64,000 bases of DNA from Chloroflexota bacterium (lineage in GTDB: Bacteria; Chloroflexota; Dehalococcoidia; JACQUO01), in assembly GCA_016210205.1 (NCBI GenBank), contig JACQUO010000034.1, positions 3,484 to 67,483 on the forward strand, given 5' to 3'. The notes beneath the pieces were generated by a model. The model worked only from the letters and a program-made list of their open reading frames with translations. It made no database searches and was not told the origin of the DNA. The translations under genes were made by a program, and so were the position numbers. This document shows positions 1 through 64,000 of this stretch, piece after piece. Positions within the stretch are counted from its first letter, which is position 1, and each line of letters opens with the position of its first letter.

Positions 1-28
1 AGGGCCGCTCCCTGGCGGGGGTTTAGCC

Positions 29-1081
29 ATGGTCAACCTGGACGAGCAGGCCACCTACCAGCGCCTGGACCCCCAGGGGATGGCCGCCCGCCTCCTGGAG
101 CTACCCCAGCAGTGCCGCCGCGCCTGGGAGCAGGCCCAGGCCTTCCCCCTCCCCGCCCAGTGGCGGGGGGTAAGACAGGTGGTGGTCCTGGGCATGGGAG
201 GCTCCGCCATCGGGGGCGACCTCTTGGCCGCCCTGGCCGCGCCGCTGCCCGTCTGGGTGCAGCGGGAGTATAGCCTTCCGTCCTGGGTGGACGCGCAGAC
301 CCTGGTGATTGCCACCTCCTACTCCGGCGAGACCGAGGAGACCCTCTCCGCCTTCCAGGAGGCTCTCCTCACCCCGGCCCAGAAGCTGGCCGTCACCACC
401 GGCGGCGCCCTGGCCCGCCTGGCCCGCCAGAAGGGCATACCCCTCTTTCAGTTTGACTACCCCGTGCCCCCGCGGACGGCCCTGGGCTACCTGTTGCTGC
501 CCCCCCTGAACCTGCTAACCCGGCTGGGGCTGGTGCCCACCCAGGACGACGATATGGCGGAGATGCTCACGGTGCTGGAGGAGCTTAACCCCGACCTGCA
601 GCCCGCCTCCCCCACCACCCTCAACCCTGCCAAGAGGCTGGCGGGGCGGCTCCAGGGCCGGCTCGCTCTCATCTACGGGGCGGGGATGACGGCGGCGGTG
701 GCCCGGCGCTGGAAGACGCAAATCAACGAGAACAGCAAGGCCTGGGCCTTCTTCGAGACCCTCCCCGAGCTGCACCATAATGCCATCGTGGGGCTACAGT
801 TCCCGCCGGAGCTGGCCCGGCAGGCCTTCGTGGTGATGCTCTACTCCGGGAGCATGCCCGCGCGGCTCCAGGTTCGCCTCCAGGCCACCAGCCACATCCT
901 GGCCCGGGCCGGGGTGGAGCATGAGCTGGTGGTGGCCAAAGGAAACAAGCCCCTGAGCCAACTCATAGGGCTTGTTCTCTTTGGCGATTGGGTCAGCTAT
1001 TACCTGGCCTGCCTCTACGAGACCGACCCCTGGCCCGTGGCGGTCATCCAGGAGCTCAAGGAGAGGCTCAGCCAGATTTGA
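29..1081 (+). CDS. SIS-domain sugar isomerase (bifunctional phosphoglucose/phosphomannose isomerase-like)
   Basis: 350-aa ORF with SIS-type motifs (VLGMGGSAIGGD, ATSYSGETEET). Family call is from motif recollection only. Confidence 0.65.
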   Translation: MVNLDEQATYQRLDPQGMAARLLELPQQCRRAWEQAQAFPLPAQWRGVRQVVVLGMGGSAIGGDLLAALAAPLPVWVQREYSLPSWVDAQTLVIATSYSGETEETLSAFQEALLTPAQKLAVTTGGALARLARQKGIPLFQFDYPVPPRTALGYLLLPPLNLLTRLGLVPTQDDDMAEMLTVLEELNPDLQPASPTTLNPAKRLAGRLQGRLALIYGAGMTAAVARRWKTQINENSKAWAFFETLPELHHNAIVGLQFPPELARQAFVVMLYSGSMPARLQVRLQATSHILARAGVEHELVVAKGNKPLSQLIGLVLFGDWVSYYLACLYETDPWPVAVIQELKERLSQI

Positions 1082-1477
1082 CTAACGCTTGGTGTACTGG
1101 GGCGCTTTGCGGGCCCGCTTGAGCCCGTACTTCTTGCGCTCCTTGACCCGGGGGTCCCGGGTCAGCAGCCCAAAGGAGCGGAGCTGGGCCCTCAAAGAAG
1201 CGTCCGCGACCAACAGGGCCCGCGCGATGCCATGGGCAATGGCCCCCGCCTGACCCGATATCCCTCCCCCCTCCACCTTGGTCACCACATTGAAGCGCCC
1301 CACCGCGCCCACCACCTGCAGGGGCCGCAGGACCTGGGCCTGCAGGGAAGGGACGGGCAGGTAGTCGTTCAGGGCCTTGCCGTTGACCATCACGCTGTCG
1401 CCCCCGGGATAGAGCCGCACCCGGGCCACCGCGCTCTTGCGGCGCCCCGTGCCGTAGTAGTAGCTCGATTCCTTCAA
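1082..1477 (-). CDS. rpsI: 30S ribosomal protein S9 (uS9)
   Basis: 131 aa. [12 protein letters not shown] and C-terminal [17 protein letters not shown] hallmarks. Follows rplM. Confidence 0.95.
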
Positions 1478-1911
1478 CTCTGCTCTCCTTTCCCCTCAGC
1501 TTTTATCTGGGCCTGATGGGGATGGTCAGGCCCCGGATAGACCTTGAGCTTCTTCAGCATGGCCCGCCCCAACCGGCTGGGTGGCAGCATGCCCTTCACC
1601 GCCTCCATGAGGGGACGGTCCGGATGGGCCTTCTGGAGCTTCTCATAGGTGACGGCCTTGAACCCGCCCGGATACATGGAGTGGCGGTAGTAGAACTTCT
1701 TGCCTTCTTTGCCCCCGGTCACCCTGATTTTGGCGGCGTTGACCACGACGACAAAGTCGCCCGTGTCCAGATGGGGCACGAAATAGGGCTTGTGCTTGCC
1801 CCGCAGCAGATGGGCCACCTGGCTGGCCAGACGGCCCAGGGCCTGCCCCGAGGCATCGATAAGATGCCACTGGCGCTGGATGTCTTTGGGCTTGGTGTTG
1901 AAAGTTGTCAA
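1474..1911 (-). CDS. rplM: 50S ribosomal protein L13 (uL13)
   Basis: 145 aa. [28 protein letters not shown] motif. 4-nt overlap with rpsI. Confidence 0.95.
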
Positions 1912-2684
1912 TGTCGTTCCCCAAATATCTCTTCTTTATAGTTGACCTGCAGGAGACACAGGCCCCCAGGAGGGGCCGTCCAACGGGCGGCCCCCAGACG
2001 GGGCCGGAGCAGCAGGTCTTGAAGCTGCGATAACTCCATGCGGCCCAGGCCCACCTGGAGCAGGGCCCCCGCCATGCGGCGCACCTGCTGGGGCAGGAAG
2101 GAATCCGCCTCCACCTCCACCCAGATATCCTCCCCTTCTGACCCCACCTGGACTTGACGCACGGTGCGCACGGTGCCCCACCACGACCGCTGCGGCGGGC
2201 CGGAGAAGGAGGCCCAGTCCCAGGTGCCCCCCAGCCGGGCTGCGGCCTGGGCCATGGACTCCCGGTCCAGGGGCGGGCGCACCCAGTGCGCCCAGCGCCG
2301 CTTCAGGGGCGCCGGCGTGTCCCGGTTCACGATGCGGTAGCGGTACCGCCGGCTCAAGGCGTCCCGCCGGGGATGGAACCCCTCCGGCACCTGGGCTGCC
2401 GCCTGCACCGCTATGTCTGCGGGCAGAAAGGTGTTGAGCCCCCGGCGGAAGCCCGCCGGCTCCAGCGAGAAATCGGTGAGGAAGCTCACCACCTGCCCCC
2501 GGGCGTGGACTCCGGCGTCGGTGCGGCTGGCCGCGGCGATGCGGTGGAAGTTCCCGGTGAGGCGCTCGATGGCCCGCTCCAGGGCGCCCTGCACCGTCGG
2601 CTGGCCCGCCCTCTGGAGCTGAAAGCCACAGTAAGCGGTGCCGTCGTACTCCACCAGAAGGGCCAGCCGAACCGCCGCGTTCAT
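1908..2684 (-). CDS. truA: tRNA pseudouridine(38-40) synthase TruA
   Basis: 258 aa. Catalytic-Asp motif RTDAGVHA. 4-nt overlap with rplM. Confidence 0.9.
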
Positions 2685-2690
2685 GCAAGG

Positions 2691-3041
2691 CTACACTAGC
2701 TCCAGATGGGCCATGGCGGCCCCATCCCCGTGGCGAGCCGGGAGCCTGGTGAGTCGGGTGTAGCCCCCGGGGCGCTGGGCGTATCGGGGCCCCAGTTCAG
2801 CGAATACCTTGCTCACCACCTTGGTATCCAGGAGGAAGGCCGCCGCTTGGCGCCGGGCATGGACCGAGCCTTTCTTGCCCAGGGTGATGATTTTCTCGGC
2901 CATTCCCTTGGTCTCCTTGGCCTTAGCCTCGGTGGTGACCATCATGCCATGGCGCAGGAAGTCGGTGACTAGCTGGCGGTACAGAGCCCGCCGCTGGTTG
3001 GTGGGCCGGCTCAAATGCCGGCCGGCAACTCGGTGTCTCAT
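2691..3041 (-). CDS. rplQ: 50S ribosomal protein L17 (bL17)
   Basis: 116 aa. The MRHRVAGRHLSRPTNQRRAL start is typical of bL17. Follows rpoA. Confidence 0.95.
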   Translation of the reverse strand: MRHRVAGRHLSRPTNQRRALYRQLVTDFLRHGMMVTTEAKAKETKGMAEKIITLGKKGSVHARRQAAAFLLDTKVVSKVFAELGPRYAQRPGGYTRLTRLPARHGDGAAMAHLELV

Positions 3042-4141
3042 GTAATACGCTCCCCGGATGTCTCTTTAGCCTCCTTGCCCGACGGGCCCGCCGACTCCGT
3101 GGTAAGGACAGCGCTGATTTCATCCCGCATCTGCGGGGGCTCCTCGGGCGCCAGCACCGGCGGGGCCTCGGGCGCGGGGGGAGCGGCGGGGGCCTCCCGG
3201 CCGGGGAAGGTCACCGCAAAGCCGTGGGAGGCCAGGGCGGTGAGCACCTCCATGAGAGACTTCTCCCCGAAGTTGCGCACCTTGAGGAGCTCCGCCTCAC
3301 CCTTGTCCAGGAGCTGGCCAATGGAAAGGATGCTCGCCCGTTTTAGGCAGTTGCGCGTGCGCGCGGACAGGTTCAGGGTATCGATGGAGAGATTGTATTG
3401 CTCCGGCGGCAGGGTAACGCCGCCCAGCGGCTGCTTGGCCTCCATCTCCTCTTGCAGGCGGCTCAAGTCCCGGAAATAGGAGAACTGCTCCACCAGGATG
3501 GCGGCGCTCTCGCTCACCGCCTCTTTGGGGGTGATGGTGCCGTCGGTCCACACCTCCAGGATAAGGCGGTCGTAGTTGGTCACCGGGCCTACCCTGGTGT
3601 TCTCTACCCGGTAGTTCACCTTGCGCACGGGGGTGTAGATGGCGTCCACGGGGATGACCCCCAGGGTGGTTCCGTCGTGGACCGCCGCCGGGAGGTATCC
3701 CTGGCCGTGGTCCACCATGAACTCCACCTCCAGCTTGGCCTGGGGGGAGACCAGGGTGGCCAGATGGAGGTCGGGGTTGACGACCTCGAAGTCCGCCGAG
3801 GGCTGAATATCCCCCGCCTTCACCTCCCGCTTGCCCGCTGCCGTCAGGAGGAGACGGCCCGGCTGGTCTCCGGCGGAGCGGAGGCGGACCTCCTTCACAT
3901 TGAGCAGGAACTCGCTCACATCCTCCCTCATATGAGGGATGGTGGTGAACTCGTGGAAAGTGCCCTCGACCTTCACCGCCGTGATGGCCGTGCCCCGCAG
4001 GGACGAGAGGAGCACCCGGCGCAAAGCGTTGCCCAGGGTGGTGCCAAAGCCTCCCCGCAGCGGCTCCATGATGAAGCGCCCGTAGTCCTTCTCTTCTTCT
4101 ATCAGCTCGATTTTGGGCCCAGTTGTCTGTTTTTGCTGCAT
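3038..4141 (-). CDS. rpoA: DNA-directed RNA polymerase alpha subunit
   Basis: 367 aa. Has the alpha NTD (MEPLRGGFGTTLGNALRRVLLSS) and CTD (LNLSARTRNCLKRA). Carries an extra ~50-aa Pro/Ala-rich C-terminal tail. Confidence 0.95.
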   Translation of the reverse strand: MQQKQTTGPKIELIEEEKDYGRFIMEPLRGGFGTTLGNALRRVLLSSLRGTAITAVKVEGTFHEFTTIPHMREDVSEFLLNVKEVRLRSAGDQPGRLLLTAAGKREVKAGDIQPSADFEVVNPDLHLATLVSPQAKLEVEFMVDHGQGYLPAAVHDGTTLGVIPVDAIYTPVRKVNYRVENTRVGPVTNYDRLILEVWTDGTITPKEAVSESAAILVEQFSYFRDLSRLQEEMEAKQPLGGVTLPPEQYNLSIDTLNLSARTRNCLKRASILSIGQLLDKGEAELLKVRNFGEKSLMEVLTALASHGFAVTFPGREAPAAPPAPEAPPVLAPEEPPQMRDEISAVLTTESAGPSGKEAKETSGERIT

Positions 4142-4176
4142 ATCCTACCTTCCCCAGGGATAGAGGTTAATGCGGC

Positions 4177-4806
4177 CTAACGGGAGTAATACTCCACCAC
4201 CGCTTGCTCTTTGACCATAGGCTCCACATCCTGGCGCTCCGGCGCGGTCATCACCTGTCCCGCCAGGCTCTGGAGGTCCAAGCTCAGCCAGCGGGGACGC
4301 TCTTTGCCCTGGATGCCCCGCACCATCCCTTTATAATACTCCGACTTCAGGGCAGTGCGACACCAGGAGATGGTCTCTCCGGGCTTGAGGAGGCGCGAGG
4401 GGATGTTACAGTTGCGTCCGTTGACCTGGAACATCCCGTGGGTGACCAGCTGCCGGGCCTGGTTGCGGGAGTCGGCGAAGCCCAAGCGATAGACAATGTT
4501 GTCTAGCCGCAGCTCCAAAAGGCGGACCAGGTTCTCCCCCGTCATCCCCGGCGTGTGGAGGGCTTGGCTGAAGACCGTGCGGAACTGCCGCTCCAGGAGC
4601 CCATAGATGCGCTTGGCCTTCTGCTTCTCCCGGAGTTGGACACCCCGGTCCGAGACGCGGCGGCGGCGCAAACCGTGCATCCCCGGCGGCGCAGGACGCC
4701 GCTCGAAGGCGCACTTGGGGCTGAAACATCGCGGCCCCTTGAAGTAGAGCTTCTCACCGTAGCGGCGGCACAGCCGGCACACGGCCCCAGTGTATCTTGC
4801 CATCAT
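4177..4806 (-). CDS. rpsD: 30S ribosomal protein S4 (uS4), Cys4 form
   Basis: 209 aa. (M)MARYTGAVCRLCRRYGEKLYFKGPRCFSPKC start with four Cys. Confidence 0.95.
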   Translation of the reverse strand: MMARYTGAVCRLCRRYGEKLYFKGPRCFSPKCAFERRPAPPGMHGLRRRRVSDRGVQLREKQKAKRIYGLLERQFRTVFSQALHTPGMTGENLVRLLELRLDNIVYRLGFADSRNQARQLVTHGMFQVNGRNCNIPSRLLKPGETISWCRTALKSEYYKGMVRGIQGKERPRWLSLDLQSLAGQVMTAPERQDVEPMVKEQAVVEYYSR

Positions 4807-4833
4807 CCCTCCTCGGGTGAAAGGTCTTGAGGA

Positions 4834-5697
4834 TTACGCGCTGCCCCGGAGCACCACGCGGAGCTCCTGGGCCATGGTCAGGAAGGCGTAGCCCTCCTTG
4901 CGCGCCCTCAAGTCCGTGTATAGGACGAACCATCCCACATATATAATAGGTTCCAGCACTAGGGAGACCAGGATCTGGGCCAGCTCCGCCAAAAACCCCT
5001 GCAGGATTACATTTAAAATGGCATTGGTGCTGGCCCCGATGCCCCCAACCACGAGCAGTAAGACGAGAAAAATCCCGAACACCCGCCACCACTGGCCCCG
5101 CACCAGCTCCCGGCTCCGGCCCAGGCTGGGCCGCGGGGTCTTCCCCTCCAGCACGGCCGCATAGCCGGCCATGCTCCAGCTGATAAAGAGGTAAACCCCC
5201 AGGCCCAGCAGGGGCAGCCCCAAGATGAGGAAGCCCGTGGCCGCCCCGGGAACTTGCCCGTCACCCAGGGCCGTTAGCATCACCCCGAAAAACGGGAGGG
5301 CCAGCCCCCCGGCGATGAGCATGACCAGCAAGAGGGCCCCTACCATGCTCCCCAGCCGGCGCCAGGCGGCTTCATAAGCCGTCCTCACCTCGATTCGGGG
5401 CTGGATGTATTGGGTGGCCAGAGCCACGCTCAGGGCTCCCACCATCAGGCCCGTCCCCAACACCCACGCTCCCAGGAAGACCAGGCCCAGGAACACGTCG
5501 CCGGCCCCAAAGGGCGCTCCCCCAGCCGGGGAGTCAGGCATCAGTCGCCCCACTACCTCCTGGAAGAGGATTAGCGGCACCTGCACCAGGGCAAAGATGG
5601 TCACCAGGGGGCCGAAATTCGACCGGTACACCCTCACCACCTCTTCGAGGAGCTGGGACATGGTCTTGGGTTTTATCTCACCTCCCGATTCCGACAC
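4834..5697 (-). CDS. polytopic membrane protein of unknown function embedded in the alpha operon
   Basis: 287 aa with about six hydrophobic segments. The C-terminal LYTDLRARKEGY motif is recalled from DUF975/GDPD-membrane-domain-like proteins. Lies 27 nt and 14 nt from rpsD and rpsK. Start is unresolved (GTG 5697 or ATG 5661). Confidence 0.6.
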   Translation of the reverse strand: MSESGGEIKPKTMSQLLEEVVRVYRSNFGPLVTIFALVQVPLILFQEVVGRLMPDSPAGGAPFGAGDVFLGLVFLGAWVLGTGLMVGALSVALATQYIQPRIEVRTAYEAAWRRLGSMVGALLLVMLIAGGLALPFFGVMLTALGDGQVPGAATGFLILGLPLLGLGVYLFISWSMAGYAAVLEGKTPRPSLGRSRELVRGQWWRVFGIFLVLLLVVGGIGASTNAILNVILQGFLAELAQILVSLVLEPIIYVGWFVLYTDLRARKEGYAFLTMAQELRVVLRGSA

Positions 5698-5711
5698 TGC
5701 TCTGAGCCTAT

Positions 5712-6116
5712 CTATATCCGGCGCCGCTTGGGCGGGCGGCAGCCGTTGTGCGGGATGGGGGTCACATCCCTGATGGCGGTGACGCTGAGGCCCGCCGCCT
5801 GCAGGGAGCGTATGGCTGCCTCCCGGCCGCTGCCGAGGCCCTTGACGAAGACTTCCACCTGCCGCAGGCCGTGCTCTATCCCTTTCTGGGCAGCCTTCTC
5901 TGCGGCCAGTTGGGCGGCGAAGGCCGTCCCCTTGCGGGAGCCTTTGAACCCAGCCGTCCCCGAGCTGCCCATGGCGATGACATTGCCCTGGGGGTCCGTC
6001 AGGGTGATGATGGTATTATTGAAGGTGGACTGGACAAAGGCCTTTCCGCGCGGGACAACCTTCCGGTCCCGCCGGCGGGGCCGCGCCGTCCGTTTTCTCC
6101 GTGGCTGTTCCGTCAT
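5712..6116 (-). CDS. rpsK: 30S ribosomal protein S11 (uS11)
   Basis: 134 aa. [31 protein letters not shown] core. Confidence 0.95.
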
Positions 6117-6132
6117 CCCAAGCTCCTTCTTC

Positions 6133-6516
6133 CTACTTCTTAGCCATGGCCCGCCGCTTGCCAGCCACGGTGCGCCGGTTGCCGCGCTTGGTGCGGGCGT
6201 TGGTCCGGGTGCGCTGGCCCCGCACGGGCAGGCCCCGGCGGTGCCGCACGCCCCGGTAGGCGTTAATCTCCTGGAGCCGTTTGATGTTGCCCGTCACCTC
6301 ACGGCGCAGGTCTCCCTCTACGCGATACTCTTTGTCGATAATCTCCCGGATGCGGCTGATTTCCGCCTCCTGGAGGTCCTTCACCTTGACGCTGGGGTCA
6401 ACCCTGGCCCGTTCCAGTATCTTCAGGCTCCGGGCGTCCCCAATGCCGTAGATATAGCCCAGGGAGACCCCTACTCGCTTGTTGTCGGGGATGTCCACGC
6501 CGACGATACGCGCCAT
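6133..6516 (-). CDS. rpsM: 30S ribosomal protein S13 (uS13)
   Basis: 127 aa. [26 protein letters not shown] start. Confidence 0.95.
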
Positions 6517-6548
6517 TGCCTACTCCTCTCTCCGCCTCGAGGGCCTTC

Positions 6549-6662
6549 CTAGCCCTGGCGCTGCTTGTGTTTGGGGTTGGTGCAGATGACCCGCAGCCTT
6601 CCCTTGCGCCGGACGATTTTGCACTGCTCGCAGCGAACCTTAATAGAAGCTCTGACCTTCAT
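6549..6662 (-). CDS. rpmJ: 50S ribosomal protein L36 (bL36), Zn-type
   Basis: Absent from the ORF track (<60 aa). Minus strand from ATG at 6662 to TAG at 6549-6551 encodes [37 protein letters not shown]. Sits in the expected infA-rpmJ-rpsM slot. Confidence 0.9.
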
Positions 6663-6694
6663 CTTATTACAAACCTTTCCCCAGGGTTATGGGC

Positions 6695-6919
6695 TTACTT
6701 GAACCGGTAGGTAATACGCCCCCGGGTCAAGTCATAGGGGGAGAGCTCCACCAGCACCCGGTCCCCGGGGAGGATGCGGATGAAGTGCTGCCGAATCTTC
6801 CCGGAGATGTGGGCCAGCACCCGGTGCCCGTTGGCCAGCTCCACCCGGAACATGGCGTTGGGCAGGGCCTCCACCACGGTGCCCTCTACCTCGATGACAT
6901 CTTTCTTCGTCCTGGCCAT
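6695..6919 (-). CDS. infA: translation initiation factor IF-1
   Basis: 74 aa. S1-like fold sequence [31 protein letters not shown]. Confidence 0.95.
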
Positions 6920-6943
6920 TATCCTGCTTTCCGTACTTCTGGC

Positions 6944-7693
6944 CTAAAGGCGGGTGAGGACTTCCGCCTCACCGTCGGTGATGGCGATGGTGTCCTCGAA
7001 GTGGGCCGAGAGGCTCCCATCGGCCGTCACCACCGTCCAGTGGTTGTCCAATACCTTGGTGCGCCAGTCCCCCACATTGACCATGGGCTCCAGGGCCAGG
7101 GTCATGCCCTTCTCCAGGATGAGGCCCTGTCCTGGCTCGCCGAAGTTGGGCACCTGGGGGTCCTCATGCATCTCCCGGCCGATGCCGTGGCCCACATACT
7201 CTCGCACCACCGCGAAGCCCCGGGACTCCACCCAGCGCTGGATGGTGCCGGAGACATCCCCCAGGTGAGCCCCCGCCCGGGCCGCGCTAGTTCCGGCCTC
7301 CAGAGCTTCGCGTGTCACTCGGACGAGCTCCTGGGCCTGGGGGGTGATGGCCCCCACCGCGACGGTGCGGGCGGCATCGCCGTGATAGCCCTGGTAGATG
7401 GCCCCCACATCCAGGGAGATGATGTCTCCCTCCTGGAGGGCCCGCCCCCCCGGGATGCCGTGGACCACCTCGTGGTTGACGGAGGCGCATAGGCTGGCGG
7501 GGTAGCCCCGGTAGCCTTTGAAGGAAGGGACTGCGCCCCGTTTTCGTATCTCACGCTCTGCCACCTTATCCAGTTTGGCGGTGGTGATGCCGGGCCTTAC
7601 CTCTCGCGCCAGGGCCTGGAGCACTTCCGCCACGATGCGGCCCGCCTGGCGCATCAAATCTATCTCATGGGCTGATTTTATCACTATGGCCAA
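6944..7693 (-). CDS. map: type I methionine aminopeptidase
   Basis: 249 aa. MetAP metal-ligand contexts (DIISLDVGAIYQGYHGD, GHGIG, LEPM). Confidence 0.93.
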   Translation of the reverse strand: MAIVIKSAHEIDLMRQAGRIVAEVLQALAREVRPGITTAKLDKVAEREIRKRGAVPSFKGYRGYPASLCASVNHEVVHGIPGGRALQEGDIISLDVGAIYQGYHGDAARTVAVGAITPQAQELVRVTREALEAGTSAARAGAHLGDVSGTIQRWVESRGFAVVREYVGHGIGREMHEDPQVPNFGEPGQGLILEKGMTLALEPMVNVGDWRTKVLDNHWTVVTADGSLSAHFEDTIAITDGEAEVLTRL

Positions 7694-7709
7694 GGGGCGA
7701 CCACCGACC

Positions 7710-8381
7710 TCACTTCCTGACGCGCTTGCCGCCCTCTAGGGAAGCCAGGACAGCCAAAAGCTCTTTGCCCACGGCCTCCACCGAGTGCTCCCCGTCAATC
7801 TCTTTGAGGCGGCCAGCCTGGCGATAGTAGTCTATCAGGGGCATGGTCTGGTTGAAATAGACCTCCAGCCGCTTGCGGGCGGTCTCGATGGTGTCATCAG
7901 CTCGTTGGTAGAGCTCGCCGCCGCACTGGTCGCACTTGCCCTTGACCTTGGGGGGGGCGCTCACCAGATGGTAGGGGGCCTGGCACTGTCGGCAAATCCA
8001 GCGCCCCGAGAGGCGCCGCAGGAGCTCCCCCTCGGACACCTTGATGTACAGGGCGGCGGCCACGGATTTCCCCTGGCCCTTGAGGGCTTGCTCCAGGGCC
8101 CGGGCCTGCTCCAGGGTGCGGGGGAACCCATCCAGAAGGCAGCCCCGGGCGCAGTCGGGGGCCGAGAGCCGCTCCATGACCATCTTCACCGTGACCTCGT
8201 CGGGCACCAGCTGGCCCTTCTCCATGTAAGACTTGGCCAGGAGCCCCAGCTCGGTGCCCTGACGCTGGGCTTCCCGAAAGAGGTCGCCGGTGGCCACATG
8301 GGGCAGGCCCATCTTCTCTTTGACGACGGTGGCTTGAGTCCCCTTGCCCGCTCCGGGGGCGCCGACCAGGATGAGATACAT
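7710..8381 (-). CDS. adk: adenylate kinase with Cys4 lid
   Basis: P-loop GAPGAGKGTQ and lid CRQC...CDQC. Start set at ATG 8381 (MYLILVGAPG); the ORF-track start at 8411 would overlap the secY stop. Confidence 0.9.
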   Translation of the reverse strand: MYLILVGAPGAGKGTQATVVKEKMGLPHVATGDLFREAQRQGTELGLLAKSYMEKGQLVPDEVTVKMVMERLSAPDCARGCLLDGFPRTLEQARALEQALKGQGKSVAAALYIKVSEGELLRRLSGRWICRQCQAPYHLVSAPPKVKGKCDQCGGELYQRADDTIETARKRLEVYFNQTMPLIDYYRQAGRLKEIDGEHSVEAVGKELLAVLASLEGGKRVRK

Positions 8382-8391
8382 GCTGCCCCCT

Positions 8392-9735
8392 TTACCTGAT
8401 AAGGCCTTCATACTGACGCATAAGAAGCTGCGACTCTAGCTGCCTCAAGGTGTCCAGCACGACCCCCACCACGATGAGGAGGCTGGTGCTGGATATCTGA
8501 AGGGCCTGAACATTGGTGATGAGGGAGGCAAAGTAAGGCATCACTGCCACCACCCCCAAGAACAAGGCCCCGGCCCAGGTGATGCGGACGATAACCCGGT
8601 TCAGGTATTGCGCGGTGTCCTTCCCTGGACGGATGCCCGGGACGAAGCCGCTGTTCTTCTGGAGGGTCTCCGCCACATTCTGCTGCTCGAATATCACCAA
8701 GGTATAGAAGAAGGTGAAGGCCACCACCAGAATAAAGTATAGCGTCCAATAAACCGCCCCGGTGGAATCGAAGATATTGAGGATGAATCCCGCTATCCCC
8801 TCCCGTAACCCGGTGGGGTCGGTGATGAAGTAGCTGGCGATGGTCCCCGGGAGCACCATGAGGGACATGGCGAATATAAGGGGTATCATCCCCGCGGAGT
8901 TAATCCGGAGGGGCACATGGGTGGAGCCCGTCTGGCGGTACATGCGCCCACCCTTGAACAGGCTCCGGGAGTATTGCACCGGGATGCGCCGCTGGGCCTC
9001 CTGGAAGAACACGATGGCGAAGACCGTGACCAGCCCCAGCGCCACGAAGACGGCCAGACCAGCGCTGAAGAGGCCCTCCAGGGGGGTCGGCCCCGCCAGC
9101 ATGGTGCGGCCCACCACGTTGGGCAGGCCGGCCACAATGCCCCCGAAGATGATGATGGAGACCCCGTTGCCGATGCCGTTCTCGGTGATGAGCTCGCCCA
9201 GCCAGACCAGGAACACCGTCCCGGCCACCATGGACAAGACCATAGCCAATGTTGGGAGCACGGCCTCGCCGCTCAAGCCAACGCCCCGGATGACCCCGGC
9301 GTTCTGGAACAGGAGCAGCTGTCCGTAGGCCTGGAGGGCGGCCAGGGGCACCGTGACCCAGTGGGTTATCAGGTTCATGCGGTGCCGTCCCGCCTCCCCC
9401 TCCTTGGCCAGGTTGCGCATATAGGGGATGACGGGGGTCAGGAGCTGGATGATGATGGAGGCGGTAATGTAGGGATAGACCCCCATGGCCGCCACCGAGA
9501 GGTTGCGCATGGCGCCGCCGCTGAAGACATCCAACATCCCCAGGAGCTGGTTGGTGGCGAAGAGCTGCCGCAGGGCCACGGCATCCACGCCGGGGATGGG
9601 CACATGGGCCACAAAGCGAAACACCACCAGGATGCCCAGGGTGAAGAGGAGCTTGCGGCGCAGGTCGGGCTGACGGAAGGCGTCGATGGAGGCCTGGAGC
9701 AGCTGCGGCCTACCGCCTTTGGCGGGCTGGCGCAA
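8392..9735 (-). CDS. secY: preprotein translocase subunit SecY
   Basis: 447 aa, multi-TM, in the canonical rplO-secY-adk position. Start uncertain because TTG 9735 overlaps rplO by 26 nt. Confidence 0.93.
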
Positions 9736-10183
9736 ACGCCACCTCCTCTACCGCTTGGCCCCCAGCAGCCTCAATCTTCTGGCGGGCTGCCGCAGAGAAC
9801 TTCTGGGCCCGCACCACCAGTGGAGTATTGAGCTCCCCGTCGGCCAGGACCTTGACGGGACGGCGCGCTGCCTTCACCAGGCCGGCCGCCCGCATCTCCT
9901 GGGGGGTCACCTGGCTGTCCTTGGCGAAGACGTTGAGCTGGCCCACATTCACTATCTCATATTCCCACTTGAAGATGTTGGTGAAGCCCCGCTTCTGGGG
10001 CGACATGCGGACAATGGGATTCTGGCCCCCTTCAAACCGGGGCGGCGTGTTGCCACCGGTGCGGGCTTTGTGCCCCTTAATCCCGCGGCCCGAGTAGGTG
10101 CCGTGGCCGGAGCCGGTGCCGCGTCCGACGCGTTTGCTCTGGCGCCGCGAGCCCGGCGCTGGTTTCACTTCATGAGCTAACAT
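9710..10183 (-). CDS. rplO: 50S ribosomal protein L15 (uL15)
   Basis: 157 aa. Gly/Arg-rich N-terminus [24 protein letters not shown]. Confidence 0.95.
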
Positions 10184-10253
10184 GGCTTCAACTCTCTATG
10201 GCAGTTTCGGGGAGGGGGTGCCGCCAAAAAAGGGCCCGCCCGCCACCCCCGGG

Positions 10254-10436
10254 CTATTTCACTTCTTCGACCCGAACCAGATGGCGCACCTTGGCCACCA
10301 TGCCCCGCACGCTGGGGTTGTCCTCAAGCTCCACGGTCTGCTGGAGACGCCGCAGGCCCATGGTGCGGATGACGACTCGCTGGGCCCGGGGGAAGCCAAT
10401 GCCGCTCTTCTGCCAGGTGATGCGCAGCTTAGGCAT
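10254..10436 (-). CDS. rpmD: 50S ribosomal protein L30 (uL30)
   Basis: Masked inside the 108-aa track ORF 10254..10580. ATG at 10436 gives 60 aa, [60 protein letters not shown]. 8-nt overlap with the rpsE stop. Confidence 0.9.
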
Positions 10437-10950
10437 GGGCGCCCACCGGGACGGCAGGAGCGGCCTTCTTGCCGCGGCGCACCAGCTCCCGCTCCGGTTC
10501 CTGGAGCAACTGCAGGGCAGCCATGGTGGCCCGTACCACATTGATGGCGTTGGGACTCCCCAAGGATTTGGAGAGGACATCCCGGATGCCCGTGGCCTCC
10601 ATCACCGCGCGCACGCCGCCGCCGGCCACCACCCCGGTCCCGGGGGAGGCCGGCTTCAACAGGACCTTGGCGGCGCCGAACTTGGCAGTGACCTCGTGGG
10701 TGATGGTGTTGCCCTTCATGTTGACTTTTATCATGTAGCGTCGGGCCGCCGCATTGCCCTTGCGGATGGCCTCGGGCACCTCTTTGGCCTTGCCCAGGCC
10801 CACGCCCACCTGACCGTGGCCGTCCCCTACTACCACCAGGGCGCTGAAATGAAAGCGGCGCCCTCCCTTGACCACCTTGGCCACCCGGTTGATGCCCACC
10901 AGGCGCTCTATCAGTTCTTCTGGGGCTGACCGGTCTCGTCGCTCTTGCAT
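10429..10950 (-). CDS. rpsE: 30S ribosomal protein S5 (uS5)
   Basis: 173 aa. [43 protein letters not shown] core. Confidence 0.95.
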
Positions 10951-10957
10951 GAACTCC

Positions 10958-11338
10958 TCAGAAACTCAGGCCCGCCTTGCGGGCAGCTTCGGCCAGGGCC
11001 TTGACACGGCCATGATATTGGTAGCCACCGCGGTCGAAGACCACCTTCTCGATGCCCTTCTCCCGGGCCCGTTGGGCCAGCAGCGCGCCCACCAGGGCCG
11101 CTCTAGCGGTCTTGTTGGCCTGGCTGCCGTTGGTGGACCGCAGGGTCTCTTCTATGCTGGAGGCCGCAGCCAGGGTGTGCCCCTTAAGGTCATCAATAAC
11201 CTGGGCGTAGATTTCGTTCGAGCTGCGAAAGACGCATAGCCGGGGCCGCCCCGGGGTACCAGAAACCCTCACCCGAATCCGGGCATGGCGCCGGTAACGG
11301 GGGACTCGCTGGTCCTTTTTAGGATAGTAACGCGGCAT
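10958..11338 (-). CDS. rplR: 50S ribosomal protein L18 (uL18)
   Basis: 126 aa. [20 protein letters not shown] motif. Confidence 0.95.
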
Positions 11339-11889
11339 TACTTCTTGGCCCCCACTTTGCCCGCCTTGCCTGCCTTGCGGCGGATGATTTCCCCATGATA
11401 GCGGATGCCCTTCCCTTTGTAAGGCTCGGCGGGGCGCAGCCGCCGAATTTGGGCGGCGATTTCGCCCACCAGCTCTTTGTCGGCGCCCGCCACGGCCACC
11501 CTGGTGTTGCCCTCCACCGAGAAGATGATGCCGGAAGGCGGAGCCACCTCCACCGGGTGGGTGAAGCCCAAAGCCAGCACCAGCTTGGGCCCCGACATGG
11601 CGGCGCGGTAGCCCACGCCCTCCAAATCCAGGTCTCGGCGAAAGCCCTGGCTCACCCCCGTGACCATGTTGGACACCAGCGTGCGGGTGAGGCCGTGAAG
11701 GCTCCGCTCCATCTTGCTCTCCCCGCGGCGAAAGACCCGAAGCCAGCCCTCCTCCAGGGCCAGGGAGACCTCAGGCCGAAAGGAGCGCTTCAGCTCCCCC
11801 TTGGGGCCCTTGACGGCCACCTGGCCGTCGCTGATTTTAACCTCCACCCCCTGGGGGATGGCGATGGGCGCTTTACCGACCCGGGACAA
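11338..11889 (-). CDS. rplF: 50S ribosomal protein L6 (uL6)
   Basis: 183 aa. [17 protein letters not shown] start. Confidence 0.95.
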
Positions 11890-11909
11890 GGCTCACCTCC
11901 GGGCAGCTC

Positions 11910-12311
11910 TTACCAAACATAGCAGAGCAACTCCCCGCCCACCTGGCGGCGCCGGGCCTCCCGACCCGTGAGCACCCCCTGGGGGGTGGTGACGATGGCC
12001 AGCCCCAGGCCGCCCCGCACCCGGGGGATGCGCTCCCAGGAGACATAGACCCTGAGCCCCGGCCGGCTCACCCGACGCAGGCCGCTGAGCACCGGCTCCT
12101 TGCGCCCGCTGTAGCTCAACTGTATCCTGAGCACCTTCTGCGAGGTGGGGCCTTTCAGGAGGGCGAAGTCCTTGACATAGCCCTCCTCCTTGAGGATGCG
12201 GGCCAGCTCTTCCTTCAAGCGCGAGGTGGGCATGGACACCGTCTCATGGCGGGCCCGGACGGCATTGCGAACCCGCGTCAGCATATCGGCGATGGGGTCG
12301 GTTGTGTTCAT
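11910..12311 (-). CDS. rpsH: 30S ribosomal protein S8 (uS8)
   Basis: 133 aa. [13 protein letters not shown] motif. Confidence 0.95.
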
Positions 12312-12315
12312 ACTG

Positions 12316-12501
12316 TCACCAACTGGACTTGCGCACGCCGGGGATTTCCCCTTGCAGAGCCAGCTTGCGGAAGCAGATGCGGCACAGGCCGAACTGGCGG
12401 ATGAAGGCCCGAGGCCGTCCGCAGAGGGCGCAGCGGTTGTGCTGCTGCGCCGGCCACTTGGGAGGCCGCTGGGACTTGAGGATTTTCGATAGTTTTGCCA
12501 C
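12316..12501 (-). CDS. rpsZ: 30S ribosomal protein S14 type Z (Zn-binding)
   Basis: 61 aa. [22 protein letters not shown] Cys4 motif. Confidence 0.95.
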
Positions 12502-12535
12502 TGGCTCTACGTCCTTAATCTATGACTTTATTGGG

Positions 12536-13078
12536 CTAACGGGCGAAGGGCATGCCCATAAGCTGCAGGAGACGGCGGCCTTCCTCATCGCTCCGAGCGG
12601 TGGTGACGATGGTCACCTCCAGGCCGCGGATTTTCTCCACCTTCTGAATGTCTATCTCCGGGAAGACCGTCTGCTCCCGGAGCCCCAGGCTATAGTTGCC
12701 CCGGCCGTCGAACCCCCGGGGAGAGACCCCGTTGAAGTCCCGCAGGCGGGATAAGGTGGCGCTCACCAGCCGGTCATAAAAATAATACATCCGGTCGCCC
12801 CGAAGCGTCACTACCATCCCTATGGGCATCCCCGCCCGTATCTTGAAGTTGGCGATGGCGCGCTTGGCCCGGGTGATGACGGCATGCTGCCCGGTGATGG
12901 CTGCCAGGTCGCCTCGGGCGGAGTCGATGGCTTTGTCGTTCTCCTTGGCCTCTCCCAGGCCGATGTTGACCACGATTTTCTTGAGCCGAGGCACCTGCAT
13001 GACATTGCGGTAGCCGAACTCTTTCATGAGGGCCGGGGCTATCTCGGTCCGGTATCTTTCCTGAAAACGGGGAGCCAT
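12536..13078 (-). CDS. rplE: 50S ribosomal protein L5 (uL5)
   Basis: Start set at ATG 13078 ([23 protein letters not shown]...), 2 nt downstream of the rplX stop. The ORF-track start at 13171 would overlap rplX by about 90 nt. Confidence 0.92.
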
Positions 13079-13080
13079 GG

Positions 13081-13395
13081 CTAGTCCATCACCTCCCCGC
13101 ATTTCTGGCACTGGCGCACCTTGGTGCCATCCTCCAGCCACTTGAAGTTCACCCGGGTGGGCTTGCTGCACTTGCCGCAGACAGGCATGAGGTTGGAGAG
13201 ATGAATGGGCGCCTCCATGGTGATGATGCCCCCCTGGCGCGCCGGGGGCCGGGCCTTCTGATGCTTCTTCACCTGGTTCACGCCCTCCACCTGGGCCCGG
13301 TTCACCTCGGGCAGGATGCGGTGGACCTTCCCCTGCTTGCCCCGGTCTCGGCCAGCGAGCACCTGAACGGTATCGCCTTTTTTTATCCTGGCCAT
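13081..13395 (-). CDS. rplX: 50S ribosomal protein L24 (uL24) with a Cys4 C-terminal segment
   Basis: 104 aa. KOW motif [20 protein letters not shown]. The C-terminal part has CGKC...CQKC. Confidence 0.95.
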
Positions 13396-13396
13396 C

Positions 13397-13765
13397 TCAA
13401 ATCACCTCGGGGGCCAGGGAGATAATCTTCATGAAGTTCTTCTCCCTAAGCTCCCGGGCCACGGGCCCGAAGATGCGGGTGCCCTTGGGGTTGTTCTTGT
13501 CCGTGAGCACCACGGCGGCGTTATCGTCGAAGCGGACGTAGGTGCCATCGGAGCGGCTGAAGTTCCGGGCTACCCGCACTACCACCGCTCGGACCACCTC
13601 GCCCTTCTTCACCGAGGCCCCGGGGATGGCGGCCTTCACGGAGGCCACGATGGTATCCCCCACCCGGGCATAGCGACGCCGGGTGCCTCCCGGGATGTTG
13701 ATGCACATGAGCTGGCGGGCCCCGGAGTTGTCCGCCACCTTGAGCCGGGTATAAGTCCTAATCAT
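13397..13765 (-). CDS. rplN: 50S ribosomal protein L14 (uL14)
   Basis: 122 aa. [17 protein letters not shown] start. Confidence 0.95.
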
Positions 13766-14124
13766 GGCTGCCGGGCCTCCTGAACGGGCGCCGGGCTGGG
13801 GCTAAGGCTGGCGGCGGGGCGTTCTAACTCTGCGCCAATCTCCTGGGGGCGGACCTCCGCCACATGGCCGTGGGCCAGGATTTCCGCCACCCGCCATCGC
13901 TTGAGGCGGGACAGGGGGCGCGTCTCCACGATACGCACCTGGTCCCCCAGATGGCATTCGCCCTGGGCATCATGGGCCATGAACTTGGTCCGGTGCTTTA
14001 TGACCCGATGGTAACGGGGATGAAGGCGGAGGGTCTCCACCTGCACCACCACGGTCTTCTGCATCTTGGCGCTCACTACCCGGCCCACGCGGGTCTTGCG
14101 GTTAGCTTCCCACGGTTGAATCAT
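13762..14124 (-). CDS. rpsQ: 30S ribosomal protein S17 (uS17) with C-terminal tail
   Basis: 120 aa. Core [17 protein letters not shown] plus a ~35-aa extra tail. Confidence 0.9.
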
Positions 14125-14128
14125 GCCC

Positions 14129-14326
14129 TTATCCTACTCCCAACTCTCGTTCCCTCAGGAGGGTCTTGATGCGGGCGATTTTCTGCCTGACCTTGCGCAT
14201 CTCTCGGTGGTTGGGCTGCTGCTGGGTAGTCAGGCGAAAGCGCAGGTTGAGGAGAGCCTCATAGGCCTGGCCCAGTTCCTTGGCCAACTCCGGCCCGCCC
14301 AGGGCGCGCAGCTCCTGTGTCTTCAT
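14129..14326 (-). CDS. rpmC: 50S ribosomal protein L29 (uL29)
   Basis: 65 aa. Helical, Lys/Arg/Glu-rich. Sits between rplP and rpsQ. Confidence 0.93.
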
Positions 14327-14766
14327 GTCGCCGCCTCCACCTCTGGGGCAGCGCCTTCCTGGGCCCGCTGGATGATTCTGGTCTTCACCGGCAGCTTGGA
14401 GGCAGCCAGGCGCAGGGCCTCCCGGGCCACCTCGTCCCGAATTCCACCCAGCTCGAAGAGCATGCGCCCCCGCTTGACATTGGCCACCCAGTACTCGGGA
14501 GCGCCCTTGCCGCTGCCCATGCGGGTTTCTGCCGCTTTTTTGGTAATCGACTTATCGGGGAAGACGCGAATCCAGACTTTGCCGCCTCGCTTCATATGGT
14601 GGGTGATGGCCCGCCGGGCAGCCTCAATCTGCCGGGCCGTCATCCAGAAACCCTCCAGGGCCTGGATGCCGTAGTCGCCGAAGACCAGAGTGCTGCCCCT
14701 CCAGGCGGTGCCCCTCCGGTTGCCCCGGTGGACTTTGCGGTGCTTGACCCGCTTAGGCTGTAGCAT
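14323..14766 (-). CDS. rplP: 50S ribosomal protein L16 (uL16)
   Basis: 147 aa. [16 protein letters not shown] start. Confidence 0.95.
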
Positions 14767-15544
14767 CGGCGACCTCTGCTACCTGGCTTACGGGGGTCTC
14801 GACAGCGGCGGGAGGCGCAGCCGCGGGGGCCGTCGTCTGCGGGGCCACTGGTCGTGGCGCGCCCCGCCTGGCCTGGGCCGGGGACGCCTCTGCGGCCGCG
14901 GCCGCGGCCTCGGGCCCTCTAAGCCGGACATCCCCCCTATATATCCACACCTTCACCCCGACCTGCCCCAAAGTAGTTAGGGCCTCGGCGATGCCGAAAT
15001 CGATGTCCGCCCGGATGGTGTGGAGCGGGACCTGGCCCACATGCTCTTTCTCCCGCCGGGCCAGTTCGGAGCCACCCAGACGGCCCGAGGCCAGGATTTT
15101 TATCCCTTTGGCCCCCCGCTGCATGGTGCGGTTGGCCGCCTGCTTGATGGCGCGGCGGTAGGCCACCCGGCGTTCGATTTGGTCCGCCACGCTGCGGGCG
15201 ACGAGGGCGGCATCAAGCTCCGGCTCCCTGATTTCCTGAATGTTGAGACGCACCTTGGTCCCGACCTGTTTCTCCAGGGCGGACCTGGTCTCCTCCACCC
15301 GCTGCCCCCCCCGGCCGATGACTATCCCTGGCCGGGCCGTGAAGATGTCCACCACCACATCATGGCCCCCCCGGTCGATTTCCACCCGGGCGATGCTGGC
15401 GTCGCGATAGCGCTTCATGATGGCGCGTCGTATCTTCAGGTCCTCCAGGAGGCGGGTTCGGTAGTCCTTACGGGCGAACCACTTGGACTTCCAGCCCTTG
15501 TGGATGCCCAAGCGGAACCCTAGCGGATGTGTTTTCTGTCCCAA
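14753..15544 (-). CDS. rpsC: 30S ribosomal protein S3 (uS3) with Ala/Pro-rich tail
   Basis: 263 aa. [13 protein letters not shown] start. Has a ~45-aa low-complexity C-terminal tail. Confidence 0.95.
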
Positions 15545-15580
15545 CGGCTTCTCCTCTGTCTTAGAAAGCTATGATTTCCT

Positions 15581-15907
15581 TCAGCCCACCACTACTGTGA
15601 GATGAGAAAAGCGGCGTTTCCGCGGGCTGGGACGCCCCCGGGAGCGGGGGCGGAAACGCTTCAGCATGAGCCCTTTATCGGCGATAACCCGCACGACCCG
15701 GAGCTCCCCTCCCCCGGCCTGGAACTTCCCCTCGGCGTTGGCCGCCGCCGACTTCACCGCTTTGGCCAACAGGCGAGCATTGGGGGAAGGCAGCTGGTTT
15801 AGCAGCCCCAGGGCCTCCTCCACCTTGCGGCCTTTGACCGCCTCGGCCAGGAGCCGCAGCTTGCGGGGGGAGACGGGGATATTCTTAGCTACCGCGCGAG
15901 CTTCCAT
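15581..15907 (-). CDS. rplV: 50S ribosomal protein L22 (uL22)
   Basis: 108 aa. Begins MEARAVAKNIPVSPRKLRLLAEAVKGRKV. Sits between rpsS and rpsC. Confidence 0.93.
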   Translation of the reverse strand: MEARAVAKNIPVSPRKLRLLAEAVKGRKVEEALGLLNQLPSPNARLLAKAVKSAAANAEGKFQAGGGELRVVRVIADKGLMLKRFRPRSRGRPSPRKRRFSHLTVVVG

Positions 15908-15919
15908 CAGTCCCTATCC

Positions 15920-16216
15920 TCACGCCTGTCTTCGCTGCTGGGTCGTCGGCCGGTCTGACTTCTTGGAGTGGCCCCGGAAGAGCCTGGTGGCGGCGAACTC
16001 CCCCAGCCGGTGGCCCACCATGTTCTCGGTGACAAAGATGGGCACGTGGCGCCGCCCGTCGTGGATGCCGATAGTTTGTCCAATCATCTGGGGCACCACC
16101 ACCGAGGCGCGGGCCCAGGTCTTGATGACCGCCTTCTGCCCGCTGCGACCAGCGGCCTCCACCTTCTTCAGGAGCTTCTCATCCACATAGGGGCCTTTTC
16201 TGACGGAACGAGACAC
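15920..16216 (-). CDS. rpsS: 30S ribosomal protein S19 (uS19)
   Basis: 98 aa. [16 protein letters not shown] motif. Confidence 0.95.
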
Positions 16217-16228
16217 GGCGCCTCCCCC

Positions 16229-17053
16229 TTAGTCCCTTCTCTTGACAATAAACCGGTCGGAGCGGCGGCTGCGGCGGGTGCGATAGCCCAGGGCCGGCTT
16301 GCCCCAAGGGGTCTTGGGGCCCGGCATCCCAATGCCAGAGCGGCCCTCGCCGCCGCCATGAGGGTGGGAGGCGGGGTCCATGGCCACGCCCCGCACCTCG
16401 GGCCGGCGGCCCATGTGCCGGCTGCGCCCCGCCTTGCCCAGGCTGATATGCCCGTGGTCCACATTGCCCACCTGGCCCACGGTGGCGCAGCATTCGGCAT
16501 CGATGCGCCGCATCTCGCCAGAGGGGAGGCGCACCAGGACATACTTCCCTTCCTTGGCCATGAGCTGGGCGGAGGCGCCGGCGCTCCGCACCAGCTGTCC
16601 GCCCTTGCCCCGAGTCAGCTCCACATTGTGAATCATGGTGCCCGCGGGCATGAGGTTCATGCGCAGGTGGTTGCCCGGCCTCACTTCGGCGTCGGGGCCG
16701 GACCGGACCGTATGCCCCACCAAAAGCCCCTGGGGAGCCAGGATGTAGCGCCTGTCCCCGTCCTCATACCGAATGAGGGCGATGCGCCCAGAGCGATTGG
16801 GGTCATACTCGATGCTGGCGACGACGCCCGCCACCCCTTCCTTGTCCCGACGGAAATCAATGAGGCGCAAGCTCCGCTTGGCCCCGCCGCCGCGGTGGCG
16901 CACCGTGACGCGTCCCTGGTTGTTCCGTCCCCCCCTTTTCTTCAGTGGGGTGGTCAGGGACTTCTGCGGCCGCTTGGCGGTAATCTCGGCGAAATCGTGG
17001 AGGGCTGTGCCGCGCAAGGACGGGGTCAGCGGCCTGAAGGTCTTAACCCCCAT
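16229..17053 (-). CDS. rplB: 50S ribosomal protein L2 (uL2)
   Basis: 274 aa. [17 protein letters not shown] and HPHGGGEGR motifs. Confidence 0.95.
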
Positions 17054-17088
17054 GGCCTACCCCCTTCCTCAGACATCCCAGGAAAGAG

Positions 17089-17373
17089 CTACACGCCTTC
17101 ATAGAACTCCAGCTTCTGCCCTGCCTGCAGGGTGACCACGGCCTTCTTCCAGGACGAGGTGAAGGCGGGTCGGCGTCCGATGGCCCGCCTCTTCCCCGGC
17201 ACCGTCATCACATTCACCGCAAGCACCTTCACCTTGAAGGCCTTCTCCACTGCGGCCTTTATCTGAGGTTTGGTGGCATCAGTTGAAACTTCGAAAAGAT
17301 ACTTATTCAGGGCCTGCAGGGCGGTCCCCTTCTCGGAGATGATGGGCCGCCGCAGGACTTCGTAGAGTTCCAC
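17089..17373 (-). CDS. rplW: 50S ribosomal protein L23 (uL23)
   Basis: 94 aa. Sits between rplD and rplB. YEVLRRPIISEKGT start region. Confidence 0.93.
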   Translation of the reverse strand: MELYEVLRRPIISEKGTALQALNKYLFEVSTDATKPQIKAAVEKAFKVKVLAVNVMTVPGKRRAIGRRPAFTSSWKKAVVTLQAGQKLEFYEGV

Positions 17374-17376
17374 GGG

Positions 17377-18099
17377 CTAAGCCTCCGCCTTCTTGGCCTC
17401 TGCCTTGGGCTTCCGTACGCGCTTCCTTACGGGCGCCGGCTCCGTCGCCTCCGGCGCCACCGCCTCCAGCTCTCCGGGCTTGCCCCAGAGCTCCTGCACC
17501 CGGCCCAGGCCCGCGGTGGTCATGAGCACATGGCGATGGTTCAGGAGGTCGCCGATATTGAGCAGCGAGGCCGGCAGGGTCTTGACGCCTGGCAAATTCC
17601 GAGCAGACTTGATGACATTCTCCTCGGGTTTCTCGGTGACGATGAGGACGGTGCCCTCCAGCCCCAGGGAGCCCAGAAGGGCCACCATGTCCCTGGTCTT
17701 GGGCTGGGGGAAGGAAAAGCCCTCCAGCAGAGTAACCTCCCCGCCTTCGGCCTTGGCGGAGAGGACGGAAAGCATGGCCTTGCGCCGCATCTTCTTGGGC
17801 ATGTCTTGAGCATAGGAACGGGGGTGCGGCCCGAAGGCAACGCCGCTGCCACGCCGGTGGGGCGCTCGGAGGCTGCCCTGGCGGGCCCGCCCCGTCCCCT
17901 TCTGGCGATAGAGCTTGCGGGTGCTGCCCGCCACATCGCCCCGGGTCTTGGTGTCGGCGGTGCCCAGACGCTGGTCCGCCAGCTGCCGCATCAGGGCCTG
18001 ATGGGCCAGGCCCGAAGAGGAGGCCACGCCGAAGAGGCCGGCGGGCAACTCCTGCTCCCGCAGTACCTCGCCCTGGGGGGTGCGCACAGGCAGCTTCAT
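17377..18099 (-). CDS. rplD: 50S ribosomal protein L4 (uL4) with Lys/Ala-rich tail
   Basis: 240 aa. [12 protein letters not shown] motif plus a ~35-aa C-terminal tail. Confidence 0.95.
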
Positions 18100-18747
18100 C
18101 TACTTGGTGACCCCCGTTTTGTTGTCCTTCTTATTGCCCATCTTATTGATGGTGAGGAGGCCGCTCCGGGCCCCCGGGACCGACCCTTTAACCAGGAGCA
18201 GATGGCGCTCCTGGTCCACCCGAAACACCTCCAGGCGGCGCACCGTCACCCGCGCGTCGCCCAGGTGGCCCGCCATACGCAGGTTCTTGAGCACATGGCC
18301 CGGCTGGGTGTTGGAGCCGATGGAGCCCGGGGACCGCGGCCGGTCTGACTGGCCGTGGGTCTGGGGCCCGCCCGAGAAGTGATGGCGCTTCACCACGCCG
18401 GCGAAGCCCCGGCCCTTGGAAGTGCCAATCACCGCGATGCTATCCCCCGGGGTGAAGAGCCCCACATCCACCACCTGCCCCACTTTATAGTCCTCGGGCT
18501 GATCCACCCGAAACTCCCGCAGGTGACGGAAGGGTCCCAGGCCCTTGAGATGGCCTTTCTGAGGGGCATTGACCCGCTTGACCGGGCCGAAGCCAAGCTG
18601 CACCGCATCATAGCCGTCTTTGGCCCTGGTCTTCACCTGGATGACGGTGCAGGGGCCAGCAGCGATGGCAGTGATGCCGATGGGACGGCCAGTCTCTGAA
18701 AATATCTGGGCCATGCCCAGCTTGGTGCCTAATAGACCGTTCAACAT
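18100..18747 (-). CDS. rplC: 50S ribosomal protein L3 (uL3)
   Basis: 215 aa. GLLGTKLGMAQIF start region. Confidence 0.95.
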   Translation of the reverse strand: MLNGLLGTKLGMAQIFSETGRPIGITAIAAGPCTVIQVKTRAKDGYDAVQLGFGPVKRVNAPQKGHLKGLGPFRHLREFRVDQPEDYKVGQVVDVGLFTPGDSIAVIGTSKGRGFAGVVKRHHFSGGPQTHGQSDRPRSPGSIGSNTQPGHVLKNLRMAGHLGDARVTVRRLEVFRVDQERHLLLVKGSVPGARSGLLTINKMGNKKDNKTGVTK

Positions 18748-18759
18748 ATCTGGCAGAGC

Positions 18760-19068
18760 CTACAGCTTAATCTCAATGTCCACCCCGGAGGGCAGGTCCA
18801 GGTGAGTGAGGGCATCGATGGTCTTGGAGGTGGGCTCCAGGACATCGATGAGCCGATTGTGAGTCCGAATCTCGAACTGCTCCCGGGAGTCCTTGTCGAT
18901 GTGGGGAGAACGGATGACACATATCTTGCGGATATGGGTGGGCAAGGGGATAGGGCCGGCCACGGCCGCCCCGGTGCGCTCCGCCGCCTCCACAATCTGC
19001 TCCACGGAACGGTCCAGGACCCGATGGTCATACGCCCTGAGCCTTATTCGTATCTTCTGCTTTGCCAT
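18760..19068 (-). CDS. rpsJ: 30S ribosomal protein S10 (uS10)
   Basis: 102 aa. [15 protein letters not shown] motif. Confidence 0.95.
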
Positions 19069-19144
19069 ATTAGCTACCTTTTGAAGCTATGACGCCCCGC
19101 CCTTTTTACGCCAGACATATATACTACCATACTCTGGTTATTAA

Positions 19145-21220
19145 TCAACCCCGACCCCGAACGCTGATTTTAGCCACCATCTCCTCGGGCACCACCTGAT
19201 AGCGGTAAAGCTCCATGGTGTGGGTGGCCCGGCCCTGGGTCATGGAACGGAGGTCAGTGGCGTAGCCGAAAGCCTCACCCAGGGGCAAATGGCAGTGCAC
19301 CACCCGGTCGGTCCCTCGGATATCGATGCCCTGGATGTAGCCGCGGCGGGCATTGAGGTCGCCAATGACTTCCCCCAGGAACTCCTCGGGGGTAATCACC
19401 TCCATCTTCATGATGGGCTCCAGGAGGATGGGTTTGGCCTTGGCCAGGCCCGCCTTGACCCCCAGGGAGCCCGCCATCTTGAAGGCCATCTCCGAGGAGT
19501 CCACCTCGTGGTAGCTCCCGTCCACCAGGGTTACGCGCAAGTCGATGACGGGATAGCCCGCCAGGGCCCCGTTATTCAGGGCCTCTTTCACCCCGGCCCA
19601 GATTGGGGAGATGAACTCCCTGGGGACGGACCCGCCTACAATCTTGCTCACGAACTCCAGGCCCGCGCCTCGCTCCCGGGGCTCTAGCTCCATCACCACA
19701 TGGCCATACTGTCCGTGGCCCCCCGTCTGCTTGATGAAGCGCCCTTCGGCCCGCACCGGGATGCTGATGGTCTCCCGATAGGCCACCTGGGGACGGCCCA
19801 CCCGGGCCTCCACCCGGTACTCCCGGAGCATCCGGTCCACCAGCACCTCCAGGTGGAGCTCTCCCATGCCGGAGATGACCGTCTGGCCGGTCTCCTGGTC
19901 ATAGCGCACCTGGAAGGTGGGGTCCTCGTCCTGGAGGGTGTTCAGAGCCAGGCCCAGCTTGTCTTGGTCCGCCTTGGTCTTGGGCTCCACCGCCACGGCG
20001 ATGACCGGCTCCGGGAAGGTGATGGACTCCAGGATGATGGGGTGAGCAACGTCACAAAGGGTGTCGCCGGTGTAGGTGCTCTTCAGACCCACCGCCGCCA
20101 CGATGCTGCCGGCATAAACTTCCTCCAGCTCGACGCGCTGGTTGGCGTGCATCTGCACCAGGCGGCCCAAGCGCATGCGCTCCCCCCGGGTGATGTTCAT
20201 GACCTGGTCCCCCGTCTTGGCGTGGCCGGAATAGACCCGCATGTAGGCCAGCCGCCCCACATAGGGGTCCGCCACAATCTTGAAGGCCAGGGCCGAGAAA
20301 GGGGCCTCATCCCGCGCTTCACGGGAGAGCGCCTGGCCGGTCTTGGGGTCGTGGCCACGGATGGGGGGCTTATCGGCCGGGGAAGGGAGGTAGTCCACCA
20401 CCGCGTCCAGCATGGGTTGAATCCCCTTATGGCGCAGGGCGCTGCCGCACAGCACCGGCACCAGCCGGTAGGCCAAAGTGGCCCGCCGCAGGGCGGCCTT
20501 TATCTGGTCGGGGGAGATGGCCGCGCCCTCCAGATAGCGCATCATCAGCTCCTCATCAGCTTCGGCCACCCTCTCGATGAGGGACTCCCGGGAGCGGGCG
20601 ACCTGCTCCATGAGCTCCAGGGGTATATCCTGAACCAGGGGGAGGGCCGGAACAGCGCCTTCATAGACCAGGGCCCGCTCCTCGATGAGGTCCACCATGC
20701 CCCGAAAGGCGCTTTCCTGCCCCAGGGGCTCCTGGATAGGGACGGGGGTCGCCCCCAGCCGCTCCTTAATCATGGCCACCGTGCCTTGAAAGTCGGCCCC
20801 CACCCGGTCCATCTTGTTGATGAAGCAGATGCGGGGGACGGAGTATTTGTTGGCCTGACGCCACACGGTCTCCGACTGGGGCTCCACCCCCGAGACGGCG
20901 TCGAAGACCACCACCCCGCCATCCAGCACCCGGAGGCTGCGCTCCACCTCGGCGGTGAAGTCCACGTGCCCGGGGGTGTCGATGACGTTGACGCGGTGGT
21001 CGCGCCAGTCGCAGGAAGTGGCGGCCGCGGTGATGGTGATGCCCCGCTCCCGCTCCTGGGGCATCCAGTCCATGACCGTAGTTCCGGCATCCACATCGCC
21101 GATTTTATAGGTGCGCCCGGTGAAGAAGAGGACGCGCTCGGTCACCGTGGTCTTCCCCGCATCGATATGGGCGATGATGCCGATGTTCCGTATTTTTTCG
21201 ATGGGTATGGTCCTGGCCAA
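19145..21220 (-). CDS. fusA: translation elongation factor G
   Basis: G-domain motifs [17 protein letters not shown] and NKMD. Start set at TTG 21220 ([15 protein letters not shown]...) with AGGAAAG upstream. The ORF-track start at 21406 runs into rpsG. Confidence 0.92.
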
Positions 21221-21326
21221 TGTGTCTCTGCTTTCCTGGGTTTTAGGCAAAGTATAAGGGTTTGCAGCCCGGCGTAACCCAATCATGGCGGGGGCGGCAA
21301 ACCCCGTGGGCGGCTTCGCTGCTGGT

Positions 21327-21797
21327 TTACCAGCGATAGTGGACGAAGGCCTTGTTGGCCTCCGCCATGCGGTGTGTCTCCTCCCGCTTTTTAACCGCGG
21401 CTCCATCTCCTTGAGCCGCGTCCACCAGCTCCGCGGCTAGCTTCCCGGCCATGGTCTTGCCCGACCGAGCCCGAGCGGCGGCGGCAATCCAACGCATGGC
21501 CAAAGCGGTGCGCCGTTCGGCTCGAATTTCCACGGGGACCTGATAGGTGGCCCCACCCACGCGGCGGGGCTTGACCTCCAGGAGGGGTGTGGTGTTCCGC
21601 AGGGCCTGCTCGAAGACATCCATGGCGCTTTTCCGCGCCTTGTTCTCCGCCTGTTCCATGGCGCTATAAACGACGCGCTGGGCCAAGCTCCGTTTGCCAT
21701 TGCTCATTATTCTGGAGATGAACTTGGTCAGCGTCCCGCTCTGGTACTTGGGGTCGAGGGCTACGGCTCTCTTGACAACCCGGCCGCGTCTAGGCAT
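21327..21797 (-). CDS. rpsG: 30S ribosomal protein S7 (uS7)
   Basis: 156 aa. Begins [18 protein letters not shown]. Sits between rpsL and fusA. Confidence 0.95.
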
Positions 21798-21824
21798 GGG
21801 ATTTCAACTCTTCTTTCGCAGGGC

Positions 21825-22253
21825 TTATGTCTCAGGGGTCTGCTTGGCCACCTTGGCCCCATACTTGCTGCGGCCCTGCTTGCGGTTGCTCACCCCCGCA
21901 CAGTCCAGGGCCCCGCGCACGATATGATATCGCACCCCCGGAAGGTCCTTCACCCGCCCGCCCCGGATGAGCACCACGGAGTGCTCCTGAAGGTTGTGCC
22001 CCTCGCCGGGGATGTAGGCGGTGACCTCGATGCCGTTGGTGAGGCGCACCCGGGCAATCTTCCGCAAAGCCGAGTTGGGCTTCTTGGGGGTCATGGTCTT
22101 GACCTGGGTGCACACCCCCCGCTTTTGGGGCGAGCCCTCCCCCGCCACCTGCCGGTTCTTGAGCGCGTTGTAGGTGAACCGCAGGGCCGGGGCCTTGACC
22201 TTCCCTTTAATGGGCTTCCGGCCTTTTCTCACCAACTGGCTGATAGTGGGCAA
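21825..22253 (-). CDS. rpsL: 30S ribosomal protein S12 (uS12)
   Basis: [12 protein letters not shown] and KKPNSALRK motifs. Start set at TTG 22253, preceded by GAGGGA. The ORF-track start is 22265. Confidence 0.93.
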
Positions 22254-22290
22254 AGCATCCCTCAATCACTTTTTTCAGAGCCAAAACGGA

Positions 22291-22319
22291 ATTATATTTT
22301 CTTTCTCTCTCCCTGTCAA
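22291..22319 (-). promoter_or_regulatory. sigma70-type promoter for rpsL-rpsG-fusA (TTGACA-17-TATAAT)
   Basis: Minus strand reads cTTGACAgggagagagaaagaaaaTATAATtcc. The -35 is at 22314-22319 and the -10 at 22291-22296, about 40 nt upstream of rpsL. Confidence 0.7.
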
Positions 22320-22375
22320 GGCTAGCTATGGCGGCGGGGTTTGGCCTTTTGATTTTACCCACGCCAGGAAGCAAC

Positions 22376-22412
22376 CCAAAAGCCGGGGCTGCCCGCCAGT
22401 GCGAGCAGCCCC
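22376..22412 (-). terminator. intrinsic terminator after MFS transporter 1
   Basis: Minus strand has GGGGCTGC-N12-GCAGCCCC (22412-22385) followed by GGCTTTTGGG. It begins 26 nt after the stop codon. Confidence 0.65.
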
Positions 22413-22437
22413 TTGATACCTGAGAGTGCGGTGGCGA

Positions 22438-23811
22438 TTATACGACGCGGATGCCGAACTCCCGAGCCTTGCGCTTGGCCTCCTGCATCTGCTTGGGGGC
22501 GTGGCCCAATATCACATAGGCTGACCCCTGGAGCAGCCACATGGCGGCTATGTAGAGGAAGGACATCCGGTAGTTGCCGAAGACATCCGCCAGCCAGCCC
22601 ACGAAGAAGGGGCCCCCGGCGCCGAAACCGATGTCGATGAGCTGGGTCATGCCGGCCAGGGTAGCATACCACTTGCGGCCGAACCACGAGGCCCGCAGGT
22701 GCCCGCCCACCGCGGGCGAGGAGCCGAAGGCGGCCCCATTGAGCACCACCCAGACCCAGACCCAGAGGTCATTCTTGCCAGCGATGAGCAGGGCCAGGGG
22801 TATGGTGGGCAGGGCCTGGCCCCAATATGCCCAGACCTGGAACCACTTGGGATTTATTCGGTCGGCCCAGGCCGCCACCGCCAGCCGCCCCAGGAGGGTG
22901 GCGGGGAAGAACATGGCGTAGAAGAAGGCCGCCTGCCCCGAGGTGTAGCCCTCGGCCTGCAGATGGGCCGCGAACCAGGTCTGGGTGCCGAAGGTGGTGA
23001 AGCCCCCGAAGGCCCCCGAGATGGCCAGGCACCAGAAGGCCCGGGTCTTGAAGGCATCCCTTACCCCCATATCGGGGAGGAAGTCATCGGCGGTCATGAC
23101 CTTGATGGCGCCTTTGGACTTGGCCGCCTCCAGCTCCTCCTTGGTGCGCTCGTGGGGCAGCTTCTCGTTGTCCGGCAGCAGCCCGTAGTGCTGGGGCGCT
23201 TTGGTGGGATAGAGGAACCAGTTGACGGGCACCAGGGTGAAAAAGCAAAGGGCGCTGATGAAGGCCGCGCCCCGCCAGCCCCAAACCGATTGGGCGACGA
23301 GCTCCGTCATGCCCACGAAGACCATGCCCCCGAAGGCGGCCCCGATGGTGAGCAGGCCCATCATCCGGCCCCGGTGCTTGATGAAGTACCAGGTCATCAC
23401 CTTGTTGCTAGTGAAGTAGAGGCCCGCCTGGCCCATGATGGCGATGACGAAACCCTTGGAGAACCACAGCCACCACACCTGGGGCACGGGCCACCACCAC
23501 ACCAGGACGTACCCGATGCCCCCAAAGAACAGGCAGACGCTGGACACCCACTTGGGCCCGGCGGTGTCCAGGAAGTAGCCGGCGATGGGGGCCTCAATGC
23601 CCGAATCTATCCGCTGGACGGTGTTGACGATGCCTATCTCCGAGTTCTTGAACTTGAACTCCTTGATGAAGTAGGGCACATAGACGCCCCAGGCATACAT
23701 GTAGACCCCGTAGCCCACGAAGGCGTTTAACATCCCTACTAACCAGTAGGTGTAGCCTGGGAAGATACGGGGGCGCTTCAGCGCCCATTTAACTTCGGCT
23801 TGCGTTGCCAT
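22438..23811 (-). CDS. MFS transporter (tentatively oxalate/formate antiporter-like family), paralog 1
   Basis: 457 aa, about 12 hydrophobic segments, with a long charged central loop. The subfamily call is tentative and from recollection. Confidence 0.75.
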   Translation of the reverse strand: MATQAEVKWALKRPRIFPGYTYWLVGMLNAFVGYGVYMYAWGVYVPYFIKEFKFKNSEIGIVNTVQRIDSGIEAPIAGYFLDTAGPKWVSSVCLFFGGIGYVLVWWWPVPQVWWLWFSKGFVIAIMGQAGLYFTSNKVMTWYFIKHRGRMMGLLTIGAAFGGMVFVGMTELVAQSVWGWRGAAFISALCFFTLVPVNWFLYPTKAPQHYGLLPDNEKLPHERTKEELEAAKSKGAIKVMTADDFLPDMGVRDAFKTRAFWCLAISGAFGGFTTFGTQTWFAAHLQAEGYTSGQAAFFYAMFFPATLLGRLAVAAWADRINPKWFQVWAYWGQALPTIPLALLIAGKNDLWVWVWVVLNGAAFGSSPAVGGHLRASWFGRKWYATLAGMTQLIDIGFGAGGPFFVGWLADVFGNYRMSFLYIAAMWLLQGSAYVILGHAPKQMQEAKRKAREFGIRVV

Positions 23812-24158
23812 GTCAGCCTCCTCGCTCTAAAGACCCCTCTCATCCACCACCAACCCCACCGGGGGGGCTGGCAACTGAGACCTATCTGCGGGCCGGGCCC
23901 CGCCGGACGCCGCCTTGGGGCGTCTATCCTGAAGCACCACCTCCTTTCGCCCCGAAAAACCTTGAGCCCGCTAAAAACACACAGACCTCCAGAGACCAAC
24001 TTATACCTTGGCCGCTGAAGGTCATCACCATCCCAAGCCCCACCGCCTTCTCGCTATTCAGTTGGGGAGAAACGAGTGCCTTTCCCTTGCCCGGGCCACA
24101 GCCACGCCCCTCATCCCAACCCCCAAAGGCCGAGCCAAAGCAAAAAAGCTTGTGGTTC

Positions 24159-24188
24159 ACTCTAACACATGCACCTGAAGCCAGTCAA
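24159..24188 (-). promoter_or_regulatory. candidate sigma70-type promoter for MFS paralog 1
   Basis: Minus strand reads TTGACT-18 nt-TAGAGT. This would give a ~340-nt leader. Confidence 0.4.
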
Positions 24189-24257
24189 CCCTTTCTCATT
24201 CGTGAATAAACGCACATACAGGCCAGAGGCCGCTCCCTCATACAGATGCTTTCTCAG

Positions 24258-24398
24258 CAGGCTGCTGAAAAACACCCCCAAACCCCCTCAAGGGGGTTCA
24301 TGGTATCCCCTTCGGGGATAGATTTGTATCTGGAGGACACCCCCAGACCCCCGTCAAAGGGGCTTCACCCCTCTGAACACCCCTTTTTCAGCACCCTG
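24258..24398 (+). repeat. 141-nt hairpin-rich repeat, family 1 (copy C), with 15-nt terminal inverted repeats
   Basis: The ends are caggctgctgaaaaa ... tttttcagcaccctg, matching 14/15 as an inverted repeat. The interior has hairpins acccccTCAAgggggt, tatccccTTCGgggata and aggggCTTCAcccct. It also carries the core ggacacccccagacccccg shared with the copies at 48242, 52414, 26205 and 45103. Confidence 0.85.
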
Positions 24399-24407
24399 TT
24401 AAGCCAG

Positions 24408-24440
24408 GCTGCGCCCCCGGTGGCCGGGGGCGCAGCTTTT
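24408..24440. terminator. perfect 13-bp GC hairpin directly 3' of MFS paralog 2
   Basis: Plus strand reads gctgcgcccccgg-tgg-ccgggggcgcagc-tttt, starting 18 nt from the MFS2 stop (24458-24460). The T-run is on the plus strand, so its efficiency for the minus-strand transcript is uncertain. Confidence 0.5.
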
Positions 24441-24457
24441 ACTTCTTCCCTCTAACC

Positions 24458-25828
24458 TCAGCCCGCCATGCGGATGCCCTGCTCTATGGCCTTGCGCCGC
24501 GCCTCCTTCATGGGCTTGGGGATGGTGGCGATGACCAGGAAGCCCAAGGACCCCACCAGGATATTGACCGCGGTGAAGTTAAGGCCGGCCTGGGTGCTCC
24601 CTGACACCTCGATAATGATGCCCATAATCAGCGCAGAGAACCCGGTAACCGGGGTTACAATCCCGTTGATAACCCCCTGGATGGTGGCGAACCACTTGCG
24701 GCCGAAGCAGGCAGCGTAGGCGTGGCCATAAACAGCCGGAAGGGCCCCAAAGGGGATGCCGTAGATGGGGGCGTAGGCCCAAATCATGACCCCAGGATTC
24801 CAAGCGGCATTGGCCAGGATGGCAAGCCCTAGGGCGCTCCCCACATAGGACAGGCCATAAAGCATAAGGGGATTGGTGCGGTCGGCCACGGCCGCCACAG
24901 TGAGCCGGCCCAGGACCGAGAAGGGCAGAAAGAGGCCGGCGATGGCCCCCGCCTCAGTGGGGGTGAAGCCCAACTTGCCGATGTGCAAGAAGGCGAACGC
25001 GGGTACGGCGAAGGCGAACCACCCACCCACTGCTGAGCCGAAGAGCAGGCCCCAGAAGGCCCGGGTCTTGAAAGCATCCCGTATCCCCATATCGGGCAGG
25101 AAGTCGTCCGCCGTCATCACCCGGGTGGCACCCCGTGCCTTGGCCGCCTCCAACTCCTCCTTGGTGCGCTCGTGAGGAAGCTTCTCGTTGTCCGGCAGCA
25201 GCCCATAGGCCTGGGGCGACTTGTTTTTCATGGTGAACCACGAGACCACAGCGCAAACCAGCAGGGCCGCGGCGGTAACCTGAGCGGCTACCTGCCAGTT
25301 GGCCCTCTCAATAACAGAGGCAATGAGGGGCGACATGATGGTGCCCCCGAGAGCCGCCCCCGTGGTCTGCAGGGCCAGCCAGCGGCCCCGGGTCCGGATG
25401 AAGTACCACTGGATGATTTTGTTAGTGCTGTTATAGAGGCCCCAGTTCATGGAGAGCTGAACCAAGCCCACATAGGTGATATAGACCCAGAGCGCGCTGG
25501 GGATGAGCCAGAGGGACAGCAAAAAGTAGCCCATGGCAGCGAGGAAGAAGCCCAGGACAATCATGTTCCGAGGCCCCCACCTGTCGATGAGATAGCCGGC
25601 CGGGGCCGCCTCGATGCCGCCTTCGAACCGGCCCAGGGCAGTAGTAACACCTATCTCTGCCGGCGTCACCAACTTCAGGCGCATGAGTTGGGCGGTAAAA
25701 GCACCCCAGGAATACATGTAGGCCCCGTAGCCCACACCGGCATTGACCCAAGCCCACACCAGGCTGATATAGCCCGGATATACGGCGGGGCGTTTCAGCG
25801 CGTATTTGATTTCCGTTTGAGTGGCCAT
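24458..25828 (-). CDS. MFS transporter, paralog 2
   Basis: 456 aa. Shares its architecture with 22438..23811, including a nearly identical central loop. Confidence 0.75.
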   Translation of the reverse strand: MATQTEIKYALKRPAVYPGYISLVWAWVNAGVGYGAYMYSWGAFTAQLMRLKLVTPAEIGVTTALGRFEGGIEAAPAGYLIDRWGPRNMIVLGFFLAAMGYFLLSLWLIPSALWVYITYVGLVQLSMNWGLYNSTNKIIQWYFIRTRGRWLALQTTGAALGGTIMSPLIASVIERANWQVAAQVTAAALLVCAVVSWFTMKNKSPQAYGLLPDNEKLPHERTKEELEAAKARGATRVMTADDFLPDMGIRDAFKTRAFWGLLFGSAVGGWFAFAVPAFAFLHIGKLGFTPTEAGAIAGLFLPFSVLGRLTVAAVADRTNPLMLYGLSYVGSALGLAILANAAWNPGVMIWAYAPIYGIPFGALPAVYGHAYAACFGRKWFATIQGVINGIVTPVTGFSALIMGIIIEVSGSTQAGLNFTAVNILVGSLGFLVIATIPKPMKEARRKAIEQGIRMAG

Positions 25829-26045
25829 CTAACCCTCCCCTTCCCTACCTCGAGATGAGCTATGAGACCTTGCCCCCTGCCCCTGGCAGCGCAGCCTGCC
25901 GGGACAGAGCAGCCATCTCTCAGCCAACCACAACTGTCATCAGCCCTCCCTCTGCCCGGAGCCCGCACCATCCTCTCTCTCAGCCCATGCTCCAGGGTGT
26001 TTTGCGCTGCCGAAGTCCTCCCCCAGAAATCCTCTGTCCCAGGCC

Positions 26046-26091
26046 AAAACAACAAGCCTCCAGGGGCCTTAGAGGCTCCCCCCGGAGGCTT
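26046..26091 (-). promoter_or_regulatory. terminator-like hairpin inside the MFS paralog 2 leader (possible attenuator)
   Basis: Minus strand has AAGCCTCC...GGAGGCTT (26091-26054) followed by GTTGTTTT. It lies about 70-110 nt downstream of the candidate promoter and about 220 nt before the start codon. Confidence 0.35.
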
Positions 26092-26157
26092 CGCTATCGC
26101 CACGCCGTTTTCCCATCCGCACACCGCTGCCTATTCGGTTAGACTAAAGATAGGCGA

Positions 26158-26186
26158 AGACTAGCACGGCCCCAAGGATATGTCAA
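26158..26186 (-). promoter_or_regulatory. candidate sigma70-type promoter for MFS paralog 2
   Basis: Minus strand reads TTGACA-17 nt-TAGTCT. Confidence 0.45.
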
Positions 26187-26204
26187 TAACCTCTGCGGGG
26201 GGCT

Positions 26205-26375
26205 TTTAGAAACGTTTGTTCACCACACAAATCTCCCCGCCTTCTGGACAACCTCACCCCCTCGTTCCCCCTCTCCTTGAAGGAGAGGGGGACGGTAAGG
26301 AAAACTGGGGGACACCCCAGACCCCCGGCAAAGGGGCTTTCGCCCCTCAGCACTCCCCAAGCGCTAATCGACCTC
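26205..26375 (+). repeat. 171-nt hairpin-rich repeat, family 2 (copy D)
   Basis: Begins tttagaaacg and ends gctaatcgacctc. Contains the hairpin ccccctctcctt-g-aaggagaggggg and the shared core gggggacaccccagacccccggcaaaggggctttcgcccctc. Homologous to 45103-45394. Confidence 0.8.
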
Positions 26376-26405
26376 CCTGTGGGAATCTCTATCCGCGTCA
26401 GCGTG

Positions 26406-27224
26406 TCAGGCCCAGGTCGGCTCGTCCTCCCAACCCAGCCGCAGCGCCAGGCACTTGGCGGCGCCGCCGGCCTTGAGGAACTCGGAGAGGTCCACCTCGT
26501 GCACCGCATACCCCCGGGCCTCCAGGCCCTGACGCAGCTGGGCGCAGCCGGCGTTCACCACCACCTGCCGCCCCACCACCACCGAGTTGCAGCCAAAGCG
26601 GTGGGCATCCTCGGCGCTCACCTCGATGGGCCGGGCGGTGTGCTGCTCGATGAGCCGCCGCGAGGCCGCCACGAAGGCGGGAGGATAGTAGAGCGCCGCC
26701 CCATCTGGCAGGGGGCAGAAGCAGGTGTCCAGGTGATAGAAGTAGGGGTCGGCCAGCTCCAGGGAGATGACCTCCTGCTGCAACAGCTCCCCGATGATGC
26801 GGTGGGAGTGGACATCGGTGCGGTAGTGGTAGCCCCCGAAGAGGCGCAGGCCGCAGGGAAGGAGGTCCCCCTCGCCCTCGAAGTAGTAGCCCCGGGGGAG
26901 GGTGAGCACCTGGTAGCCTCGCTGGGCGAACCAGGCGGCGAACAGGGGGGCCTCCGGGGCTCGCTGGTTGTAGCGGAAGTTGGCCCGGATGAAGCGCCGC
27001 CCGGCCACATAGCCCCCGTTGGCGGTGAAGACCAGGTCCGGGAGCCCGGGCACGGGTTCGATGAGCTTCACCGTGGCCCCCACCTCCTGGGTGAGGACGC
27101 GGTGCAGCTCCTCCCACTGATGCAGCGCCGCCTGGGAGCGCACCTGGCGGCGGCGGGACATCCAGGGGTTTATCTCATACTCAATGCGGTAGTAGTCGGG
27201 ACGGCACATGAGGAAGGAGGCCAT
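26406..27224 (-). CDS. amidinotransferase/DDAH-fold (guanidino-group-modifying enzyme superfamily) protein
   Basis: About 272 aa. Has the N-terminal FLMCRPDYYRIEYEINPWM and a C-terminal GGAAKCL (putative catalytic Cys). Start uncertain (ATG 27224 or TTG 27248). Confidence 0.65.
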   Translation of the reverse strand: MASFLMCRPDYYRIEYEINPWMSRRRQVRSQAALHQWEELHRVLTQEVGATVKLIEPVPGLPDLVFTANGGYVAGRRFIRANFRYNQRAPEAPLFAAWFAQRGYQVLTLPRGYYFEGEGDLLPCGLRLFGGYHYRTDVHSHRIIGELLQQEVISLELADPYFYHLDTCFCPLPDGAALYYPPAFVAASRRLIEQHTARPIEVSAEDAHRFGCNSVVVGRQVVVNAGCAQLRQGLEARGYAVHEVDLSEFLKAGGAAKCLALRLGWEDEPTWA

Positions 27225-27323
27225 GCCGCCAGGATACGCCCCTGGCAATTGAGGGTCAAGCCAGCCAAAGGAAAGCCCCTCCCGGCGAGGAGGGGGCCGC
27301 GGCTGCTGCCTCGGAAAAGGGGC

Positions 27324-28721
27324 TCAGGCGCCGCCCTTGAGGAAGGCGTCCATGGAGGCGGCGGCGCGCTTGCCCGCCCCCATGGCGGAGATGACGGTGG
27401 CGGCGCCGGTGACGATGTCGCCCCCGGCCCAGACCCGGTCCTTGGTGGTCTTGCCCGTCTCCTCGTCGGCCACCAGCGTCCCATGCGGGGTGGTCTGGAG
27501 CCCGGGCGTGGTGGCGGCGATGATGGGGTTGGGGGTGGTGCCAAGGGCGACCACCACGGTGTCCACTGGCAGCAGGAACTCGCTTCCTGGCATGGGGATG
27601 GGGCGGCGCCGGCCCGAGGCGTCGGGCTCCCCCAGCTTCATGCGGATGCACTCCATGCCCGTGACCAGCCCCCGTCCGCCCCCCACGAAGCCGACAGGGT
27701 TGGTGAGCACATGGAAGATGATGCCCTCCTCCTTGGCGTGCTCCACCTCCTCGTGGCGGGCGGGGAGCTCCACCTCGGAGCGCCGATAGACGATATAGAC
27801 CTGCTCCGCCCCCAGGCGCAGGGCCACCCGGGCGGCGTCCATGGCCACATTGCCCCCACCCACCACCGCCACCCGTTTGCCCATCTTGAGGGGGGTGTCG
27901 TAGCGGGGGAAGTCATAGGCCTTCATCAGGTTGGCCCGGGTCAGGAACTCGTTGGCGGAGTAGATGCCGTTCAGGTTCTCCCCGGGGACATTGAGGAACA
28001 TGGGAAGACCCGCCCCCGTCCCCAGGAAGACGGCGTGATAGCCGTCGGCCAATAGCTCGTCGATGGTGACGGAGCGGCCCACCACGGTGTCCAGGACAAT
28101 CTCCACCCCCAGGGCCGCGATGTTGTCAATCTCCGCCTGGACTATGCGCTTGGGCAGGCGGAACTCGGGGATGCCATAGACCAGCACCCCGCCGGCCACA
28201 TGGAGAGCCTCGTAGATGGTGACCTGGTGGCCCCGCCAGGCCAGGTCAGCGCCGCAGGTGAGCCCCGCCGGCCCGGAGCCGATGACGGCCACCCGCTTGC
28301 CCGTGGGCTTGGGCAGCTCCACATGAGCCTTATAGGCGGAATTAATCTCCCAGTCGGCCACAAAGCGCTCCAGGCGTCCGATGGCCACGGGAGCCCCCCG
28401 TTTGCCCACCACGCACTTGGCCTCGCACTGGCTCTCCTGGGGGCAGACCCGGCCGCAGATGGCGGGCAGGTTGTTCTTGCTCTTGAGGACCCGCACCGCC
28501 TCCTCCATGTTGCCCTCCCGCAGGGGCTTGATGAAATCGCGGATGTCGATGCCCACGGGGCAGCCCTGGGTGCAGAGGGGCTTGGGGCACTGGATGCAGC
28601 GGAGCGCCTCCTCCAGAGACAGCTCGGGGTTGTAGCCCAGGGTCACTTCACTGAAGTTGCGGCCGCGGGCCTTGGGGTCCTGGATGGGCATGTCCACGCG
28701 GTTGAGGTTGAGCTTAGCCAT
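27324..28721 (-). CDS. GltD-like NADPH-dependent oxidoreductase (NfnB / glutamate synthase small-chain family)
   Basis: 465 aa. N-terminal Cys clusters (CIQCPKPLC, CPVGIDI, CGRVCPQESQCEAKC). Two dinucleotide-binding motifs (VAVIGSGPAGL, VAVVGGGNVAMD). Confidence 0.8.
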   Translation of the reverse strand: MAKLNLNRVDMPIQDPKARGRNFSEVTLGYNPELSLEEALRCIQCPKPLCTQGCPVGIDIRDFIKPLREGNMEEAVRVLKSKNNLPAICGRVCPQESQCEAKCVVGKRGAPVAIGRLERFVADWEINSAYKAHVELPKPTGKRVAVIGSGPAGLTCGADLAWRGHQVTIYEALHVAGGVLVYGIPEFRLPKRIVQAEIDNIAALGVEIVLDTVVGRSVTIDELLADGYHAVFLGTGAGLPMFLNVPGENLNGIYSANEFLTRANLMKAYDFPRYDTPLKMGKRVAVVGGGNVAMDAARVALRLGAEQVYIVYRRSEVELPARHEEVEHAKEEGIIFHVLTNPVGFVGGGRGLVTGMECIRMKLGEPDASGRRRPIPMPGSEFLLPVDTVVVALGTTPNPIIAATTPGLQTTPHGTLVADEETGKTTKDRVWAGGDIVTGAATVISAMGAGKRAAASMDAFLKGGA

Positions 28722-28727
28722 AGGTTA

Positions 28728-29564
28728 TCACCACTGGGCGCAGTGCTCGCACTGCCAGAATGTGGAAAGCTGGTCTTCGTTGCCGGTGTAGGTGCAGCGC
28801 CGGGCCAGGAGCAAGTCCCACTCCACCAGATGGCCGTCGAAGGCAGGCCCGTCCACACAGGCGAACTTGGTGACTCCGCCCACGGCCACCCGGCAGGCCC
28901 CGCACATCCCGGTGCCGTCCACCATGATGGGGTTGAGGCTCACCACCGTCTTGATGCTGTAGGGCTTGGTGGTGAGGGAGACATAGCGCATGACGCAGGC
29001 CGGGCCGATGACCACCACCCGGTGGATGGGCTGGCCGCCCTGGAGCACCTGCCGCAGGGGCTGGATGACGAAGCTGGAGTGGTCGGCCCCGTTGCCCGCG
29101 CTGACAATCAGCTCGCTGCAGGCCGCCCGCAGGCGGTCCAGGCCGAAGAGGTATTCCCCCTGGCGCGCCCAGGCGATGCCTATGACGCGGTTGCCCGCCT
29201 CTTTGAGGGCCCGGGCGATGGGCACCATGGTGGCCATGCCGTAGCCCACGGCCACGCAGACCACCGTGCCAAAGCGGCCAATCTCCGCGGGTAGGCCCAG
29301 GGGCCCCACGAAGTTGGCGATGCTGTCGCCCTTCTGAAGCTCGGCCAGCTTCCTGGTGGTGCGGCCCACCGCGGCGAAGACGATGTCCACGGTGCCCCGC
29401 TCTCGGTCGAAGTCGGCGATGGTGAGGGGAATGCGCTCCCCCATCTCGTCCACCCGGAGCATGATGAACTGGCCCGGCTGAGCCTTCCTGGCCACCTGGG
29501 GCGCTTCAATGCGAAAAAGAAATATGTTAGGGGCTAGCTCTTCTCTAGCCGCTATGGGATACAC
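28728..29564 (-). CDS. PyrK-like FAD/[2Fe-2S] subunit (NfnA / SudB family)
   Basis: 278 aa. Ferredoxin-reductase-type fold with a C-terminal MVDGTGMCGACRV...FACVDGP cluster motif. Lies 6 nt upstream of the GltD-like gene. Confidence 0.8.
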   Translation of the reverse strand: MYPIAAREELAPNIFLFRIEAPQVARKAQPGQFIMLRVDEMGERIPLTIADFDRERGTVDIVFAAVGRTTRKLAELQKGDSIANFVGPLGLPAEIGRFGTVVCVAVGYGMATMVPIARALKEAGNRVIGIAWARQGEYLFGLDRLRAACSELIVSAGNGADHSSFVIQPLRQVLQGGQPIHRVVVIGPACVMRYVSLTTKPYSIKTVVSLNPIMVDGTGMCGACRVAVGGVTKFACVDGPAFDGHLVEWDLLLARRCTYTGNEDQLSTFWQCEHCAQW

Positions 29565-29584
29565 GGGGTGAGCCTCCGGGATTT

Positions 29585-32353
29585 CTAGGCTGGCACCTTC
29601 ACCGCCGCTTTGGCTACTTTCACCGCACAGGTCTTGAACTCGGGGATTTTGGCTTGGGGGTCTAAAGCGGGGTTCGTGAGGACATTGGCATTGGCCTCAG
29701 CAAAATGGAAGGACATGGTGATGACACCCGGAGGTGTAGCGCCGGTTACCGCGGCCCGGGCCCTGGCCTGGCCCCTACGGGAGGTCACCTCCACCCAGTC
29801 CCCGTCCTGGATTGCCAGCTTGGTGGCATCGGCGGGGTTTATCTCCACCATCCCTTCTCCCACAATGCGGTTCAGGTCCTTCACCTTCCGGGTCATGGTG
29901 CCGGTGTGGTAGTGATAGTAGCTTCGGGCCGTGGTGAGCACCAGGGGATAGTCCGCATCGGGCAGCTCCGTCGGCGGCCGGTAGGTCAGGGCCGTGAACT
30001 TGCCTTTGCCGCGGGTGAAGCGCTCCGTGTGGAGGATAGGGGTGCCGGGGTGGTCCGCCGTGGGGCAGGGCCACTGGAGGCCGCCCTCCTTCTCCAGACG
30101 AGCGTGGGAGATGCCGCCGTAGCTCGGCGTGAGGCGAGCCATCTCCTCCATCACCTGGGCCGGGCCGGCGAAGTCGAAGCCCTGGCCCCCCAGGCGCTGG
30201 GCGAGCTGGCAGATTATCTCCCAGTCGGTCCGAGCCTGGCCAAGGGCAGGCAGGGCCGGGCGCACCAGCTGCACCCGGCGCTCGGTGTTGGTGAAGGTGC
30301 CGCCCTTCTCCGCAAAGGAGGTAGCGGGGAGAATCACATGGGCAAACTGGTTGGTCTCGTTCATGAAGATGTCCTGGCACACGAAGAACTCCAGCTTCTT
30401 CAGGGCCTCCTCCACATGGCCTATATCGGGGTCGGAGACCATGGGGTTCTCCCCCATCATGTAGATGGCCTTGATTTTGCCCTCGTAGGCGGCGTTGAAC
30501 ATCTCCACCAGGGTCAGGCCGGGCCTGGCGGGAAGCGAGACGCCCCAGGCCTTCTCATGTTTCTCCCGCAGCGCCGCATCAGCCACCGACTGATAGCCAG
30601 CATAGACATTGGGCAAGGCCCCCATGTCGCAAGAGCCCTGGACATTGTTCTGTCCCCGCAGGGGGTTGACCCCAGCCCCGGGCTTGCCCAGGTTGCCCGT
30701 GAGCATGGCTAGATTGGCGACGGCCATGACATTGTCGGTGCCGTGGCTGCTCTGGGTGATGCCCATGGCATAGAGGATGGCCGCAGGCTTGGTGGTGGCG
30801 TAGAGACGGGCCGCGGCGGCGATGTCCGCTTTGGCCACGCCGGTGAGCTTCTCCACGGTGTCCAAGTCAAAGGCCGCCAGGGAGGCCTTGAAGGCCTCGT
30901 AGTCCTCGCAGCGCTCGGCGATGAAGGCCTTGTCCTCCAGGCCCTGGTCCACGATGGCCCTGGCCAGGCCCGTGAGCAGGGCCACATCGCTCCCCGGCCG
31001 CTGGCGCAGCCAGATGGAGGCGTCCCGGCAGAGGGGTATCTCTCGGGGGTCAGCCACGATAAGCTTGGCCCCGCCTTTCACCGCTTGACGCACCTTCATC
31101 CCGATGACGGGGTGAGTGGCGGTGGTGTTGGAGCCGATGACCAGGAAGCAGGCCGATTGGAGCATCCCCTGGTTGGTGTTGGTCATGGCGGCGCTGCCGA
31201 AGACCGCTCCCAGGCCCGTCACCGAGGAAGAATGGCACAGGCGGGCGCAGTGGTCCACATTGTTAGTGCCCATGACGGCCCGAGCGAACTTCATCATGAG
31301 GTAGTTCTCTTCGTTGGTGCACTTGGCCGAAGAGATGGCGGCGAACTGGTCGATGCCCTTATAGGGGGCGAGCTTCTGCGCGATGAGGCTCAGGGCCTCC
31401 TCCCAGGTGGCCGCCACGAACTGCCCATCCTTCTTGATGAGCGGGGTGGTGAGCCGCTCCGGGCTCTGGATGAAGTCCAACCCGAACTTGCCCTTGACGC
31501 AGAGACGCCCCATGTTGGCCGGGGCATTGGGCTCGCCTTTGACGCGCTGGATTTTATCGTCCTTGATGAAGAGGCGGAGCTGGCAGCCCACGCCGCAGTA
31601 GGGGCAGGTGGTGACCACCTGCCGGTCGGCGAGGCCGGCCCAGCGGTTGGCCCGCTCCACGATGGAGCCCGTGGGGCAGATGTCTATGCAGGAGCCACAG
31701 AAGATGCAGCCCGCCTCCTCCAGGGAGCGTCCGAAGGCGGTGCCCACCAGAGCTTTGCTACCCCGGTAGGTGAAGGCCAGGGCCGAGGCCCCCACCACCT
31801 CATCGCAGATGCGGACACAACGGCCGCAGAGGATGCACAGGTTGTAGTCCCGGTCGTAGAAGGGGTCCTTGTTCTCGATGGGCAGGCCCCGGTAAGAATA
31901 GGGAAGGGTCATCTCGGGGAGCTGGATGTAGCGAGCCACTTCTTTGAGCTCGCACCGCTTGTTCTTGGGGCAGGTGACGCAGCGCTCGCTCACGGAGACA
32001 TGGCGGAGGCAGATGTCACCGGGGCCACAGAGTTCGATGCGGTGGCAGGTGATGCAGGGATGGGGATGCTCGGTGAGCAGGAACTCCAGGATGTTGCGCC
32101 GGAGCTGCTGGAGCTGGGGCGTGTTGGTCTTCACCACCATGCCCGCCGTGACGGGGGTGGTGCAGGCGGTGGGGAAGCCCCGCAGGCGCTCGATTTCGGT
32201 GATGCACATGCGGCAGCCGCCGTAGGGCTTGAGGTCGGGATGGGCGCAGAGGGTGGGGATGTACAGCCCCGCCTGCTGGGCCGCCTCCAGGACCGTGGCT
32301 CCCGCGGGGGCCTTGACCTCCCGTCCGTCGATGCTTAAGGTTACATCTGCCAC
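29585..32353 (-). CDS. formate dehydrogenase alpha subunit (molybdopterin, Cys-type) with NuoG-like N-terminal Fe-S domain
   Basis: 922 aa. N-terminal 2Fe-2S/4Fe-4S Cys clusters, then the MopB cluster CPYCGVGC. The active-site context HCARLCHSSSV has Cys where Sec-type enzymes have Sec. GQNNVQGSCDMG is also present. Confidence 0.85.
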   Translation of the reverse strand: MADVTLSIDGREVKAPAGATVLEAAQQAGLYIPTLCAHPDLKPYGGCRMCITEIERLRGFPTACTTPVTAGMVVKTNTPQLQQLRRNILEFLLTEHPHPCITCHRIELCGPGDICLRHVSVSERCVTCPKNKRCELKEVARYIQLPEMTLPYSYRGLPIENKDPFYDRDYNLCILCGRCVRICDEVVGASALAFTYRGSKALVGTAFGRSLEEAGCIFCGSCIDICPTGSIVERANRWAGLADRQVVTTCPYCGVGCQLRLFIKDDKIQRVKGEPNAPANMGRLCVKGKFGLDFIQSPERLTTPLIKKDGQFVAATWEEALSLIAQKLAPYKGIDQFAAISSAKCTNEENYLMMKFARAVMGTNNVDHCARLCHSSSVTGLGAVFGSAAMTNTNQGMLQSACFLVIGSNTTATHPVIGMKVRQAVKGGAKLIVADPREIPLCRDASIWLRQRPGSDVALLTGLARAIVDQGLEDKAFIAERCEDYEAFKASLAAFDLDTVEKLTGVAKADIAAAARLYATTKPAAILYAMGITQSSHGTDNVMAVANLAMLTGNLGKPGAGVNPLRGQNNVQGSCDMGALPNVYAGYQSVADAALREKHEKAWGVSLPARPGLTLVEMFNAAYEGKIKAIYMMGENPMVSDPDIGHVEEALKKLEFFVCQDIFMNETNQFAHVILPATSFAEKGGTFTNTERRVQLVRPALPALGQARTDWEIICQLAQRLGGQGFDFAGPAQVMEEMARLTPSYGGISHARLEKEGGLQWPCPTADHPGTPILHTERFTRGKGKFTALTYRPPTELPDADYPLVLTTARSYYHYHTGTMTRKVKDLNRIVGEGMVEINPADATKLAIQDGDWVEVTSRRGQARARAAVTGATPPGVITMSFHFAEANANVLTNPALDPQAKIPEFKTCAVKVAKAAVKVPA

Positions 32354-32386
32354 TCTTTACTCACCTCTATCCAAAGTCGGTCAGGG

Positions 32387-35300
32387 TTATTCTTCCAAGT
32401 CACAGCGGAGACAGCGCCGGCACTCGGCCAGGGCCTGCTCCGCGGTGAATCCCAGGTCCACCAGGCTGAAGCTGCCCTGGCGCTGGGCCGGGGGCATGGC
32501 GGGCATTCGGGCCCGGGCGGCGCCGCCCTCGGCAACCTCCGCGGGGACTATCTCCTCGGGCAGGGCGAAGGTCTCGGCGATGTCGCCTTTCCCGCCCAGA
32601 TAGCGGTCCACGGCCATGGCGGCCTCCCGCCCCTGGGCGATGGACTCGATGACGGAGGAGGGCCCCAGCACCACATCGCCGCCGGCGAAGACGCCGGGCC
32701 GGCTGGTGGCCATAGTGTCCTCGTTCACCTCCACCTGGTTGCCCCGTCCCACCTTGATGCCCATCTCCGCCAGGTCCTCGGGCATCTGGCCGATGGCGGC
32801 AATCACGGAGTCCACCTCCATGACATACTCGCTGCCCGGCATGGGCTCGGGGCGGGGGCGGCCGCTGTCGTCGGGGGCGCCCAGGCGCATGCGGACACAC
32901 TCCAGCTTGAGGTGGCCGCTATCCCTGATGACCTGGGTGGGATTGGCCAGGACCTCCAGCTTGGCTCCTTCGTGGAGGGCCTCCTCAATCTCCTCGTGGG
33001 TAGCGGGCATCTCCTTGCGGGTGCGGCGGTAAACTATGGTCACCTCTTTGGCCCCCAAGCGGAGGGCGGTCCTGGCGGCGTCGATGGCGGAGTTGCCGCC
33101 GCCCACCACCACCACCCGGATGCCCAGGTTGAACTTCTGGCCTGAACTCGCCTCCCGGAGGAAGGTGACGCAGTCCAGCACCCCGGGGCCATCCTCGCCC
33201 TTGACCCGCATCTTGGTGCCCAGATGGGCCCCCGTGGCCAGATAGACCGCAGCGTAGCCCTCGGCGAACAGCTTGTCCGCAGACTGCACCCTGGTGTTGG
33301 TCTTGAGCTCCACCCCCAGGGCGGTGATTTCCCCGATTTCTTTATCCAGCACCTCTGCCGGCAGGCGGTAGCGGGGGATGCCCACCCGCATCATGCCGCC
33401 GGCCTGGGGCAGGGCCTCGAGCACCGTGACCTTATGGCCTAGGCGGGCCAGATAGTAGGCTGCGGTGAGGCCGGCGGGGCCGGCGCCCACCACCGCCACC
33501 CGCTTCCCCGTGGGCGGTTTCATGGCGGCTCGGTCCTTCCACTTATCGGTGGCGTGGTCCGCGGCGAAGCGCTTGAGGCTGCAGATGGCGATAGGCTCGT
33601 CCACATCCTTACGGCGGCACTTGGCCTCGCAGGGGTGGAAGCAGACATAGCCCAAGATGGCCGGGAAGGGCACCCGCTCGCGGATGACCGCCAGGGCGGT
33701 GTCGTAGTCGCCCTTCTGAATCTCCCGGATGTAGCGGGGCACATTGATTTGGGCGGGGCAAGTATGGCGGCAGGGGGCGATGATAATGTCCCGGCAGACC
33801 ACGGCGGGGCACTTCTTCTTCTCAATGTGAGCCTTATACTCATCCAGGAAATAACGGGTGGTGGTGAGGATGGGGTTGGGACAGGTCTGCCCCAGGCCAC
33901 AGAGGGAGCCCGAGCGCACGGTGTTGGCCAGGCTGATGAGCTTCTCCACATCCCCGCGCTGGCCCTCGCCCTGGGTGATGCGGGTCATGAGGTTGAGCAT
34001 CTGCCTGGTGCCCACCCGGCAGGGGATGCACTTGCCGCATGACTCAGCCTGGGTGAAGGTGAGGAAGAAACGGGCCAGGTCCACGATGCAGGTGTCCTCG
34101 TCGGCTACCACCATGCCGCCGGAGCCCAGGATGGAGCCCACCTGGGCCAGGGTGCCGAAGTCCACGGGGGTGTCCAGCATGCTGGCGGGTAGGCAGCCGC
34201 CGGAGGGGCCACCGGTCTGCACCGCCTTGAAGCGCTTCTGGTTGGGTATGCCCCCCCCAATCTCGTAGATGATTTTGCGGAGGGGGGTGCCCATGGGCAC
34301 CTCCACCAGGCCACAGTTGGCCACCTTGCCCGTGAGGCTGAAAATCACCGTGCCCTTGGAGTCGGCAGTGCCGATGCCTGCGAACCAGTCGGCTCCCATG
34401 GACAGGATGCGGGCGGCGCTGGTCAGGGTCTTGACGTTGTTGATATTGCTGGGGGAGGCCCAAACGCCCGAGTTGGCCGGGAAGGGTGGCCGCGGCCGGG
34501 GCATGCCCCGCAGCCCCTCGATGGAGGCGATGAGGGCCGTCTCCTCGCCGCAGACGAAGGCCCCCGCACCCTCCTTCAACTGCACATGGAAGGAGAAGCC
34601 CGAGCCCAGGATGTTATCCCCCAAAAAGCCCCGTTCCTCCGCCTGGGCCAGGGCCTTGCGCACACGAACGATGGCCAGGGGGTACTCTGCGCGGACATAC
34701 ATGTAGCCGTGGTTGGCCCCGATGGCATAGGCGCCGACGGTCATGCCCTCAATGCAGGAGTGCGGGTCCGCCTCCAGGATGGAGCGATCCATGAAGGCCC
34801 CGGGGTCCCCCTCGTCGGCGTTGACAATCATATACTTGTTCTGGCCCGGGGCAGCCCGGCAGAAGCTCCACTTCTGCCAGGTGGGGAACCCCGCCCCGCC
34901 GCGGCCCCGAAGGCCGGATTTCTTCACTTCCTCAATGACCTGTTCGGGGGACATCTGGAGAGCCTTCTTCAGGCCCGAATAGACCCCCACCTCCAGAGCA
35001 TCATCGAGGCTCTCGGGGTTGATGTGGCCGCAGTTCTTGAGGACCACCCGGTTCTGCTCTTTATAGAAAATCACATCCTTGTAGTGCGGTATGCGCTCCC
35101 CCGTCTGGGGGTCGGGGTAGAGGAGCCGCTCCACCACCTTGCCCTCTTTGAGATGGGAGCGGGCGATGTCCCGGGCATCCTCGGGCTTGACATGAGTGTA
35201 GAAGACGCCCTCGGGCTCCACGATGGCGATGGGTCCCCGCTGGCAGAAGCCATGGCAGCCGGTGAACTTCACCTGGGCCGGCAGGCCCAGGGCGCGAATC

Positions 35301-35395
35301 TCCGCCTCCAGGCTGACTTGAATCTGCGGCGACTTGGCGGAGGTGCAGCCGGTGCCCTGGCAGATGAGGACAGTATGCCGGGAGTTCTCAGGCAT
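32387..35395 (-). CDS. NuoF-like (NADH/FMN/4Fe-4S) protein fused to a GltD-like NAD(P)H flavoprotein module
   Basis: About 1002 aa. Thioredoxin-like 2Fe-2S N-terminus (CQGTGC...CHGFC). NuoF motifs (GLRGRGGAGFPTWQKW, CGKCIPCRVG). GltD-like part (CRHTCPAQINV, CFHPCEAKC, VAVVGAGPAGL, VVVVGGGNSAID). Start set at ATG 35395, preceded by AGGGGGA. Confidence 0.82.
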   Translation of the reverse strand: MPENSRHTVLICQGTGCTSAKSPQIQVSLEAEIRALGLPAQVKFTGCHGFCQRGPIAIVEPEGVFYTHVKPEDARDIARSHLKEGKVVERLLYPDPQTGERIPHYKDVIFYKEQNRVVLKNCGHINPESLDDALEVGVYSGLKKALQMSPEQVIEEVKKSGLRGRGGAGFPTWQKWSFCRAAPGQNKYMIVNADEGDPGAFMDRSILEADPHSCIEGMTVGAYAIGANHGYMYVRAEYPLAIVRVRKALAQAEERGFLGDNILGSGFSFHVQLKEGAGAFVCGEETALIASIEGLRGMPRPRPPFPANSGVWASPSNINNVKTLTSAARILSMGADWFAGIGTADSKGTVIFSLTGKVANCGLVEVPMGTPLRKIIYEIGGGIPNQKRFKAVQTGGPSGGCLPASMLDTPVDFGTLAQVGSILGSGGMVVADEDTCIVDLARFFLTFTQAESCGKCIPCRVGTRQMLNLMTRITQGEGQRGDVEKLISLANTVRSGSLCGLGQTCPNPILTTTRYFLDEYKAHIEKKKCPAVVCRDIIIAPCRHTCPAQINVPRYIREIQKGDYDTALAVIRERVPFPAILGYVCFHPCEAKCRRKDVDEPIAICSLKRFAADHATDKWKDRAAMKPPTGKRVAVVGAGPAGLTAAYYLARLGHKVTVLEALPQAGGMMRVGIPRYRLPAEVLDKEIGEITALGVELKTNTRVQSADKLFAEGYAAVYLATGAHLGTKMRVKGEDGPGVLDCVTFLREASSGQKFNLGIRVVVVGGGNSAIDAARTALRLGAKEVTIVYRRTRKEMPATHEEIEEALHEGAKLEVLANPTQVIRDSGHLKLECVRMRLGAPDDSGRPRPEPMPGSEYVMEVDSVIAAIGQMPEDLAEMGIKVGRGNQVEVNEDTMATSRPGVFAGGDVVLGPSSVIESIAQGREAAMAVDRYLGGKGDIAETFALPEEIVPAEVAEGGAARARMPAMPPAQRQGSFSLVDLGFTAEQALAECRRCLRCDLEE

Positions 35396-35882
35396 GGTGG
35401 TCCCCCTTGCTGGCATCGCCGAAGAGCTCTTCCACCTTCTTCATGGTCATCTCCCCGTGGGTCTCCTCGTTGATGACCATGGTGGGGGCCAGGGCGCAGG
35501 CGCCGATACAGGCCACCGTCTCCAGGGTGTAGTTCAGGTCGGGGGTGGTCTGCCCCTCTTTGACGCCCAAGCGCTTCTCCACCTCCAGCAGGATGCGGTG
35601 CCCGCCCTTGACATGGCAGGCAGTGCCCCGGCAGACCCGGACCACATTCTTGCCCGTGGGGTGGAGACGGAACTGAGCATAGAAGGTCATGACCCCGAAA
35701 ATCTGGTTCCGGGAGATGTGGAGGAACTTGGCAATCTCCTCCACGGCCTCCTCGGGCAGATAGCCCAGCTTCTCCTGGGTCTTCTGAAGGATAGGGATAA
35801 GGGCACCACGCTCCCCTTTATAGGGGATTAGAAGCTCCTTCATTTGCTCCTTTATGGAGTCAGTCGCAGACGCCATGGCCAT
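35388..35882 (-). CDS. NuoE-like [2Fe-2S] thioredoxin-fold subunit
   Basis: 164 aa. Cys pattern CRGTAC...CIGAC is typical of NuoE/HoxE/FdsG. 8-nt overlap with the downstream NuoF-like gene. Confidence 0.85.
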   Translation of the reverse strand: MAMASATDSIKEQMKELLIPYKGERGALIPILQKTQEKLGYLPEEAVEEIAKFLHISRNQIFGVMTFYAQFRLHPTGKNVVRVCRGTACHVKGGHRILLEVEKRLGVKEGQTTPDLNYTLETVACIGACALAPTMVINEETHGEMTMKKVEELFGDASKGDHHA

Positions 35883-35917
35883 CTCCTGCTAAAAGAAATT
35901 CACGGCTCATATTGAAA

Positions 35918-35937
35918 GGGGTATCCATATACCCCTT
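35918..35937. promoter_or_regulatory. perfect 8-bp inverted repeat between the promoter and the nuoE-like start (operator or leader hairpin)
   Basis: aggggtat-ccat-atacccct, 36 nt upstream of the start codon. Confidence 0.5.
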
Positions 35938-35977
35938 CTGAGGCTCACGCCAAGTCAAATTTCAACCACCAATCCCA

Positions 35978-36006
35978 GTATACCCACTAGGGAACAGCGT
36001 TGCAAG
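35978..36006 (-). promoter_or_regulatory. candidate sigma70-type promoter of the FDH operon
   Basis: Minus strand reads TTGCAA-17 nt-TATACT. Confidence 0.55.
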
Positions 36007-36027
36007 ACCAGCCCGCTGCCTTCCCCT

Positions 36028-37341
36028 TCAGATACCAGGGGCGGCCCCCTCCTCCGCCAGGCGGGCCACCTCGTCCCCCAGGCGGATGCTGTAGGATATA
36101 CCCCGGTCCTGGGGGTAAATCTGGGTGGTGTTGGCCAGATACAGCCCCGGGATAGGGGTGCGGTGAGGGGGAATCCTCTCCCCGTAGCCCGTGGTGATGA
36201 CCGGCTGGCCCGCCGCCTCGCGGAAGAGATGGGCCTCCTCCACCCAGTCGGGCCGGAAACGGGGGTTCAGACGGGACAGATGGGGTAGGTAGAGCATCAG
36301 CAGCTCCTCCACCCTGGCCCCAAAGAGAGGGTTCTTCGGGTCAAGGTAGTTGGAGAGGTAGAGGATGTGCCGTCCGCCGTATTCTGATTTGTCCACCAGG
36401 TTGGTGTGCTCAATGGCGGCCACGAAGGGCACCGTGGGGTCGGCGATATTGAGCCAGTAGATAGGGGTGAGGGACTGCTTCAGGGACAGCACCAGGCAGA
36501 GAGCGGCCTGATAGCGCGCCTGCTCCAGCATCTGGCGATATCCCTGCGGCAGGCTGGGGGCCAGCTGCAGCATGGCCGGCGAGGGCACCGTGGCGATGAC
36601 CGCCTCGGCGGGGTGCTCCCGCCCGCCGGCCACCACCCCCGCCGTCCGCCCCTCCTTCACGGCGATGGCCTGCGCCGGGCTCTCCAGGTGGATGGCCCCA
36701 CCCTGCTTCCTGATGCCCTCGGCCAGGGCATCGGCCACCAACTGAAAGCTGCCTCTAAGGTAGCCCAGCCGCTCCTGCCCCAGGCCCCGGCTTCGGGAGC
36801 CGAAGCGCAGGTGCAGCTTGCCCCAGAGCCAGACCATGGCCACCTCCTCGGCCCGAGGGCCGAACTTGCCCCGGAGCAGAGGGCCCCAGACCACCTCGTA
36901 AATCTCCCGCCCCAGGTGCTGGACAATCCAGTCCCGGGCGGTGATGGTCTCGTACTGGCGCCATTGGGTGTCCCGCTGGAGCCGCAGGCTGGCCAGGCCC
37001 AGGCGGAGCCGGTTGACCAGGCTCAAGGGACGAAAGCGCAGGAGGTCCCACGGGGTGGTGAAGTCATAGACCCGCCCCCCGTGAAAGAAACCCACGCGCG
37101 AGGGCAGCCATTGGAGTCGGTCTCCCAGGCCCAACTCCTGGATGATATTGATTATGTCAATATCGCTGGTGAAGATATGGTGGTAGAAGGCATCCAGCTT
37201 GGCCCCGCCCAGGACGAAGGCGGCGGCCTGGCCCCCCAAAAATGGGTGGGCTTCAAAGAGGCTGACCTGGTGGCCCCGCTGGCCCAAGCGGTAGGCCGCG
37301 GTCAGCCCGGCCAGGCCGCCGCCCACCACGGCCACCCTCAT
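36028..37341 (-). CDS. FAD-dependent oxidoreductase (amine oxidase / phytoene desaturase-like fold)
   Basis: 437 aa. N-terminal dinucleotide motif VAVVGGGLAGLTAAYRL...EA..FLGG. Confidence 0.75.
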   Translation of the reverse strand: MRVAVVGGGLAGLTAAYRLGQRGHQVSLFEAHPFLGGQAAAFVLGGAKLDAFYHHIFTSDIDIINIIQELGLGDRLQWLPSRVGFFHGGRVYDFTTPWDLLRFRPLSLVNRLRLGLASLRLQRDTQWRQYETITARDWIVQHLGREIYEVVWGPLLRGKFGPRAEEVAMVWLWGKLHLRFGSRSRGLGQERLGYLRGSFQLVADALAEGIRKQGGAIHLESPAQAIAVKEGRTAGVVAGGREHPAEAVIATVPSPAMLQLAPSLPQGYRQMLEQARYQAALCLVLSLKQSLTPIYWLNIADPTVPFVAAIEHTNLVDKSEYGGRHILYLSNYLDPKNPLFGARVEELLMLYLPHLSRLNPRFRPDWVEEAHLFREAAGQPVITTGYGERIPPHRTPIPGLYLANTTQIYPQDRGISYSIRLGDEVARLAEEGAAPGI

Positions 37342-38366
37342 GGGCAGTCTAGGTCCTCGGGATGGGTCTCTTCCAGGCCCAGGGCCGCCTCCGGGGATGG
37401 GGCGGTTAGCTCCCCAAGGTCGATGTGGCGCCAGGCCAGGTAAAGCAGCCCCAACAGAGTCAGGGGCACCATAAAAGTGGCATGCAGGACAATGACATAG
37501 GCCGCCGCCGTGGGGCCGGCTGCCCCAAAGAGCACCAGCACCGTCTTACCGGCCCACTCAAAGGGGCCGATGCCCCCCTGGGAGGAGGGCAAAACTGTGA
37601 CCAGGTTGGCTACCGCCATGGTCAGGAGCAGCACCGAGAAGGAGACCTGGAGTGAGAAGGCCTGGGCCACGACGGCGAAGACCAGGGCTTCCCCCAGCCA
37701 GACCAGGACCGAGAGGAAGAGCACCACCGCCAGGTCCCGGGGCCGGCGCAGGTCCTCCAGCCCCACCATGAAGCTGCGGGCATAGCCCGCCACCCGCTCT
37801 CCCAGACTCCCCGGCAGGAGCCTGCGGGTCAGGCCCAGGATAACCTCCTCAAGCCGGGGCGAGCTGGCCAGGGCCAGAAAGGCGACAAAGAGCAGCCCGA
37901 GCAGCAAGCCCATGAGCCGAGCCGAATCCTGGAGCCAGCCATCCAAAGGCAATATGAAGGAGACCACCAGGATGAAGAGGAGCAGGGTAAGCCCGTCCCA
38001 AACTCGCTCCAGGGCGATGGTGCCCAGGGCCGCCATTTTGCTGGTGCCGTGGCCTCGTCCGACGAGATAGGCTCGCCCCAGCTCCCCCAGGCGCAGAGGG
38101 AGCAGGTTGTTGATGGTATAGCCCAGGATGAGCACGGCGAAGAGCTCGGAGAAAGAGAAGCGACCCAAGGGCCGCAGCAGCCAGGCCCAGCGCCAACTCC
38201 GCATTACCATGGTGAGGAAATAGACCGCCACCGCCGGGGCCAGGAGCCAGTACTGGGCCTGCCTCAGGGCCGCGCCTATCTCGGAGAAATCGGTCCGATA
38301 GAAAAGCAAAAAGAGGAAAAAGCTCGTTAGCCCCAGGCCCAGCCAGAAGCGGAGTTTCTTAAGCAA
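37338..38366 (-). CDS. UPF0104 / lysyl-phosphatidylglycerol-synthase-TM-like ('flippase-like') membrane protein
   Basis: 342 aa, multi-TM. RSWRWAWLL and NNLLPLRLGELGRAY motifs. TTG start preceded by GAGGGAGG. 4-nt overlap with the FAD oxidoreductase gene. Confidence 0.7.
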   Translation of the reverse strand: MLKKLRFWLGLGLTSFFLFLLFYRTDFSEIGAALRQAQYWLLAPAVAVYFLTMVMRSWRWAWLLRPLGRFSFSELFAVLILGYTINNLLPLRLGELGRAYLVGRGHGTSKMAALGTIALERVWDGLTLLLFILVVSFILPLDGWLQDSARLMGLLLGLLFVAFLALASSPRLEEVILGLTRRLLPGSLGERVAGYARSFMVGLEDLRRPRDLAVVLFLSVLVWLGEALVFAVVAQAFSLQVSFSVLLLTMAVANLVTVLPSSQGGIGPFEWAGKTVLVLFGAAGPTAAAYVIVLHATFMVPLTLLGLLYLAWRHIDLGELTAPSPEAALGLEETHPEDLDCP

Positions 38367-38397
38367 AGGCCTCCCTCACGATTTTTCCCAACAAGTT

Positions 38398-38426
38398 ATT
38401 ATAGCCAAAAGGCAGGCCCTGGGCAA
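38398..38426 (-). promoter_or_regulatory. candidate sigma70-type promoter (TTGCCC-17-TATAAT)
   Basis: Minus strand reads TTGCCCagggcctgccttttggcTATAAT, about 30 nt upstream of the UPF0104 gene. Confidence 0.5.
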
Positions 38427-38432
38427 CGGAGC

Positions 38433-40229
38433 TCATTTGGGCAGATACAGCGTCACATCCCAGCTGCCGGAGGAGACAATCTCCCGGAAGAGGAAATACC
38501 GCCCCCAGCGGGCCCAGGCCGCGGGCTGGCCCAGTTGCTCCCCCAGGCGGCTCCAGGTCATGTCCTTGTAGTACTCCGAGAACCAGAGCAAAATGCGGAG
38601 CGTCCTCGGCTCCTGATAGCTTTTCGGGTCGGGCGGCGACGGGCCTTCATGCTCCCGGGCCAGGATGAGGGCGCCCACCGGCGGCGGCTCGGCTTGCCCC
38701 AGGTCCTGATAGGATATGGGCCGGTTCCGTAGCAGCCAGTGCCAGGGCCAGCCCCCGTGGGGGGCCAGGTCGATGGTCACCGGCGTCCCCGGCCGCTCCT
38801 GCAGCAAGCGGGAGATGTCCTCCGCGGCCGCCATCACCTCCGGCGCCCCCTGGCTATAGACCAGCATCTCCACCGGCTCCTCCCGGTTTTGATAGCTGGC
38901 CATCCAGGCGGCCCGAATGGTGAAAACCAGCAGGATAGTCCCCACCGCCAGGAGGAGGGCCGGCCGCAGACGGCCTTCCTCTTTCCCCATACCCTCCCCG
39001 GCCCGCCCCAGGACTGACCCCGCCAGGAGAATCAAGGGCAAGGCGAGGTGCACCCCCAGCCAGGGCATCTTCTCCGCCGCCAAACTGTAGAGCAAAAAGC
39101 TGCCCCCGGCCCAATAGACCAGGAAGCGGTGAAACCCGTCGCCGCGCACCGCAAAGTAGAGGGCACCCATCACACCGAAGAGCAGGGGGAGAAACTCGTA
39201 GATGCCCAGAAGCAGGGGGTAGTAAAACCAGGGCTGTCCCCCTCGGGCCACCCCCTGCTGGGCCAGCCAGTAGTCCAGCCCGCCCCAGAGGCCACTGGCC
39301 AGCCCCAGGGGGTTGGTGCCAAAGGTAGCGTGAAGGGGAACGAAGATGCCATAGAAGACCAGGGCATAGTAGAGCCAGCGGCGCCCGCCCCAGCGCAGGC
39401 CCACTGCCGCCGCCAGGGCCAAAAAGGCCAGGAGCACCGCCACGGGGAAGAAGATGTCGGCGGCGCCTTGGGACATGGCCGTCTGCGTCGGGCTCTGGTA
39501 GCCCGGGTTCAACCAGCGCAGGGGGATAGTCGCCGCAGCGGAGAGGAGAGGCAAGGTGAAGGTGCCCAGGAACACCGCGTAGGAGGCGGCCGGGGAGAGC
39601 CGGGAGAGGGTCAGGCCCTCCCGCACCCGGCCCCAGAGGTCGCGCGCCCCCCGGAGCAGTAAATAGCTGCCCAGGATGGCCACCGTCAGATAGGTGTTCT
39701 CCTTGGTGGAGAAGGAGAGGGCCAGGACGGCGGCGCTGAGGTAGAGATAGCGCGGCTGGGGCGACTTCAGATAGCGCCACATCAAGACCACCAACAAGAT
39801 GGTCCAGACCGCCATGAAGATGTCGTTGCGGGCGAATCGGCTGAAATAGAGGAATGTGGGCGAGACGGCCAGCATCAGGCCCGTGGCCAGCGCCCCCCAG
39901 CGGCCCAGCTCCCGACGCAGGAGATAGGGCAGGGCCACCAGGGCCGTGCCGAAGAGGGCGGAGAGCAGCCGCGCCGTGAACTCGCTGTCGCCGAAAAGGA
40001 CAAAGGACAGGGCGATGCCGTGGAACTGGAAGGGGCCATGCATAAGGGGGTTGTGCTGGTAGCCGCCGCCCGTAGCCAGGAGCCAGCTATAGAAGGCATG
40101 GAGACTCTCGTCGAAGTGGATGGGCCGGCCCCCCAGGTCCCAGAGGCGCAAAGCCCCCGCCGCCAGCATCAGGAGGAGATAGAGCGCCTGCTCCCACTCC
40201 AGGCTGAAGCCCAAAGCCCTCTTTTTCAC
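38433..40229 (-). CDS. GT-C-like (ArnT/PMT-type) integral membrane protein, TIGR03663-like
   Basis: 598 aa, many TM segments. Early-loop acidic motif HFDESLH. The known genomic partner of YYY-domain proteins. Confidence 0.65.
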   Translation of the reverse strand: MKKRALGFSLEWEQALYLLLMLAAGALRLWDLGGRPIHFDESLHAFYSWLLATGGGYQHNPLMHGPFQFHGIALSFVLFGDSEFTARLLSALFGTALVALPYLLRRELGRWGALATGLMLAVSPTFLYFSRFARNDIFMAVWTILLVVLMWRYLKSPQPRYLYLSAAVLALSFSTKENTYLTVAILGSYLLLRGARDLWGRVREGLTLSRLSPAASYAVFLGTFTLPLLSAAATIPLRWLNPGYQSPTQTAMSQGAADIFFPVAVLLAFLALAAAVGLRWGGRRWLYYALVFYGIFVPLHATFGTNPLGLASGLWGGLDYWLAQQGVARGGQPWFYYPLLLGIYEFLPLLFGVMGALYFAVRGDGFHRFLVYWAGGSFLLYSLAAEKMPWLGVHLALPLILLAGSVLGRAGEGMGKEEGRLRPALLLAVGTILLVFTIRAAWMASYQNREEPVEMLVYSQGAPEVMAAAEDISRLLQERPGTPVTIDLAPHGGWPWHWLLRNRPISYQDLGQAEPPPVGALILAREHEGPSPPDPKSYQEPRTLRILLWFSEYYKDMTWSRLGEQLGQPAAWARWGRYFLFREIVSSGSWDVTLYLPK

Positions 40230-42508
40230 TCGCTCACCCTGAAGATGGTGACCGGCCCCTGAGAATAGGCCGTCTCCAGCAGAGGCGCGAGTCGGCCCGC
40301 CACCCCGAGCCCGTACTTCTCCCGCTCCAGCGGCCCCACATAGACATAGCCCACACCATATTTCTTCAGGAGGGCCTGGGCCTGGGCCGTCGGGGCATCA
40401 CGATAGATGGCGTCGATGTCCCGAGCGCGCTCCTCCAGCTCTGGGGTGTCGCCGCGCCACTGCACCTCGTGGAAGCGCCAGCCCAGCACCGTGGGCAGGC
40501 CGGTGCGGGAGGAGATGCGGCCATAATCGCTCCAGGAATCGCCCCAGGCCTCCAGGACCACGGGCGTGCCCGCCACATTGGCCTGGAGCCAGGCCACCCC
40601 CGGCGCGTCCGCCTCCCTGGCCCGCCCGGCCAGACCATCCAGGTCGGGAGCCCTGGAGATGACTTCTATCCGGCTGGAAGCCGCCCCCACCGCGTAGTAG
40701 AAGGCCCCTGCCACCAGCAGCGCCCCCAGGCCCAGCCAGAGGGCTTTGGCCCAGATTGCGCTCCGCCAGCGGGCCAGCAGGTAGTATAGGCCGTAGGCGG
40801 CGGCCACAGCAAGGAGGGCCCAGGCCTGGTAATAGAGCTTGAAGACGGTGTTCACCCGATAGCCGAAGATGTCCCAAATGTAAAACAACTCCACTCCATA
40901 GGTGAGGAGAAGACCGGTGAACAGCAGTCCCAGGGCGAAGGCCGGGCCCCGCGAGCCTGCCTCCCGCCCGCGCATGAGGGCCAGCAGAAGCAGAGATAGG
41001 ATGCCCCACAGGGGCAGCAGTAGCCAGGCCCGCCCGGCCACCTCCCCCAAGCCCGCCGCCAGACCCCCCGCCAGCAGGTGAGCCGCCAGCTCCAGGAGCA
41101 ACCACAGGGCCAGGAGAAAGAGCAGCGGCAGCGTCGCCGCGTAGGCCTGGCGGACGCGCACCGGGTGCCCCCGGAGGGCCGAGGACAGCAGGGCCGCGGC
41201 CAGGGACAGGCCGAAGAAGAGGAACGGCCCCCAGAACAGCAGGTAAGGGAAAGTACGGCTCCCCGGCCCCAGCACCGGCAGCACCCCTCGGGCCTGGGCG
41301 GTGAATCCGGCGTAGAAGGGCCAATAGAGCGCCAAGGCCAGGGAAAGGCACAGGGCGACGAGCACCAGCGAGCGAGCTACGCTGCGCCCCTCCAACCTCC
41401 CCTGCAGCAGGACGGCCCCCGCCAGGATGAAGCCGTAGGTGGGCAGGTCCCAGCTATTCAGGAAGCCCAAGGCTCCCAGCCCCAGGGCCGTCCCCCCCCA
41501 GAGCCAGAGGCTCCCCACCAGCCCGGAGAGGCCCAGGCGGGGCGCCAGCCCCAGGTTCAGGGCCAGGCCCAGGGCCAGGAGACCGAAGGGCAGGGCCATG
41601 ACATGGGGGTGCAAGTCCCCCAGCAAAAAAGAGAAGATGGGAAACTCGGTGATGGCGCCGCCCAGGTCCAGCATCCTGGTGGCCCGCCACCACCACCAGA
41701 ACTCCGTGGGAATCCAGCTAGGCACGGGGGCGGCGGCGGCCAGGCCGGGGATGCCCACCCACTCCCAGAGGCCCGGCGAGCCCAGGCCGCGGGCCCGGGC
41801 CAGCTCCAGCACGCCCTCCCAGTTCCCCAGGGCCAGGAGGAAGCCAGCGGCGGCCAGGCCCGTGGCCACGCCCGCCCGCGCCGACCCCAAGGTGGCCCGC
41901 ACCAGGTTGTAGCCCAGGCTCAAGGCCCCCAGGGCGGCCAGGCCATAGAGCGAGGCCAAGGCCAGGTTGTAGCCCACCGCCGCGGGCAGGCCGCTGAGGC
42001 GGGTGAGAAGCGCCGCCATGAGGTAGCCGAAGTAATAGTAGTTGACGCCGTGGCCCGAGAGCCAGGGGTCCTGGGGCGGGAAGGAAGGGGCCCGCAGGCT
42101 GGCGTTGAGCAAGGCCAAATCCATGGGCTGCTCGGTGGTGCCCAGGGGGGGGCTGTAGGCCCGGAGCAGAGCCATGACCAGAAAGAAGGCCAGGAAGACC
42201 GCTTCGGTGATAGCGATATAGGCCAGATGCCGGGAGATGAACTCTCCCATGACCTGGCGCTGCCGGGCCAGGACAGCCAGGGAGACGGCGGCCACCAGCA
42301 GCAGGATAAGCCAAATAGCCCAAGACTCATTGGGCAGGAGCCGGAAGGAGCCCGCCAGCCAGAGGAGATAGGACACCAAGAGCAGGCCCAGGGCCTTGCT
42401 CAAGGGATAGCCGCGGTCGGGAAGATGGCGAAAGAGGGTGAAGGTGAGAGGCAAGGAGGCCAGACCGAGCAGACCCGCCCATAGCCACCAGAGCAGCGCC
42501 GCGCCCAA
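40226..42508 (-). CDS. DUF2298 / Chlor_Arch_YYY-domain integral membrane protein
   Basis: 760 aa and very hydrophobic. Contains the signature GVNYYYFGY. 4-nt overlap with the downstream GT-C-like gene. Confidence 0.75.
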   Translation of the reverse strand: MGAALLWWLWAGLLGLASLPLTFTLFRHLPDRGYPLSKALGLLLVSYLLWLAGSFRLLPNESWAIWLILLLVAAVSLAVLARQRQVMGEFISRHLAYIAITEAVFLAFFLVMALLRAYSPPLGTTEQPMDLALLNASLRAPSFPPQDPWLSGHGVNYYYFGYLMAALLTRLSGLPAAVGYNLALASLYGLAALGALSLGYNLVRATLGSARAGVATGLAAAGFLLALGNWEGVLELARARGLGSPGLWEWVGIPGLAAAAPVPSWIPTEFWWWWRATRMLDLGGAITEFPIFSFLLGDLHPHVMALPFGLLALGLALNLGLAPRLGLSGLVGSLWLWGGTALGLGALGFLNSWDLPTYGFILAGAVLLQGRLEGRSVARSLVLVALCLSLALALYWPFYAGFTAQARGVLPVLGPGSRTFPYLLFWGPFLFFGLSLAAALLSSALRGHPVRVRQAYAATLPLLFLLALWLLLELAAHLLAGGLAAGLGEVAGRAWLLLPLWGILSLLLLALMRGREAGSRGPAFALGLLFTGLLLTYGVELFYIWDIFGYRVNTVFKLYYQAWALLAVAAAYGLYYLLARWRSAIWAKALWLGLGALLVAGAFYYAVGAASSRIEVISRAPDLDGLAGRAREADAPGVAWLQANVAGTPVVLEAWGDSWSDYGRISSRTGLPTVLGWRFHEVQWRGDTPELEERARDIDAIYRDAPTAQAQALLKKYGVGYVYVGPLEREKYGLGVAGRLAPLLETAYSQGPVTIFRVSE

Positions 42509-42514
42509 GGCCTG

Positions 42515-43495
42515 CTAGCTCCGCAGCGGCGGCAACAACGCGGCGGCGAAGGCGACGGGGTCGAAGGGGGCCAGGTCCTCCAGTCCCTCGCCGGTGCCGA
42601 TGAAGGCCACGGGCACCTGGAGCTCGTGGCAGATGGCCAGGACAATCCCCCCCTTGGCGGTGCCATCCAGCTTGGCCAGGAAGATGCCATGCACCCCCAC
42701 TGCTGCGAGGAAGTGCCGCGCCTGGGCCAGGGCATTCTGCCCCATGGTGGCATCCAGGACCAGCAGGACCTCCGGGGGAGACTCCAACTGGCGCTCCAGG
42801 ATGCGGTGGACCTTCTTCAGCTCCTCCATGAGGTTGAACTTGGTGTGGAGTCGGCCCGCCGTGTCCACCAGGAGCACATCCGCCCGGCGGCTTCGGGCCG
42901 CCTGGAGGGCATCGAAGGCCACGGCGCCCGGGTCGGCCCCGGGCTGGCCGGCGATGACCGTGGCCCCGGCGCGCTCCCCCCAGACCTGGAGCTGGTCGAT
43001 GGCCGCGGCCCGGAAGGTATCGGCGGCGGCCAGGACCACTGCCTGGCCCTCCTGCTTGAGGGCATAAGCCAGCTTAGCTATCGAAGTGGTCTTGCCGGAG
43101 CCGTTCACCCCCACAGCCAGCACCACGCGCAGGCCAGAGGGGGATGGCGCCGGGGCCTGGGAAGGGAGGGACAAGACCTCCACCATGGCCTGCCGCAGGG
43201 CCGCGGCCACAGCCTCGCCGCTGGCCAGGCTCTCCCGGCGGGCCCGCTCCCGAACCGTCGCCAGGAGGCGGGAGGCTGTGGGCAGACCCACATCGGCCAG
43301 GATGAGGGCTTCCTCCAACTCGTCCCAGTCGCCCGCATCCAGGGCCGGGCGTCCCAGGAGCTGACTGATGCGGCTGAAGAAGCCGGCCCGGGTGGGCCGG
43401 GCGGCCTGCTCCGTCTTGTCCTTGTCTTGGCGCCTCAGAAAGCCCAGCAGGGTCTCACCCCCAACAAAAGGCTGGAGATGATAATAGCATACCAA
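42515..43495 (-). CDS. ftsY: signal recognition particle receptor FtsY
   Basis: NG domain motifs GVNGSGKTTSIAKLA, DTAGR and AKLDGTAKGG. The true start is probably internal (near LGFLRRQDK) and uses a non-ATG codon. Confidence 0.9.
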   Translation of the reverse strand: MVCYYHLQPFVGGETLLGFLRRQDKDKTEQAARPTRAGFFSRISQLLGRPALDAGDWDELEEALILADVGLPTASRLLATVRERARRESLASGEAVAAALRQAMVEVLSLPSQAPAPSPSGLRVVLAVGVNGSGKTTSIAKLAYALKQEGQAVVLAAADTFRAAAIDQLQVWGERAGATVIAGQPGADPGAVAFDALQAARSRRADVLLVDTAGRLHTKFNLMEELKKVHRILERQLESPPEVLLVLDATMGQNALAQARHFLAAVGVHGIFLAKLDGTAKGGIVLAICHELQVPVAFIGTGEGLEDLAPFDPVAFAAALLPPLRS

Positions 43496-43505
43496 CAGGG
43501 GGGCA

Positions 43506-43539
43506 GGAAAAGGGAGAGAGCCGATTTAGGCCCTCTCCC
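43506..43539 (-). terminator. intrinsic terminator after the MerR/micro-ORF unit
   Basis: Minus strand has GGGAGAG-N14-CTCTCCC followed by TTTTCC. It begins about 40 nt after the micro-ORF stop. Confidence 0.6.
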
Positions 43540-43578
43540 AGCTCCACGGCTATTGTTTTGCCTGCAAGCCAAGGCTAA

Positions 43579-43668
43579 TCAGGCGCAGCCACAGCCGCAG
43601 TCGCAACCCTTGGCCTCTTCCTTGACTGGCTTGGGGGCTGCTCCGGCCTTTTTATCTTTGCCCGCCAT
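43579..43668 (-). CDS. 29-aa Lys-rich peptide ending in CxCxCxC (candidate metal-binding micropeptide)
   Basis: Not in the ORF track. Encodes MAGKDKKAGAAPKPVKEEAKGCDCGCGCA*. The ATG at 43668 is preceded by AAGGAGGTGA with a 6-nt spacer. The micro-ORF overlaps the merR 3' end by 17 nt and is followed by a terminator. Confidence 0.5.
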   Translation of the reverse strand: MAGKDKKAGAAPKPVKEEAKGCDCGCGCA

Positions 43669-44140
43669 CCTTCATCACCTCCTTTCCGGTTTTCGTCGCC
43701 GCCGTGCCTCCGAGCTCCGGGAAGCACTGGCATCCCATACAGGGCGCTGGCTCCCTTATATCACCCTTATCATCAAGAATCTGCTCCAGATGCTCCAGGC
43801 CCGCCCGCAGCCGCTTCCGGAGGGCTTGTAGCTCTTCAGTTTGCCGCTCCGTCTCTCTGATTCGCAGCTCTATGATATTTCGGAGGTGCGCCCGTAAATC
43901 CTGGCAATGGCCGCCATCAATCAGGGCCTGGGACTCTTTGACCGCCCTCAAGGGCAACCCCAGCTTCTTGACTTTGATGATAAGAGCCAACTGCTCCAAA
44001 TGAGTCTCGTCGAAGACGCGGTACCCCGATTCATTCCGCCGAGTTGGAGGCAAGAGGCCGACTCGCTCGTAAAACCTCAGGGTTTTGGGGCTGAGGTCGA
44101 AACTTCTGGACACCTGGCTGATAGTTAAGGGTCTTTCCAT
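43652..44140 (-). CDS. MerR-family (metal-responsive type) transcriptional regulator
   Basis: 162 aa from ATG 44140 (SD AAAGGAG upstream). HTH region LTISQVSRSFDLSPKTLRFYERVGLL, then a coiled coil. Cys in GGHCQD and a C-terminal CMGCQC. The first 148 aa of the track ORF 43652..44584 are an artefact overlapping rnc. Confidence 0.85.
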   Translation of the reverse strand: MERPLTISQVSRSFDLSPKTLRFYERVGLLPPTRRNESGYRVFDETHLEQLALIIKVKKLGLPLRAVKESQALIDGGHCQDLRAHLRNIIELRIRETERQTEELQALRKRLRAGLEHLEQILDDKGDIREPAPCMGCQCFPELGGTAATKTGKEVMKDGGQR

Positions 44141-44164
44141 GGCTAGCTCCTTTAGTTCGGAGCT

Positions 44165-44196
44165 ATGGTAGAACATTCTCCCCAGGGGAATGTCAA
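44165..44196 (-). promoter_or_regulatory. MerR-type promoter: TTGACA-20 nt-TACCAT with a 21-bp dyad in the spacer
   Basis: -35 at 44191-44196 and -10 at 44165-44170. The dyad ACATTCCCCTGGGGAGAATGT (minus strand, 44193-44173) forms 8 of 10 pairs and overlaps the -35 and the spacer. Confidence 0.6.
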
Positions 44197-44240
44197 GGGG
44201 ATACCCGAAGGAGTTTAGGGGATTTAGCGCCGCCTTGTTG

Positions 44241-44981
44241 TTAGTTGGGCTTCTGGCGCCGTTTGGCCGACACGATGAGGGGGATGGCGGCCTCGCCCTT
44301 ATCCAGCACCTTGAGGGCCGCCTGGGCCGCCGCCTGCTCGGCCCGCTGCTTGCTGGAGCCGGAGCCCCGGCCCAGGAAATTCTTGCCGGCCAGGGCCTCC
44401 ACCACGAAGACCCGCTCGTGGGCCGGCCCCTTGCTCTCCGCCACCCGATAGGAAGGGATAATCTGATATTCCTCCTGGAGTTGGGCCTGGAGGCGGGACT
44501 TGTAGTCCGCCGCCCCCTTGCCCTGTAGCGTCCGCCGCAGCTCCGTGCGAAGCCAGGCCTGGATGAGGCGGCGCGCGGCCACATAGCCCTTGTCCAGAAA
44601 ATAGGCGCCGGCCACCGCCTCCAGGGCCGAGGACAAAAGGCGCGGCCGCTTGCGCCCTCCCGTATGCTCCTCCCCCACCCCCAAAAAGAGGAAATCCCCC
44701 AGCTTGCGGTTCTCCGCTATCTTGGCCAAGGTGTCCCGCTGTACCAGGAAGGAGCGGAGCTGGGAAAGGTCACCCTCCTCCATCTCCGGGAAGCGCTCGT
44801 AGAGAGCCTGGGCCACCGCCAGGCCGAGGACGGCGTCGCCCAGGTACTCCAGGCGCTCGTTGTTCCCCAGGGGGGAGTCGGGGTTCTCGTTGCGGTAGGA
44901 GCGGTGTATCAGGGCCTGCTCCAGGAGCGCCCTTTTCTTGAACTTGGCCCCCAGGTTCTTCTCCACGAGCTCCCAGTCCAT
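44241..44981 (-). CDS. rnc: ribonuclease III
   Basis: 246 aa. Signature ERLEYLGDAVL plus a C-terminal dsRBD. Confidence 0.93.
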   Translation of the reverse strand: MDWELVEKNLGAKFKKRALLEQALIHRSYRNENPDSPLGNNERLEYLGDAVLGLAVAQALYERFPEMEEGDLSQLRSFLVQRDTLAKIAENRKLGDFLFLGVGEEHTGGRKRPRLLSSALEAVAGAYFLDKGYVAARRLIQAWLRTELRRTLQGKGAADYKSRLQAQLQEEYQIIPSYRVAESKGPAHERVFVVEALAGKNFLGRGSGSSKQRAEQAAAQAALKVLDKGEAAIPLIVSAKRRQKPN

Positions 44982-45102
44982 GACACCTCCACCTTAAGAT
45001 ACCTAATCGCCGAGGCCATGCTAAAGCTAAAGCCACCTTCTGTCAAGGAACCAGGCGTCGGTCGCTTTGGGCGCAGCCGGGAGCCAATCCCCCCTGGGAG
45101 CG

Positions 45103-45394
45103 TTTAGAAACGCCCTTCAACACCCTGAGTCATCAGTCGTCTGGCACCTCACCCCCTGTCCCCCTCTCTGGAAGGAGAGGGGGCTGAAAGGGAGATTTGG
45201 GGGACACCCCCAATCCCCTGGCAGGGGGCCCGACCCCCTGCACCCCGGGTTGAGGGGGTGCTGGGGCCACCGCCACTGGGGCTACCACCCCCGGCCTCCT
45301 GCACCCCGGGTTGAAGGCTAAGGGCGCCATATTTGGATGTCATCCCAGGCCCCCGCCAAAGGGGGCTAGCCCCTCCCCAATTGCTAACGACCTC
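45103..45394 (+). repeat. 292-nt hairpin-rich repeat, family 2 (copy E), with an internal insertion/duplication
   Basis: Has the same ends as copy D (tttagaaacg ... gctaacgacctc). Contains the hairpin ccccctctct-ggaa-ggagaggggg. The 17-nt direct repeat cctgcaccccgggttga occurs at 45237 and 45298. Confidence 0.8.
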
Positions 45395-45478
45395 ACCTCG
45401 CTTCGTTGACGGAAGGTGAGGCTTGTGCTAGCATTCCCGCAGGAATGCCGTCTCCAAGTCAAGCCCCAGGGAGATGCC

Positions 45479-46120
45479 ATGGCTTCAACCCCCGATGGGA
45501 GGGAAGAGGAGACCCTGGGCCAGCAGGGCTTCTGCCGCATCGCCGGAATCGACGAGGTGGGACGGGGGCCCCTGGCCGGCCCGGTGATGGCCGCGGCGGT
45601 CATCCTCCCACCGGGGCTTAAGCGGCCCTGGCTCTGCCGCGTGCGGGACAGCAAGGAGCTTTCGCCCCGCCAACGAGAGTCCCTGGCAGGCTTAATCCAG
45701 CAGGACGCCCTGGCCGTGGGCCTCGGCATGGTGGAGCCCTCTTTCATCGACCGCCATGGCATCGTGCCCGCCACGCGCCGGGCCATGGCCCTGGCGGTGG
45801 GCCAGCTCAGCCCCGCCCCTGACTACCTTCTCATCGATGCCCTGGCCTTGCCGGAGGCCGCCCTGCCCCAGAAGGCCATCATCCATGGGGATGCCCTCTG
45901 CTACTCCATCGCCGCCGCCAGCATCGTGGCCAAGGTGAGCCGAGACCACCTCATGCAGGAGATGGAAGCCGCCTACCCCGGATACGGCTTCGCCCGTCAT
46001 AAGGGCTATGGCACCGCAGCGCACCTGGAGTGCCTGCGGCGGCTGGGGCCCTGTCCCATCCACCGCCGCTCCTTCGCCCCCCTCTCCGGGGCAGGCTCAC
46101 GGGGAGGCCCCCGGCCATGA
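45479..46120 (+). CDS. rnhB: ribonuclease HII
   Basis: GIDEVGRGPLAGPV motif. Start set at ATG 45479 with AGGGAG upstream. Confidence 0.88.
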   Translation: MASTPDGREEETLGQQGFCRIAGIDEVGRGPLAGPVMAAAVILPPGLKRPWLCRVRDSKELSPRQRESLAGLIQQDALAVGLGMVEPSFIDRHGIVPATRRAMALAVGQLSPAPDYLLIDALALPEAALPQKAIIHGDALCYSIAAASIVAKVSRDHLMQEMEAAYPGYGFARHKGYGTAAHLECLRRLGPCPIHRRSFAPLSGAGSRGGPRP

Positions 46121-46530
46121 AGCCTCCCGGCCCCAGCCGCCGCGCCACGGGCCAGCGGGGGGAGCGCCTGGCCCGGGAGTTCCTGGCGGGCCAAGGCTAC
46201 TGCATCCGAGAGGCCAACTACCGCTGCCCCCAGGGCGAGATTGACCTGGTGGCGGAGAAGGACGGCTGCCTGGTCTTCGTGGAGGTGCGCACCCGCCGCG
46301 GCAAGGGCTTCGGCACCCCCGAGGAGTCCGTGGGGCAGGATAAGGCCCAGCGCCTCCTGGCCCTGGCGGAGACCTACTGCCAGGCCCACGAGAACCTGCC
46401 GGCGGGCCGCCGCATCGATGTGGTGGCAGTGGAGCTGGGGCCTGGGGGCAGGGTGACGCGCCTGGAGCACATCGAGAACGCCGTCACCGCTGACATGGGG
46501 GCATTGGAGGTGAGAAAACCTTGGAGCTAA
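46117..46530 (+). CDS. yraN: YraN-family (UPF0102) endonuclease-like protein
   Basis: GERLAREFLAGQGY...GEIDLVA...LVFVEVRTRR motifs. ATGA overlap with the rnhB stop. Confidence 0.85.
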   Translation: MKPPGPSRRATGQRGERLAREFLAGQGYCIREANYRCPQGEIDLVAEKDGCLVFVEVRTRRGKGFGTPEESVGQDKAQRLLALAETYCQAHENLPAGRRIDVVAVELGPGGRVTRLEHIENAVTADMGALEVRKPWS

Positions 46531-47564
46531 GGGTCGTGGACGCCAACCTGAACCGTTTGGGGGAAGCCCTGCGGGTGCTGGAGGATGTGGCCCGCCTCCT
46601 GCTCAACGACGCCGCCCTCACGGAGCGCCTCAAGGCCCTGCGCCACCGCATCATCGAGGGCCTGGCGGCGCGGGACCGGGAGCTGCTCTCGGCCCGCCGC
46701 GCCGCCGAGGATGTGGGGGCCGCGCCCGTCCCGCAGGAGCGCACCAGCCTGACCTCCCTGGTGGTGGCCAACTCCCGCCGCGCCCAGGAGTCCCTCCGGG
46801 TGCTGGAGGAGTTCGCCAAGCTGCCTGGTTCCCCTCTAGCGGCAGAAACCCTCCAGCGCGCCCGCTTCGAGGCCTATGAGGTTGAGCAAGCCCTAATCTC
46901 CCGGCTCCTGCGCCAGGAGAAGGCGGCCAAGCTCCGCGGCCTCTATGTCATCATCGACCCCCAGTTCACTCGGGGCCGCCCCGAGGTGGAGGTGGCCCGG
47001 GCCGCCATCGCCGGGGGGGCCGCCGTCATCCAGCTCCGGGACAAGGAGCGCGAGAAGGGGATTCAGTTGACGGTGGCCCGCCAGCTCAAAGACCTCTGCG
47101 CCCGGGCCGGGGTGCTCTTCCTGGTCAACGACCATGTGGACCTGGCCCTGGCCGCGGGGGCCGACGGCGTCCATGTGGGCCAGAAGGACCTGCCCATCAA
47201 AGAAGTCCGCCGCCTCCTGCCCGTGGACATGCTGGCGGGCTGCTCCGCCAACACCCCCCAGGAGGCCCACCGCGCCCAGGAGGACGGGGCCGACTATGTG
47301 GGGGTGGGGGCCATCTTCGCCACCCAGACCAAGGCCGTCACCCGCCCCGCCTCCCTGGAGCGCATCCGGGAGGTGAAGGCCGCCATCACCATCCCCATTG
47401 TGGCCATCGGCGGCATCAAGGCCGAGAACATCGCCGCGGTCATGGCCGCCGGGGCCGATGGCGCCGCCGTGGTCACCGCCGTGGTCGCCGCGGAGGATGT
47501 GGAGGCCGCCACCCGCCTGCTGGTGGCCCGCCTGTCCCCAGAGCCAGGGAAGGGAAAACCCTAA
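46521..47564 (+). CDS. thiE: thiamine-phosphate synthase with a ~140-aa N-terminal helical extension
   Basis: 347 aa. The C-terminal ~205 aa is ThiE-like (LYVIIDP, IQLRDK, VNDHVDLALA, GVHVGQKD, VGAIF.T.TK, VAIGGI). TTG start preceded by GGAGGTGA. Confidence 0.85.
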   Translation: MELRVVDANLNRLGEALRVLEDVARLLLNDAALTERLKALRHRIIEGLAARDRELLSARRAAEDVGAAPVPQERTSLTSLVVANSRRAQESLRVLEEFAKLPGSPLAAETLQRARFEAYEVEQALISRLLRQEKAAKLRGLYVIIDPQFTRGRPEVEVARAAIAGGAAVIQLRDKEREKGIQLTVARQLKDLCARAGVLFLVNDHVDLALAAGADGVHVGQKDLPIKEVRRLLPVDMLAGCSANTPQEAHRAQEDGADYVGVGAIFATQTKAVTRPASLERIREVKAAITIPIVAIGGIKAENIAAVMAAGADGAAVVTAVVAAEDVEAATRLLVARLSPEPGKGKP

Positions 47565-48203
47565 ATGGCCGACGCCAACTCCCACCTGGAGAAAATCGCC
47601 GCTGGCCTGCGGGAGGAGCTCGCCGCCCGCTACCGGGACCGGGAAAAAGCCCTGCAGCTCTCCCGCGATTCCATCCGCCACTGCGCCAATGCCATCCGCG
47701 CCATCCACCGGGGCGAGTTCCCCGAGGCCGAAGGGGGGCTTAAAGCCGCCAAGGCCATGCTGGGGGAGATGCGCCAGGCGGTGGCGGCCTGGGGCGAGCT
47801 CCGCTACTCCGGCTTCATCCAGGATGCGACCAAGGAGTACGCCGAGGGCCGCATCACCCTGGCCCTGGTGCGGGGCGAGGCCATCCCCTCCCCTGAGGAG
47901 CTGGAGGTGGACGCCGCCCCCTACCTCAACGGGATGGGCGAGGCCGCGGGTGAGATGCGCCGCTTCCTCCTGGACAGCCTCCGCCGCGGCGCCCTGGAGC
48001 GCTGCGAGGAGCACCTGGCAGCCATGGACGACATCTACACCCTCCTGGTGACCATGGACTTCCCCGACTCCCTCACCGGGGGCTTGCGCCGCACCACGGA
48101 CATGGTGCGCGGGGTGCTGGAGCGCACCCGGGGGGATGTCACCCTGGCCCTGCGCTTGGCGGAGCTCCAGGCCAAGCTCGGCCCCCATCAGCCCACAAAG
48201 TAA
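47565..48203 (+). CDS. translin-family protein
   Basis: 212 aa, all-helical. Contains YLNGMGEAAGEMRRFLLD, resembling the translin/TRAX signature. Call is from recollection only. Confidence 0.55.
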   Translation: MADANSHLEKIAAGLREELAARYRDREKALQLSRDSIRHCANAIRAIHRGEFPEAEGGLKAAKAMLGEMRQAVAAWGELRYSGFIQDATKEYAEGRITLALVRGEAIPSPEELEVDAAPYLNGMGEAAGEMRRFLLDSLRRGALERCEEHLAAMDDIYTLLVTMDFPDSLTGGLRRTTDMVRGVLERTRGDVTLALRLAELQAKLGPHQPTK

Positions 48204-48241
48204 GGAGGCCGTCTAGCAACCGGGGAGCAATAACCTCCTGG

Positions 48242-48382
48242 CAGGCTGCGGAAAAAGGGGAGTCCAGAGGGGCTTCGCCCCTCTGACGGGGGTCTGGGGG
48301 TGTCCCCCAGATATAAATTCTTCCCCCTTCCTGGCCAGGAAGGGGGCTAGGGGGATGGTCGACGGAGTTTTTCAGCACTCTG
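48242..48382 (-). repeat. 141-nt hairpin-rich repeat, family 1 (copy A)
   Basis: The ends are caggctgcggaaaaa ... tttttcagcactctg. Contains a 24-nt perfect palindrome cccccttcctggccaggaaggggg. The core gaggggcttcgcccctctgacgggggtctgggggtgtcccccag is present. Same length as copies C and B. Confidence 0.85.
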
Positions 48383-48397
48383 CTAGGTTTTACCTCA

Positions 48398-48426
48398 TTG
48401 ACGGATGGTGGCTCCTTTGCTATAAT
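48398..48426 (+). promoter_or_regulatory. sigma70-type promoter for hppA (TTGACG-17-TATAAT)
   Basis: Reads ttgacg gatggtggctcctttgc tataat. Lies about 70 nt upstream of the start, which has SD GAAGGAGA. Confidence 0.65.
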
Positions 48427-48495
48427 CCGCCCTTGGCTTGGCGCAGAGCAAGTAATCCTTAGCTGTAATGGCCATTCTACTGAAGGAGACACGGG

Positions 48496-50616
48496 ATGAA
48501 CATCTTCCTCATCGTGCCTATCTCCGGTGCCTTGGCGGTGATTTTCGCGGGCTTACTGGCCTGGGATGTGCTGCGCCAGGATGCCGGCACCAAAGAGATG
48601 CAGGAGATAGGCGGGCTCATCCTCGAAGGCGCCATGGCCTTCATGAGGCGACAGTACCTCACCATTGCCTGGATATCGGTGGTCACCGCCATCATCGTGT
48701 CTGCGGTGGTGGGGATGCTGAGCCGGCCGGGCGAGATACCAGGCGTCACCCCCCTGGAGCTGGGCTGGAAGACCGGCCTGGCTTTTATTGTGGGCGCTGC
48801 CTGCTCGGCCCTCTCCGGCTATGTGGGGATGTATATCGCGGTGCGCTCTAACCTGCGCTGCGCCGCTGCGGCCCAGAAGGGCCTCAACTCCGCCATCAAA
48901 GTGGCCCTGCGGGGCGGGGCGGTCTCCGGCTTCCTCATCGTCTCCCTGAGCCTCCTGGGCGTGACCGGCATGTACTACGCCTACGGCGGACGGCCCGACC
49001 TGGCCCCCCACCTCATCGTGGGCTACGGCTTCGGGGCATCCTTCGTGGCCCTCTTCGCCCAGTTGGGCGGCGGCATCTACACCAAGGCTGCGGACATGGG
49101 GGCCGACCTGGTGGGCAAGGTGGAGGCGGGCATCCCCGAGGATGACCCCCGCAACGCCGCCGTCATCGCCGACCTGGTGGGCGACAATGTGGGCGACTGC
49201 GCTGGCCGCGGCGCCGACCTCTTCGAGTCCACCGCCGCGGAGAACATCGGCGCCATGATTTTAGGCATCACCGTGTTTTTAGCCACGGGCAACCCGGCCT
49301 GGGTGCTCTTCCCCCTGGTGGTGCGCGCCTTCGGCATCATCGCCTGCATGGTGGGCATCATGTCGGTGCGCGCCTCGGAGGGCGAGAACCCTATGAACGC
49401 CCTGAATCGCGGCTACTTCGTGACCGTGGCGCTTTCCCTGGTGGGGATGGCGGTCACGGTGATGGTCATGGTGAACAACTGGTGGCTCTTCGCCGCCGGC
49501 GCAGTGGGCATCCTCACCTCGGTGGTGGTAATCTACATCACCCAGTACTACACCGAGCCCCAGTATGGCCCCGTCAAGAGCATCATCCAGGCCTCCCGCA
49601 CCGGCCCGGCCACCAACATGGTCATCGGCGTGGCGGTGGGCTTTGAGACCACCCTGGCCACCGCGATAGCCATCTCCGTGGCCCTAGTCCTGTCCTTCTT
49701 CTTCGGCTCCCTCACCGGCCTCGATGGCGGGGGCGTCTTCGGCACCGCCGCGGCCACCATGGGCATGCTCATGACCGCCGCCTATGTGTTGGCCATGGAC
49801 ACCTTTGGCCCCATCACCGACAACGCCAACGGCATCATCCAGATGGCCGGCCTGGGCGGGCATGTGCGGGAGATAACCGACCGCATGGACGCCGTGGGCA
49901 ACACCACCAAGGCCCTGACCAAGGGGTATGCCATGGTCTCCGCGGGCCTGGCCGCCTTCCTGCTCTTCCAGGCCTATCTGGATAGGGTGGCCTTCCTGCG
50001 CGGCCTGAAGCACTTCGGCGATGTCAACCTGGCCCGGCTGGAGGTCTTCATCGCCGCCCTGCTGGCCGCCATGCTGGTCTTCCTCTTCTGCTCCCTGGCC
50101 ATCAAGGCCGTGGGGCGCACCGCCTCCAAAATCATCGAGGAGGTGCGGCGGCAGTTCCGGGAAAACCCGGGCATCATGAAGGGGACCGTCAAACCCGACT
50201 ACGCCCGCGCCGTGGACATCACCGCCGCCGCCGGGCTGCGGGAGATGATTCTCCCGGGCCTCCTGCCGGTCATCGCCCCCATCGCCATCGGAGCCGGATT
50301 CAGGCTGGTGGCGGGCTGGGACGCCGCCCAGGCCGTGGCGGGCCTCCTCATGGTGGGCACCATCGTGGGCATCATGATGGCATCCTTCATGAACAACGGC
50401 GGCGGCGCCTGGGACAACGCCAAGAAGGCCATCGAGGACAACCAGCTCAAGGATGAGGCGGGCAATGTCATCGGCAAGGGCACGCCCACCCACGCCGCCG
50501 CGGTGGTGGGCGACACCGTGGGCGACCCCTTCAAGGACACCGCTGGTCCTTCCGTCCACGTGTTGGTGAAGCTCCTCTCCACCATCACCCTGGTCATGGT
50601 GCCCATGTTCGCCTAA
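48496..50616 (+). CDS. hppA: membrane-bound ion-translocating pyrophosphatase
   Basis: 706 aa, about 16 TM segments. Motifs GGGIYTKAADMGADLVGKVE, DNVGDCAGRGADLFES and GDTVGDPFKDTAGPS. Confidence 0.95.
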   Translation: MNIFLIVPISGALAVIFAGLLAWDVLRQDAGTKEMQEIGGLILEGAMAFMRRQYLTIAWISVVTAIIVSAVVGMLSRPGEIPGVTPLELGWKTGLAFIVGAACSALSGYVGMYIAVRSNLRCAAAAQKGLNSAIKVALRGGAVSGFLIVSLSLLGVTGMYYAYGGRPDLAPHLIVGYGFGASFVALFAQLGGGIYTKAADMGADLVGKVEAGIPEDDPRNAAVIADLVGDNVGDCAGRGADLFESTAAENIGAMILGITVFLATGNPAWVLFPLVVRAFGIIACMVGIMSVRASEGENPMNALNRGYFVTVALSLVGMAVTVMVMVNNWWLFAAGAVGILTSVVVIYITQYYTEPQYGPVKSIIQASRTGPATNMVIGVAVGFETTLATAIAISVALVLSFFFGSLTGLDGGGVFGTAAATMGMLMTAAYVLAMDTFGPITDNANGIIQMAGLGGHVREITDRMDAVGNTTKALTKGYAMVSAGLAAFLLFQAYLDRVAFLRGLKHFGDVNLARLEVFIAALLAAMLVFLFCSLAIKAVGRTASKIIEEVRRQFRENPGIMKGTVKPDYARAVDITAAAGLREMILPGLLPVIAPIAIGAGFRLVAGWDAAQAVAGLLMVGTIVGIMMASFMNNGGGAWDNAKKAIEDNQLKDEAGNVIGKGTPTHAAAVVGDTVGDPFKDTAGPSVHVLVKLLSTITLVMVPMFA

Positions 50617-50635
50617 GTCCAAGCCTGACTTAAGA

Positions 50636-50677
50636 GCGAAGGGCCAGAGGCAAAAACCTCTGGCCCTTCGCTTTTTG
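50636..50677 (+). terminator. intrinsic terminator after hppA
   Basis: Perfect 15-bp stem gcgaagggccagagg / cctctggcccttcgc with loop caaaaa, followed by TTTTT. Confidence 0.85.
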
Positions 50678-50690
50678 AGTTAAAGGCGCC

Positions 50691-51344
50691 CTACCTCGCG
50701 GGGCGCTGGAGGAAGGGGTTCCACTGCCGCTCTATACCTACCTTGGTGGTAGGGCCATGGCCGGGGAGCACCACGGTCTCGTCAGGCAGGCACATTATCT
50801 TCTCCTGGATGCCCTGAACCAGCTGGGCCTGGCTGCCCACGCCGAAGTCAGTGCGCCCGATGCTGAACTGGAAGAGGGCGTCCCCGGTGACGGCCAGCCC
50901 CTCCCCCACCAGGGTGAGGCCCCCCGGCGAATGGCCCGGGGTGTGGCGCACCGTGAAGCGCAGTCCCCCCAGCTCCAGCACATCCCCCTCCTTGAGGAGG
51001 AGGTCCGGCGGCGGGGGCGGCTCGGAGGACATACCCATCATCCCGCCCCGCCGGGCCGTGCCCGGGGGCTCGTCCTGGTGGAGGGCATATATGGCTCCCG
51101 TCTGGCGCTTCACCTCCGCCAGGGCCATGATATGGTCGGGGTGAGTATGGGTGGCCACGATATACTTGATGGTAAGGCCCAGGTCTTTGACATATTTCAT
51201 GATGCCCTCGGCATCGAAGCCGGGGTCCACAATCATCCCCTCCTTGGTCTTGGCCGAGCCGACAATGAAGCAGTTGGAGCCGAAAGGCCCCACGGCCAGG
51301 CCCTTGACGATGAGCTCGGGGTTCGCCAGGGGATTTTCCGTCAC
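50691..51344 (-). CDS. MBL-fold metallo-hydrolase (glyoxalase II-like)
   Basis: 217 aa. Metal motif THTHPDH. Confidence 0.8.
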   Translation of the reverse strand: MTENPLANPELIVKGLAVGPFGSNCFIVGSAKTKEGMIVDPGFDAEGIMKYVKDLGLTIKYIVATHTHPDHIMALAEVKRQTGAIYALHQDEPPGTARRGGMMGMSSEPPPPPDLLLKEGDVLELGGLRFTVRHTPGHSPGGLTLVGEGLAVTGDALFQFSIGRTDFGVGSQAQLVQGIQEKIMCLPDETVVLPGHGPTTKVGIERQWNPFLQRPAR

Positions 51345-52258
51345 GAGGGCACCACGCCTTTCCGGCGGTAATACATCATGTAGGCCATGACGGCCCCGCC
51401 GCCGCCCTCGCCGGAGGCGCCGCCCCGGCGCGCCCCCTGGCGCTCCGCCAGACGTTTACCGATTTGCTGGGGGTTCTCCCCCGCCTTCATCCCCGCCAGG
51501 ATGATTTCCCCGTAGAGCTTGGTGTTGCGCTCCAGGGATTCCAGAAGGGGCTTCACCTCCCGCCGGGGGCCGCCGTGGGAGAAGAAGAGGAGGTCGGGGT
51601 TCAGGGTGCGCACCTTGGCCACGGTCTCCAACACCGCCTCGGGGTCGAAGCTCGGCGGGATGGCCGCCGGGCCGACATCGGTATTGCCGGCCTGGGCCAC
51701 CCCCAGGGCCTCGCCGCAGAAGAGGCCCCGGCTCCTGGTGTCGAAGACGGAGAGGCAGTGATGAGCGTGGCCGGGGGTGTAGATAATCTGAAGCTGGCGG
51801 CCCTTATCGATGCTGATGCTCTCGCCGCCCTCCACCACCATGACCCGCTCCTTGGCGATGGGGACGATGGGGCCGAAGTCCGTCTCGAAGTCGTCGCCGA
51901 AGGCCTGCTTGGTGGAGGCGATGAGCCGCTCCGGCTCCGTCATGTGGCGCACCCCCTCCCGGTGGAGGACGAAGGTGGCCTGGGGCAAGGTTGACGCCAG
52001 GTGGCCGATGCCCCCGGCGTGGTCCACATGGATGTGGGTGGGGATGATATATTTTAGCTTGGCCGGGTCGCGTCCCACGCGGCGGATGCCCTCCAGCACG
52101 GCGTCGCCGGCGGTGGCGGGGCCAGTCTCGATGAGCACCGGCGTGGGGGCGTCGATGAAGTAGGAGACATGGATGGCCAGCATGCGCTTGACCGTGGTCT
52201 CGAAGTGGTAGATGTCGTCATAGACCTGGGTTATCTTCACCGGGGCGATAGTGGGCAT
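51341..52258 (-). CDS. MBL-fold metallo-hydrolase
   Basis: 305 aa. Metal motif THIHVDHAGG. 4-nt overlap with the downstream MBL gene. Confidence 0.75.
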   Translation of the reverse strand: MPTIAPVKITQVYDDIYHFETTVKRMLAIHVSYFIDAPTPVLIETGPATAGDAVLEGIRRVGRDPAKLKYIIPTHIHVDHAGGIGHLASTLPQATFVLHREGVRHMTEPERLIASTKQAFGDDFETDFGPIVPIAKERVMVVEGGESISIDKGRQLQIIYTPGHAHHCLSVFDTRSRGLFCGEALGVAQAGNTDVGPAAIPPSFDPEAVLETVAKVRTLNPDLLFFSHGGPRREVKPLLESLERNTKLYGEIILAGMKAGENPQQIGKRLAERQGARRGGASGEGGGGAVMAYMMYYRRKGVVPS

Positions 52259-52413
52259 CCGCGACTCCTCCCTTCCACTTTGGCCGTATCGCTGGCCCAG
52301 GACTGCCTGGGTCGAGCCTGTCCCGCAAGCATACGCTGGTCATTCTAGCACAGGGGGGAGACGGCGGGCAAACGGGGGGCTGGGGGTATGTACCCGCATT
52401 CCGTCTTATCAGG

Positions 52414-52554
52414 CGGTGTGCGCCCCCAGGGGTGTCCAGAGGGGCTTCGCCCCTCTGGCGGGGGTATGGGGGTGTCCCCCAGTTCCCTCTTCTTCCCCCT
52501 TCCTGGCCAGGAAGGGGGCGAGGGGGATGGTCGGTAAAGAGTGCCCTGCCTTTA
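52414..52554 (-). repeat. 141-nt hairpin-rich repeat, family 1 (copy B, degenerate termini)
   Basis: The interior is collinear and equal in length with copy A (gtccagaggggcttcgcccctctggcgggggtatgggggtgtcccccag ... cccccttcctggccaggaaggggg ... gggggatggtcgg). The terminal 15-mers are mutated. Confidence 0.75.
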
Positions 52555-52627
52555 ACTTTCACCCCAATCTTGGTAAGATGTGGGCCAAACAGATTCGAGT
52601 GAGGTGTTCCCCTTGGCCCTTCAGGAT

Positions 52628-53971
52628 ATGGACAAGCTAGTCTCCCTCTGCAAGCGGCGTGGCTTCATCTTCCCCTCCAGCGAAATTTACGGCGGCCTGG
52701 CCTCCACCTGGGACTACGGCCCCCTGGGCGTGGAGCTGAAGCGCAACATCCGCGACGCCTGGTGGCGCGCCACCGTCCAGGAGCGGGACGACATGGTGGG
52801 CCTGGACGCGGCCATCCTCATGCACCCCCAGGTGTGGGAGGCCAGCGGACACCTGGCGGGCTTCGCCGACCCCATGGTGGACTGCAAGGCCTGCAAGCAG
52901 CGCTGGCGCGCTGATGCCCTCAAGGAGGGCCGCTGCCCCGCCTGCGGGGGCGAGGTCACCGCGCCCCGCAACTTCAACCTCATGCTCAAGACCCACCTTG
53001 GCCCTGTGGAGGACAGCGCCGCCGTAGTCTATCTGCGCCCCGAGACGGCCCAGGGCATCTTCGTCAACTTCGCCAATGTGCTCTCCGCCACCCGCCGCAA
53101 GCTCCCCTTCGGCATCGCCCAGATTGGCAAGGCTTTCCGCAACGAGATTACCCCGGGCAATTTCATCTTCCGCACCCGGGAGTTCGAGCAGATGGAGATT
53201 GAATACTTCGTCAAGCCCGGCACGGAGGACGAGCACTTCGACAGGTGGGTGCAGGCCCGCTTCGACTGGTATGTGAACCTGGGCATCCGCCCGGAGAACC
53301 TGCGCCGGCGCCCCCACGGCCCCGACGAGTTGGCCCACTACGCCCGCGCCTGCTCCGACATCGAATACCGCTTCCCCATGGGCTGGTCGGAGCTGGAGGG
53401 CATCGCCAACCGGGGGGACTTCGACCTGCGCCAGCACGCCCAGTCCAGCGGCAAGGAGCTGACCTACTTCGACGAAGAGACCAAGGAGCACATCGTGCCC
53501 TCTGTCATCGAGCCCTCGGCGGGGGTGGACCGCTCCCTGCTGGCCTTCCTGGCGGACGCCTACACCGAGGAGACGGTGCGCGGCGAGCCGCGGGTGGTGC
53601 TGCGGCTGCACCCGGCCCTGGCCCCCATCAAGGTGGCGGTGCTGCCCCTCTCCCGCAACGAGCGCCTGCTGCCCCTGGCCCAGGAGGCGCACGCGCTGCT
53701 CCGTCCCCACTTCATGACCCAGGGCGACGACACCCAGAGCATCGGGCGGCGCTATCGGCGGCAGGACGAGGCGGGGACGCCGCTGTGCGTCACCATCGAC
53801 TTCGAGTCGTTGGAGGACCGGGCCGTGACCATCCGGGAGCGGGACAGCATGGCCCAGATGCGGGTGCCCCTGGCGGCCCTGGCGGCGACCCTACGCGCCA
53901 AGCTGGCCGGGGAGCCTTGCGACGAGGCGCACCTGCCCGAGGGGGGCAAGTGGTTGGGGGCGCGGGGGTGA
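52628..53971 (+). CDS. glyQS: glycine--tRNA ligase (homodimeric class II)
   Basis: [24 protein letters not shown] start and class II motifs. The start may instead be the upstream track start at 52580. Confidence 0.93.
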
Positions 53972-54058
53972 GGGGGTGCAGTCCAGTGTCCAAGAGCGAG
54001 GTCGGGAAGCGCGAACGGGAGCGCAAGGCGAATGAGGAACGTACCTAAGCATGTTGAA

Positions 54059-55111
54059 TCACGCTTTCAAGGCATGTTCTAGTTCTTCAATGAAAGACCG
54101 AGTGTCGGCGAAGTAGTTAGGATAGGCACGTTCAAGATCATTCAAGGAGTCTACAGATACCAGAACAGCATCTCCCGCTGCTCCTGCTCGTATCTGTTTC
54201 TCAATGTCCGCGTATTCTCTTGCCGCTTGCGGCAACTCCTTGCGTTCATAGCCAGAAATCGTCAAGCTCTCAGCGGCACTATCCAATTTCAGTAGGTAAT
54301 AGTCAGCATTTCTCACTGACGGGTTCCGCGTTTCGCGGAATGCTGTTGTGAACCCTTCAAGGGTGGTTTTTACACGCAGGGTATCGGCGTACGACCTAAG
54401 TTCAGGCACCAACTCCCGCCACGTGGTTGGTGTTTTTGGCACGGGTTCGGTACCCTCGTGCAGCGCATTTGCGGTTCCCATGAGTTGGAAGAATCGTTCC
54501 CAGTCTCGGCGACCCCTACTTGATTTCAACGCTTGGCTGGTAAAAGCATCAACTGTCTCAACTGTGGTAGCCCAAGAGTGCTGTAAATGAGTGCGAATCT
54601 GTACTTCAACCTTCATACCATTAAATACTTCGCTACGGTCGCTGTAATAGCGAAGTACGAGATGCCTACTTCGGTATCCAGATTCTCTTGGGCACGTAAT
54701 ATAGTTGTCTTCGTGGGCGCGTGCATGCCTGATTTTGCTTTCCTTGTATGCTTCGGTCAATTGGTTCACATTACTAACGGTCTGAACAATCGCTCGGCAG
54801 CCTCCAATATCTTGCATATCCCACAATTGCATCTTTTTAAATCGGTCTAGTTTCATATAGATGGAGAATAGCCGTTTGAGGCGTTGGGCTACAATGACAT
54901 TCCTATCTACAATGCGGGCTTGGCGGCGTAGGCTAATCTGAATCGTGTTCAATGGGAAAGCATGTGCCGCACGGAAGTTGTCTACAATGTCGAGTGCGTG
55001 GTTCCATCTGGCTGAGTCCGCTACATCCCGCCCACCCTGCAGGAGAGCCAAGAGAGTTTCCCCAGCCTGGTTGACTTCTCTGCGGGAGTATTGTGGTTGA
55101 GCCCAAGTCAT
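54059..55111 (-). CDS. stand-alone RelA/SpoT-domain (alarmone-synthetase-fold) protein with an uncharacterised C-terminal domain
   Basis: 350 aa from ATG 55111. Motifs DIGGCRAIV, ESGYRSRHLVL and EVQIRTHLQHSWATTVE. No HD, TGS or ACT regions. The track ORF extends upstream through a tRNA-like remnant. Confidence 0.8.
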   Translation of the reverse strand: MTWAQPQYSRREVNQAGETLLALLQGGRDVADSARWNHALDIVDNFRAAHAFPLNTIQISLRRQARIVDRNVIVAQRLKRLFSIYMKLDRFKKMQLWDMQDIGGCRAIVQTVSNVNQLTEAYKESKIRHARAHEDNYITCPRESGYRSRHLVLRYYSDRSEVFNGMKVEVQIRTHLQHSWATTVETVDAFTSQALKSSRGRRDWERFFQLMGTANALHEGTEPVPKTPTTWRELVPELRSYADTLRVKTTLEGFTTAFRETRNPSVRNADYYLLKLDSAAESLTISGYERKELPQAAREYADIEKQIRAGAAGDAVLVSVDSLNDLERAYPNYFADTRSFIEELEHALKA

Positions 55112-55202
55112 ATCAACATCTAACGGTAACTCATACTCGCTATCTGAGTCAAGTATATTGTTGCCGAAATAAGCACCTAAAGATGAACAGCCAGTGAGAC
55201 CA

Positions 55203-55279
55203 TGGAGCGGGAGACGGGACTCGAACCCGCGATAACCTGCTTGGAAGGATGGACTGTCGCTTAGCCCCGTTTTCCCGGC
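55203..55279 (-). pseudogene. tRNA-derived remnant (intact T-arm, acceptor 3' strand and CCA; degenerate 5' part)
   Basis: Minus strand 55230-55203 reads GCGGG-TTCGAGT-CCCGT-CTCCCGC-T-CCA. The upstream 49 nt do not form D or anticodon arms. Confidence 0.45.
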
Positions 55280-55464
55280 TTTCTGAACCTGAAAGGTGGA
55301 GAAAATCGCCTTTTTCCGCAACGAGTCAGATGACCGGTTTTGTTTGCCCTCCCGCCACTTGCTTGCCTGACAGGCCACAACCGGTTGCACCGCTCTTCTT
55401 TGTTTGATAGGCCAAGGGGGGTAAGGTCAATCCCATTATCGCTGACGGTCTACAAGGCTCTAGC

Positions 55465-56265
55465 TCAAGCGATCTTTTCACCGATGCAATAAGAAAGAAA
55501 GCCAAGCCTGGATTGCCTGCTCTCAATAAAATAGCTGGTACGATAGAAAACCCCGAAGAGCCAGTCGCCAATAATTGGAAGCAAGAGCGGTGATGACCCC
55601 AGCATATAGCCGCTAGGGAGAACGCCGTGTCCCCTGTCAACAAAACCGGCTTTCTGCATACCGCAGGAAAGTTTGGAAGGAGAATACAAATCCTCCCTTT
55701 CAAAAGGCAGTTTGCCCAGTGTCTTCAGTATAAAGTTACTGATTAATTTCATTGAGTATATGTTCGGCACGGTTACCAGGCATCGTCCCCCGGGCCGTAG
55801 GATACGGTGGGATTCCCTTAGAGCAGATATTGTATCACTGAAATGCTCCACAACCCCGAAGCTGAAGACATAATCGAACATACCAGAAGGGAAAGGCATG
55901 TGACGCACATCTCCCAAAACAAAGCCGCAGGAGAGGTCTTGCTGTCGACCCAAGGCCGTGGCTTTTGTGATAGCTTTAGAGGAGATGTCGAGGCCAAAGG
56001 CCCGATGTCCCTTCGCTCCTGAATAGAAGACCCACTGACCGGAGCCACAACCGGCATCAAGGATAACCCTTGTGCCATTAAGACCTGCAAGCGCCCTCTG
56101 CACCATTGGAAAGTGAGGGTCCTTGGCGAAGGGGTAACCTCCTCCAGGATACTGATCCCTGCGTCGTACAAAGCTCACATCTTGCTGGTCCCAGTAGCCA
56201 TCCCAGCCCTGCTTGAGGATGTTATCCTCATCAGGCTTCCACTTGGGTTTACTTCTTGACACCAT
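55465..56265 (-). CDS. class I SAM-dependent methyltransferase
   Basis: 266 aa. Motif I VILDAGCGSGQW, plus VVEHF and LRPGG motifs. Confidence 0.8.
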   Translation of the reverse strand: MVSRSKPKWKPDEDNILKQGWDGYWDQQDVSFVRRRDQYPGGGYPFAKDPHFPMVQRALAGLNGTRVILDAGCGSGQWVFYSGAKGHRAFGLDISSKAITKATALGRQQDLSCGFVLGDVRHMPFPSGMFDYVFSFGVVEHFSDTISALRESHRILRPGGRCLVTVPNIYSMKLISNFILKTLGKLPFEREDLYSPSKLSCGMQKAGFVDRGHGVLPSGYMLGSSPLLLPIIGDWLFGVFYRTSYFIESRQSRLGFLSYCIGEKIA

Positions 56266-56303
56266 TATTTCCTCTCATAAAGAAGTGCATTCTTGGCTGC
56301 TCA

Positions 56304-57842
56304 TTAGCGCTTCCGCTCCTTCATATATTCATGGACCCACAACTTCACGTCACCTTCTTTGGCCCGTGTCTGCCGCCACCTCATTTTGAGCGCCTTGGTT
56401 ACTATACCAATCGTATAGCGAAGGTCCTCCCGGGAATGGATTTTGCTGAGTAGCCTCCTGGGGTTGAGGAAGTCCCGCATCCTACGGTTCGTGAACTCTG
56501 CTTGAGCTCGGGCCTGCCAATGCTTGAGCTCCTGCCGAGAAAAGAACTTGGTGTCACAGCCGCCCCCCCCAAGAATATAGCCCCAGTTATTTACTTCATC
56601 CAGCAGTCCCTCTTTCTTAAATACTTCGTAGGCTGGGGTGCCTGGGAAAGGTCCCAAGATGTAGAAGAGAGCGAAATCAGTATCGCAATCGATGGCATAT
56701 TTTATAGTATCCTTAATTGAGTCCACCCCCTCATAGGGAAAGCCGATGATGAGGGTGCTAATGGTCCAAAGCCCAATGCTGTTAGCATAGCTAATCAGGG
56801 ACTTGGCCTTATCGAGCCGAATACTCTTGCCGATGAAACGCTGAGTCTCTGAGTTGCCGGATTCGATGCCGAAGGTGAGGCGATAACACCCACTGTCCTT
56901 CATTTTTCGGATGAGAACCTCATCCAGGGCCCAGAGGGCTACCCCATTAGGGGTGCACCACTTGATGTCAATTTTTCTGGCGATAATCTCGTCACAGATA
57001 GCCATCGCCCGCTGCCGATCATATGAAAAATTATCGTCGACGAAAGAAAACTCCCGAATGCCGTAGTCTCGGACTAGCAATTCTAATTCGTCCACGACAT
57101 TCTTGGGACTGCGTCCCCTCCAAGTATGCCCCCAGACGGAGTGGATGGAACAGAAGACACATCTGGCGGGGCAACCGCGGCTGGTGACGATGCCTAAGTG
57201 TGGGTGCCTCATACAATACTCATCATATAACCTGAAATATTTGAAATAAATGTCCATGGGCAAAAGATGCCGGGCTGGAAATGGTATCGAGTCTAAGGTT
57301 ACAATATAACCCCCACTCTCGTTGAAAATTACCTCGCCCTCCTTCCTGACAACAGTGCTTGGGACAGAGAAGATGTCACCCCCATTAATCAGCCTTTCCA
57401 CCAATTCCGAAAATATCGCCTCTCCTTCGCCCTTAACGACAATGTCAACATTATGGTCTGCAAGCACCATGTTTGGGTTTGCCGAGGCATGAGCGCCGCC
57501 TATTACCACGGGGATGTCTGGATTGACATCTTTGACCAACCGGGCGCAAGTGTGCGCGTCACTGGCGTATCCGGTGAACATGGAACTGATACCCACCACT
57601 GTTGGCCGGAAGCTCCGTATTACATCCGTAATTTCCCTGTCGCTCAGCCCTGTCCGAGTCCAACCATCACCCCTAGCCACATTCTCCATCCCCAGGGCAA
57701 GGGCATCCAATATCTTGACCTGATGCCCCTTTTGCTCGAGCATAGCGGCAATGTAGGCTAGGCCTAATGGAATGCTGACCGAGGGAATCATGGGGTCTGG
57801 GTCAGAGACCGTAACAGGCGGCCAGATTAAAAGAACCTTCAA
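56304..57842 (-). CDS. B12-binding-domain radical SAM protein (class B)
   Basis: N-terminal Rossmann-like B12 segment (KVLLIWPP...VVGISSMFT...VVIGGAHAS). Cluster motif RGCPARCVFCS. Start set at TTG 57842; the track start at 57959 overlaps the upstream gene. Confidence 0.85.
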   Translation of the reverse strand: MKVLLIWPPVTVSDPDPMIPSVSIPLGLAYIAAMLEQKGHQVKILDALALGMENVARGDGWTRTGLSDREITDVIRSFRPTVVGISSMFTGYASDAHTCARLVKDVNPDIPVVIGGAHASANPNMVLADHNVDIVVKGEGEAIFSELVERLINGGDIFSVPSTVVRKEGEVIFNESGGYIVTLDSIPFPARHLLPMDIYFKYFRLYDEYCMRHPHLGIVTSRGCPARCVFCSIHSVWGHTWRGRSPKNVVDELELLVRDYGIREFSFVDDNFSYDRQRAMAICDEIIARKIDIKWCTPNGVALWALDEVLIRKMKDSGCYRLTFGIESGNSETQRFIGKSIRLDKAKSLISYANSIGLWTISTLIIGFPYEGVDSIKDTIKYAIDCDTDFALFYILGPFPGTPAYEVFKKEGLLDEVNNWGYILGGGGCDTKFFSRQELKHWQARAQAEFTNRRMRDFLNPRRLLSKIHSREDLRYTIGIVTKALKMRWRQTRAKEGDVKLWVHEYMKERKR

Positions 57843-57894
57843 CCTCGCAACTCCAGTGTGAAATCCCGGTGAATAACGAACCTGCGGCAAACTA

Positions 57895-59343
57895 TTATTG
57901 CCTCGACTTGGACGATAGGGCCAAATATAATTTGCGTCCTGCCCTGCTATAGAGGGCAAAGTTTCGGCCCCATTCCCGTAAAGGGCGGAAGCGGGTCAGG
58001 ATATAAACTAGTTTACCCAAGGCCTTGCCCAGCCTGAATCGAAGGATAGTCTTCTCGTAGAGGGCGAACCCTTTTCGTAAAATCCTCTCGCGTTCCTCTT
58101 TGGTGAACTCCTTGGTCTCGAAAACAGGTGAGTTGTCCCGGTAGGAGATGTCTTCTAAGTAACTATCGGCAGGTACAAGAAAATGGGCGCTTTTCTTTAC
58201 CCATTCGATCACTTCGGTGCCTGGGTAAGGCACAAGGTTATAGAAATTAACGAAATCTGTAGGCAGGGACTCAGCAATCCTTAATGAATCGGTCGCTTGC
58301 TGGAAGGTCTCTCCGGGGTGACCAATGATAAAATTCACCGAGGTCCTTATGCCCACTTGATTGGACCATTCCACTACTTGGCGAACCTGCTCTGGCGTAA
58401 CACCCTTGTGTATTGCCTTCAATACCTCCTGGTTGCCGGACTCAAGACCGTAGGAAATAAACACACACCCGGAGGCCTTCATCTTGGCCAGCAACTCCTG
58501 GTCAACCCGGTCAGCCCTAATTCCGTTGTAGAGTTGGTAGGTTAATTTCAGACCTCGCTTTACTATCAGGTCACAAATTGTCTTCGCCCGGACAACATCA
58601 AAGCTGAAACAATCATCATTGATTGCGAAGTTACTGAACCCCCGGCTGACCCAATGTTCCAGCTCTGTTAATACATTTTCCGGGCTCCTGGCCCGGAAAC
58701 GATGGCCCATGGAGAGCTTAACGGAGCAAAAGCTGCAGCGGTAAGGGCATCCGCGGGAGGAGATAATGGGTAGACTCTTTTGAGCATAACAAGGATACCG
58801 GGTAATATCGAAGGCTTCATAATCTGGGAAAGGAAGAATATCCAAGTTCTGGACAAAAGGTGAATCTTCGTTTTCGACAATCTTCCCTCCATCGCGCCAG
58901 ATAAGGCCGGGGATGCGGCTGAAATCCGGTGCTCGCTTCCCCAGTTCCTCCAGAAAAGCCGGAAAAGACAACTCCCCTTCCCCCTTTAGGGCGAAGTCAG
59001 CACTTATTCCCTGTAATGTCTCACCTCTTACCGCCGATACATGGGGCCCCCCAATCATTATAGGCGCATCCGTATAGGCATCCAGCTTGGCTACCGCCTC
59101 CTTCACAGAATGATAGCAGTAGCTAAAAGCGGTGACGCCAATGAGGTCAGGCGAAAATTCATCCACCACCTCAAAAAGGCGACCTTCGTCCTCTTCTATC
59201 CCCTCATCAACAATGTTCACGAGGTAGCCCCTTTGCTTCAAAAGCGCCGTCAAGTAAGCGACGCCCATATGGGGATGACCGCTAATCGCCTTCCCCGTAC
59301 CGAACATCGACTTAAGTTTGGGAATTACGAATAAAACCCGCAA
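57895..59343 (-). CDS. B12-binding-domain radical SAM protein (class B)
   Basis: Cluster motif RGCPYRCSFCS. Start set at TTG 59343, preceded by AAAGGAGG. Confidence 0.85.
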   Translation of the reverse strand: MRVLFVIPKLKSMFGTGKAISGHPHMGVAYLTALLKQRGYLVNIVDEGIEEDEGRLFEVVDEFSPDLIGVTAFSYCYHSVKEAVAKLDAYTDAPIMIGGPHVSAVRGETLQGISADFALKGEGELSFPAFLEELGKRAPDFSRIPGLIWRDGGKIVENEDSPFVQNLDILPFPDYEAFDITRYPCYAQKSLPIISSRGCPYRCSFCSVKLSMGHRFRARSPENVLTELEHWVSRGFSNFAINDDCFSFDVVRAKTICDLIVKRGLKLTYQLYNGIRADRVDQELLAKMKASGCVFISYGLESGNQEVLKAIHKGVTPEQVRQVVEWSNQVGIRTSVNFIIGHPGETFQQATDSLRIAESLPTDFVNFYNLVPYPGTEVIEWVKKSAHFLVPADSYLEDISYRDNSPVFETKEFTKEERERILRKGFALYEKTILRFRLGKALGKLVYILTRFRPLREWGRNFALYSRAGRKLYLALSSKSRQ

Positions 59344-59363
59344 CCTAAACCTCCTTTGAACTT

Positions 59364-60302
59364 CTAAACTTGTCCTAGTAATAAATGTCGATACAGCCCA
59401 CGCAACGTGCCCCAATTAAAACCCAATAGGTTCCGCATCTTTCTGTGGATAAGGAATTTTATGTTGTAAATAATGGTGATGAACACAAGGTATGAGAAGC
59501 AGAACAGAACGAAATCACGCCTTCGGGCATGTTTCCTCATGAACCTTATCCGGCTCATACCCAGGTAGTAAGCAACTTTAGCTGATTGAACATCGTTGCA
59601 GCCTCCCAGGAACCGAGATGCCACATTGTCAGGAGCTAAGGCTACCTTATGCCAAGCCTTGGCCTTAGGGACATGGACAATCTTGTACCCCTTCTTCTCT
59701 ATTTGCATGGCATAATCCGATTCTTCGTAGCGAATAAAAAATTCCCTGTCGAAACCCTTCAAAGTGGATGCTATCTCTCGTTTGGTCATGAACACCGACA
59801 TGGAATGTCCATGTTTCATTATCCGCGGCTCGACAAACTGGCCGCGGTCCACCACATTAGTGTTAGCATACTGTGTCAGCCCTTTCCGTAGATCGATAAC
59901 GGCCCCACCAAAAAAAATCTTCGTCGGATCGTCGAAGTAATATATCATGGGGCCCACCAGCCCCACCTCCTCATCCTGCAACACTAGCTTCATCTCGCCG
60001 GTAGCGTTCTCATCCAAGACGATATCGGAATCAACGAAAAGCAAGTATTCGCCTCTCGCTATTCGCTGCCCCTCGTTCCTGGAATAAGCAGCGCCGAGGT
60101 TGCTTACATTCTGAATCAATATCACCTCGGAGTGTTCCTTCTCCATCGCTTCTGTAGTGCCATCGCTTGACCCATCATCGATAACGATTATCTCACTATT
60201 GGGATAGCTACTGCGTTTCAGCCAAGCAACGCAGTCAAGGACCTCTTCTTTCCTATTGTAAGTTGGAATGATTACGCTGACTAGGGGATATGACTCTCTC
60301 AT
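59364..60302 (-). CDS. family 2 glycosyltransferase with C-terminal hydrophobic anchor
   Basis: VSVIIPTYNR...IIVIDDGSSDGT, DxD (VDSD), and a C-terminal FVLFCFSYLVFITIIY segment. The start could also be 60347. Confidence 0.85.
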   Translation of the reverse strand: MRESYPLVSVIIPTYNRKEEVLDCVAWLKRSSYPNSEIIVIDDGSSDGTTEAMEKEHSEVILIQNVSNLGAAYSRNEGQRIARGEYLLFVDSDIVLDENATGEMKLVLQDEEVGLVGPMIYYFDDPTKIFFGGAVIDLRKGLTQYANTNVVDRGQFVEPRIMKHGHSMSVFMTKREIASTLKGFDREFFIRYEESDYAMQIEKKGYKIVHVPKAKAWHKVALAPDNVASRFLGGCNDVQSAKVAYYLGMSRIRFMRKHARRRDFVLFCFSYLVFITIIYNIKFLIHRKMRNLLGFNWGTLRGLYRHLLLGQV

Positions 60303-60312
60303 TACCTTTGTC

Positions 60313-61233
60313 CTATCTCGAAATGTTGCTGAGTATCGCCCGTCCAATCCTGGTTCCGACGGTGAGCTTCCGGCCCAATTTAGTTAGCAACCGGAACCTT
60401 AGGGCGAGTAGCACAATGTAACCAAGTCTGTAGCGGAGCACCCTATTGTAATAACCATGGGCATCTTCTAGCGGCTTCGAGCCTCCTCCCATACTCCAGT
60501 GAAATTCGTGGTAAACCTCCGCCATGGTCATCACCCGGAGCCCCCTATCTCTGACCATCCCTAGTAACTTCTCGAAGTTCGCGGTGCTAAGCTGGTCAGC
60601 CCCTTCACTGACCCGGTTGACGACATCATGGATTAGAAAAACGGCCCAAGCGCCTGTATCTACCACAGCCGATAAATATTCTGCCAGCCTCTCTTCGGTA
60701 AATACCTTCTCGCTCAAGGATATGGAATCTATTTGGAAAATATCCTCTACCTGGCAATTGCAAAAAGGGTCCCAGCGCGTTGTAGAGCTGATGGCAGCAC
60801 GCCCCATATGGTAGTCCCTTCCGGCAATCTCGATCACCCTGGCATCGACGCCGCCCCCAGGATAGGAGACGGCGGTAATTTTGTGCCCGTGAGCCTCTAA
60901 GATGGCTTTTGAGCTGACCAGCTCCTTTTCTATCTCAGCATATGACATAGCTACCAAATTGCCGTGGCTGGCAGTATGGCTTCCGACCTCCCAGCCATCC
61001 TCCTCGAGTTGCTTCAACTCGTTCCACCCCATTAATTGAACGCTGCCCGCTATCCCTTGCCAGACTCTACCTACAAAATCCGTGAGAACGAAAACCAGGC
61101 CTCGATACCCCCATTGCTTCATGATGGGATAGGCCACTTCATAGGTACTCATTCTGCCTTCATCGAAGGTGAAAGTCACGATGCCGCCGAAAGGCCCCCG
61201 GCTTTCCCGGTAAGGCGGTTTATCGTTCGCCAT
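60313..61233 (-). CDS. polysaccharide deacetylase (NodB homology / CE4) family protein
   Basis: 306 aa. TFTFDEG and GSHTASHG metal-site motifs. Confidence 0.8.
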   Translation of the reverse strand: MANDKPPYRESRGPFGGIVTFTFDEGRMSTYEVAYPIMKQWGYRGLVFVLTDFVGRVWQGIAGSVQLMGWNELKQLEEDGWEVGSHTASHGNLVAMSYAEIEKELVSSKAILEAHGHKITAVSYPGGGVDARVIEIAGRDYHMGRAAISSTTRWDPFCNCQVEDIFQIDSISLSEKVFTEERLAEYLSAVVDTGAWAVFLIHDVVNRVSEGADQLSTANFEKLLGMVRDRGLRVMTMAEVYHEFHWSMGGGSKPLEDAHGYYNRVLRYRLGYIVLLALRFRLLTKLGRKLTVGTRIGRAILSNISR

Positions 61234-61237
61234 TCAG

Positions 61238-61999
61238 TTAAATCCCTACCTTCTCCAGAGTGATTGAGAACATAGCAGACCTACTACTGCTATTGCGCAG
61301 GTCAGATTTCTCTAAACTCCACCACAGGCTTGATTTTGCGTCTCGTAGAGATGGAAATAGGGCTTGAAGTCCGTATTGGAGAACTTTTACCAAGTGGGCA
61401 TGGAAAGTCAAATCCACTACGACGAAACCTCGGCGGCGATACATCTCTATCAAATGCTCCGCACGATAACGCCTCATTTTCCTTCTATCATATAGCAGGT
61501 CGTTTATTTTTGATAAGAAGAATCCGCCGTTTGTTACACAGATGAAAATCCGTCCCCCTTTCCTGGTTATCCGAGCCATCTCATCCATAGCCTTGATATC
61601 ATTGGAAATATACTCCAAGACTGAGATGGAACAAACTTTACTGAAAGAACCATCGGCAAAGGGCAGCATCTCCGCGGAGCAGGCTATGAACTCGCAGCGT
61701 TGGCGGCTATCATCATCCAAGTAGCTGTGAGCAAAGCTGTCGGCTTTGCTCACAGCTACTCCAGATAAGTCGATACCTGTTGCTTTAAGGCCTCTCTTGG
61801 CCGCCTCGATAACGGTGAAACCGCAACCGCCTACACCGATGTCTAACAGCCTATCCCGGTCTGGATCCGTGTTGCCCAAATCCAGTCGCCGGAAAACCCT
61901 CTCAAGATAGCTCAACCGCCAGTTCTCAAGGTGGTAGTGTTGGAGTTTACTGTACTCCATGTCATAAAAGTCCCTTATTGTCTTATCATGGTCCATCAA
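61238..61999 (-). CDS. class I SAM-dependent methyltransferase
   Basis: 253 aa. Motif I LLDIGVGGCGFT and post-I GIDLS. Confidence 0.8.
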   Translation of the reverse strand: MMDHDKTIRDFYDMEYSKLQHYHLENWRLSYLERVFRRLDLGNTDPDRDRLLDIGVGGCGFTVIEAAKRGLKATGIDLSGVAVSKADSFAHSYLDDDSRQRCEFIACSAEMLPFADGSFSKVCSISVLEYISNDIKAMDEMARITRKGGRIFICVTNGGFFLSKINDLLYDRRKMRRYRAEHLIEMYRRRGFVVVDLTFHAHLVKVLQYGLQALFPSLRDAKSSLWWSLEKSDLRNSSSRSAMFSITLEKVGI

Positions 62000-62048
62000 T
62001 CTTCCTTATAACCAGCGCTTTATTAGCCATCTACTCGTTGACTCGTCC

Positions 62049-63470
62049 TTAAGACCCAGAGGCTTCGGTTCTACGGGAAAAGCTCCTGCGATAAGGACTG
62101 CGCTGGGATGAGCCTCGGATTAAATAGCTCAGGCCTTCGGCAAGGTCTCGTTTTAACAAGGAGAAGGACCTGAAGTCCTTGCTCAGACGCCTCAAAATAT
62201 AGCTGGGGCGCAGGTAAAAGCCGCGGAGCGCCTTCCGACGAATGTCTTCGAGGCCTTCCCTTGTCATACTATCGGGAACATAAACAGGGTAGACCCCAGC
62301 GTAGCCCTGGCCCAACTCCCCCCTGGCGAACCGGTCGATGGAATCGTTGCTCACCACTCCGGCCTGCAAGGCAATCTCATAGAGGTTCGAGCCAGGAAAG
62401 GGAGTGGGTATTGAGAGACCCACAATATTAAAACCAGACCTTTGCATGAAATCGACGGTCTCCCTCACCTCTTTCTCTGTCTCTGTGGGGTGACCTATCA
62501 TAAAGAAGCCATCTACATCGATGGCATATTTGCGACACCAGCCCATGACCTTGAGTATTTGCTCATTGGAGAACCTTTTCCCGATGACTTGTTCCCGAAC
62601 TCGCTGGTTGCCGGACTCGATGCCGAACACGAGAGTATAACACCCGGCTCGGCTTAAACTGGCCACAAGCTCCTCGTCCACCAAGTCGATCCTGGTATTC
62701 GCGGTCCATTTGACCTTAAGACCCTGGGATACAATCTCCTCGCAGAGCGCCAGGGTGAAGGTTCTATTCACGGTCAAAGTATCGTCCTGGAACTGGAAAT
62801 ACCTTCCATTGAGGTCACAGAGGCTTTTCATCTCAGTTACAATATTCTGGGGCGAGCGATGTCTGACTCTTTTGGCCACTGCCGGTCGGCTACAAAAATA
62901 GCAATTGAAGGGACATCCCCGAGTGGCAATCATAGCCGATTTATCCTGATAATCACTCTGGTCCAAAAGGTGTCTAGCGGGGAACGGGATGTCATCCAAA
63001 TTCTGTAAAGCTTCCCCACGGTGAAGCCCTTGAATCTTTTCACCACCTAAAACTCTCTTCACCAGTGCCGGGAAGGTCAACTCACCCTCTCCAGTGATGG
63101 CAAAGTCAAAGCAGGGGAACCGTTCAATGAACCTAGGGTCAGCGCTTATGTGAGCACCTCCCAGGGCAATACGAATAGCATCCCCAAACGTTCTTTTTAT
63201 CTCCTCGGCTATCTGGACCGCCCCTTGCAGCACTGGCGTCATGGCCGAGATGCCCACAACAAGGGGCCTATCGGTCTCAAGGACAGCCATGGTCTCCGCC
63301 AAAGTTAGGCCTTTAGCGCCAACATCCAAGATACTGACGCTGATATTTTCCCTTTCGAAGGCTGCAGCCAGATACAGTAGTCCCAGGGGAGGGAAGGTAG
63401 CGTCCAGTACAATGGGCTGTCCGTCCTTCTGGTAACAAATGGGAGGAGCGATAAGGGTGACTACGTTCAT
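62049..63470 (-). CDS. B12-binding-domain radical SAM protein (class B)
   Basis: Cluster motif RGCPFNCYFCS. Start set at ATG 63470, forming an ATGA overlap with the stop of the upstream SPASM gene. Confidence 0.85.
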   Translation of the reverse strand: MNVVTLIAPPICYQKDGQPIVLDATFPPLGLLYLAAAFERENISVSILDVGAKGLTLAETMAVLETDRPLVVGISAMTPVLQGAVQIAEEIKRTFGDAIRIALGGAHISADPRFIERFPCFDFAITGEGELTFPALVKRVLGGEKIQGLHRGEALQNLDDIPFPARHLLDQSDYQDKSAMIATRGCPFNCYFCSRPAVAKRVRHRSPQNIVTEMKSLCDLNGRYFQFQDDTLTVNRTFTLALCEEIVSQGLKVKWTANTRIDLVDEELVASLSRAGCYTLVFGIESGNQRVREQVIGKRFSNEQILKVMGWCRKYAIDVDGFFMIGHPTETEKEVRETVDFMQRSGFNIVGLSIPTPFPGSNLYEIALQAGVVSNDSIDRFARGELGQGYAGVYPVYVPDSMTREGLEDIRRKALRGFYLRPSYILRRLSKDFRSFSLLKRDLAEGLSYLIRGSSQRSPYRRSFSRRTEASGS

Positions 63471-64000
63471 GAACCTGGCCACCCTTGTTGCTGACCCTGA
63501 CTATCGCCATAGCGGCGGTGGCTGATCAGCCTGCCTGGAGGAAAACATCTGGTGAACACCGAAAAAAGGTTATATAAGCCCACATCGTTCATCCCACAAT
63601 TGAGACATTGCTTGTAGAGCTCTTTGCCATCCGCTAGACTTTTCCTAAACTTTCGATAATTAGGACTATTCCAGACTTTGGCGACTGAGGTCTCCAATAC
63701 ATTGCCAAAATCCAGAGGAACATTCATAAAATGGGCGCAGGGATAAGCGTTGCCGTCCCAGGTGATGGGCATATCAAGCCAAGGAACGAAGCAGGGTCCT
63801 TCACTCGTGCCTCGGTACATTCTTTCTACCGAGTATAGTAAATTATCGAGGTTCGCCACGGTATCCCACAGGCCGTGTTCTTCCGCCCACTTCTTCCCCA
63901 TGGCCACATGTCTCCCCAAAGTTGAAAGGTCTACTAAAAGGGCTTCTTCTGCGGCATCTTTATCGTGAATAAATAGAGGAATAAATTCCACACTGCAATC
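63467..64000 (-). CDS. radical SAM/SPASM-domain protein, C-terminal part only (gene runs off the window)
   Basis: The frame stays open to position 64000. Has a Cys-rich SPASM/twitch-like segment CFVPWLDMPITWDGNAYPCAHF...GN...W....Y..FR...CLNCG. The radical-SAM core is not in the window. Confidence 0.65.
   Translation of the reverse strand, partial: DCSVEFIPLFIHDKDAAEEALLVDLSTLGRHVAMGKKWAEEHGLWDTVANLDNLLYSVERMYRGTSEGPCFVPWLDMPITWDGNAYPCAHFMNVPLDFGNVLETSVAKVWNSPNYRKFRKSLADGKELYKQCLNCGMNDVGLYNLFSVFTRCFPPGRLISHRRYGDSQGQQQGWPGS

What the first reader, a model, noticed from the sequence alone, without database searches (positions are those of the whole stretch)
27324..35882. Soluble formate dehydrogenase operon wired to two GltD-type modules and an NfnAB-like pair
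Five co-directional genes have gaps of 33 nt or less, or overlap by 8 nt.

1. A NuoE-like 2Fe-2S protein.
2. A ~1002-aa NuoF-GltD fusion.
3. A 922-aa Cys-type FDH alpha subunit with a NuoG-like Fe-S domain.
4. A PyrK-like NfnA.
5. A GltD-like NfnB.

NuoE/NuoF/FdhA sets are known NAD-linked or electron-bifurcating formate dehydrogenases. NfnAB is a known bifurcating NADH/ferredoxin:NADP transhydrogenase.

Both in a single operon, plus a second GltD module fused to NuoF, suggests a complex that couples formate oxidation or CO2 reduction to NADH, NADPH and ferredoxin pools at once.

Two possibly formate/oxalate-type MFS transporters lie directly downstream, though that subfamily call is tentative.
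Basis: partly seen in the sequence, partly recalled or inferred. Interest (0 to 1): 0.6.

Follow-up and report, generated by a model that had tools for sequence, protein, structure and literature searches.

The report
Formate dehydrogenase operon carrying NfnAB
An uncultured Dehalococcoidia bacterium with carbon-fixation (Wood-Ljungdahl) genes puts a formate dehydrogenase, whose flavin subunit has an NADPH-binding module in place of its ferredoxin-docking end, in one operon with the NfnAB transhydrogenase; this pairing recurs in many relatives and no enzyme of this design has been tested.

Summary
The five genes are real, co-directional and tightly packed. A promoter-like site precedes them and a terminator-like hairpin follows.

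They most likely encode two enzymes, not one complex.

- **Enzyme 1** is a Cys-type Mo/W formate dehydrogenase on a HydBC/Stn-type (Bfu) core. The ferredoxin-like end of the NuoF-type subunit is replaced by a Stn-type NADPH/FAD module.
- **Enzyme 2** is a canonical NfnAB, the genome's only copy.

The two GltD-type modules belong to different lineages. The fused one has a Lys cluster ligand and a permuted order, as in StnC. NfnB has the Glu ligand of true NfnB.

In 201 genomes of the same class, nfnA is single-copy in 51. An active fdhA lies directly upstream of it in about 21, across at least 14 families. Those operons use fused subunits, unfused ferredoxin-type subunits, or a separate GltD subunit. 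The FDH-Nfn link is therefore general in this class, not special to the fusion.

The MFS genes are not directly downstream and show no real oxalate/formate signature.

This scan found the NuoF-GltD formate dehydrogenase before on other DNA. One paper notes the fusion in hydrogenases. I found no description of the conserved FDH-nfnAB operon. No transcript data could be obtained.

The parts
35977..36005 (-). Promoter-like site (TTGCAA-17-TATACT) about 95 nt upstream of the nuoE start
   Evidence: Consensus scan, 9 of 12 matches. Sequence read. Weak evidence only.
35388..35882 (-). NuoE/HydC-type [2Fe-2S] subunit (BfuC-like), 164 aa, with an AGGAG ribosome-binding site before the ATG
   Evidence: PF01257, E=3.8e-50. 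Best solved relatives are C subunits of bifurcating Bfu enzymes: 7t2r_C 185 bits and 8a6t_C 174 bits. Non-bifurcating FdsG scores 94-106 bits.
35096..35395 (-). Fusion protein residues 1-100: thioredoxin-like [2Fe-2S] domain (the B5 site). Ligands C12, C17, C47, C51.
   Evidence: Translation. All four Cys are invariant in 25 homologues. The region aligns to the N-terminal domain of HydB 7t2r_B.
33782..35095 (-). Fusion protein residues 101-538: NuoF/HydB core. FMN/NAD(H) site; B1 [4Fe-4S] with C453, C456, C459, C499; hinge site B2 with C436, H523, C529, C534.
   Evidence: Complex1_51K, SLBB and NADH_4Fe-4S domains. 771 bits to bifurcating NiFe-HydB 7t2r_B, against 380 bits to FdsB and Nqo1. 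The AFM, AGAFVCGEE and GGPSG motifs named in PMC12018979 are present and invariant.
32390..33781 (-). Fusion protein residues 539-1002: Stn-type, circularly permuted GltD module. Two [4Fe-4S] clusters, FAD, and NADP(H) motifs (GGGNSAID...YRR). It replaces the ferredoxin-like B3/B4 domain.
   Evidence: Fer4_20 + Pyr_redox_2. 400-420 bits to the GltD domains of 9bov_A and 8oh5_C, against 299 bits to T. maritima NfnB. The C-terminal RCLRCD tail aligns to the N-terminus of NfnB. K608 corresponds to StnC K170 (PMC10482914).
29585..32353 (-). FdhA, 922 aa: NuoG-like Fe-S N-terminus plus Mo/W-bis-PGD catalytic domain, Cys type
   Evidence: TIGR01591, 852 bits. 789 bits to R. capsulatus FdsA 6tg9_A over residues 2-915. 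The CARLCH and RGQNNVQG motifs are conserved.
28728..29564 (-). NfnA (small subunit; PyrK-like FAD/NAD(H) + [2Fe-2S]), 278 aa
   Evidence: PRK06222, 361 bits. 287 bits to P. furiosus NfnI small subunit 5jca_S over its full length.
27324..28721 (-). NfnB (large subunit; bifurcating FAD/NADP(H) + 2x[4Fe-4S]), 465 aa
   Evidence: TIGR01316, 581 bits. 596 bits to T. maritima NfnB 4ylf_B over residues 8-463. It carries the Glu-type ligand motif RLERF.
27276..27295 (-). Terminator-like GC-rich hairpin (CCCCTCC-TCGC-CGGGAGGGG followed by CTTTCCTTTG), 29 nt after the nfnB stop
   Evidence: Consensus scan. Sequence read. The next gene has its own promoter-like site at 27259..27231.

Best explanation
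The five genes form one operon for two separate soluble enzymes. They sit at the formate/CO2 entry of the Wood-Ljungdahl methyl branch.

**Enzyme 1 (NuoE-like, NuoF::GltD, FdhA).** This is a Cys-type Mo/W formate dehydrogenase (CO2 reductase) built on a Bfu-type core related to HydBC and StnAB.
- In ordinary members of this core, electrons leave the FMN / B1 / C1 site towards ferredoxin through a small 2x[4Fe-4S] domain at the end of the B subunit.
- Here that domain is replaced by a complete Stn-type NADPH-FAD module.
- NADP(H) is therefore predicted to take ferredoxin's place: 2 formate + NAD+ + NADP+ <-> 2 CO2 + NADH + NADPH.

**Enzyme 2.** This is a canonical NfnAB: 2 NADPH + NAD+ + Fd(ox) <-> 2 NADP+ + NADH + Fd(red). 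It keeps the NADPH used or made by enzyme 1 in balance with NADH and ferredoxin.

**Shown:** domain make-up, cofactor motifs, lineage of each module, operon layout, conserved synteny.

**Inferred:** the reaction, its stoichiometry, and that the two enzymes are not physically joined.
For: **Operon**
- Gaps of 33 nt or less, or an 8-nt overlap.
- Promoter-like site before nuoE and terminator-like hairpin after nfnB.

**B and C subunits are Bfu-type**
- B subunit: 771 bits to 7t2r_B against 380 bits to FdsB.
- C subunit: 185 bits to 7t2r_C against 94-106 bits to FdsG.
- The AFM and GGPSG motifs, the B2 ligands and the B5 ligands are present and invariant.

**The swap**
- Homology to HydB stops at residue 538, directly after the B2 hinge. 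The Stn-type GltD module begins there, with its Lys ligand and permuted order.
- Close relatives with the same FdhA carry two CX2CX2CX3CP motifs at exactly this position. They nest inside the fused clade.

**FdhA looks active**
- Cys-His and Arg are present. MetF-linked and other paralogous partners have lost them.

**NfnAB is canonical and single-copy**.

**Conserved linkage**
- An active fdhA lies directly upstream of nfnAB in about 21 of 51 nfnA-bearing genomes of the class, in at least 14 families.

**Genome context**
- acsBCDE, cooS, fhs and metF are present. This is the only NuoEF-FdhA set found.

**Precedent**
- In Moorella thermoacetica, Nfn supplies NADPH to an NADPH-dependent formate dehydrogenase and to FolD, and nfn lies next to folD (PMC6405883).
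Against: - No biochemical data exist for any NuoF::GltD enzyme.
- Formate has the lowest potential of the three couples. 'Bifurcation' to NAD+ and NADP+ therefore has no obvious energetic purpose, and the enzyme might simply use either nucleotide.
- By Schut's definition a Bfu enzyme needs B3/B4, which are absent here.
- FdhD and MoaC were not found in the 87.5%-complete genome, so cofactor maturation is not fully accounted for.
- Promoter and terminator matches are consensus hits in a phylum whose signals are poorly known.
- The recurrent co-location of nfnAB with this enzyme is also what a physical partnership would produce.
Confidence: 0.55

Rival explanations
1. Plain dual-nucleotide formate dehydrogenase. 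The trimer does not couple anything energetically. Electrons from formate reach either the FMN (NAD+) or the fused FAD (NADP+) through an Fe-S wire. NfnAB is merely a co-regulated housekeeping enzyme.
For: - FdhA is closest to the alpha subunit of the non-bifurcating NAD-dependent enzyme, R. capsulatus FdsA (789 bits).
- Both NAD+ and NADP+ reduction by formate are downhill, from standard potentials (established knowledge).
- The StnC-type FAD has been shown not to bifurcate (PMC10482914).
- B3/B4 are absent. HydB homologues lacking them, such as S. wolfei, do not bifurcate (PMC11406978, PMC9304861).
Against: - The B and C subunits keep every Bfu-specific motif, and these are invariant: B5 cluster, B2 hinge, AFM and GGPSG.
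- An uncoupled enzyme with both an NADH and an NADPH site would act as a free transhydrogenase. It would collapse the NADPH/NADH disequilibrium that cells maintain (inference).
Confidence: 0.2
2. One supercomplex. NfnAB docks on the formate dehydrogenase. Two different bifurcating sites, the Bfu flavobicluster and the NfnB FAD, then work in one particle linking formate, NADH, NADPH and ferredoxin.
For: - Tight spacing: 20 nt between fdhA and nfnA.
- nfnAB follows fdhA in about 21 genomes across at least 14 families, and with three different B-subunit designs.
- In one Aminicenantaceae locus (L074), nfnAB follows a HydB-type set whose FdhA-like subunit is catalytically dead. That set would need some partner.
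Against: - NfnA and NfnB have no extra domain or extension compared with the crystallised stand-alone enzymes.
- nfnA is single-copy and lies away from any FDH in the other nfnA-bearing genomes, including several complete ones.
- Known NfnAB enzymes work as free heterodimers (PMC6405883).
Confidence: 0.12
3. Stn-like transhydrogenase in which CO2/formate replaces ferredoxin as the low-potential partner: 2 NADPH + NAD+ + CO2 <-> 2 NADP+ + NADH + formate. NADPH is the bifurcated donor.
For: - The parts list equals StnABC rearranged: NuoE, NuoF, a Stn-type GltD and an FdhF-like subunit (PMC7483475).
- In vivo NADPH lies between NADH and formate in potential (established knowledge).
- Relatives place the module at the end of Wood-Ljungdahl clusters, like stnABC in Sporomusa.
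Against: In solved Stn/NfnABC enzymes the NADPH module feeds the mid-potential path through the A subunit to B1. Here it sits on the other branch, behind the B2 hinge where ferredoxin would dock. The formate site occupies the mid-potential entry (PMC12018979).
Confidence: 0.08

Closest known systems
StnABC / NfnABC (Nfn-Bfu) electron-bifurcating transhydrogenases: S. ovata 8oh5, C. saccharolyticus 9bov, T. sibiricus 9n5u
   Same: - NuoE-type C subunit.
- HydB-type B subunit with FMN, B1, the B2 hinge and the B5 domain.
- A permuted GltD NADPH/FAD module with a Lys-liganded proximal cluster.
- An FdhF-like A subunit.
Sources.
   Different: - The GltD module is fused behind the B2 hinge of the B subunit in place of B3/B4. 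In Stn it is inserted into the A subunit.
- The FdhF-like subunit keeps Cys-His and Arg and should be active. StnC has no formate activity (PMC7483475).
Fdh-Bfu formate dehydrogenases (type 1 of Schut et al. 2022, PMC9304861) and HylABC-FdhF2 of Gottschalkia acidurici
   Same: A formate dehydrogenase on a BfuBC-type core. Sister loci in the same class have exactly this canonical design, with two ferredoxin motifs on the B subunit.
   Different: The window's B subunit lacks the B3/B4 ferredoxin-like domain that the family definition requires and that docks ferredoxin. It has an NADPH module there instead.
'Sub-type I' BfuB of group A3 [FeFe]-hydrogenases (Zheng & Huang 2024, PMC11406978)
   Same: The same domain swap is described from sequence: B3/B4 replaced by a DPD_II domain plus a FAD/NAD(P)-binding domain.
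   Different: There the partner is an [FeFe]-hydrogenase. No FDH partner, no nfnAB linkage and no biochemistry are reported.
FdsABG NAD+-dependent formate dehydrogenase (R. capsulatus 6tg9, C. necator 6vw7)
   Same: Three-gene layout. FdhA is most similar to FdsA, 789 bits, with the same catalytic Cys-His and Arg.
   Different: FdsB and FdsG score only about half as well as Bfu subunits. FdsB has no B2-B5 sites and no NADPH module.
NfnAB (T. maritima 4ylf, P. furiosus NfnI 5jca; M. thermoacetica physiology)
   Same: The window's nfnA and nfnB are full-length close relatives. Nfn supplying NADPH to Wood-Ljungdahl enzymes, and lying next to one of their genes, is known in Moorella (PMC6405883).
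   Different: Here nfnAB is inside the formate dehydrogenase operon. I found no description of that in the papers searched.
Stn-like cluster next to a Mo-formate dehydrogenase in Dehalobacteriia (PMC10327494)
   Same: A published observation that NuoE, NuoF and GltD genes co-occur with a cytoplasmic FDH gene. Its significance was called 'unclear', and the proteins are highly expressed.
   Different: A Firmicutes lineage. The GltD is on a third subunit, not fused to NuoF, and no nfnAB is mentioned.

Membership tests
Bfu family (BfuABC; Schut et al. 2022) | B subunit with FMN/NAD site, B1 [4Fe-4S] and the Bfu-specific motifs (AFM, Phe loop, GGPSG) | tested here: met
   Motifs read and invariant. 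Motif definitions from PMC12018979. 771 bits to 7t2r_B.
Bfu family (BfuABC; Schut et al. 2022) | B2 hinge site (His + 3 Cys) and N-terminal B5 [2Fe-2S] domain | tested here: met
   C436, H523, C529, C534 and C12, C17, C47, C51 are invariant. The fifth B2 ligand is Thr, as in the Zn-type enzymes (one search compared).
Bfu family (BfuABC; Schut et al. 2022) | C-terminal ferredoxin-like domain with B3 and B4 (two CX2CX2CX3CP motifs) | tested here: not met
   Homology to HydB ends at residue 538, and a GltD module follows. Sister proteins do carry the two motifs.
Bfu family (BfuABC; Schut et al. 2022) | Electron bifurcation with NAD(H), ferredoxin and a third substrate | not testable with these tools
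   Needs enzyme assays.
Stn / NfnABC transhydrogenase | Stn-type GltD module: permuted order and Lys ligand (StnC K170) on the FAD-proximal cluster | tested here: met
   K608 in SLKRF aligns to K170. The C-terminal RCLRCD tail aligns to the N-terminus of NfnB (PMC10482914).
Stn / NfnABC transhydrogenase | GltD module inserted in the NuoG/FdhF-like A subunit, whose FdhF part is inactive | tested here: not met
   GltD is fused to the B subunit. FdhA keeps CARLCH and RGQNNVQG.
Metal-dependent formate dehydrogenase (FdhF/FdsA type) | Mo/W-bis-PGD domains with catalytic Cys or Sec followed by His, and the conserved Arg | tested here: met
   TIGR01591, 852 bits against a cut-off of 666. C373, H374 and R566 align to FdsA.
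Metal-dependent formate dehydrogenase (FdhF/FdsA type) | Cofactor maturation genes (FdhD sulfurase, Moco synthesis) in the genome | tested here: inconclusive
   MoeA was found. FdhD and MoaC were not found in an 87.5%-complete genome.
NfnAB (NfnSL) | Small PyrK-like subunit plus large GltD-like subunit with the Glu-liganded cluster, both full length | tested here: met
   287 bits to 5jca_S over residues 1-271. 596 bits to 4ylf_B over residues 8-463, with RLERF.
NfnAB (NfnSL) | [quoted passage not shown] | not testable with these tools
   Needs an enzyme assay.
FdsABG NAD+-dependent FDH | FdsB- and FdsG-type flavoprotein subunits without the extra Bfu sites | tested here: not met
   FdsB scores 380 bits against 771 for HydB types. 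FdsG scores 94-106 against 185. B5 and B2 are present.
SfrAB (Geobacter soluble NADPH oxidoreductase) | Two subunits: [2Fe-2S]-N-terminus::GltD (SfrB) and an FdhA-like SfrA, with no NuoEF | tested here: not met
   The PRK12814 model is hit only in parts, by two different proteins. NuoE and a NuoF core are present.
Oxalate/formate antiporter (OFA) MFS family, for the downstream transporters | Score above the TIGR00890 cut-off | tested here: not met
   38 and 50 bits against a cut-off of 375. Lactate and PgtP models score slightly better.

The most novel reading that the evidence does not exclude
The recurrent fdhA-nfnAB gene order reflects a physical formate dehydrogenase-NfnAB supercomplex. 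In it the Bfu-type FMN/Fe-S site and the NfnB FAD, two mechanistically different bifurcation sites, are wired together. One particle would then poise formate/CO2 against NADH, NADPH and ferredoxin at once. The fused GltD module could be the docking or hand-over point for NADPH-level electrons.
Probability: 0.12. Interest if true: 0.8.

Novelty: new variant of a known kind. Interest (0 to 1): 0.55.

Why it matters
How CO2 is reduced to formate, and with which electron carrier, sets the energy budget of the Wood-Ljungdahl pathway. For the abundant sediment and subsurface Dehalococcoidia this step is unknown.

This operon, compared with its relatives, offers a natural experiment. The same formate dehydrogenase occurs in three forms, each followed by NfnAB:
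- with a ferredoxin-docking end on the flavin subunit;
- with a separate NADPH subunit;
- with the NADPH module fused in place of the ferredoxin end.

For the ferredoxin-type version the products (NADH + reduced ferredoxin, 1:1) are exactly the substrates of NfnAB. The pair would therefore add up to a net NADP-dependent formate dehydrogenase. The fused version may do this within one enzyme.

Testing it would also answer a mechanistic question. Does the Bfu bifurcating core still couple reactions when its low-potential branch ends in NADP+ instead of ferredoxin?

Tried and rejected
1. **Is nfnAB adjacency specific to the GltD-fused type?** A first count gave 8 of 15 fused loci against 0 of 6 ferredoxin-type loci (Fisher p=0.046). 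The nfnA-centred survey overturned this. Ferredoxin-type HydB-like subunits also precede fdhA-nfnAB in G134, G017, G148 and G039, and a short type does in G021. I withdraw the claim.
2. **Riboswitch in the leader.** I found no Rfam match in 35800-36100 at E<=1. The leader hairpin is unremarkable, z=-1.55.
4. **MFS genes as formate/oxalate carriers.** Rejected.
5. **Cofactor and context genes.** FdhD, MoaC, RnfD and the [NiFe]-hydrogenase large subunit were not found in the genome. The genome is 87.5% complete, so absence is not shown.
6. **Literature.** Six searches found no description of an FDH-nfnAB operon and no biochemistry of a NuoF::GltD subunit. They found only the hydrogenase note in PMC11406978 and the 'unclear' Stn-FDH neighbourhood in PMC10327494.
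7. **Structure prediction.** Not run. The tool folds single chains and returns no coordinates, so it could test neither NfnAB docking nor cluster-to-cluster distances.
8. **One misdirected query.** One NCBIfam query (26398-27117) was in the wrong frame for the downstream gene and gave nothing. The Pfam DDAH hit belongs to frame 26406-27248.

Full report
**1. What is there**

On the minus strand of the window lie five ORFs:
- nuoE-like, 35882..35388, 164 aa;
- a NuoF::GltD fusion, 35395..32387, 1002 aa, or 1009 aa from an upstream ATG;
- fdhA, 32353..29585, 922 aa;
- nfnA, 29564..28728, 278 aa;
- nfnB, 28721..27324, 465 aa.

The nuoE stop and the fusion start overlap as ATGCCTGA, 8 nt. The other junctions are gaps of 33, 20 and 6 nt.

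A promoter-like site (36005..35977) and an AGGAG ribosome-binding site precede nuoE. A GC-rich hairpin with a T-rich tail (27295..27276) follows nfnB by 29 nt. The next gene has its own promoter-like site. These are consensus matches only.

**2. The surroundings**

The gene directly downstream is DDAH/amidinotransferase-like. The two MFS genes come after it. Their best NCBIfam hits are to lactate, PgtP and oxalate/formate families, at 38-79 bits against cut-offs of 320-408. The transporter hint is therefore not supported.

The genome is 1.42 Mb in 34 contigs and 87.5% complete. Relatives' record titles and earlier notes place it in Dehalococcoidia.
- It carries acsB, acsC, acsD and acsE, cooS, fhs, and metF with a DUF5981 gene.
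- This is its only NuoEF set, its only FdhA of this type and its only NfnA.
- MoeA is present.
- FdhD, MoaC, RnfD and a [NiFe]-hydrogenase were not found. In an incomplete genome this does not show absence.

**3. Enzyme 1: a Bfu-type core**

Residues 7-538 of the fusion score far better against B subunits of proven bifurcating enzymes than against non-bifurcating ones:

| Comparator | Bits |
|---|---|
| [NiFe]-HydB 7t2r_B | 771 |
| HydB of A. woodii and T. kivui, NfnB of NfnABC, StnB | 626-676 |
| FdsB, Nqo1 | about 380 |

The NuoE-like protein behaves the same way: 185 bits to 7t2r_C against 94-106 bits to FdsG.

The Bfu-specific features named in PMC12018979 are present and invariant across 25 homologues:
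- the AFM motif;
- the Phe loop AGAFVCGEE;
- GGPSG;
- the hinge site B2 (C436, H523, C529, C534);
- the N-terminal [2Fe-2S] ligands (C12, C17, C47, C51).

The fifth B2 ligand of the [NiFe] enzyme (C476) is Thr here. This matches the enzymes in which B2 holds zinc.

**4. Enzyme 1: the swap**

Similarity to HydB stops at residue 538, directly after the hinge motif AHIEKKKCPAVVC. In canonical enzymes the ferredoxin-like domain with clusters B3 and B4 begins at this point. Ferredoxin binds between that domain and the mobile C-terminal domain of the C subunit (PMC12018979 abstract).

Here a GltD module follows instead: Fer4_20, FAD, and an NADPH site with GGGNSAID and YRR. Three observations place it in the Stn/NfnABC lineage rather than the NfnB lineage.
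- It scores 400-420 bits to the GltD domains of 9bov_A, 9n5u_A and 8oh5_C, against 299 bits to T. maritima NfnB.
- Its last 36 residues (…AECRRCLRCD) align to the N-terminus of NfnB. The module is thus circularly permuted, as in StnC. The distal cluster should be built from C542 and C546 plus C995 and C998.
- The non-Cys ligand of the FAD-proximal cluster is Lys (K608, SLKRF), matching StnC K170. Kremp and co-workers found K170 strictly conserved in StnC, where NfnB has Glu (PMC10482914). The same paper argues that the StnC FAD does not bifurcate.

**5. Enzyme 1: the catalytic subunit**

FdhA matches TIGR01591 at 852 bits. It aligns over residues 2-915 with R. capsulatus FdsA at 789 bits. Its CARLCH (C373, H374) and RGQNNVQG (R566) lie on the catalytic residues.

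Across related loci, partners 44% or more identical to this FdhA nearly all keep CARL[C/Sec]H and the Arg. The FdhA-like partners of MetF-linked and other NuoF::GltD sets have lost them, reading for example NGSRLYNS. This FdhA is therefore predicted to be active, unlike the FdhF-like part of StnC, which showed no formate activity (PMC7483475).

**6. Enzyme 2**

NfnB scores 596 bits to T. maritima NfnB over residues 8-463 and has the Glu-type motif RLERF. NfnA scores 287 bits to the P. furiosus NfnI small subunit over its full length. Neither has an extra domain.

The 'two GltD-type modules' of the operon therefore belong to two different lineages with different known behaviour.

**7. How widespread the fusion is**

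More than 8000 proteins of the same length match the fusion. The best are 62-66% identical and carry Chloroflexota or Dehalococcoidales names. Full-length fusions occur in many phyla.

In a sample of 200 genomes of the same class, 44 places in 36 other genomes hold a near-full-length fusion. Their neighbourhoods fall into three types:
- nuoE, fusion, active fdhA;
- dead-fdhA-like, nuoE, fusion, DUF5981, metF;
- nuoE, fusion, a shorter dead NuoG/FdhA-like gene.

In two relatives the module closes a Wood-Ljungdahl cluster, the position stnABC has in Sporomusa (PMC7483475).

On a FastTree of the B-subunit core, the window sits in a 21-row Dehalococcoidia clade with support 94. Ferredoxin-type B subunits (L063-L065) nest inside the fused clade with support 99. 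The C-terminal module has therefore been exchanged more than once. FastTree support values and a midpoint root are the limits of this statement.

**8. The nfnAB link**

This is the part specific to this finding.

The same five-gene order occurs in L004, L096, L099, L107 and L118. It also occurs, cut by contig ends, in L101 and L103.

I then searched from the other side. nfnA is present once per genome in 51 of 201 genomes of the class. I fetched its surroundings.
- An active fdhA lies directly upstream of nfnAB in 18 genomes.
- In 3 more (G196, G103, G077) a separate [NuoG-N-terminus::GltD] gene lies between them.
- Together this is about 21 of 51 genomes, in at least 14 family labels.
- Five further genomes have only a GltD-module gene beside nfnAB.
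- The rest show no such neighbour or are cut too short to tell. They include several complete genomes.

The B subunit in these operons is not always fused. In G134, G017, G148 and G039 it is a 612-631-aa HydB-type protein with two CX2CX2CX3CP motifs after the hinge. In G021 it is a short 549-aa form. This overturns my earlier count suggesting that the link was specific to the fusion.

Where nfnAB is in the FDH operon it is still the genome's only copy. In G144 the only copy lies elsewhere.

**9. Reading**

The identities and the conserved linkage are shown. The reactions are inferred.

For the ferredoxin-type sisters, the expected Fdh-Bfu reaction is the one established for the family in PMC9304861:
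- 2 formate + NAD+ + Fd(ox) -> 2 CO2 + NADH + Fd(red).

It yields NADH and reduced ferredoxin in the 1:1 ratio that NfnAB consumes (PMC6405883):
- NADH + Fd(red) + 2 NADP+ -> NAD+ + Fd(ox) + 2 NADPH.

The operon as a whole would then be a net NADP-dependent formate dehydrogenase or CO2 reductase. That is the cofactor solution Moorella thermoacetica reaches with a different enzyme, and Moorella also places nfn next to an NADPH-using Wood-Ljungdahl gene (PMC6405883).

In the window, NADP(H) is built into the formate dehydrogenase at the place where ferredoxin would dock. I predict:
- 2 formate + NAD+ + NADP+ <-> 2 CO2 + NADH + NADPH.

NfnAB would keep the three pools in balance. In the CO2-reducing direction this would draw a quarter of the electrons from ferredoxin rather than half. 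This is my arithmetic, not a measurement.

Whether the core still couples the two half-reactions is open. Formate is the lowest-potential couple, so no uphill step is needed. Against that, an uncoupled enzyme with both nucleotide sites would act as a free transhydrogenase.

**10. Rivals**

The rivals are listed in their own section with the result that would refute each:
- an uncoupled dual-nucleotide dehydrogenase (0.20);
- a physical FDH-NfnAB supercomplex (0.12);
- an Stn-like enzyme in which CO2 replaces ferredoxin (0.08).

**11. Comparison with what is known**

- The domain swap has been noted from sequence for [FeFe]-hydrogenase clusters as 'sub-type I BfuB' (PMC11406978).
- An unexplained Stn-like cluster beside a Mo-FDH gene, with highly expressed proteins, was reported in Dehalobacteriia (PMC10327494).
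- Earlier agents of this scan reached the same reading of NuoF::GltD formate dehydrogenases on other genomes. I re-derived it here from alignments rather than taking it over.
- I found no paper describing nfnAB inside formate dehydrogenase operons, or the three-design series. The library does not hold most subscription journals.

**12. Verdict**

This is an operon-level link between formate and the NADH, NADPH and ferredoxin pools, made by two enzymes. It is a new variant of known kinds (Bfu/Stn-type formate dehydrogenase plus NfnAB). It is widespread in uncultured Dehalococcoidia and untested biochemically.

Noticed in passing
window 54001-64000: GC content drops from about 0.65 to about 0.50 over the last 10 kb.
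   Followed up: no
L108-L116, L119, L122, L126 (same-class genomes): A second conserved use of the NuoE + NuoF::GltD pair. The order is dead FdhA-like gene, nuoE, fusion, DUF5981, metF. This points to an electron-input module for methylene-THF reductase. An earlier finding of this scan reported it too.
   Followed up: partly
L149 (G196), L155 (G103), L165 (G077): Operons with nuoE, a ferredoxin-type nuoF, an active fdhA, a separate [NuoG-like N-terminus::GltD] gene, then nfnAB. This is an unfused intermediate between the canonical and fused designs.
   Followed up: partly
L074 (Aminicenantaceae MAG), 9519-17171: nuoE, a HydB-type nuoF, an FdhA-like gene without catalytic residues (NSAHFS), then nfnA and nfnB. 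This is a Bfu-type set with no evident third-substrate site sitting next to NfnAB.
   Followed up: no
L174 (G084:C38), 484-5550: An active Cys-type fdhA followed by nfnAB, with no nuoE or nuoF in the 6.5 kb upstream.
   Followed up: no
own genome C15:11292-13286 (minus strand): A third GltD-like protein of 664 aa, 38% identical to the fused module. Small genes just downstream (about 8.5-11.3 kb) include one with a CxxCH haem-c motif (CTVCH).
   Followed up: no
window 27224-27259: The downstream DDAH-like gene probably starts at ATG 27224, only a few bases after a promoter-like -10 box. It may be a leaderless mRNA.
   Followed up: no
window 35908-35935 (minus strand): A 9-bp hairpin (AAGGGGUAU-AUGG-AUACCCCUU) in the nuoE leader. 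I found no Rfam match, and the fold is not exceptional, z=-1.55.
   Followed up: yes
L001 (JGI contig, 242 kb), 9511-13033: nuoE + NuoF::GltD end a Wood-Ljungdahl cluster with no FdhA-like partner gene after them. The next gene is a glycosyltransferase on the other strand.
   Followed up: no

Follow-up and report, generated by a model that had tools for sequence, protein, structure and literature searches.

The locus described here raises the question of what a MerR-family regulator can serve when the only other gene on its predicted transcript would encode a peptide of 29 residues. It is a minimal two-gene unit on the minus strand, between rnc and ftsY, of an uncultured Chloroflexota genome, and Pfam recognizes genes for RNase III and FtsY as the neighbours of merR and the micro-ORF within the window (the whole stretch of 64,000 nucleotides analysed, in whose coordinates all features are given). 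As predicted from the DNA, merR and the gene for a 29-aa, Cys-tailed peptide with a strong Shine–Dalgarno (SD) site form one transcript, with a terminator directly after them. We put the probability at about 0.6 that this unit is a self-activating MerR sensor of thiophilic metals that co-expresses a metal-buffering mini-metallothionein, with translation, metal binding and the identity of the metal all being inferred.

The preliminary description of this DNA had proposed a MerR-type promoter of the form TTGACA-20 nt-TACCAT with a 21-bp dyad, and these elements are found as described. The -35 hexamer TTGACA (44191..44196, minus strand, as are all features below), which was read directly and is identical in the syntenic Logan contig L028, lies 20 nt ahead of the -10 hexamer TACCAT (44165..44170), and the operator dyad ACATTCCCCTGGGGAGAATGT (21 bp, 44173..44193) spans the end of the -35 element and most of the spacer. 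The dyad is imperfect, with the outer 6 bp of each arm pairing perfectly and 8 of 10 positions pairing overall; it occurs once in the 64-kb window and found no match in 100 shuffles with up to three mismatches allowed, and an operator search revealed no further regulon members in the window. Spacers of 19-20 nt are a hallmark of MerR-family promoters such as those of merT, copA and zntA. The merR promoter went unreported by the standard sigma-70 scan because that scan considers only spacers of 16-18 nt, as is expected for a promoter of this type. Each of the 21 related loci examined has this geometry (TTGAC/TTGA[AC]N, 19-20 bp holding a dyad, TAnnnT), and in distant homologues a dyad likewise occupies this position, in the form of ACCTTGGAG..CTCCAAGGT or of the CueR-like ACCTTCCAG..CTGGAAGGT. 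Promoter and operator are 100% identical between the window and L028, against only about 59% DNA identity for merR. The geometry predicted for a MerR operator is met on the evidence of sequence, without binding data.

Downstream of this promoter, the SD site AAGGAG of merR (44147..44152), which is kept in L028, precedes by 6 nt the ATG of the 162-aa regulator (43652..44140). Within the last merR codons lies a second SD site, AAGGAGGTGA (43675..43684), placed 6 nt before the ATG at 43668 of the micro-ORF (43579..43668, stop included), which would encode MAGKDKKAGAAPKPVKEEAKGCDCGCGCA and overlaps merR by 17 nt; both this SD site and the overlapping 29-aa CxCxCxC frame had been pointed out beforehand and are where they were said to be. 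Two in-frame stops lie just upstream of this ATG, so that the micro-ORF cannot be extended, and its GC3 of 0.67 equals that of merR. The origin of the micro-ORF as a frameshifted MerR tail was considered and rejected for the window, since its own SD site, its ATG and the two upstream stops define a separate ORF and since the L028 counterpart begins 5 nt after the merR stop. Five loosely SD-led micro-ORFs with at least three Cys occur on the two strands of the window, and among them only the ORF at 43668-43579 combines a CxCxC run with ATG and a canonical SD site. The unit closes with the anticipated GC hairpin and T-run, an intrinsic terminator GGGAGAGGGCC..GGCTCTCTCCC followed by TTTTCC (43506..43539; terminator scan and MFE fold), whose stem at 43539-43512 comprises 11 bp with 8 GC pairs according to the scan. 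That these parts make up a small transcription unit is upheld by the promoter geometry in 21 of 21 loci, by the retention of the terminator in L028 and by the conserved extended -10 element that the downstream ftsY has of its own. An RNA element was also considered and rejected: Rfam has no match anywhere in the window, and the 3' region folds no better than its shuffles (MFE, z = -1.16).

The predicted peptide carries four Cys as CxCxCxC (14% of its 29 residues) and neither aromatic residues nor His. Small size, Cys motifs and absence of aromatics, taken as the composition of a metallothionein, are thus all met on sequence, with 14% Cys at the low end. Neither it (at E up to 1) nor ten sister peptides (at E up to 10) match any Pfam or NCBIfam model, exact look-up of ten peptides, the window's included, in a collection of 15 billion proteins found none, and a phmmer search with a 30-aa peptide against 1.84 billion representatives returned one match only, which is compositional. 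The expectation that standard gene callers would miss the peptide held only in part: on Logan contig L118, which is identical to the region, the 29-aa ORF is called as a gene, while homologous micro-ORFs elsewhere are either uncalled or called in the wrong frame.

The presence of a 162-aa MerR regulator is borne out by Pfam, with MerR_1 (PF13411, 2.2e-19) and MerR (PF00376, 5.4e-15) both above cut-offs and MerR-DNA-bind (PF09278, 8.5e-07) at 29.9 bits against a cut-off of 25.4. Its AlphaFold2 model (pLDDT 85.5) shows the canonical fold, with helices at residues 7-14 and 18-26, a wing, and a dimerisation helix at residues 79-124 (pLDDT >90), and its best Foldseek matches are CadR, CueR and PbrR (probability 1.00). 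The protein has four Cys, at positions 79, 134, 137 and 139. Cys79 stands at the start of the dimerisation helix, where H78-C79 aligns with H76-S77 of CueR, and is invariant in 13 peptide-associated MerRs; at the position of CueR Ser77, divalent-metal sensors have Cys and sensors of monovalent ions Ser. The other three form a CxxCxC cluster, kept in L028 as part of CxxCxCFP, that follows Cys79 by 55-60 residues, as compared with 35-45 in CueR/ZntR, and that lies in a modelled tail (residues 125-162) that is disordered, with a pLDDT of 50-64 for the C134/C137/C139 segment. The geometry of any metal site is uncertain because the cluster is so distant from Cys79 and sits in this low-confidence tail. 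The regulator falls below every NCBIfam equivalog cut-off (CueR, 69.7 vs 147.4 bits; ZntR, 60.1 vs 168; CadR-PbrR, 62.8 vs 151.5; MerR, 55.3 vs 150.9), so that its effector remains unknown, and by these scores it is not the orthologue of any named sensor. The earlier suggestion of a metal-sensing type, which we would specify as the heavy-metal, CueR/ZntR/CadR-like type, is upheld at the level that sequence and model can reach.

Whether the micro-ORF is a gene can be judged in the window's own lineage from one relative only, since L028 and L118 are the sole close ones; scans of genome contigs and of metagenomes gave 27 and 80 loci, respectively, none of them above 43% identity. The check put forward in the preliminary description, that frame, SD site and Cys residues should be conserved where the merR 3' region is, came out in favour of the gene. 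In L028 the ATG, the SD site (GGAAGGGGGTGA), the frame, the Cys tail and the stop are all kept across an in-frame 6-nt indel, and of the three frames this is the only one open in both sequences. The Lys-rich N-terminal two-thirds of the peptide is fast-evolving, with 13 non-synonymous and 5 synonymous codon changes between the two. The terminator occupies the same place in L028, as GGGGAAGGGCC..GGCCCTTCCCC TTTTT, in which the two arms of the stem have both changed, and these paired changes indicate that the stem itself is kept. The L028 merR has a 1-nt frameshift, which means that it is a pseudogene or that the contig is misassembled at this point. Between the window and L028, the peptide and the effector half of MerR have diverged as a single block, a cassette of about 59% identity sitting between flanks of 90-95% identity.

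Further evidence comes from beyond this lineage, where, as the preliminary description had proposed, we looked downstream of MerR homologues. Distant ones, at 30-39% identity, are often followed in the same spot by Cys-rich ORFs of their own, SD-led and frequently stop/start-coupled, encoding peptides of 12-36 aa with 14-57% Cys. In at least 20 further loci, SD-led micro-ORFs of this kind lie at or near the MerR stop, preceded in distant loci by sites of the GGAGGTGA type, and the carriers include cultured Geodermatophilus; in Geodermatophilus sp. URMC 65 (CP199954.1) the micro-ORF MLELTCTCDPDCCDETCDCDC directly follows the MerR gene at 3,136,261-3,136,701. The 19.7 kb adjoining MerR stops contain 15 such ORFs and about 878 kb of other sequence only 4, an enrichment of about 170-fold. 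Close pairs bear a synonymous signature, with 9 synonymous codon changes to 1 non-synonymous and a TAA stop turned into TAG in one (L029 and L048), and 3 to 1 with a start that switches between GTG and ATG in the other (L112 and L120). In one MerR clade, a peptide or a fusion was found in each of the 13 members that could be assessed; fusions of MerR and peptide were found in three loci (L038, P0035 and L037), and in L038 the internal SD site and ATG are retained. The feature is clade-specific and not universal in the family, as no Cys micro-ORF lies downstream of the 27 genome-contig regulators, most of which are actinobacterial and have the C-terminus '..DPxxC..C.YL'. The inference that the micro-ORF is a real gene is, in sum, strongly supported by sequence comparison.

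Sensor and peptide are a recurrent, largely unannotated module. The arrangement had been called unusual, which is true of the literature and untrue of genomes. We found no description of a MerR–micropeptide operon in the searchable literature, in which subscription journals are not fully covered; Schmidt et al. reportedly predicted actinobacterial metallothioneins in silico in 2010, and a Streptomyces regulator with a metallothionein-like domain is said to have been described by Taguchi in 1998.

We envisage that apo-MerR bound to the dyad would keep the promoter poorly active, and that a thiophilic metal would be captured between the two subunits, one supplying Cys79 and the other its C-terminal CxxCxC, with Cys79 suggesting a divalent ion, for example Zn, Cd, Pb or Hg. 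The metal-bound dimer would then re-align the -35 and -10 elements, as other MerR-family members do, so that transcription of merR and of the peptide gene would rise together. Produced from its own strong SD site, the peptide may bind the metal through the thiolates of its CxCxCxC run, alone or as oligomers, and act as a mini-metallothionein or gene-encoded, phytochelatin-like buffer, and the resulting drop in free metal would feed back on the sensor. The position of the peptide gene favours this reading, since in sibling MerR operons the same coupled slot is held by effectors, namely an ArsP permease, a DsbD_TM membrane protein or a 60-aa CxxCxxC protein. A metallothionein or metallochaperone function of the peptide is plausible and has not been shown. 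With only four Cys in the window peptide, and with sequestration in the absence of efflux, the capacity of such a buffer would be limited.

The low Cys content would also suit a peptide that is not a bulk sink but an accessory of the sensor, docking on MerR to hand over metal, to complete the metal site or to strip holo-MerR for reset, loosely as MerD might in mer operons. The stop/start overlap or tight coupling, which favours roughly matched synthesis, agrees with such a role, as do the natural fusions in which MerR itself ends in the Cys tail, immediately beyond its metal-binding loop, and the divergence of effector half and peptide as one block between the window and L028. We nevertheless consider it unlikely. 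The peptides differ wholly between clades while the MerR folds are alike, which fits composition-driven chemistry better than a specific interface; peptide should be made in excess, given an SD site far stronger than the start of merR, which is often leaderless; and the transporters found in the same slot of sibling operons are effectors. Still less probable, in our estimation, is a module of redox or thiol-reactive stress, in which oxidants or electrophiles would be the signal for MerR, or its CxxCxC and Cys79 would ligate an Fe-S cluster, and the peptide would be a sacrificial thiol buffer or cluster ligand. CxxCxC resembles three-quarters of the SoxR [2Fe-2S] motif, matching the first three Cys of CX2CXCX5C, NmlR is among the weak NCBIfam matches, and there is no metal transporter in the window neighbourhood. 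The fourth SoxR Cys is missing, however, the SoxR model (TIGR01950) reaches 25 bits against a cut-off of 116.9, and the true SoxRs in the match list look different, on which grounds SoxR identity was rejected; moreover, metal sensors give the best matches both in structure and in sequence, and several homologous modules adjoin Cu, Cd or As genes (CopC/CopD, CadD, multicopper oxidase and ArsR/LMWPc genes being the neighbours in some loci).

Two remaining explanations concern the micro-ORF itself, and we give very little weight to either. Some copper-binding natural products derive from Cys-containing precursors, and a short Cys-rich peptide might likewise be the precursor of a modified or secreted product, a RiPP or a methanobactin-like metallophore. 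Against this, no maturation enzyme, protease or exporter lies beside any of the more than 20 loci examined, whose flanking genes vary from one to the next; the peptides have neither leader/core organization nor a signal peptide; and a terminator follows the micro-ORF directly. That the micro-ORF has no functional product at all, being what is left of an earlier C-terminal extension of MerR or a by-product of GC-rich sequence, is conceivable in so far as its N-terminal part is under little constraint, the fused forms could point to an origin by frameshift, and the 3' region is also without significant RNA structure. This would hardly account for SD sites, ATG and stops kept across lineages of 44% to 73% GC, for the enrichment by MerR stops, for substitutions biased towards synonymous ones with start and stop codon swaps that preserve function, or for a frame that alone stays open in both the window and L028.

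If the sensor-plus-buffer reading is correct, it would bear on a wider puzzle. Many genomes list 'heavy metal-responsive transcriptional regulators' without an adjoining target gene, and a survey of Frankia genomes found no target gene beside any metal-related merR (PMC4531530). Uncalled micropeptides, were they the partners, would explain many such 'orphan' metal MerRs, and a whole layer of bacterial metal buffering would be invisible to annotation. No gene-encoded metal-thiolate binder in bacteria would be shorter than these peptides, and the present data point to an overlooked class of tiny peptides whose metal binding is inferred. SD-led ORFs of fewer than 30 aa coupled to a regulator's stop codon merit systematic calling. 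A broader proposition, whose truth we judge to be about evenly balanced, is that a hidden gene for a Cys peptide of 12-36 aa, the smallest natural bacterial analogue of metallothionein or phytochelatin, commonly accompanies the heavy-metal MerRs of Actinomycetota, Chloroflexota and other lineages within a mobile, self-activating sensor-plus-buffer module, in which the sensor's effector half and the peptide evolve or are exchanged as one cassette and the fused variants yield two products from one ORF. Since the modules are short enough for synthesis and present in cultured Geodermatophilus, experiments are possible now. Biosensing and bioremediation circuits, for which engineered MerR/CadR–metallothionein pairs are used at present, may find compact natural parts in these modules.

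Among known systems, CueR, ZntR, CadR, PbrR and MerR share with the window regulator the winged HTH and long antiparallel dimerisation helix, the dyad in a promoter with a 19-20-bp spacer, the Cys at the position of CueR Ser77 or ZntR Cys79 and C-terminal Cys residues. The window regulator differs from them in scoring only 55-70 bits against equivalog cut-offs of 143-168, in a CxxCxC cluster whose distance from Cys79 exceeds that in the solved metal sensors by about 20 residues, and in standing first in its own operon with a micropeptide as sole partner, rather than a P-type ATPase, MerT/P/A or another transporter. In the SmtB–SmtA, RicR–MymT and CadR–Zrd pairs, as proposed here, expression of a small cytosolic metal binder rich in Cys is controlled by a metal sensor; MymT, too, was originally an unannotated small ORF, under control of a sensor (PMC7558416), and Zrd is activated by the MerR-family CadR (PMC12301328). 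SmtA, MymT and Zrd, however, are of at least 53 aa, have defined folds or clusters and are transcribed apart from their sensors, which for SmtA and MymT belong to the ArsR or CsoR family and not to the MerR family, whereas the peptides here, of 12-36 aa, are encoded on the sensor's own mRNA, often with stop/start coupling, and show no relationship to known metallothionein families by Pfam or NCBIfam.

Similar in logic is the minimal autoregulated resistance system TipAL/TipAS of Streptomyces, where an activator of the MerR family acts on its own promoter and its transcript also yields a separate ligand-sequestering product (PMC7762955); in the fused loci L038 and P0035, an internal SD site and ATG could similarly give a long sensor and a free Cys peptide. 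TipA differs in its ligand, a thiopeptide antibiotic, and in its folded TipAS domain (PF07739), which Pfam does not find in the window protein, so that only the logic is shared. Of comparable size are the smallest eukaryotic metallothioneins, such as the 25-aa Cu-metallothionein of Neurospora, and the phytochelatins, (gamma-Glu-Cys)n-Gly, which have alternating X-Cys, no aromatics and presumably metal-thiolate clusters. The window peptide's long Lys-rich N-terminal segment has no counterpart in either, and the peptides described here stand apart from both in being bacterial, ribosomally made by prediction and tied to a dedicated MerR sensor.

Judged from sequence, the MerR locus in the window belongs to a module that recurs, essentially without annotation, and couples a MerR regulator to a Cys-rich micropeptide. 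The unit lies on the minus strand between the RNase III gene rnc upstream (44981-44241; Pfam Ribonucleas_3_3 and dsrm) and ftsY downstream (43495-42515; SRP54 domains), and each element claimed for it in the preliminary description is present. A -35 TTGACA (44196-44191) and a -10 TACCAT (44170-44165) can be read with a 20-nt spacer between them, and the 21-bp dyad ACATTCCCCTGGGGAGAATGT (44193-44173) covers the end of the -35 and most of the spacer. The arms of this imperfect dyad pair at 8 of 10 positions. It occurs once in the window; shuffles gave no match even with 3 mismatches allowed. Behind a Shine-Dalgarno (SD) site, AAGGAG (44152-44147), the 162-aa merR ORF runs from its ATG at 44140 to 43652, and its final codons contain a second SD, AAGGAGGTGA (43684-43675), placed 6 nt before the ATG (43668) of a micro-ORF that translates as MAGKDKKAGAAPKPVKEEAKGCDCGCGCA (stop 43581-43579). 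Because two in-frame stops immediately precede this ATG, 29 aa is its full length. A hairpin of 11 pairs (8 GC) with a T-run (43539-43506) terminates the unit. Directly past it (43480-43500), an extended -10-like element, TGCTATTAT, lies ahead of ftsY and is kept as TGGTATTAT in L028, a syntenic Logan contig, and thus ftsY probably has a promoter of its own, leaving the MerR unit transcriptionally insulated on that side. Elsewhere on the minus strand, and unrelated to merR, 29585-35416 encodes a formate-dehydrogenase-like molybdopterin subunit (922 aa) adjoining a 1009-aa protein that fuses NuoF-like domains (Complex1_51K, NADH_4Fe-4S) to pyridine-nucleotide-disulphide-oxidoreductase domains.

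The regulator exceeds the Pfam thresholds for MerR_1, MerR and MerR-DNA-bind, and its top-ranking NCBIfam models are CueR, ZntR, CadR-PbrR, NmlR and MerR, all far under their equivalog cut-offs; it is classified here as a predicted heavy-metal-type MerR, but as an orthologue of no named sensor. Using phmmer against PDB sequences, we aligned residues 5-113 to CueR, with His78-Cys79 falling on CueR His76-Ser77. Structures of CueR and ZntR indicate that sensors of monovalent ions have Ser at the CueR Ser77 position and sensors of divalent ions have Cys; Cys79 would favour a divalent ion, the effector itself not being identified. In an AlphaFold2 model (pLDDT 85.5) the winged HTH leads into a dimerisation helix (79-124), and residues 125-162, which hold C134-x2-C137-x-C139, form a disordered tail; the model's best Foldseek matches are CadR, CueR, PbrR and further MerR-family structures. 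With the alignment at Cys79, these matches support the metal-sensing type proposed earlier as far as sequence can. Since the CxxCxC cluster lies farther from Cys79 than in solved sensors, metal-site geometry and effector remain undetermined.

Is the micro-ORF a gene? L028, which shares the gene order rnc, merR, micro-ORF, ftsY, encodes the peptide MADKGKKVEVVAKPIKTKANSCGCGCG and retains the ATG, frame, stop position and an SD (GGAAGGGGGTGA); frame and SD conservation downstream of MerR homologues was a check that the preliminary description had proposed. The two micro-ORFs differ in length by a 6-nt indel that keeps the frame, a Cys codon changes synonymously (TGC to TGT), and both alternative frames in L028 are interrupted by stops. 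The N-terminal part differs at 13 non-synonymous and 5 synonymous codons, remaining Lys-rich and hydrophilic.

Much stronger coding evidence comes from distant MerR homologues. In the contigs of the next-best MerR matches after L028 (P0003 and P0004, 36% identity; L029-L031), merR ends in ...GGAGGAGGTGAAAAC TGATG, a stop/start overlap leading into MAKEPCPSCGCPCGESPCPCCGC. Two of these contigs carry a gene caller's 43-aa ORF over the micro-ORF in the wrong frame (L029 3401-3532; L031 1458-1589), showing that such genes are mis-annotated and not merely missed. A metagenome scan with the MerR alignment returned 80 loci, all at ≤39% identity, and searching the plus strand around each MerR stop revealed SD-led Cys-rich ORFs (L033, L034, L035, L036, L048, L057, L064, L065, L068, L078, L082, L083, L084, L108 and L110), among them the L034 peptide MAKKPETKETKAKKPDCGCGCS, which closely resembles that of the window. 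Under strict criteria, the 19.7 kb lying between -60 and +120 nt relative to MerR stops hold 15 SD-led Cys-rich ORFs, against only 4 in the other ~878 kb of the same loci, both strands counted. Profile searching brought up at least 4,942 related MerR proteins, named 'heavy metal-responsive transcriptional regulator' by NCBI; all five whose DNA was inspected (Geodermatophilus sp. URMC 65, a complete genome; Geodermatophilus sp. CPCC 206100; a Micromonosporaceae MAG; two metagenome contigs) carry a micro-ORF, for example MLELTCTCDPDCCDETCDCDC, listed in no annotation.

Substitutions between homologous micro-ORFs are of the coding-sequence type. L029 and L048 differ at 12 nucleotides, 9 of them third positions, giving 9 synonymous codon changes, 1 non-synonymous change and TAA to TAG; L112 and L120 differ by 3 synonymous changes, 1 non-synonymous change and a GTG/ATG start switch. 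When the MerR proteins are placed on a neighbour-joining tree, all 13 judgeable members of a single large clade carry a peptide or fusion, and separate peptide-bearing lineages are formed by the window with L028, by L034, by L035/L036 and by L057. The 27 loci of the genome collection, which belong to other MerR clades, lack such a micro-ORF. Human-gut metagenome contigs (L041-L055, L059, L060, L073) hold a clade of 124-aa MerR-like regulators without Cys79, whose C-terminus ...MYKGMCSPGCCGKK resembles the free 12-aa L057 peptide MKDPTSCPGGCC; these are single-gene units between two terminators, with the promoter TTGACA-TGGAGTTAACTCCA-...-TAATAT.

The window's glycyl-tRNA synthetase reaches at most 77% identity to any database entry, its named matches being Chloroflexi and Dehalococcoidia MAGs. 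A Logan contig (L118) is identical to 43441-44240, and the sole close relative of the MerR protein is on L028, whose DNA aligns as a mosaic (window 43480-44260, L028 370-1391): the stretch between the 3' end of rnc and codon 25 of merR is 95% identical (100% over promoter and operator), the remaining merR sequence with the N-terminal portion of the peptide 59%, and ftsY about 90%. This pattern would fit allelic exchange that took the sensor-effector half and the peptide as one piece, but would fit very fast divergence as well. In merR and the micro-ORF alike GC3 stands at 0.67, versus 0.88-0.89 for rnc, ftsY and a DUF2298 gene, and GC drops to 0.55-0.59 across 43450-44350 versus 0.66-0.74 in the flanks. 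Mosaic divergence and distinct composition together suggest a horizontally acquired or exchanged cassette, sensor effector half and peptide moving together. The L028 merR is broken by a 1-nt deletion at about 740, which leaves a 103-aa product and a separate 55-aa ORF, the remainder staying open; assembly error and recent pseudogene cannot be told apart from these data.

The 21 loci with a peptide or fusion all show, upstream of merR, TTGA[AC]N, a spacer of 19-20 nt with a dyad (ACCTTGGAG..CTCCAAGGT, or the CueR-box-like ACCTTCCAG..CTGGAAGGT) and TAnnnT. Actinobacterial merR genes start 6-7 nt past the -10 hexamer, which makes their transcripts leaderless. Several loci have hairpin terminators downstream of the peptide. 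Flanking genes vary, most being unrelated and some metal-related: a convergent CopC/CopD gene (L064), CadD directly upstream (L108), a multicopper oxidase 2 kb downstream (L112), and low-molecular-weight phosphatase (LMWPc, ArsC-like) and ArsR-LMWPc genes recurring 0.3-3 kb away in Geodermatophilus-type loci (L112, L116, L120). These hint at a metal(loid)-resistance setting for some modules. Where a sibling MerR operon lacks a micropeptide, the place coupled to the MerR stop is taken by an ArsP_1-type permease with Cys-rich loops (SSCCSTK...SSCSTK...SCCASKK; L062 2240-3388), a DsbD_TM-type membrane protein (L001 3450-4652) or a 60-aa CxxCxxC protein (CPACSECP) without a Pfam match (L066 568-750); the effector position is thus the one that the peptide fills. 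The MerR ORF of L038, like that of an independent cluster, P0035, continues into a Cys tail, ...MADEVHDCPCGPDCQCTPGCGCGCR, with SD and ATG persisting inside the fused ORF, and L037 is a further fusion.

By the established mode of action of the MerR family, an apo-MerR dimer would keep the mis-spaced promoter inactive and a metal-bound dimer would untwist and activate it, metal thus raising its own sensor and the peptide together. The peptides lack aromatic residues, carry CxC, CC and CxxC motifs and have D/E/G/P separating their Cys, a composition that suggests, in the absence of binding data, that they bind metal as thiolates; as a mini-metallothionein or gene-encoded phytochelatin, the peptide would lower free metal and close a feedback loop. 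Gene coupling, fusions and the co-divergence of MerR and peptide favour a rival reading, a MerR-bound relay or reset factor, against which the lack of any conserved peptide sequence counts, and a redox or electrophile response is a further possibility for the module. Readings of the micro-ORF as a RiPP precursor or a non-functional ORF are poorly supported. The flanking genes examined include no peptide-modifying enzyme, and the sequences show the anatomy, its conservation and the coding constraint on the micro-ORFs.

Twelve peptides matched no Pfam or NCBIfam model, and none of 10 exact peptide sequences occurs in a 15-billion-protein collection. Against 1.84 billion representatives, phmmer gave a single match, P0264 (287 aa), probably a compositional one; this larger acidic protein has two repeats of ...TPAVVPVEEE..CDCGCG..., resembling APKPVKEEAKGCDCGCGCA. 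The arrangement had been called unusual and liable to be missed by gene callers: it is indeed essentially unannotated, but recurs across genomes. No description of it was found in the full-text literature searched, subscription papers possibly bearing on priority being outside reach. The module could explain orphan metal-type merR genes such as those of Frankia, where a survey reported them without adjacent resistance genes (PMC4531530), and cultured Geodermatophilus strains put experimental work within reach. The module, its function and metal specificity being inferred from sequence alone, is a new variation on a known theme, a metal sensor controlling a metallothionein. TipAL/TipAS (PMC7762955) resembles it in regulatory logic only; the nearest precedents are the CadR-activated Zrd of P. 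aeruginosa (PMC12301328) and the metallothionein MymT, itself at first unannotated (PMC7558416).

Follow-up and report, generated by a model that had tools for sequence, protein, structure and literature searches.

Eight genes at positions 55465-64000 of the analysed window (the whole 64,000-nucleotide stretch of a contig assigned to a Chloroflexota bacterium) were confirmed as a real, operon-like array, which is best read as a piece of a longer cell-surface glycan assembly cluster. On balance, the probable product is a cell-envelope oligosaccharide or polysaccharide with tailored sugars. The evidence fits the first product class named in the original prediction, a modified glycan or lipid-linked sugar. 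The view that the gene set matches no recognised pathway also holds: no protein of the array reaches an NCBIfam curated cut-off, which makes each specific reaction a guess, and no published description of the cluster was found in the literature searched. Its sugar chemistry appears not to have been worked out by anyone.

Layout and extension of the gene array

The eight genes are co-directional on the minus strand and all of their ORFs are present. Their products are three B12-domain radical-SAM paralogues, a further radical-SAM protein that carries an Fe-S domain at its C-terminus, two methyltransferases of class I, a GT2 and a CE4 protein. The features of the region are as follows:

54041..64000, no strand: low-GC island (50% GC, GC3 0.49-0.61), running on past the window end
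55203..55227, minus strand: tRNA 3'-end-like string (T-arm, acceptor strand and CCA), a short way downstream of MT1
55465..56265, minus strand: MT1, class I SAM-dependent methyltransferase, last gene in the array (266 aa; Pfam Methyltransf_11, 84 bits)
56304..57842, minus strand: B12a (512 aa; Pfam B12-binding, 82 bits, and Radical_SAM, 76 bits; CPARCVFC)
57895..59343, minus strand: B12b (482 aa; Pfam B12-binding, 52 bits, and Radical_SAM, 80 bits; CPYRCSFC)
59364..60302, minus strand: GT2 glycosyltransferase (312 aa; Pfam Glycos_transf_2, 98 bits)
60313..61233, minus strand: CE4 polysaccharide-deacetylase-family protein (306 aa; Pfam Polysacc_deac_1, 71 bits; TFDEG and HTASH)
61238..61996, minus strand: MT2, class I SAM-dependent methyltransferase (252 aa; Pfam Methyltransf_11, 60 bits)
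62049..63470, minus strand: B12c (473 aa; NCBI MBI4217170.1; Pfam B12-binding, 72 bits, and Radical_SAM, 84 bits; CPFNCYFC)
63467..64000, minus strand: truncated radical-SAM gene, C-terminal 177 codons (Pfam SPASM, 64 bits)
~64729-65862, minus strand: GT4 (coordinates extrapolated from contig L001)

With refined starts, the intergenic gaps in ascending coordinates are 38, 52, 20, 10, 4 and 52 nt, and B12c overlaps the truncated radical-SAM gene at 63467-63470 in an ATGA (letters there: GTTCATGAAC). The operon-like packing of eight minus-strand genes, with spacing of 4-52 nt and this overlap, was correctly described in the original prediction; each domain that it named is confirmed by Pfam, and its motifs RGCPARCVFCS, RGCPYRCSFCS, RGCPFNCYFCS, TFDEG and HTASH are all present in the translations. 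Promoter-like and terminator-like sites across the region occur at chance level, and weigh neither for nor against a single operon.

The independent Logan contig L001 (run SRR12113390) matches the window DNA at 100% identity over 2757 of 2757 bases, its position 1901 corresponding to window position 64000. Contigs L168 and L169 (of SRR12113390 and SRR12113401) encode the window's exact CE4, which in L168 is followed by the GT2 (312 aa), B12b and B12a. Extension past 64000, proposed earlier as a check, was possible with L001, which carries the cluster for another 1.9 kb: the radical-SAM core was found there, completing the last gene at 413 aa (reaching ~64708, extrapolated from L001), and then the GT4. 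In the direction of transcription the gene order is GT4, twitch radical-SAM, B12c, MT2, CE4, GT2, B12b, B12a and MT1. The best explanation is that the window genes make up two-thirds or less of a longer co-directional cluster, at its downstream end, with transcription running from beyond 65.9 kb towards 55465.

Enzymes encoded by the array

B12a, B12b and B12c share 30-33% pairwise identity and are thus old paralogues. B12a (start refined to TTG at 57842, with GGAG upstream) has the Sden_1168 family as its best NCBIfam match (246 bits; cut-off 575), and orthologues at 50% identity in locus L002 and 45% in L006 (Woesebacteria). B12b (start refined to TTG at 59343, with AGGAGG 6 nt upstream) has 9ccb (named MgmA, MCR glutamine methylase) and AprD4 as its top PDB sequence matches, with orthologues of 48-57% identity in L002, L085, L089, L090 and L006. 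Relatives of B12c comprise >120 cluster representatives at E < 1e-124. AprD4 is both its best solved relative by sequence (E = 3e-31) and the best fold match (6fd2; TM 0.70-0.73 for chain B) of its AlphaFold model (pLDDT 88.9). AprD4 is not a methyltransferase and is not known to use cobalamin. With such an enzyme as the closest fold match, C-methylation may be the wrong assignment for B12c. Precedents for class B radical-SAM enzymes that act on sugars are GenK, GenD1, Fms7, MoeK5 and HpnJ (PMC9204698; PMC13459092).

The 413-aa protein possesses Radical_SAM and SPASM domains, a radical-SAM motif (C77-C81-C84) and the C-terminal cysteines C306, C324, C368 and C371, with one further at C388; no PqqD/RRE domain was identified in it. 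BtrN is its best PDB match, for the C-terminal domain only, and the four-Cys pattern is presumably the one-cluster "twitch" of BtrN and not a full SPASM. The Cys-rich SPASM/twitch C-terminus first proposed therefore stands as a Pfam SPASM match, but is read as twitch-type.

The hydrophobic C-terminal anchor foreseen for GT2 was recovered as one transmembrane segment predicted from hydropathy (residues 263-286 of 312). This is the only convincing hydrophobic segment among the window proteins, other flagged segments lying in the Rossmann-type N-terminal regions of B12c and GT4, and the radical-SAM proteins and methyltransferases consequently look soluble. In PDB searches GT2 matched chondroitin synthase (5e-18) and ArnC (~4e-4), placing it far nearer to chain-extending GT-A enzymes than to ArnC. 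At the N-terminus of CE4 no hydrophobic segment exceeds the hydropathy threshold. Its closest solved structure is 6dq3, and only two homologues, both remote and partial, were found among 5.8 billion proteins. It matched neither the ArnD nor the HpnK model at E <= 0.01, and is absent from every related locus examined: CE4 is a lineage-specific orphan accessory gene. The pairing of GT2 with CE4 is therefore not what the system conserves, and its proposed likeness to ArnC/ArnD and to HpnI/HpnK/HpnJ is reduced to loose analogy.

Homologues of MT1 in related clusters show 30-35% identity. Those of MT2 (31-44%) adjoin B12c orthologues in L007, L011, L091, L093, L098, L099 and L101. A perfect 18-nt hairpin was also noted inside MT2, at 61720-61760.

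Related loci and the nature of the product

Orthologues of B12c, B12b, B12a and GT4 (39-57% identity) are also found together at other loci, which were assigned to several phyla of both bacteria and archaea; GT2s, GT4s, twitch enzymes and methyltransferases lie between these core genes. Patescibacteria with small genomes and uncultivated archaea account for many of the carriers. In these clusters the twitch, GT2 and methyltransferase genes share only 22-38% identity with those of the window, and may not be strict orthologues. Examples are:

L002: twitch, GT4 (46%), twitch, B12c (55%), twitch, GT2, B12b (55%), GT2, FAD-oxidase-family gene, PMT_2, MT (35%), B12a (50%)
L085/L086: PMT_2, GT2, twitch, GT4, twitch, B12c, GT2, B12b, MT, Polysacc_synt
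L087 (Aureabacteria): Polysacc_synt, GT2, MT, twitch, GT4, twitch, B12c, GT2, DUF2079
L083 (Gammaproteobacteria MAG): core surrounded by nine glycosyltransferases
L006 (Woesebacteria): GT4, B12c, twitch, GT2, B12b, B12a
L170 (second Chloroflexi MAG): Wzx, GT2, GT2, MT, radical SAM, GT2, GT4, MT, MT, GT4

Eighteen orthologue loci were compared with 102 control loci carrying more distant B12 radical-SAM relatives. GT2 homologues were present in 14/18 against 15/102 (p = 2e-7), GT4 in 7/18 against 7/102 (p = 1e-3), twitch enzymes in 6/18 against 8/102 (p = 7e-3) and MT in 6/18 against 2/102 (p = 1e-4). The co-occurrence check suggested in the original prediction thus finds the same families together in other genomes, and their adjacency is not fortuitous. 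The 123 other neighbour ORFs include 15 NDP-sugar epimerases/dehydratases, 12 further GT2, 11 GT1/GT4, 11 methyltransferases, three DegT aminotransferases and three nucleotidyltransferases; an AftD-like GT-C is also found among the neighbours. Some related loci additionally carry Wzx-type flippases, GT-C transferases, NDP-sugar dehydratases/epimerases, sugar aminotransferases and nucleotidyltransferases, and no initiating transferase family is among their 25 commonest neighbour families.

Inside the window itself no flippase, polymerase, initiating phosphoglycosyltransferase or NDP-sugar genes were identified; their presence elsewhere at this locus would be an extrapolation from the relatives. 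Regarding the absences first listed for the window, that of peptide and hopanoid genes is echoed in the related loci, where only glycan genes were seen near the core, but the lack of Wzx/Wzy may be a window-edge effect, as relatives carry Polysacc_synt flippases and PMT_2 GT-C proteins.

Other products were considered. The best solved relatives, AprD4 and BtrN, are aminoglycoside enzymes, the mixture of GT4, deacetylase, several B12 radical-SAM proteins and SAM methyltransferases resembles gentamicin tailoring, in which GenK and GenD1 act (PMC9204698), and the cluster sits on a horizontally acquired island. A cluster for an aminoglycoside-like pseudo-oligosaccharide or glycoside natural product, secreted as a secondary metabolite and not an envelope glycan, would use glycosyltransferases, a deacetylase, class B radical-SAM C-methyltransferases, an AprD4-like dehydratase, a BtrN-like dehydrogenase and N-methyltransferases. 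It is nevertheless unlikely: the AprD4 model of NCBIfam scores 128 bits against a cut-off of 500, a cyclitol synthase is missing both from the window and from the commonest neighbour families at related loci, and the annotated neighbours include no resistance gene or dedicated exporter. Many carriers, moreover, are the small-genome and archaeal lineages named above, and the relatives encode Wzx flippases, PMT_2/AftD-like GT-C, TPR proteins and as many as nine glycosyltransferases, a signature of envelope glycans. Tailoring of a membrane-glycolipid head group, of the kind performed by HpnI/HpnK/HpnJ or calditol synthase, is similarly doubtful. Here a glycosyltransferase would add an N-acetylhexosamine to a lipid, CE4 would remove the acetyl group, and contraction or rearrangement of the ring would fall to a B12-type radical-SAM enzyme; such HpnI/K/J and Cds chemistry is documented (PMC13459092). 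The genes for a membrane-anchored GT2, a deacetylase and B12 radical-SAM proteins do adjoin, and HpnJ is the top NCBIfam match of B12c (151 bits), but HpnJ scores of 137-168 bits across the array compare with a cut-off of 577.6, and CE4 lacks both an HpnK match and any counterpart in related clusters. No squalene-hopene cyclase or lipid-synthesis gene occurs in the window or the commonest neighbour families, and the three to nine glycosyltransferases per related cluster, several with flippases, speak for an oligosaccharide and against a single head group.

The original prediction also allowed for a RiPP whose precursor lies beyond 64000. In such a cluster the B12 radical-SAM enzymes would C-methylate the peptide, the SPASM-type enzyme would cross-link or epimerise it and GT2 would glycosylate it. 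SPASM-type enzymes are common among RiPP maturases, B12b has ApyD, a RiPP enzyme, as its top NCBIfam match (171 bits) and rSAM_ocin_1 scores 73-119 bits, yet these values fall far under the cut-offs of 750 and 282, respectively. The 1.9 kb past 64000 hold the radical-SAM core and GT4 instead, gaps of <=52 nt leave no room for a precursor within the array, the Cys pattern is one-cluster twitch with no PqqD/RRE domain, and no peptidase, RiPP-recognition or peptide-exporter family is among the commonest neighbours of 26 related loci. A peptide product is accordingly very improbable.

Genomic island and proposed function

The cluster is best explained as sitting on a horizontally acquired low-GC island. 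Adjoining host DNA has 66% GC and GC3 of 0.91-0.93, and at 54000 the GC fraction drops from 0.73 in one 200-nt bin to 0.50 in the next; L001 has 49.6% GC. The tRNA 3'-end-like string is unique in the window (0 expected by chance) and may be the remnant of an integration site, although no tRNA was called at 55203..55227 by ARAGORN or Rfam. A candidate defence gene lies at the island edge.

The abrupt 23-point GC step within 200 nt, with GC3 falling from 0.93 to 0.49, could also mark an assembly or binning chimera at ~54040, joining a 66% GC genome to a real cluster from a 50% GC organism foreign to the Chloroflexota. No independent contig was retrieved across this junction, L001, L168 and L169 all lying within the low-GC part, and the host assignment could therefore be an artefact. 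Such a chimera is improbable, however: strain-variable surface-glycan loci often lie on atypically low-GC, horizontally acquired islands in real genomes, the tRNA-like remnant and candidate defence gene fit an integration hotspot, and a related cluster occurs in the second Chloroflexi MAG. The question is one of ownership only and leaves the functional reading unchanged.

For the envelope glycan, the glycosyltransferases would lengthen a sugar chain on the cytoplasmic side of the membrane, its carrier most likely being a polyprenyl phosphate, and individual sugars would be tailored between one glycosyl transfer and the next, ahead of export, by the radical-SAM proteins and methyltransferases. 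The closest solved relatives, AprD4 for B12c and BtrN for the twitch domain, act on sugars. The B12-domain enzymes would act at unactivated carbons by C-methylation (cf. GenK, GenD1, MoeK5) or deoxygenation/rearrangement (cf. AprD4, HpnJ), the twitch enzyme would be either a radical dehydrogenase like BtrN or an epimerase, and the class I methyltransferases would attach O- or N-methyl groups. In the Chloroflexota version, deacetylation of an N-acetyl sugar by the additional CE4 would expose an amine, which the neighbouring MT2 might then use. Candidate substrates are an NDP-sugar, a lipid-linked oligomer or a small soluble glycoside. The finished unit would be flipped and then attached outside the membrane by genes beyond the window, and the cluster would represent cytoplasmic radical tailoring of a growing glycan bound for the cell surface.

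The gene array and its continuation past the window edge

All eight ORFs that the original prediction had placed on the minus strand were recovered by ORF listing, and Pfam analysis found in each of them the domain claimed for it:

55465-56265, minus strand: MT1, class I SAM-dependent methyltransferase (Methyltransf_11, 84 bits)
56304-57842, minus strand: B12a, B12-binding radical-SAM protein of 512 aa (B12-binding 82 bits, Radical_SAM 76 bits)
57895-59343, minus strand: B12b, B12-binding radical-SAM protein of 482 aa (B12-binding 52 bits, Radical_SAM 80 bits)
59364-60302, minus strand: GT2, glycosyltransferase (Glycos_transf_2, 98 bits)
60313-61233, minus strand: CE4, polysaccharide-deacetylase-family protein (Polysacc_deac_1, 71 bits)
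61238-61996, minus strand: MT2, class I SAM-dependent methyltransferase (Methyltransf_11, 60 bits)
62049-63470, minus strand: B12c, B12-binding radical-SAM protein of 473 aa (B12-binding 72 bits, Radical_SAM 84 bits)
63467-64000, minus strand: twitch radical-SAM gene, truncated by the window edge (SPASM, 64 bits)

Read from the DNA, B12b starts at a TTG codon (59343) with AGGAGG 6 nt ahead of it, and the start of B12a is most plausibly the TTG at 57842, which has GGAG 8 nt ahead. Both starts retain the opening beta-strand of the B12 domain; ATG-only gene calls lose it. With these starts the genes are separated by 38, 52, 20, 10, 4 and 52 nt, with an ATGA overlap at 63467-63470, reproducing the spacing of 4-52 nt that had been described for the array. 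Promoter and terminator scans of the region returned candidates at chance level only.

Two DNA features were noted within the array. A 28-nt imperfect palindrome (82% complementary; 63447-63492) has its centre at the ATGA where the stop of the twitch gene overlaps the start of B12c, and might form a structure at a site of translational coupling. Within the coding sequence of MT2 lies an inverted repeat, perfect over 18 nt and with a loop of 5 nt (61720-61760), encoding VAVSKADSFAHSY; it occurs nowhere else in the window, is also present in an independent contig (L001, described below) and is absent from all other loci fetched. By rough estimate, its occurrence by chance within 11 kb is very unlikely. 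The Rfam scan of 53-64 kb gave only miRNA-like matches at chance level, and these fall on this coding hairpin.

Logan contig L001 (run SRR12113390) matches the array at 100% identity throughout their overlap (2757/2757 bases) and reaches 1.9 kb further. The exact CE4 of the window is encoded on contigs of runs SRR12113390 and SRR12113401, and in one Logan contig (L168) it is followed by GT2, B12b and B12a. As L001, L168 and the SRR12113401 contig independently reproduce parts of the array, its sequence is no assembly accident. CE4 and B12c are deposited as MBI4217168.1 and MBI4217170.1 (Chloroflexota MAG, 78,151-bp contig), while exact look-ups of MT1, a 477-aa GTG version of B12c and the 350-aa protein of the first island gene (see below) returned no record.

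The truncated gene, when completed by L001, encodes a protein of 413 aa with its CxxxCxxC core at C77, C81 and C84. Upstream of it lies the gene of a 377-aa GT4 glycosyltransferase, which by exact look-up is on record solely on this same 4.7-kb contig; no short ORF or peptide-related gene was found in the 1.9 kb beyond 64000. The 413-aa protein had been described as a SPASM enzyme, and this stands as far as the domain match goes (PF13186, 63.6 bits; gathering score 21.5). It does not hold, however, for the cysteines: the seven or eight residues, including CxxCx5Cx3C, that correspond to two auxiliary [4Fe-4S] clusters are not found in this protein, the C-terminal Fe-S domain instead carrying the four-cysteine twitch pattern C306, C324, C368 and C371 (C-x17-C-x43-C-x2-C), plus C388, which suffices for one auxiliary cluster. 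This spacing resembles that of BtrN, which is also the best PDB match of the domain, and its best NCBIfam match is the twitch family N_Twi_rSAM. Given this one-cluster set and these best matches, the protein is classed as a twitch enzyme and not as a full SPASM enzyme.

The radical-SAM enzymes, GT2 and CE4

The B12-binding matches (PF02310) of B12a, B12b and B12c all exceed the gathering score of 32.1 bits, and their radical-SAM cores (PF04055) score 76-84 bits, with the CxxxCxxC cysteines at 225/229/232, 200/204/207 and 186/190/193, respectively. Identity among the three is 30-33%. No protein of the array reaches an NCBIfam curated cut-off. By far the best match of B12a is the Sden_1168 family (246 bits over residues 40-447; cut-off 575), whereas B12b is closest to ApyD (171 bits; cut-off 750) and B12c to HpnJ (151 bits; cut-off 577.6). 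The physiological substrate of SD1168 (Sden_1168) is itself not known (PMC9204698), so the match of B12a provides no transfer of function.

The nearest solved structure to B12c by sequence is AprD4 (E = 3e-31), which is described as a dehydratase, not a methylase. This protein was also the top fold match of the predicted B12c model (pLDDT 88.9; TM 0.70-0.73 to chain B, 22-23% identity), followed by TsrM, MgmA, CysS, TokK and OxsB. B12c scores 127.9 bits against the AprD4 equivalog NF033070 (cut-off 500), and sequence and model together point to resemblance, not membership. Source databases label orthologues of B12c (among them P0019, P0034, P0045 and P0088) as 'YgiQ family' or 'anaerobic Mg-protoporphyrin IX monomethyl ester cyclase (BchE)'. 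These names look like over-annotations, since B12c of the window scores 121 bits with the BchE model, far under its cut-off of 481.

GT2 possesses a single C-terminal hydrophobic segment (residues 263-286). Among solved structures it is closer by far to chain-extending GT-A enzymes (chondroitin synthase, GalT1, PglI) than to ArnC, with E-values of 5e-18 (68 bits) for chondroitin synthase and about 4e-4 (22 bits) for ArnC. CE4 is most similar to deacetylase 6dq3; its metal-binding motif reads TFDEG in place of the usual TFDDG, while HTASH is intact. As no N-terminal hydrophobic segment rises above the hydropathy threshold, CE4 is probably cytoplasmic. The only NCBIfam models to match it at E <= 0.01 are HfsH, PdaB, IcaB, PgaB and YlxY. 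A search of 5.8 billion proteins returned CE4 itself and two partial matches, which cover about 36% of its length at 35-39% identity, with no relatives of its C-terminal half detected. No homologue of CE4 occurs in any related locus: it is a lineage-specific addition to the array, and the 'GT2 plus CE4' pairing, originally proposed as the logic of the system, is therefore not a conserved part of it.

Related loci and the low-GC island

More than 120 cluster representatives match B12c at E < 1e-124 (42-55% identity). Loci with relatives that are 39-52% identical were found among GTDB species representatives and JGI metagenomes, the carriers being MAGs labelled Gammaproteobacteria, Bathyarchaeota, Omnitrophota, Woesebacteria, Thermotogaceae and Deltaproteobacteria. 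Of 592 confirmed GTDB species-representative matches, the best 80, which do not include the source genome of the window, are all MAGs or single-cell genomes, with a top identity of 49%. Plasmid and phage collections contained distant B12 radical-SAM relatives only (<= 32% identity), giving no sign of plasmid or phage origin for the cluster and no cultured carrier.

Gene order in representative related loci (percentages are identities to the window array; MT, methyltransferase; PMT_2, a GT-C family)
L002, Logan metagenome: twitch, GT4 (46%), twitch, B12c (55%), twitch, GT2, B12b (55%), GT2, FAD-oxidase family, PMT_2, MT (35%), B12a (50%)
L085/L086, ENA metagenomes: PMT_2, GT2, twitch, GT4, twitch, B12c, GT2, B12b, MT, Polysacc_synt flippase
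L087, Aureabacteria: Polysacc_synt flippase, GT2, MT, twitch, GT4, twitch, B12c, GT2, DUF2079
L083, Gammaproteobacteria MAG: core amid nine glycosyltransferases
L006, Woesebacteria: GT4, B12c (43%), twitch, GT2, B12b (49%), B12a (45%)
L170, second Chloroflexi MAG: Wzx (Polysacc_synt) flippase, GT2, GT2, MT, radical SAM, GT2, GT4 (40%), MT, MT, GT4

Across the mapped loci, B12a, B12b and B12c each have their own counterpart at 43-57% identity; the paralogues share only about 30%, and the trio is thus an old, conserved set. Loci of >= 8 kb with a B12c orthologue were compared with control loci carrying only more distant B12 radical-SAM relatives, and homologues of four array genes were more frequent in the former. 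The core set recurs in other bacterial and archaeal loci, so that the refuting outcome named in the original prediction, a fortuitous adjacency, was not borne out.

Occurrence of array-gene homologues in B12c-orthologue and control loci
GT2: 14/18 orthologue loci, 15/102 control loci (p = 2e-7)
GT4: 7/18 orthologue loci, 7/102 control loci (p = 1e-3)
Twitch: 6/18 orthologue loci, 8/102 control loci (p = 7e-3)
Methyltransferase: 6/18 orthologue loci, 2/102 control loci (p = 1e-4)

A further 123 neighbour ORFs, surveyed with Pfam, included 15 NDP-sugar epimerases/dehydratases, 12 further GT2, 11 GT1/GT4, 11 methyltransferases, three DegT sugar aminotransferases and three nucleotidyltransferases. 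The commonest neighbour families are all glycan-related, with none related to peptides or hopanoids, and no initiating transferase is present among the 25 commonest. Each related cluster encodes three to nine glycosyltransferases; an AftD-like GT-C occurs in L007, PMT_2 in L002, L083 and L085, and Polysacc_synt in L085/L086, L087 and L170. In L085, a gene at 1601-3691, whose 696-aa product joins a class I methyltransferase domain to a B12-binding radical-SAM enzyme, adjoins two more B12 radical-SAM genes and a PMT_2 GT-C. The L170 cluster (GCA_016215025.1, JACRMI010000153.1, 3103-20119) is followed by genes for proteins of 1280 and 770 aa with no Pfam matches, and adjoins LysM/YkuD cell-wall genes.

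The array lies on DNA of markedly lower GC than the rest of the window: 50.2% (54041-64000; GC3 of island genes 0.49-0.61) versus 65.7% (1-54000; GC3 of host genes 0.91-0.93). At the junction (53972-54060), directly past the glycyl-tRNA synthetase gene, GC is 0.73 in one 200-nt bin and 0.50 in the next, and GC3 falls from 0.93 to 0.49. No independent contig spanning this point (about 54040) was retrieved, and the junction reflects either recent insertion of an island or a chimera of assembly or binning. The first island gene (54059-55111, minus strand), directly after the glycyl-tRNA synthetase gene, encodes a RelA/SpoT-domain protein of about 350 aa that is a full-length match to the PADLOC anti-phage defence candidate PDC-S33 (E = 3.6e-118). 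A low-GC island with an adjoining candidate defence gene would fit strain-variable surface glycans, for example under phage pressure.

Between this gene and the glycan cluster is a 25-nt string (55203-55227, minus strand; GGTTCGAGTCCCGTCTCCCGCTCCA), unique in the window, with the form of a tRNA T-arm, 3' acceptor strand and CCA. A possible partner, the complementary GCGGGAG, is located about 150 nt upstream (55347-55353). Neither ARAGORN nor Rfam called a tRNA here, and a 160-nt fold pairing GCGGGAG with CTCCCGC was no better than shuffled sequences (z = -0.3); a tRNA gene was therefore rejected and the string taken as a fragment. It may be a remnant of an integration (att) site at the downstream edge of the glycan island.

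Comparison with known systems and proposed role

The array resembles Wzx-dependent surface polysaccharide and O-antigen clusters in several respects: its genes are co-directional with GT2 and, just past the window end, GT4; it lies on a low-GC variable island; and in related loci there are flippases (Polysacc_synt), GT-C enzymes and NDP-sugar genes. No flippase, polymerase, GT-C or initiating phosphoglycosyltransferase was found within 54041-65900. Unlike in such clusters, the glycosyltransferases are interspersed with three conserved B12-domain enzymes and with twitch radical-SAM enzymes, of which there are one to three; we know of no characterised surface-glycan cluster of this kind. Full-text literature searches gave no account of the gene set, nor did two radical-SAM reviews, an Omnitrophota preprint, a viral-community paper and the lipocone paper. 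Together with the missed NCBIfam cut-offs, this agrees with the earlier view that it is not a recognised pathway.

Alongside the observed domain content, synteny and glycan-type neighbourhood, we consider it probable that the array belongs to an assembly line for an envelope glycan, with much less confidence in any single reaction assignment. GT4 and GT2 enzymes would lengthen a sugar chain attached to a carrier at the cytoplasmic face, and between these glycosyl-transfer steps soluble radical-SAM enzymes and methyltransferases would tailor single residues. The B12-domain enzymes could act at unactivated carbons, either as C-methylases or through deoxygenation or rearrangement of the AprD4/HpnJ kind, and the twitch enzyme could work as a radical dehydrogenase or as an epimerase. 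Both MT1 and MT2 are putative O- or N-methyltransferases and, in the version found in the window, CE4 would uncover an amino group. Export and attachment are expected to depend on flippase and GT-C genes beyond the window, as in related clusters. Moenomycin synthesis offers a parallel: MoeK5 modifies a sugar of a lipid-linked saccharide between glycosyl-transfer steps, as proposed here. Moenomycin, however, is an antibiotic, a phosphoglycolipid secreted by Streptomyces, and its pathway has a single class B radical-SAM enzyme, compared with three B12-domain enzymes here; the parallel with MoeK5 is drawn at the level of the proposed mechanism.

An aminoglycoside-like small-molecule cluster is an unlikely alternative that agrees with the nearest structures, as AprD4 (to B12c, by sequence and fold) and BtrN (to the twitch domain) both act on aminoglycoside sugars. 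Class B radical-SAM enzymes also methylate carbon centres of sugars in aminoglycoside tailoring (GenK and GenD1 of gentamicin), further examples of carbon methylation being Fms7 (fortimicin) and MoeK5 (moenomycin A) (PMC9204698). However, the array has no cyclitol pathway genes and its context is that of envelope-glycan assembly, while a flippase- and GT-C-rich neighbourhood and small-genome carriers are at odds with such a cluster. A pathway for a glycolipid head group, improbable to the same degree, would follow the HpnI/HpnK/HpnJ and calditol synthase scheme of glycosyl transfer, N-deacetylation and a ring reaction by a B12-type radical-SAM enzyme, HpnJ being proposed to contract the glucosamine ring following HpnI and HpnK (PMC13459092). 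This analogy, drawn originally, fails on several counts: scores with the HpnJ equivalog are 167.7 (B12a), 137.2 (B12b) and 150.8 bits (B12c, a quarter of the 577.6 cut-off), CE4 matches no HpnK model and is not conserved in related clusters, and no hopanoid genes (shc/hpn) occur among the commonest neighbour families of related loci or the ORFs listed for 50-64 kb. It would also leave three to nine glycosyltransferases per cluster unexplained. The analogy to the lipid-linked aminoarabinose pathway (ArnC/ArnD) was likewise rejected on model scores (no ArnC model among the 25 best NCBIfam matches of GT2, and no ArnD match for CE4) and on the lack of conservation of CE4.

A RiPP cluster with its precursor past 64000, the other possibility raised at the outset, is very improbable. 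Gaps within the array are <= 52 nt, the full 413-aa twitch protein lacks a PqqD domain, the commonest neighbours are glycan-related, and scores with the ApyD and rSAM_ocin_1 models are far under their cut-offs; no precursor, RRE, peptidase or exporter accompanies the genes. There is also a small chance, comparable to that of the aminoglycoside and glycolipid alternatives, that the contig is chimeric at the GC junction. This bears on ownership alone: the owner of the cluster would change, while its function would not.

The cluster fits best among surface-glycan clusters, its complement of radical-SAM enzymes for tailoring being both unusual and conserved. As a category this is ordinary, whereas the module itself occurs widely, is shared across domains and is unstudied. 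We propose, tentatively, that its core (GT4, twitch, B12c, GT2, B12b and B12a) may be an anciently shared pathway in which several cobalamin-type and twitch enzymes rewrite envelope-glycan sugars while the glycan is being assembled; C-methylation, deoxygenation and radical epimerisation at unactivated carbons would be examples. Its carriers so far are metagenome-derived or single-cell genomes only (Chloroflexota, Patescibacteria, Omnitrophota, Aureabacteria and Bathyarchaeia). Should the enzymes perform known reactions, this would be merely one more uncharacterised polysaccharide locus. If the proposal is true, radical sugar chemistry, so far seen in antibiotic pathways and lipid head groups, would enter primary cell-surface glycan assembly. 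Confirmation would provide radical-SAM enzymologists with three orthologue groups that are new and well defined and whose substrate class is tractable, and glycobiologists with a route to new monosaccharides. Little is known of the envelope chemistry of Chloroflexota, Patescibacteria, Omnitrophota and Bathyarchaeia, as few of their members are cultured; a module of three B12-domain radical-SAM enzymes plus twitch enzymes that recurs across phyla predicts sugars modified at unactivated carbons, beyond the reach of ordinary sugar-nucleotide chemistry, and new branched or deoxy sugars would be expected on the surfaces of uncultivated microbes.
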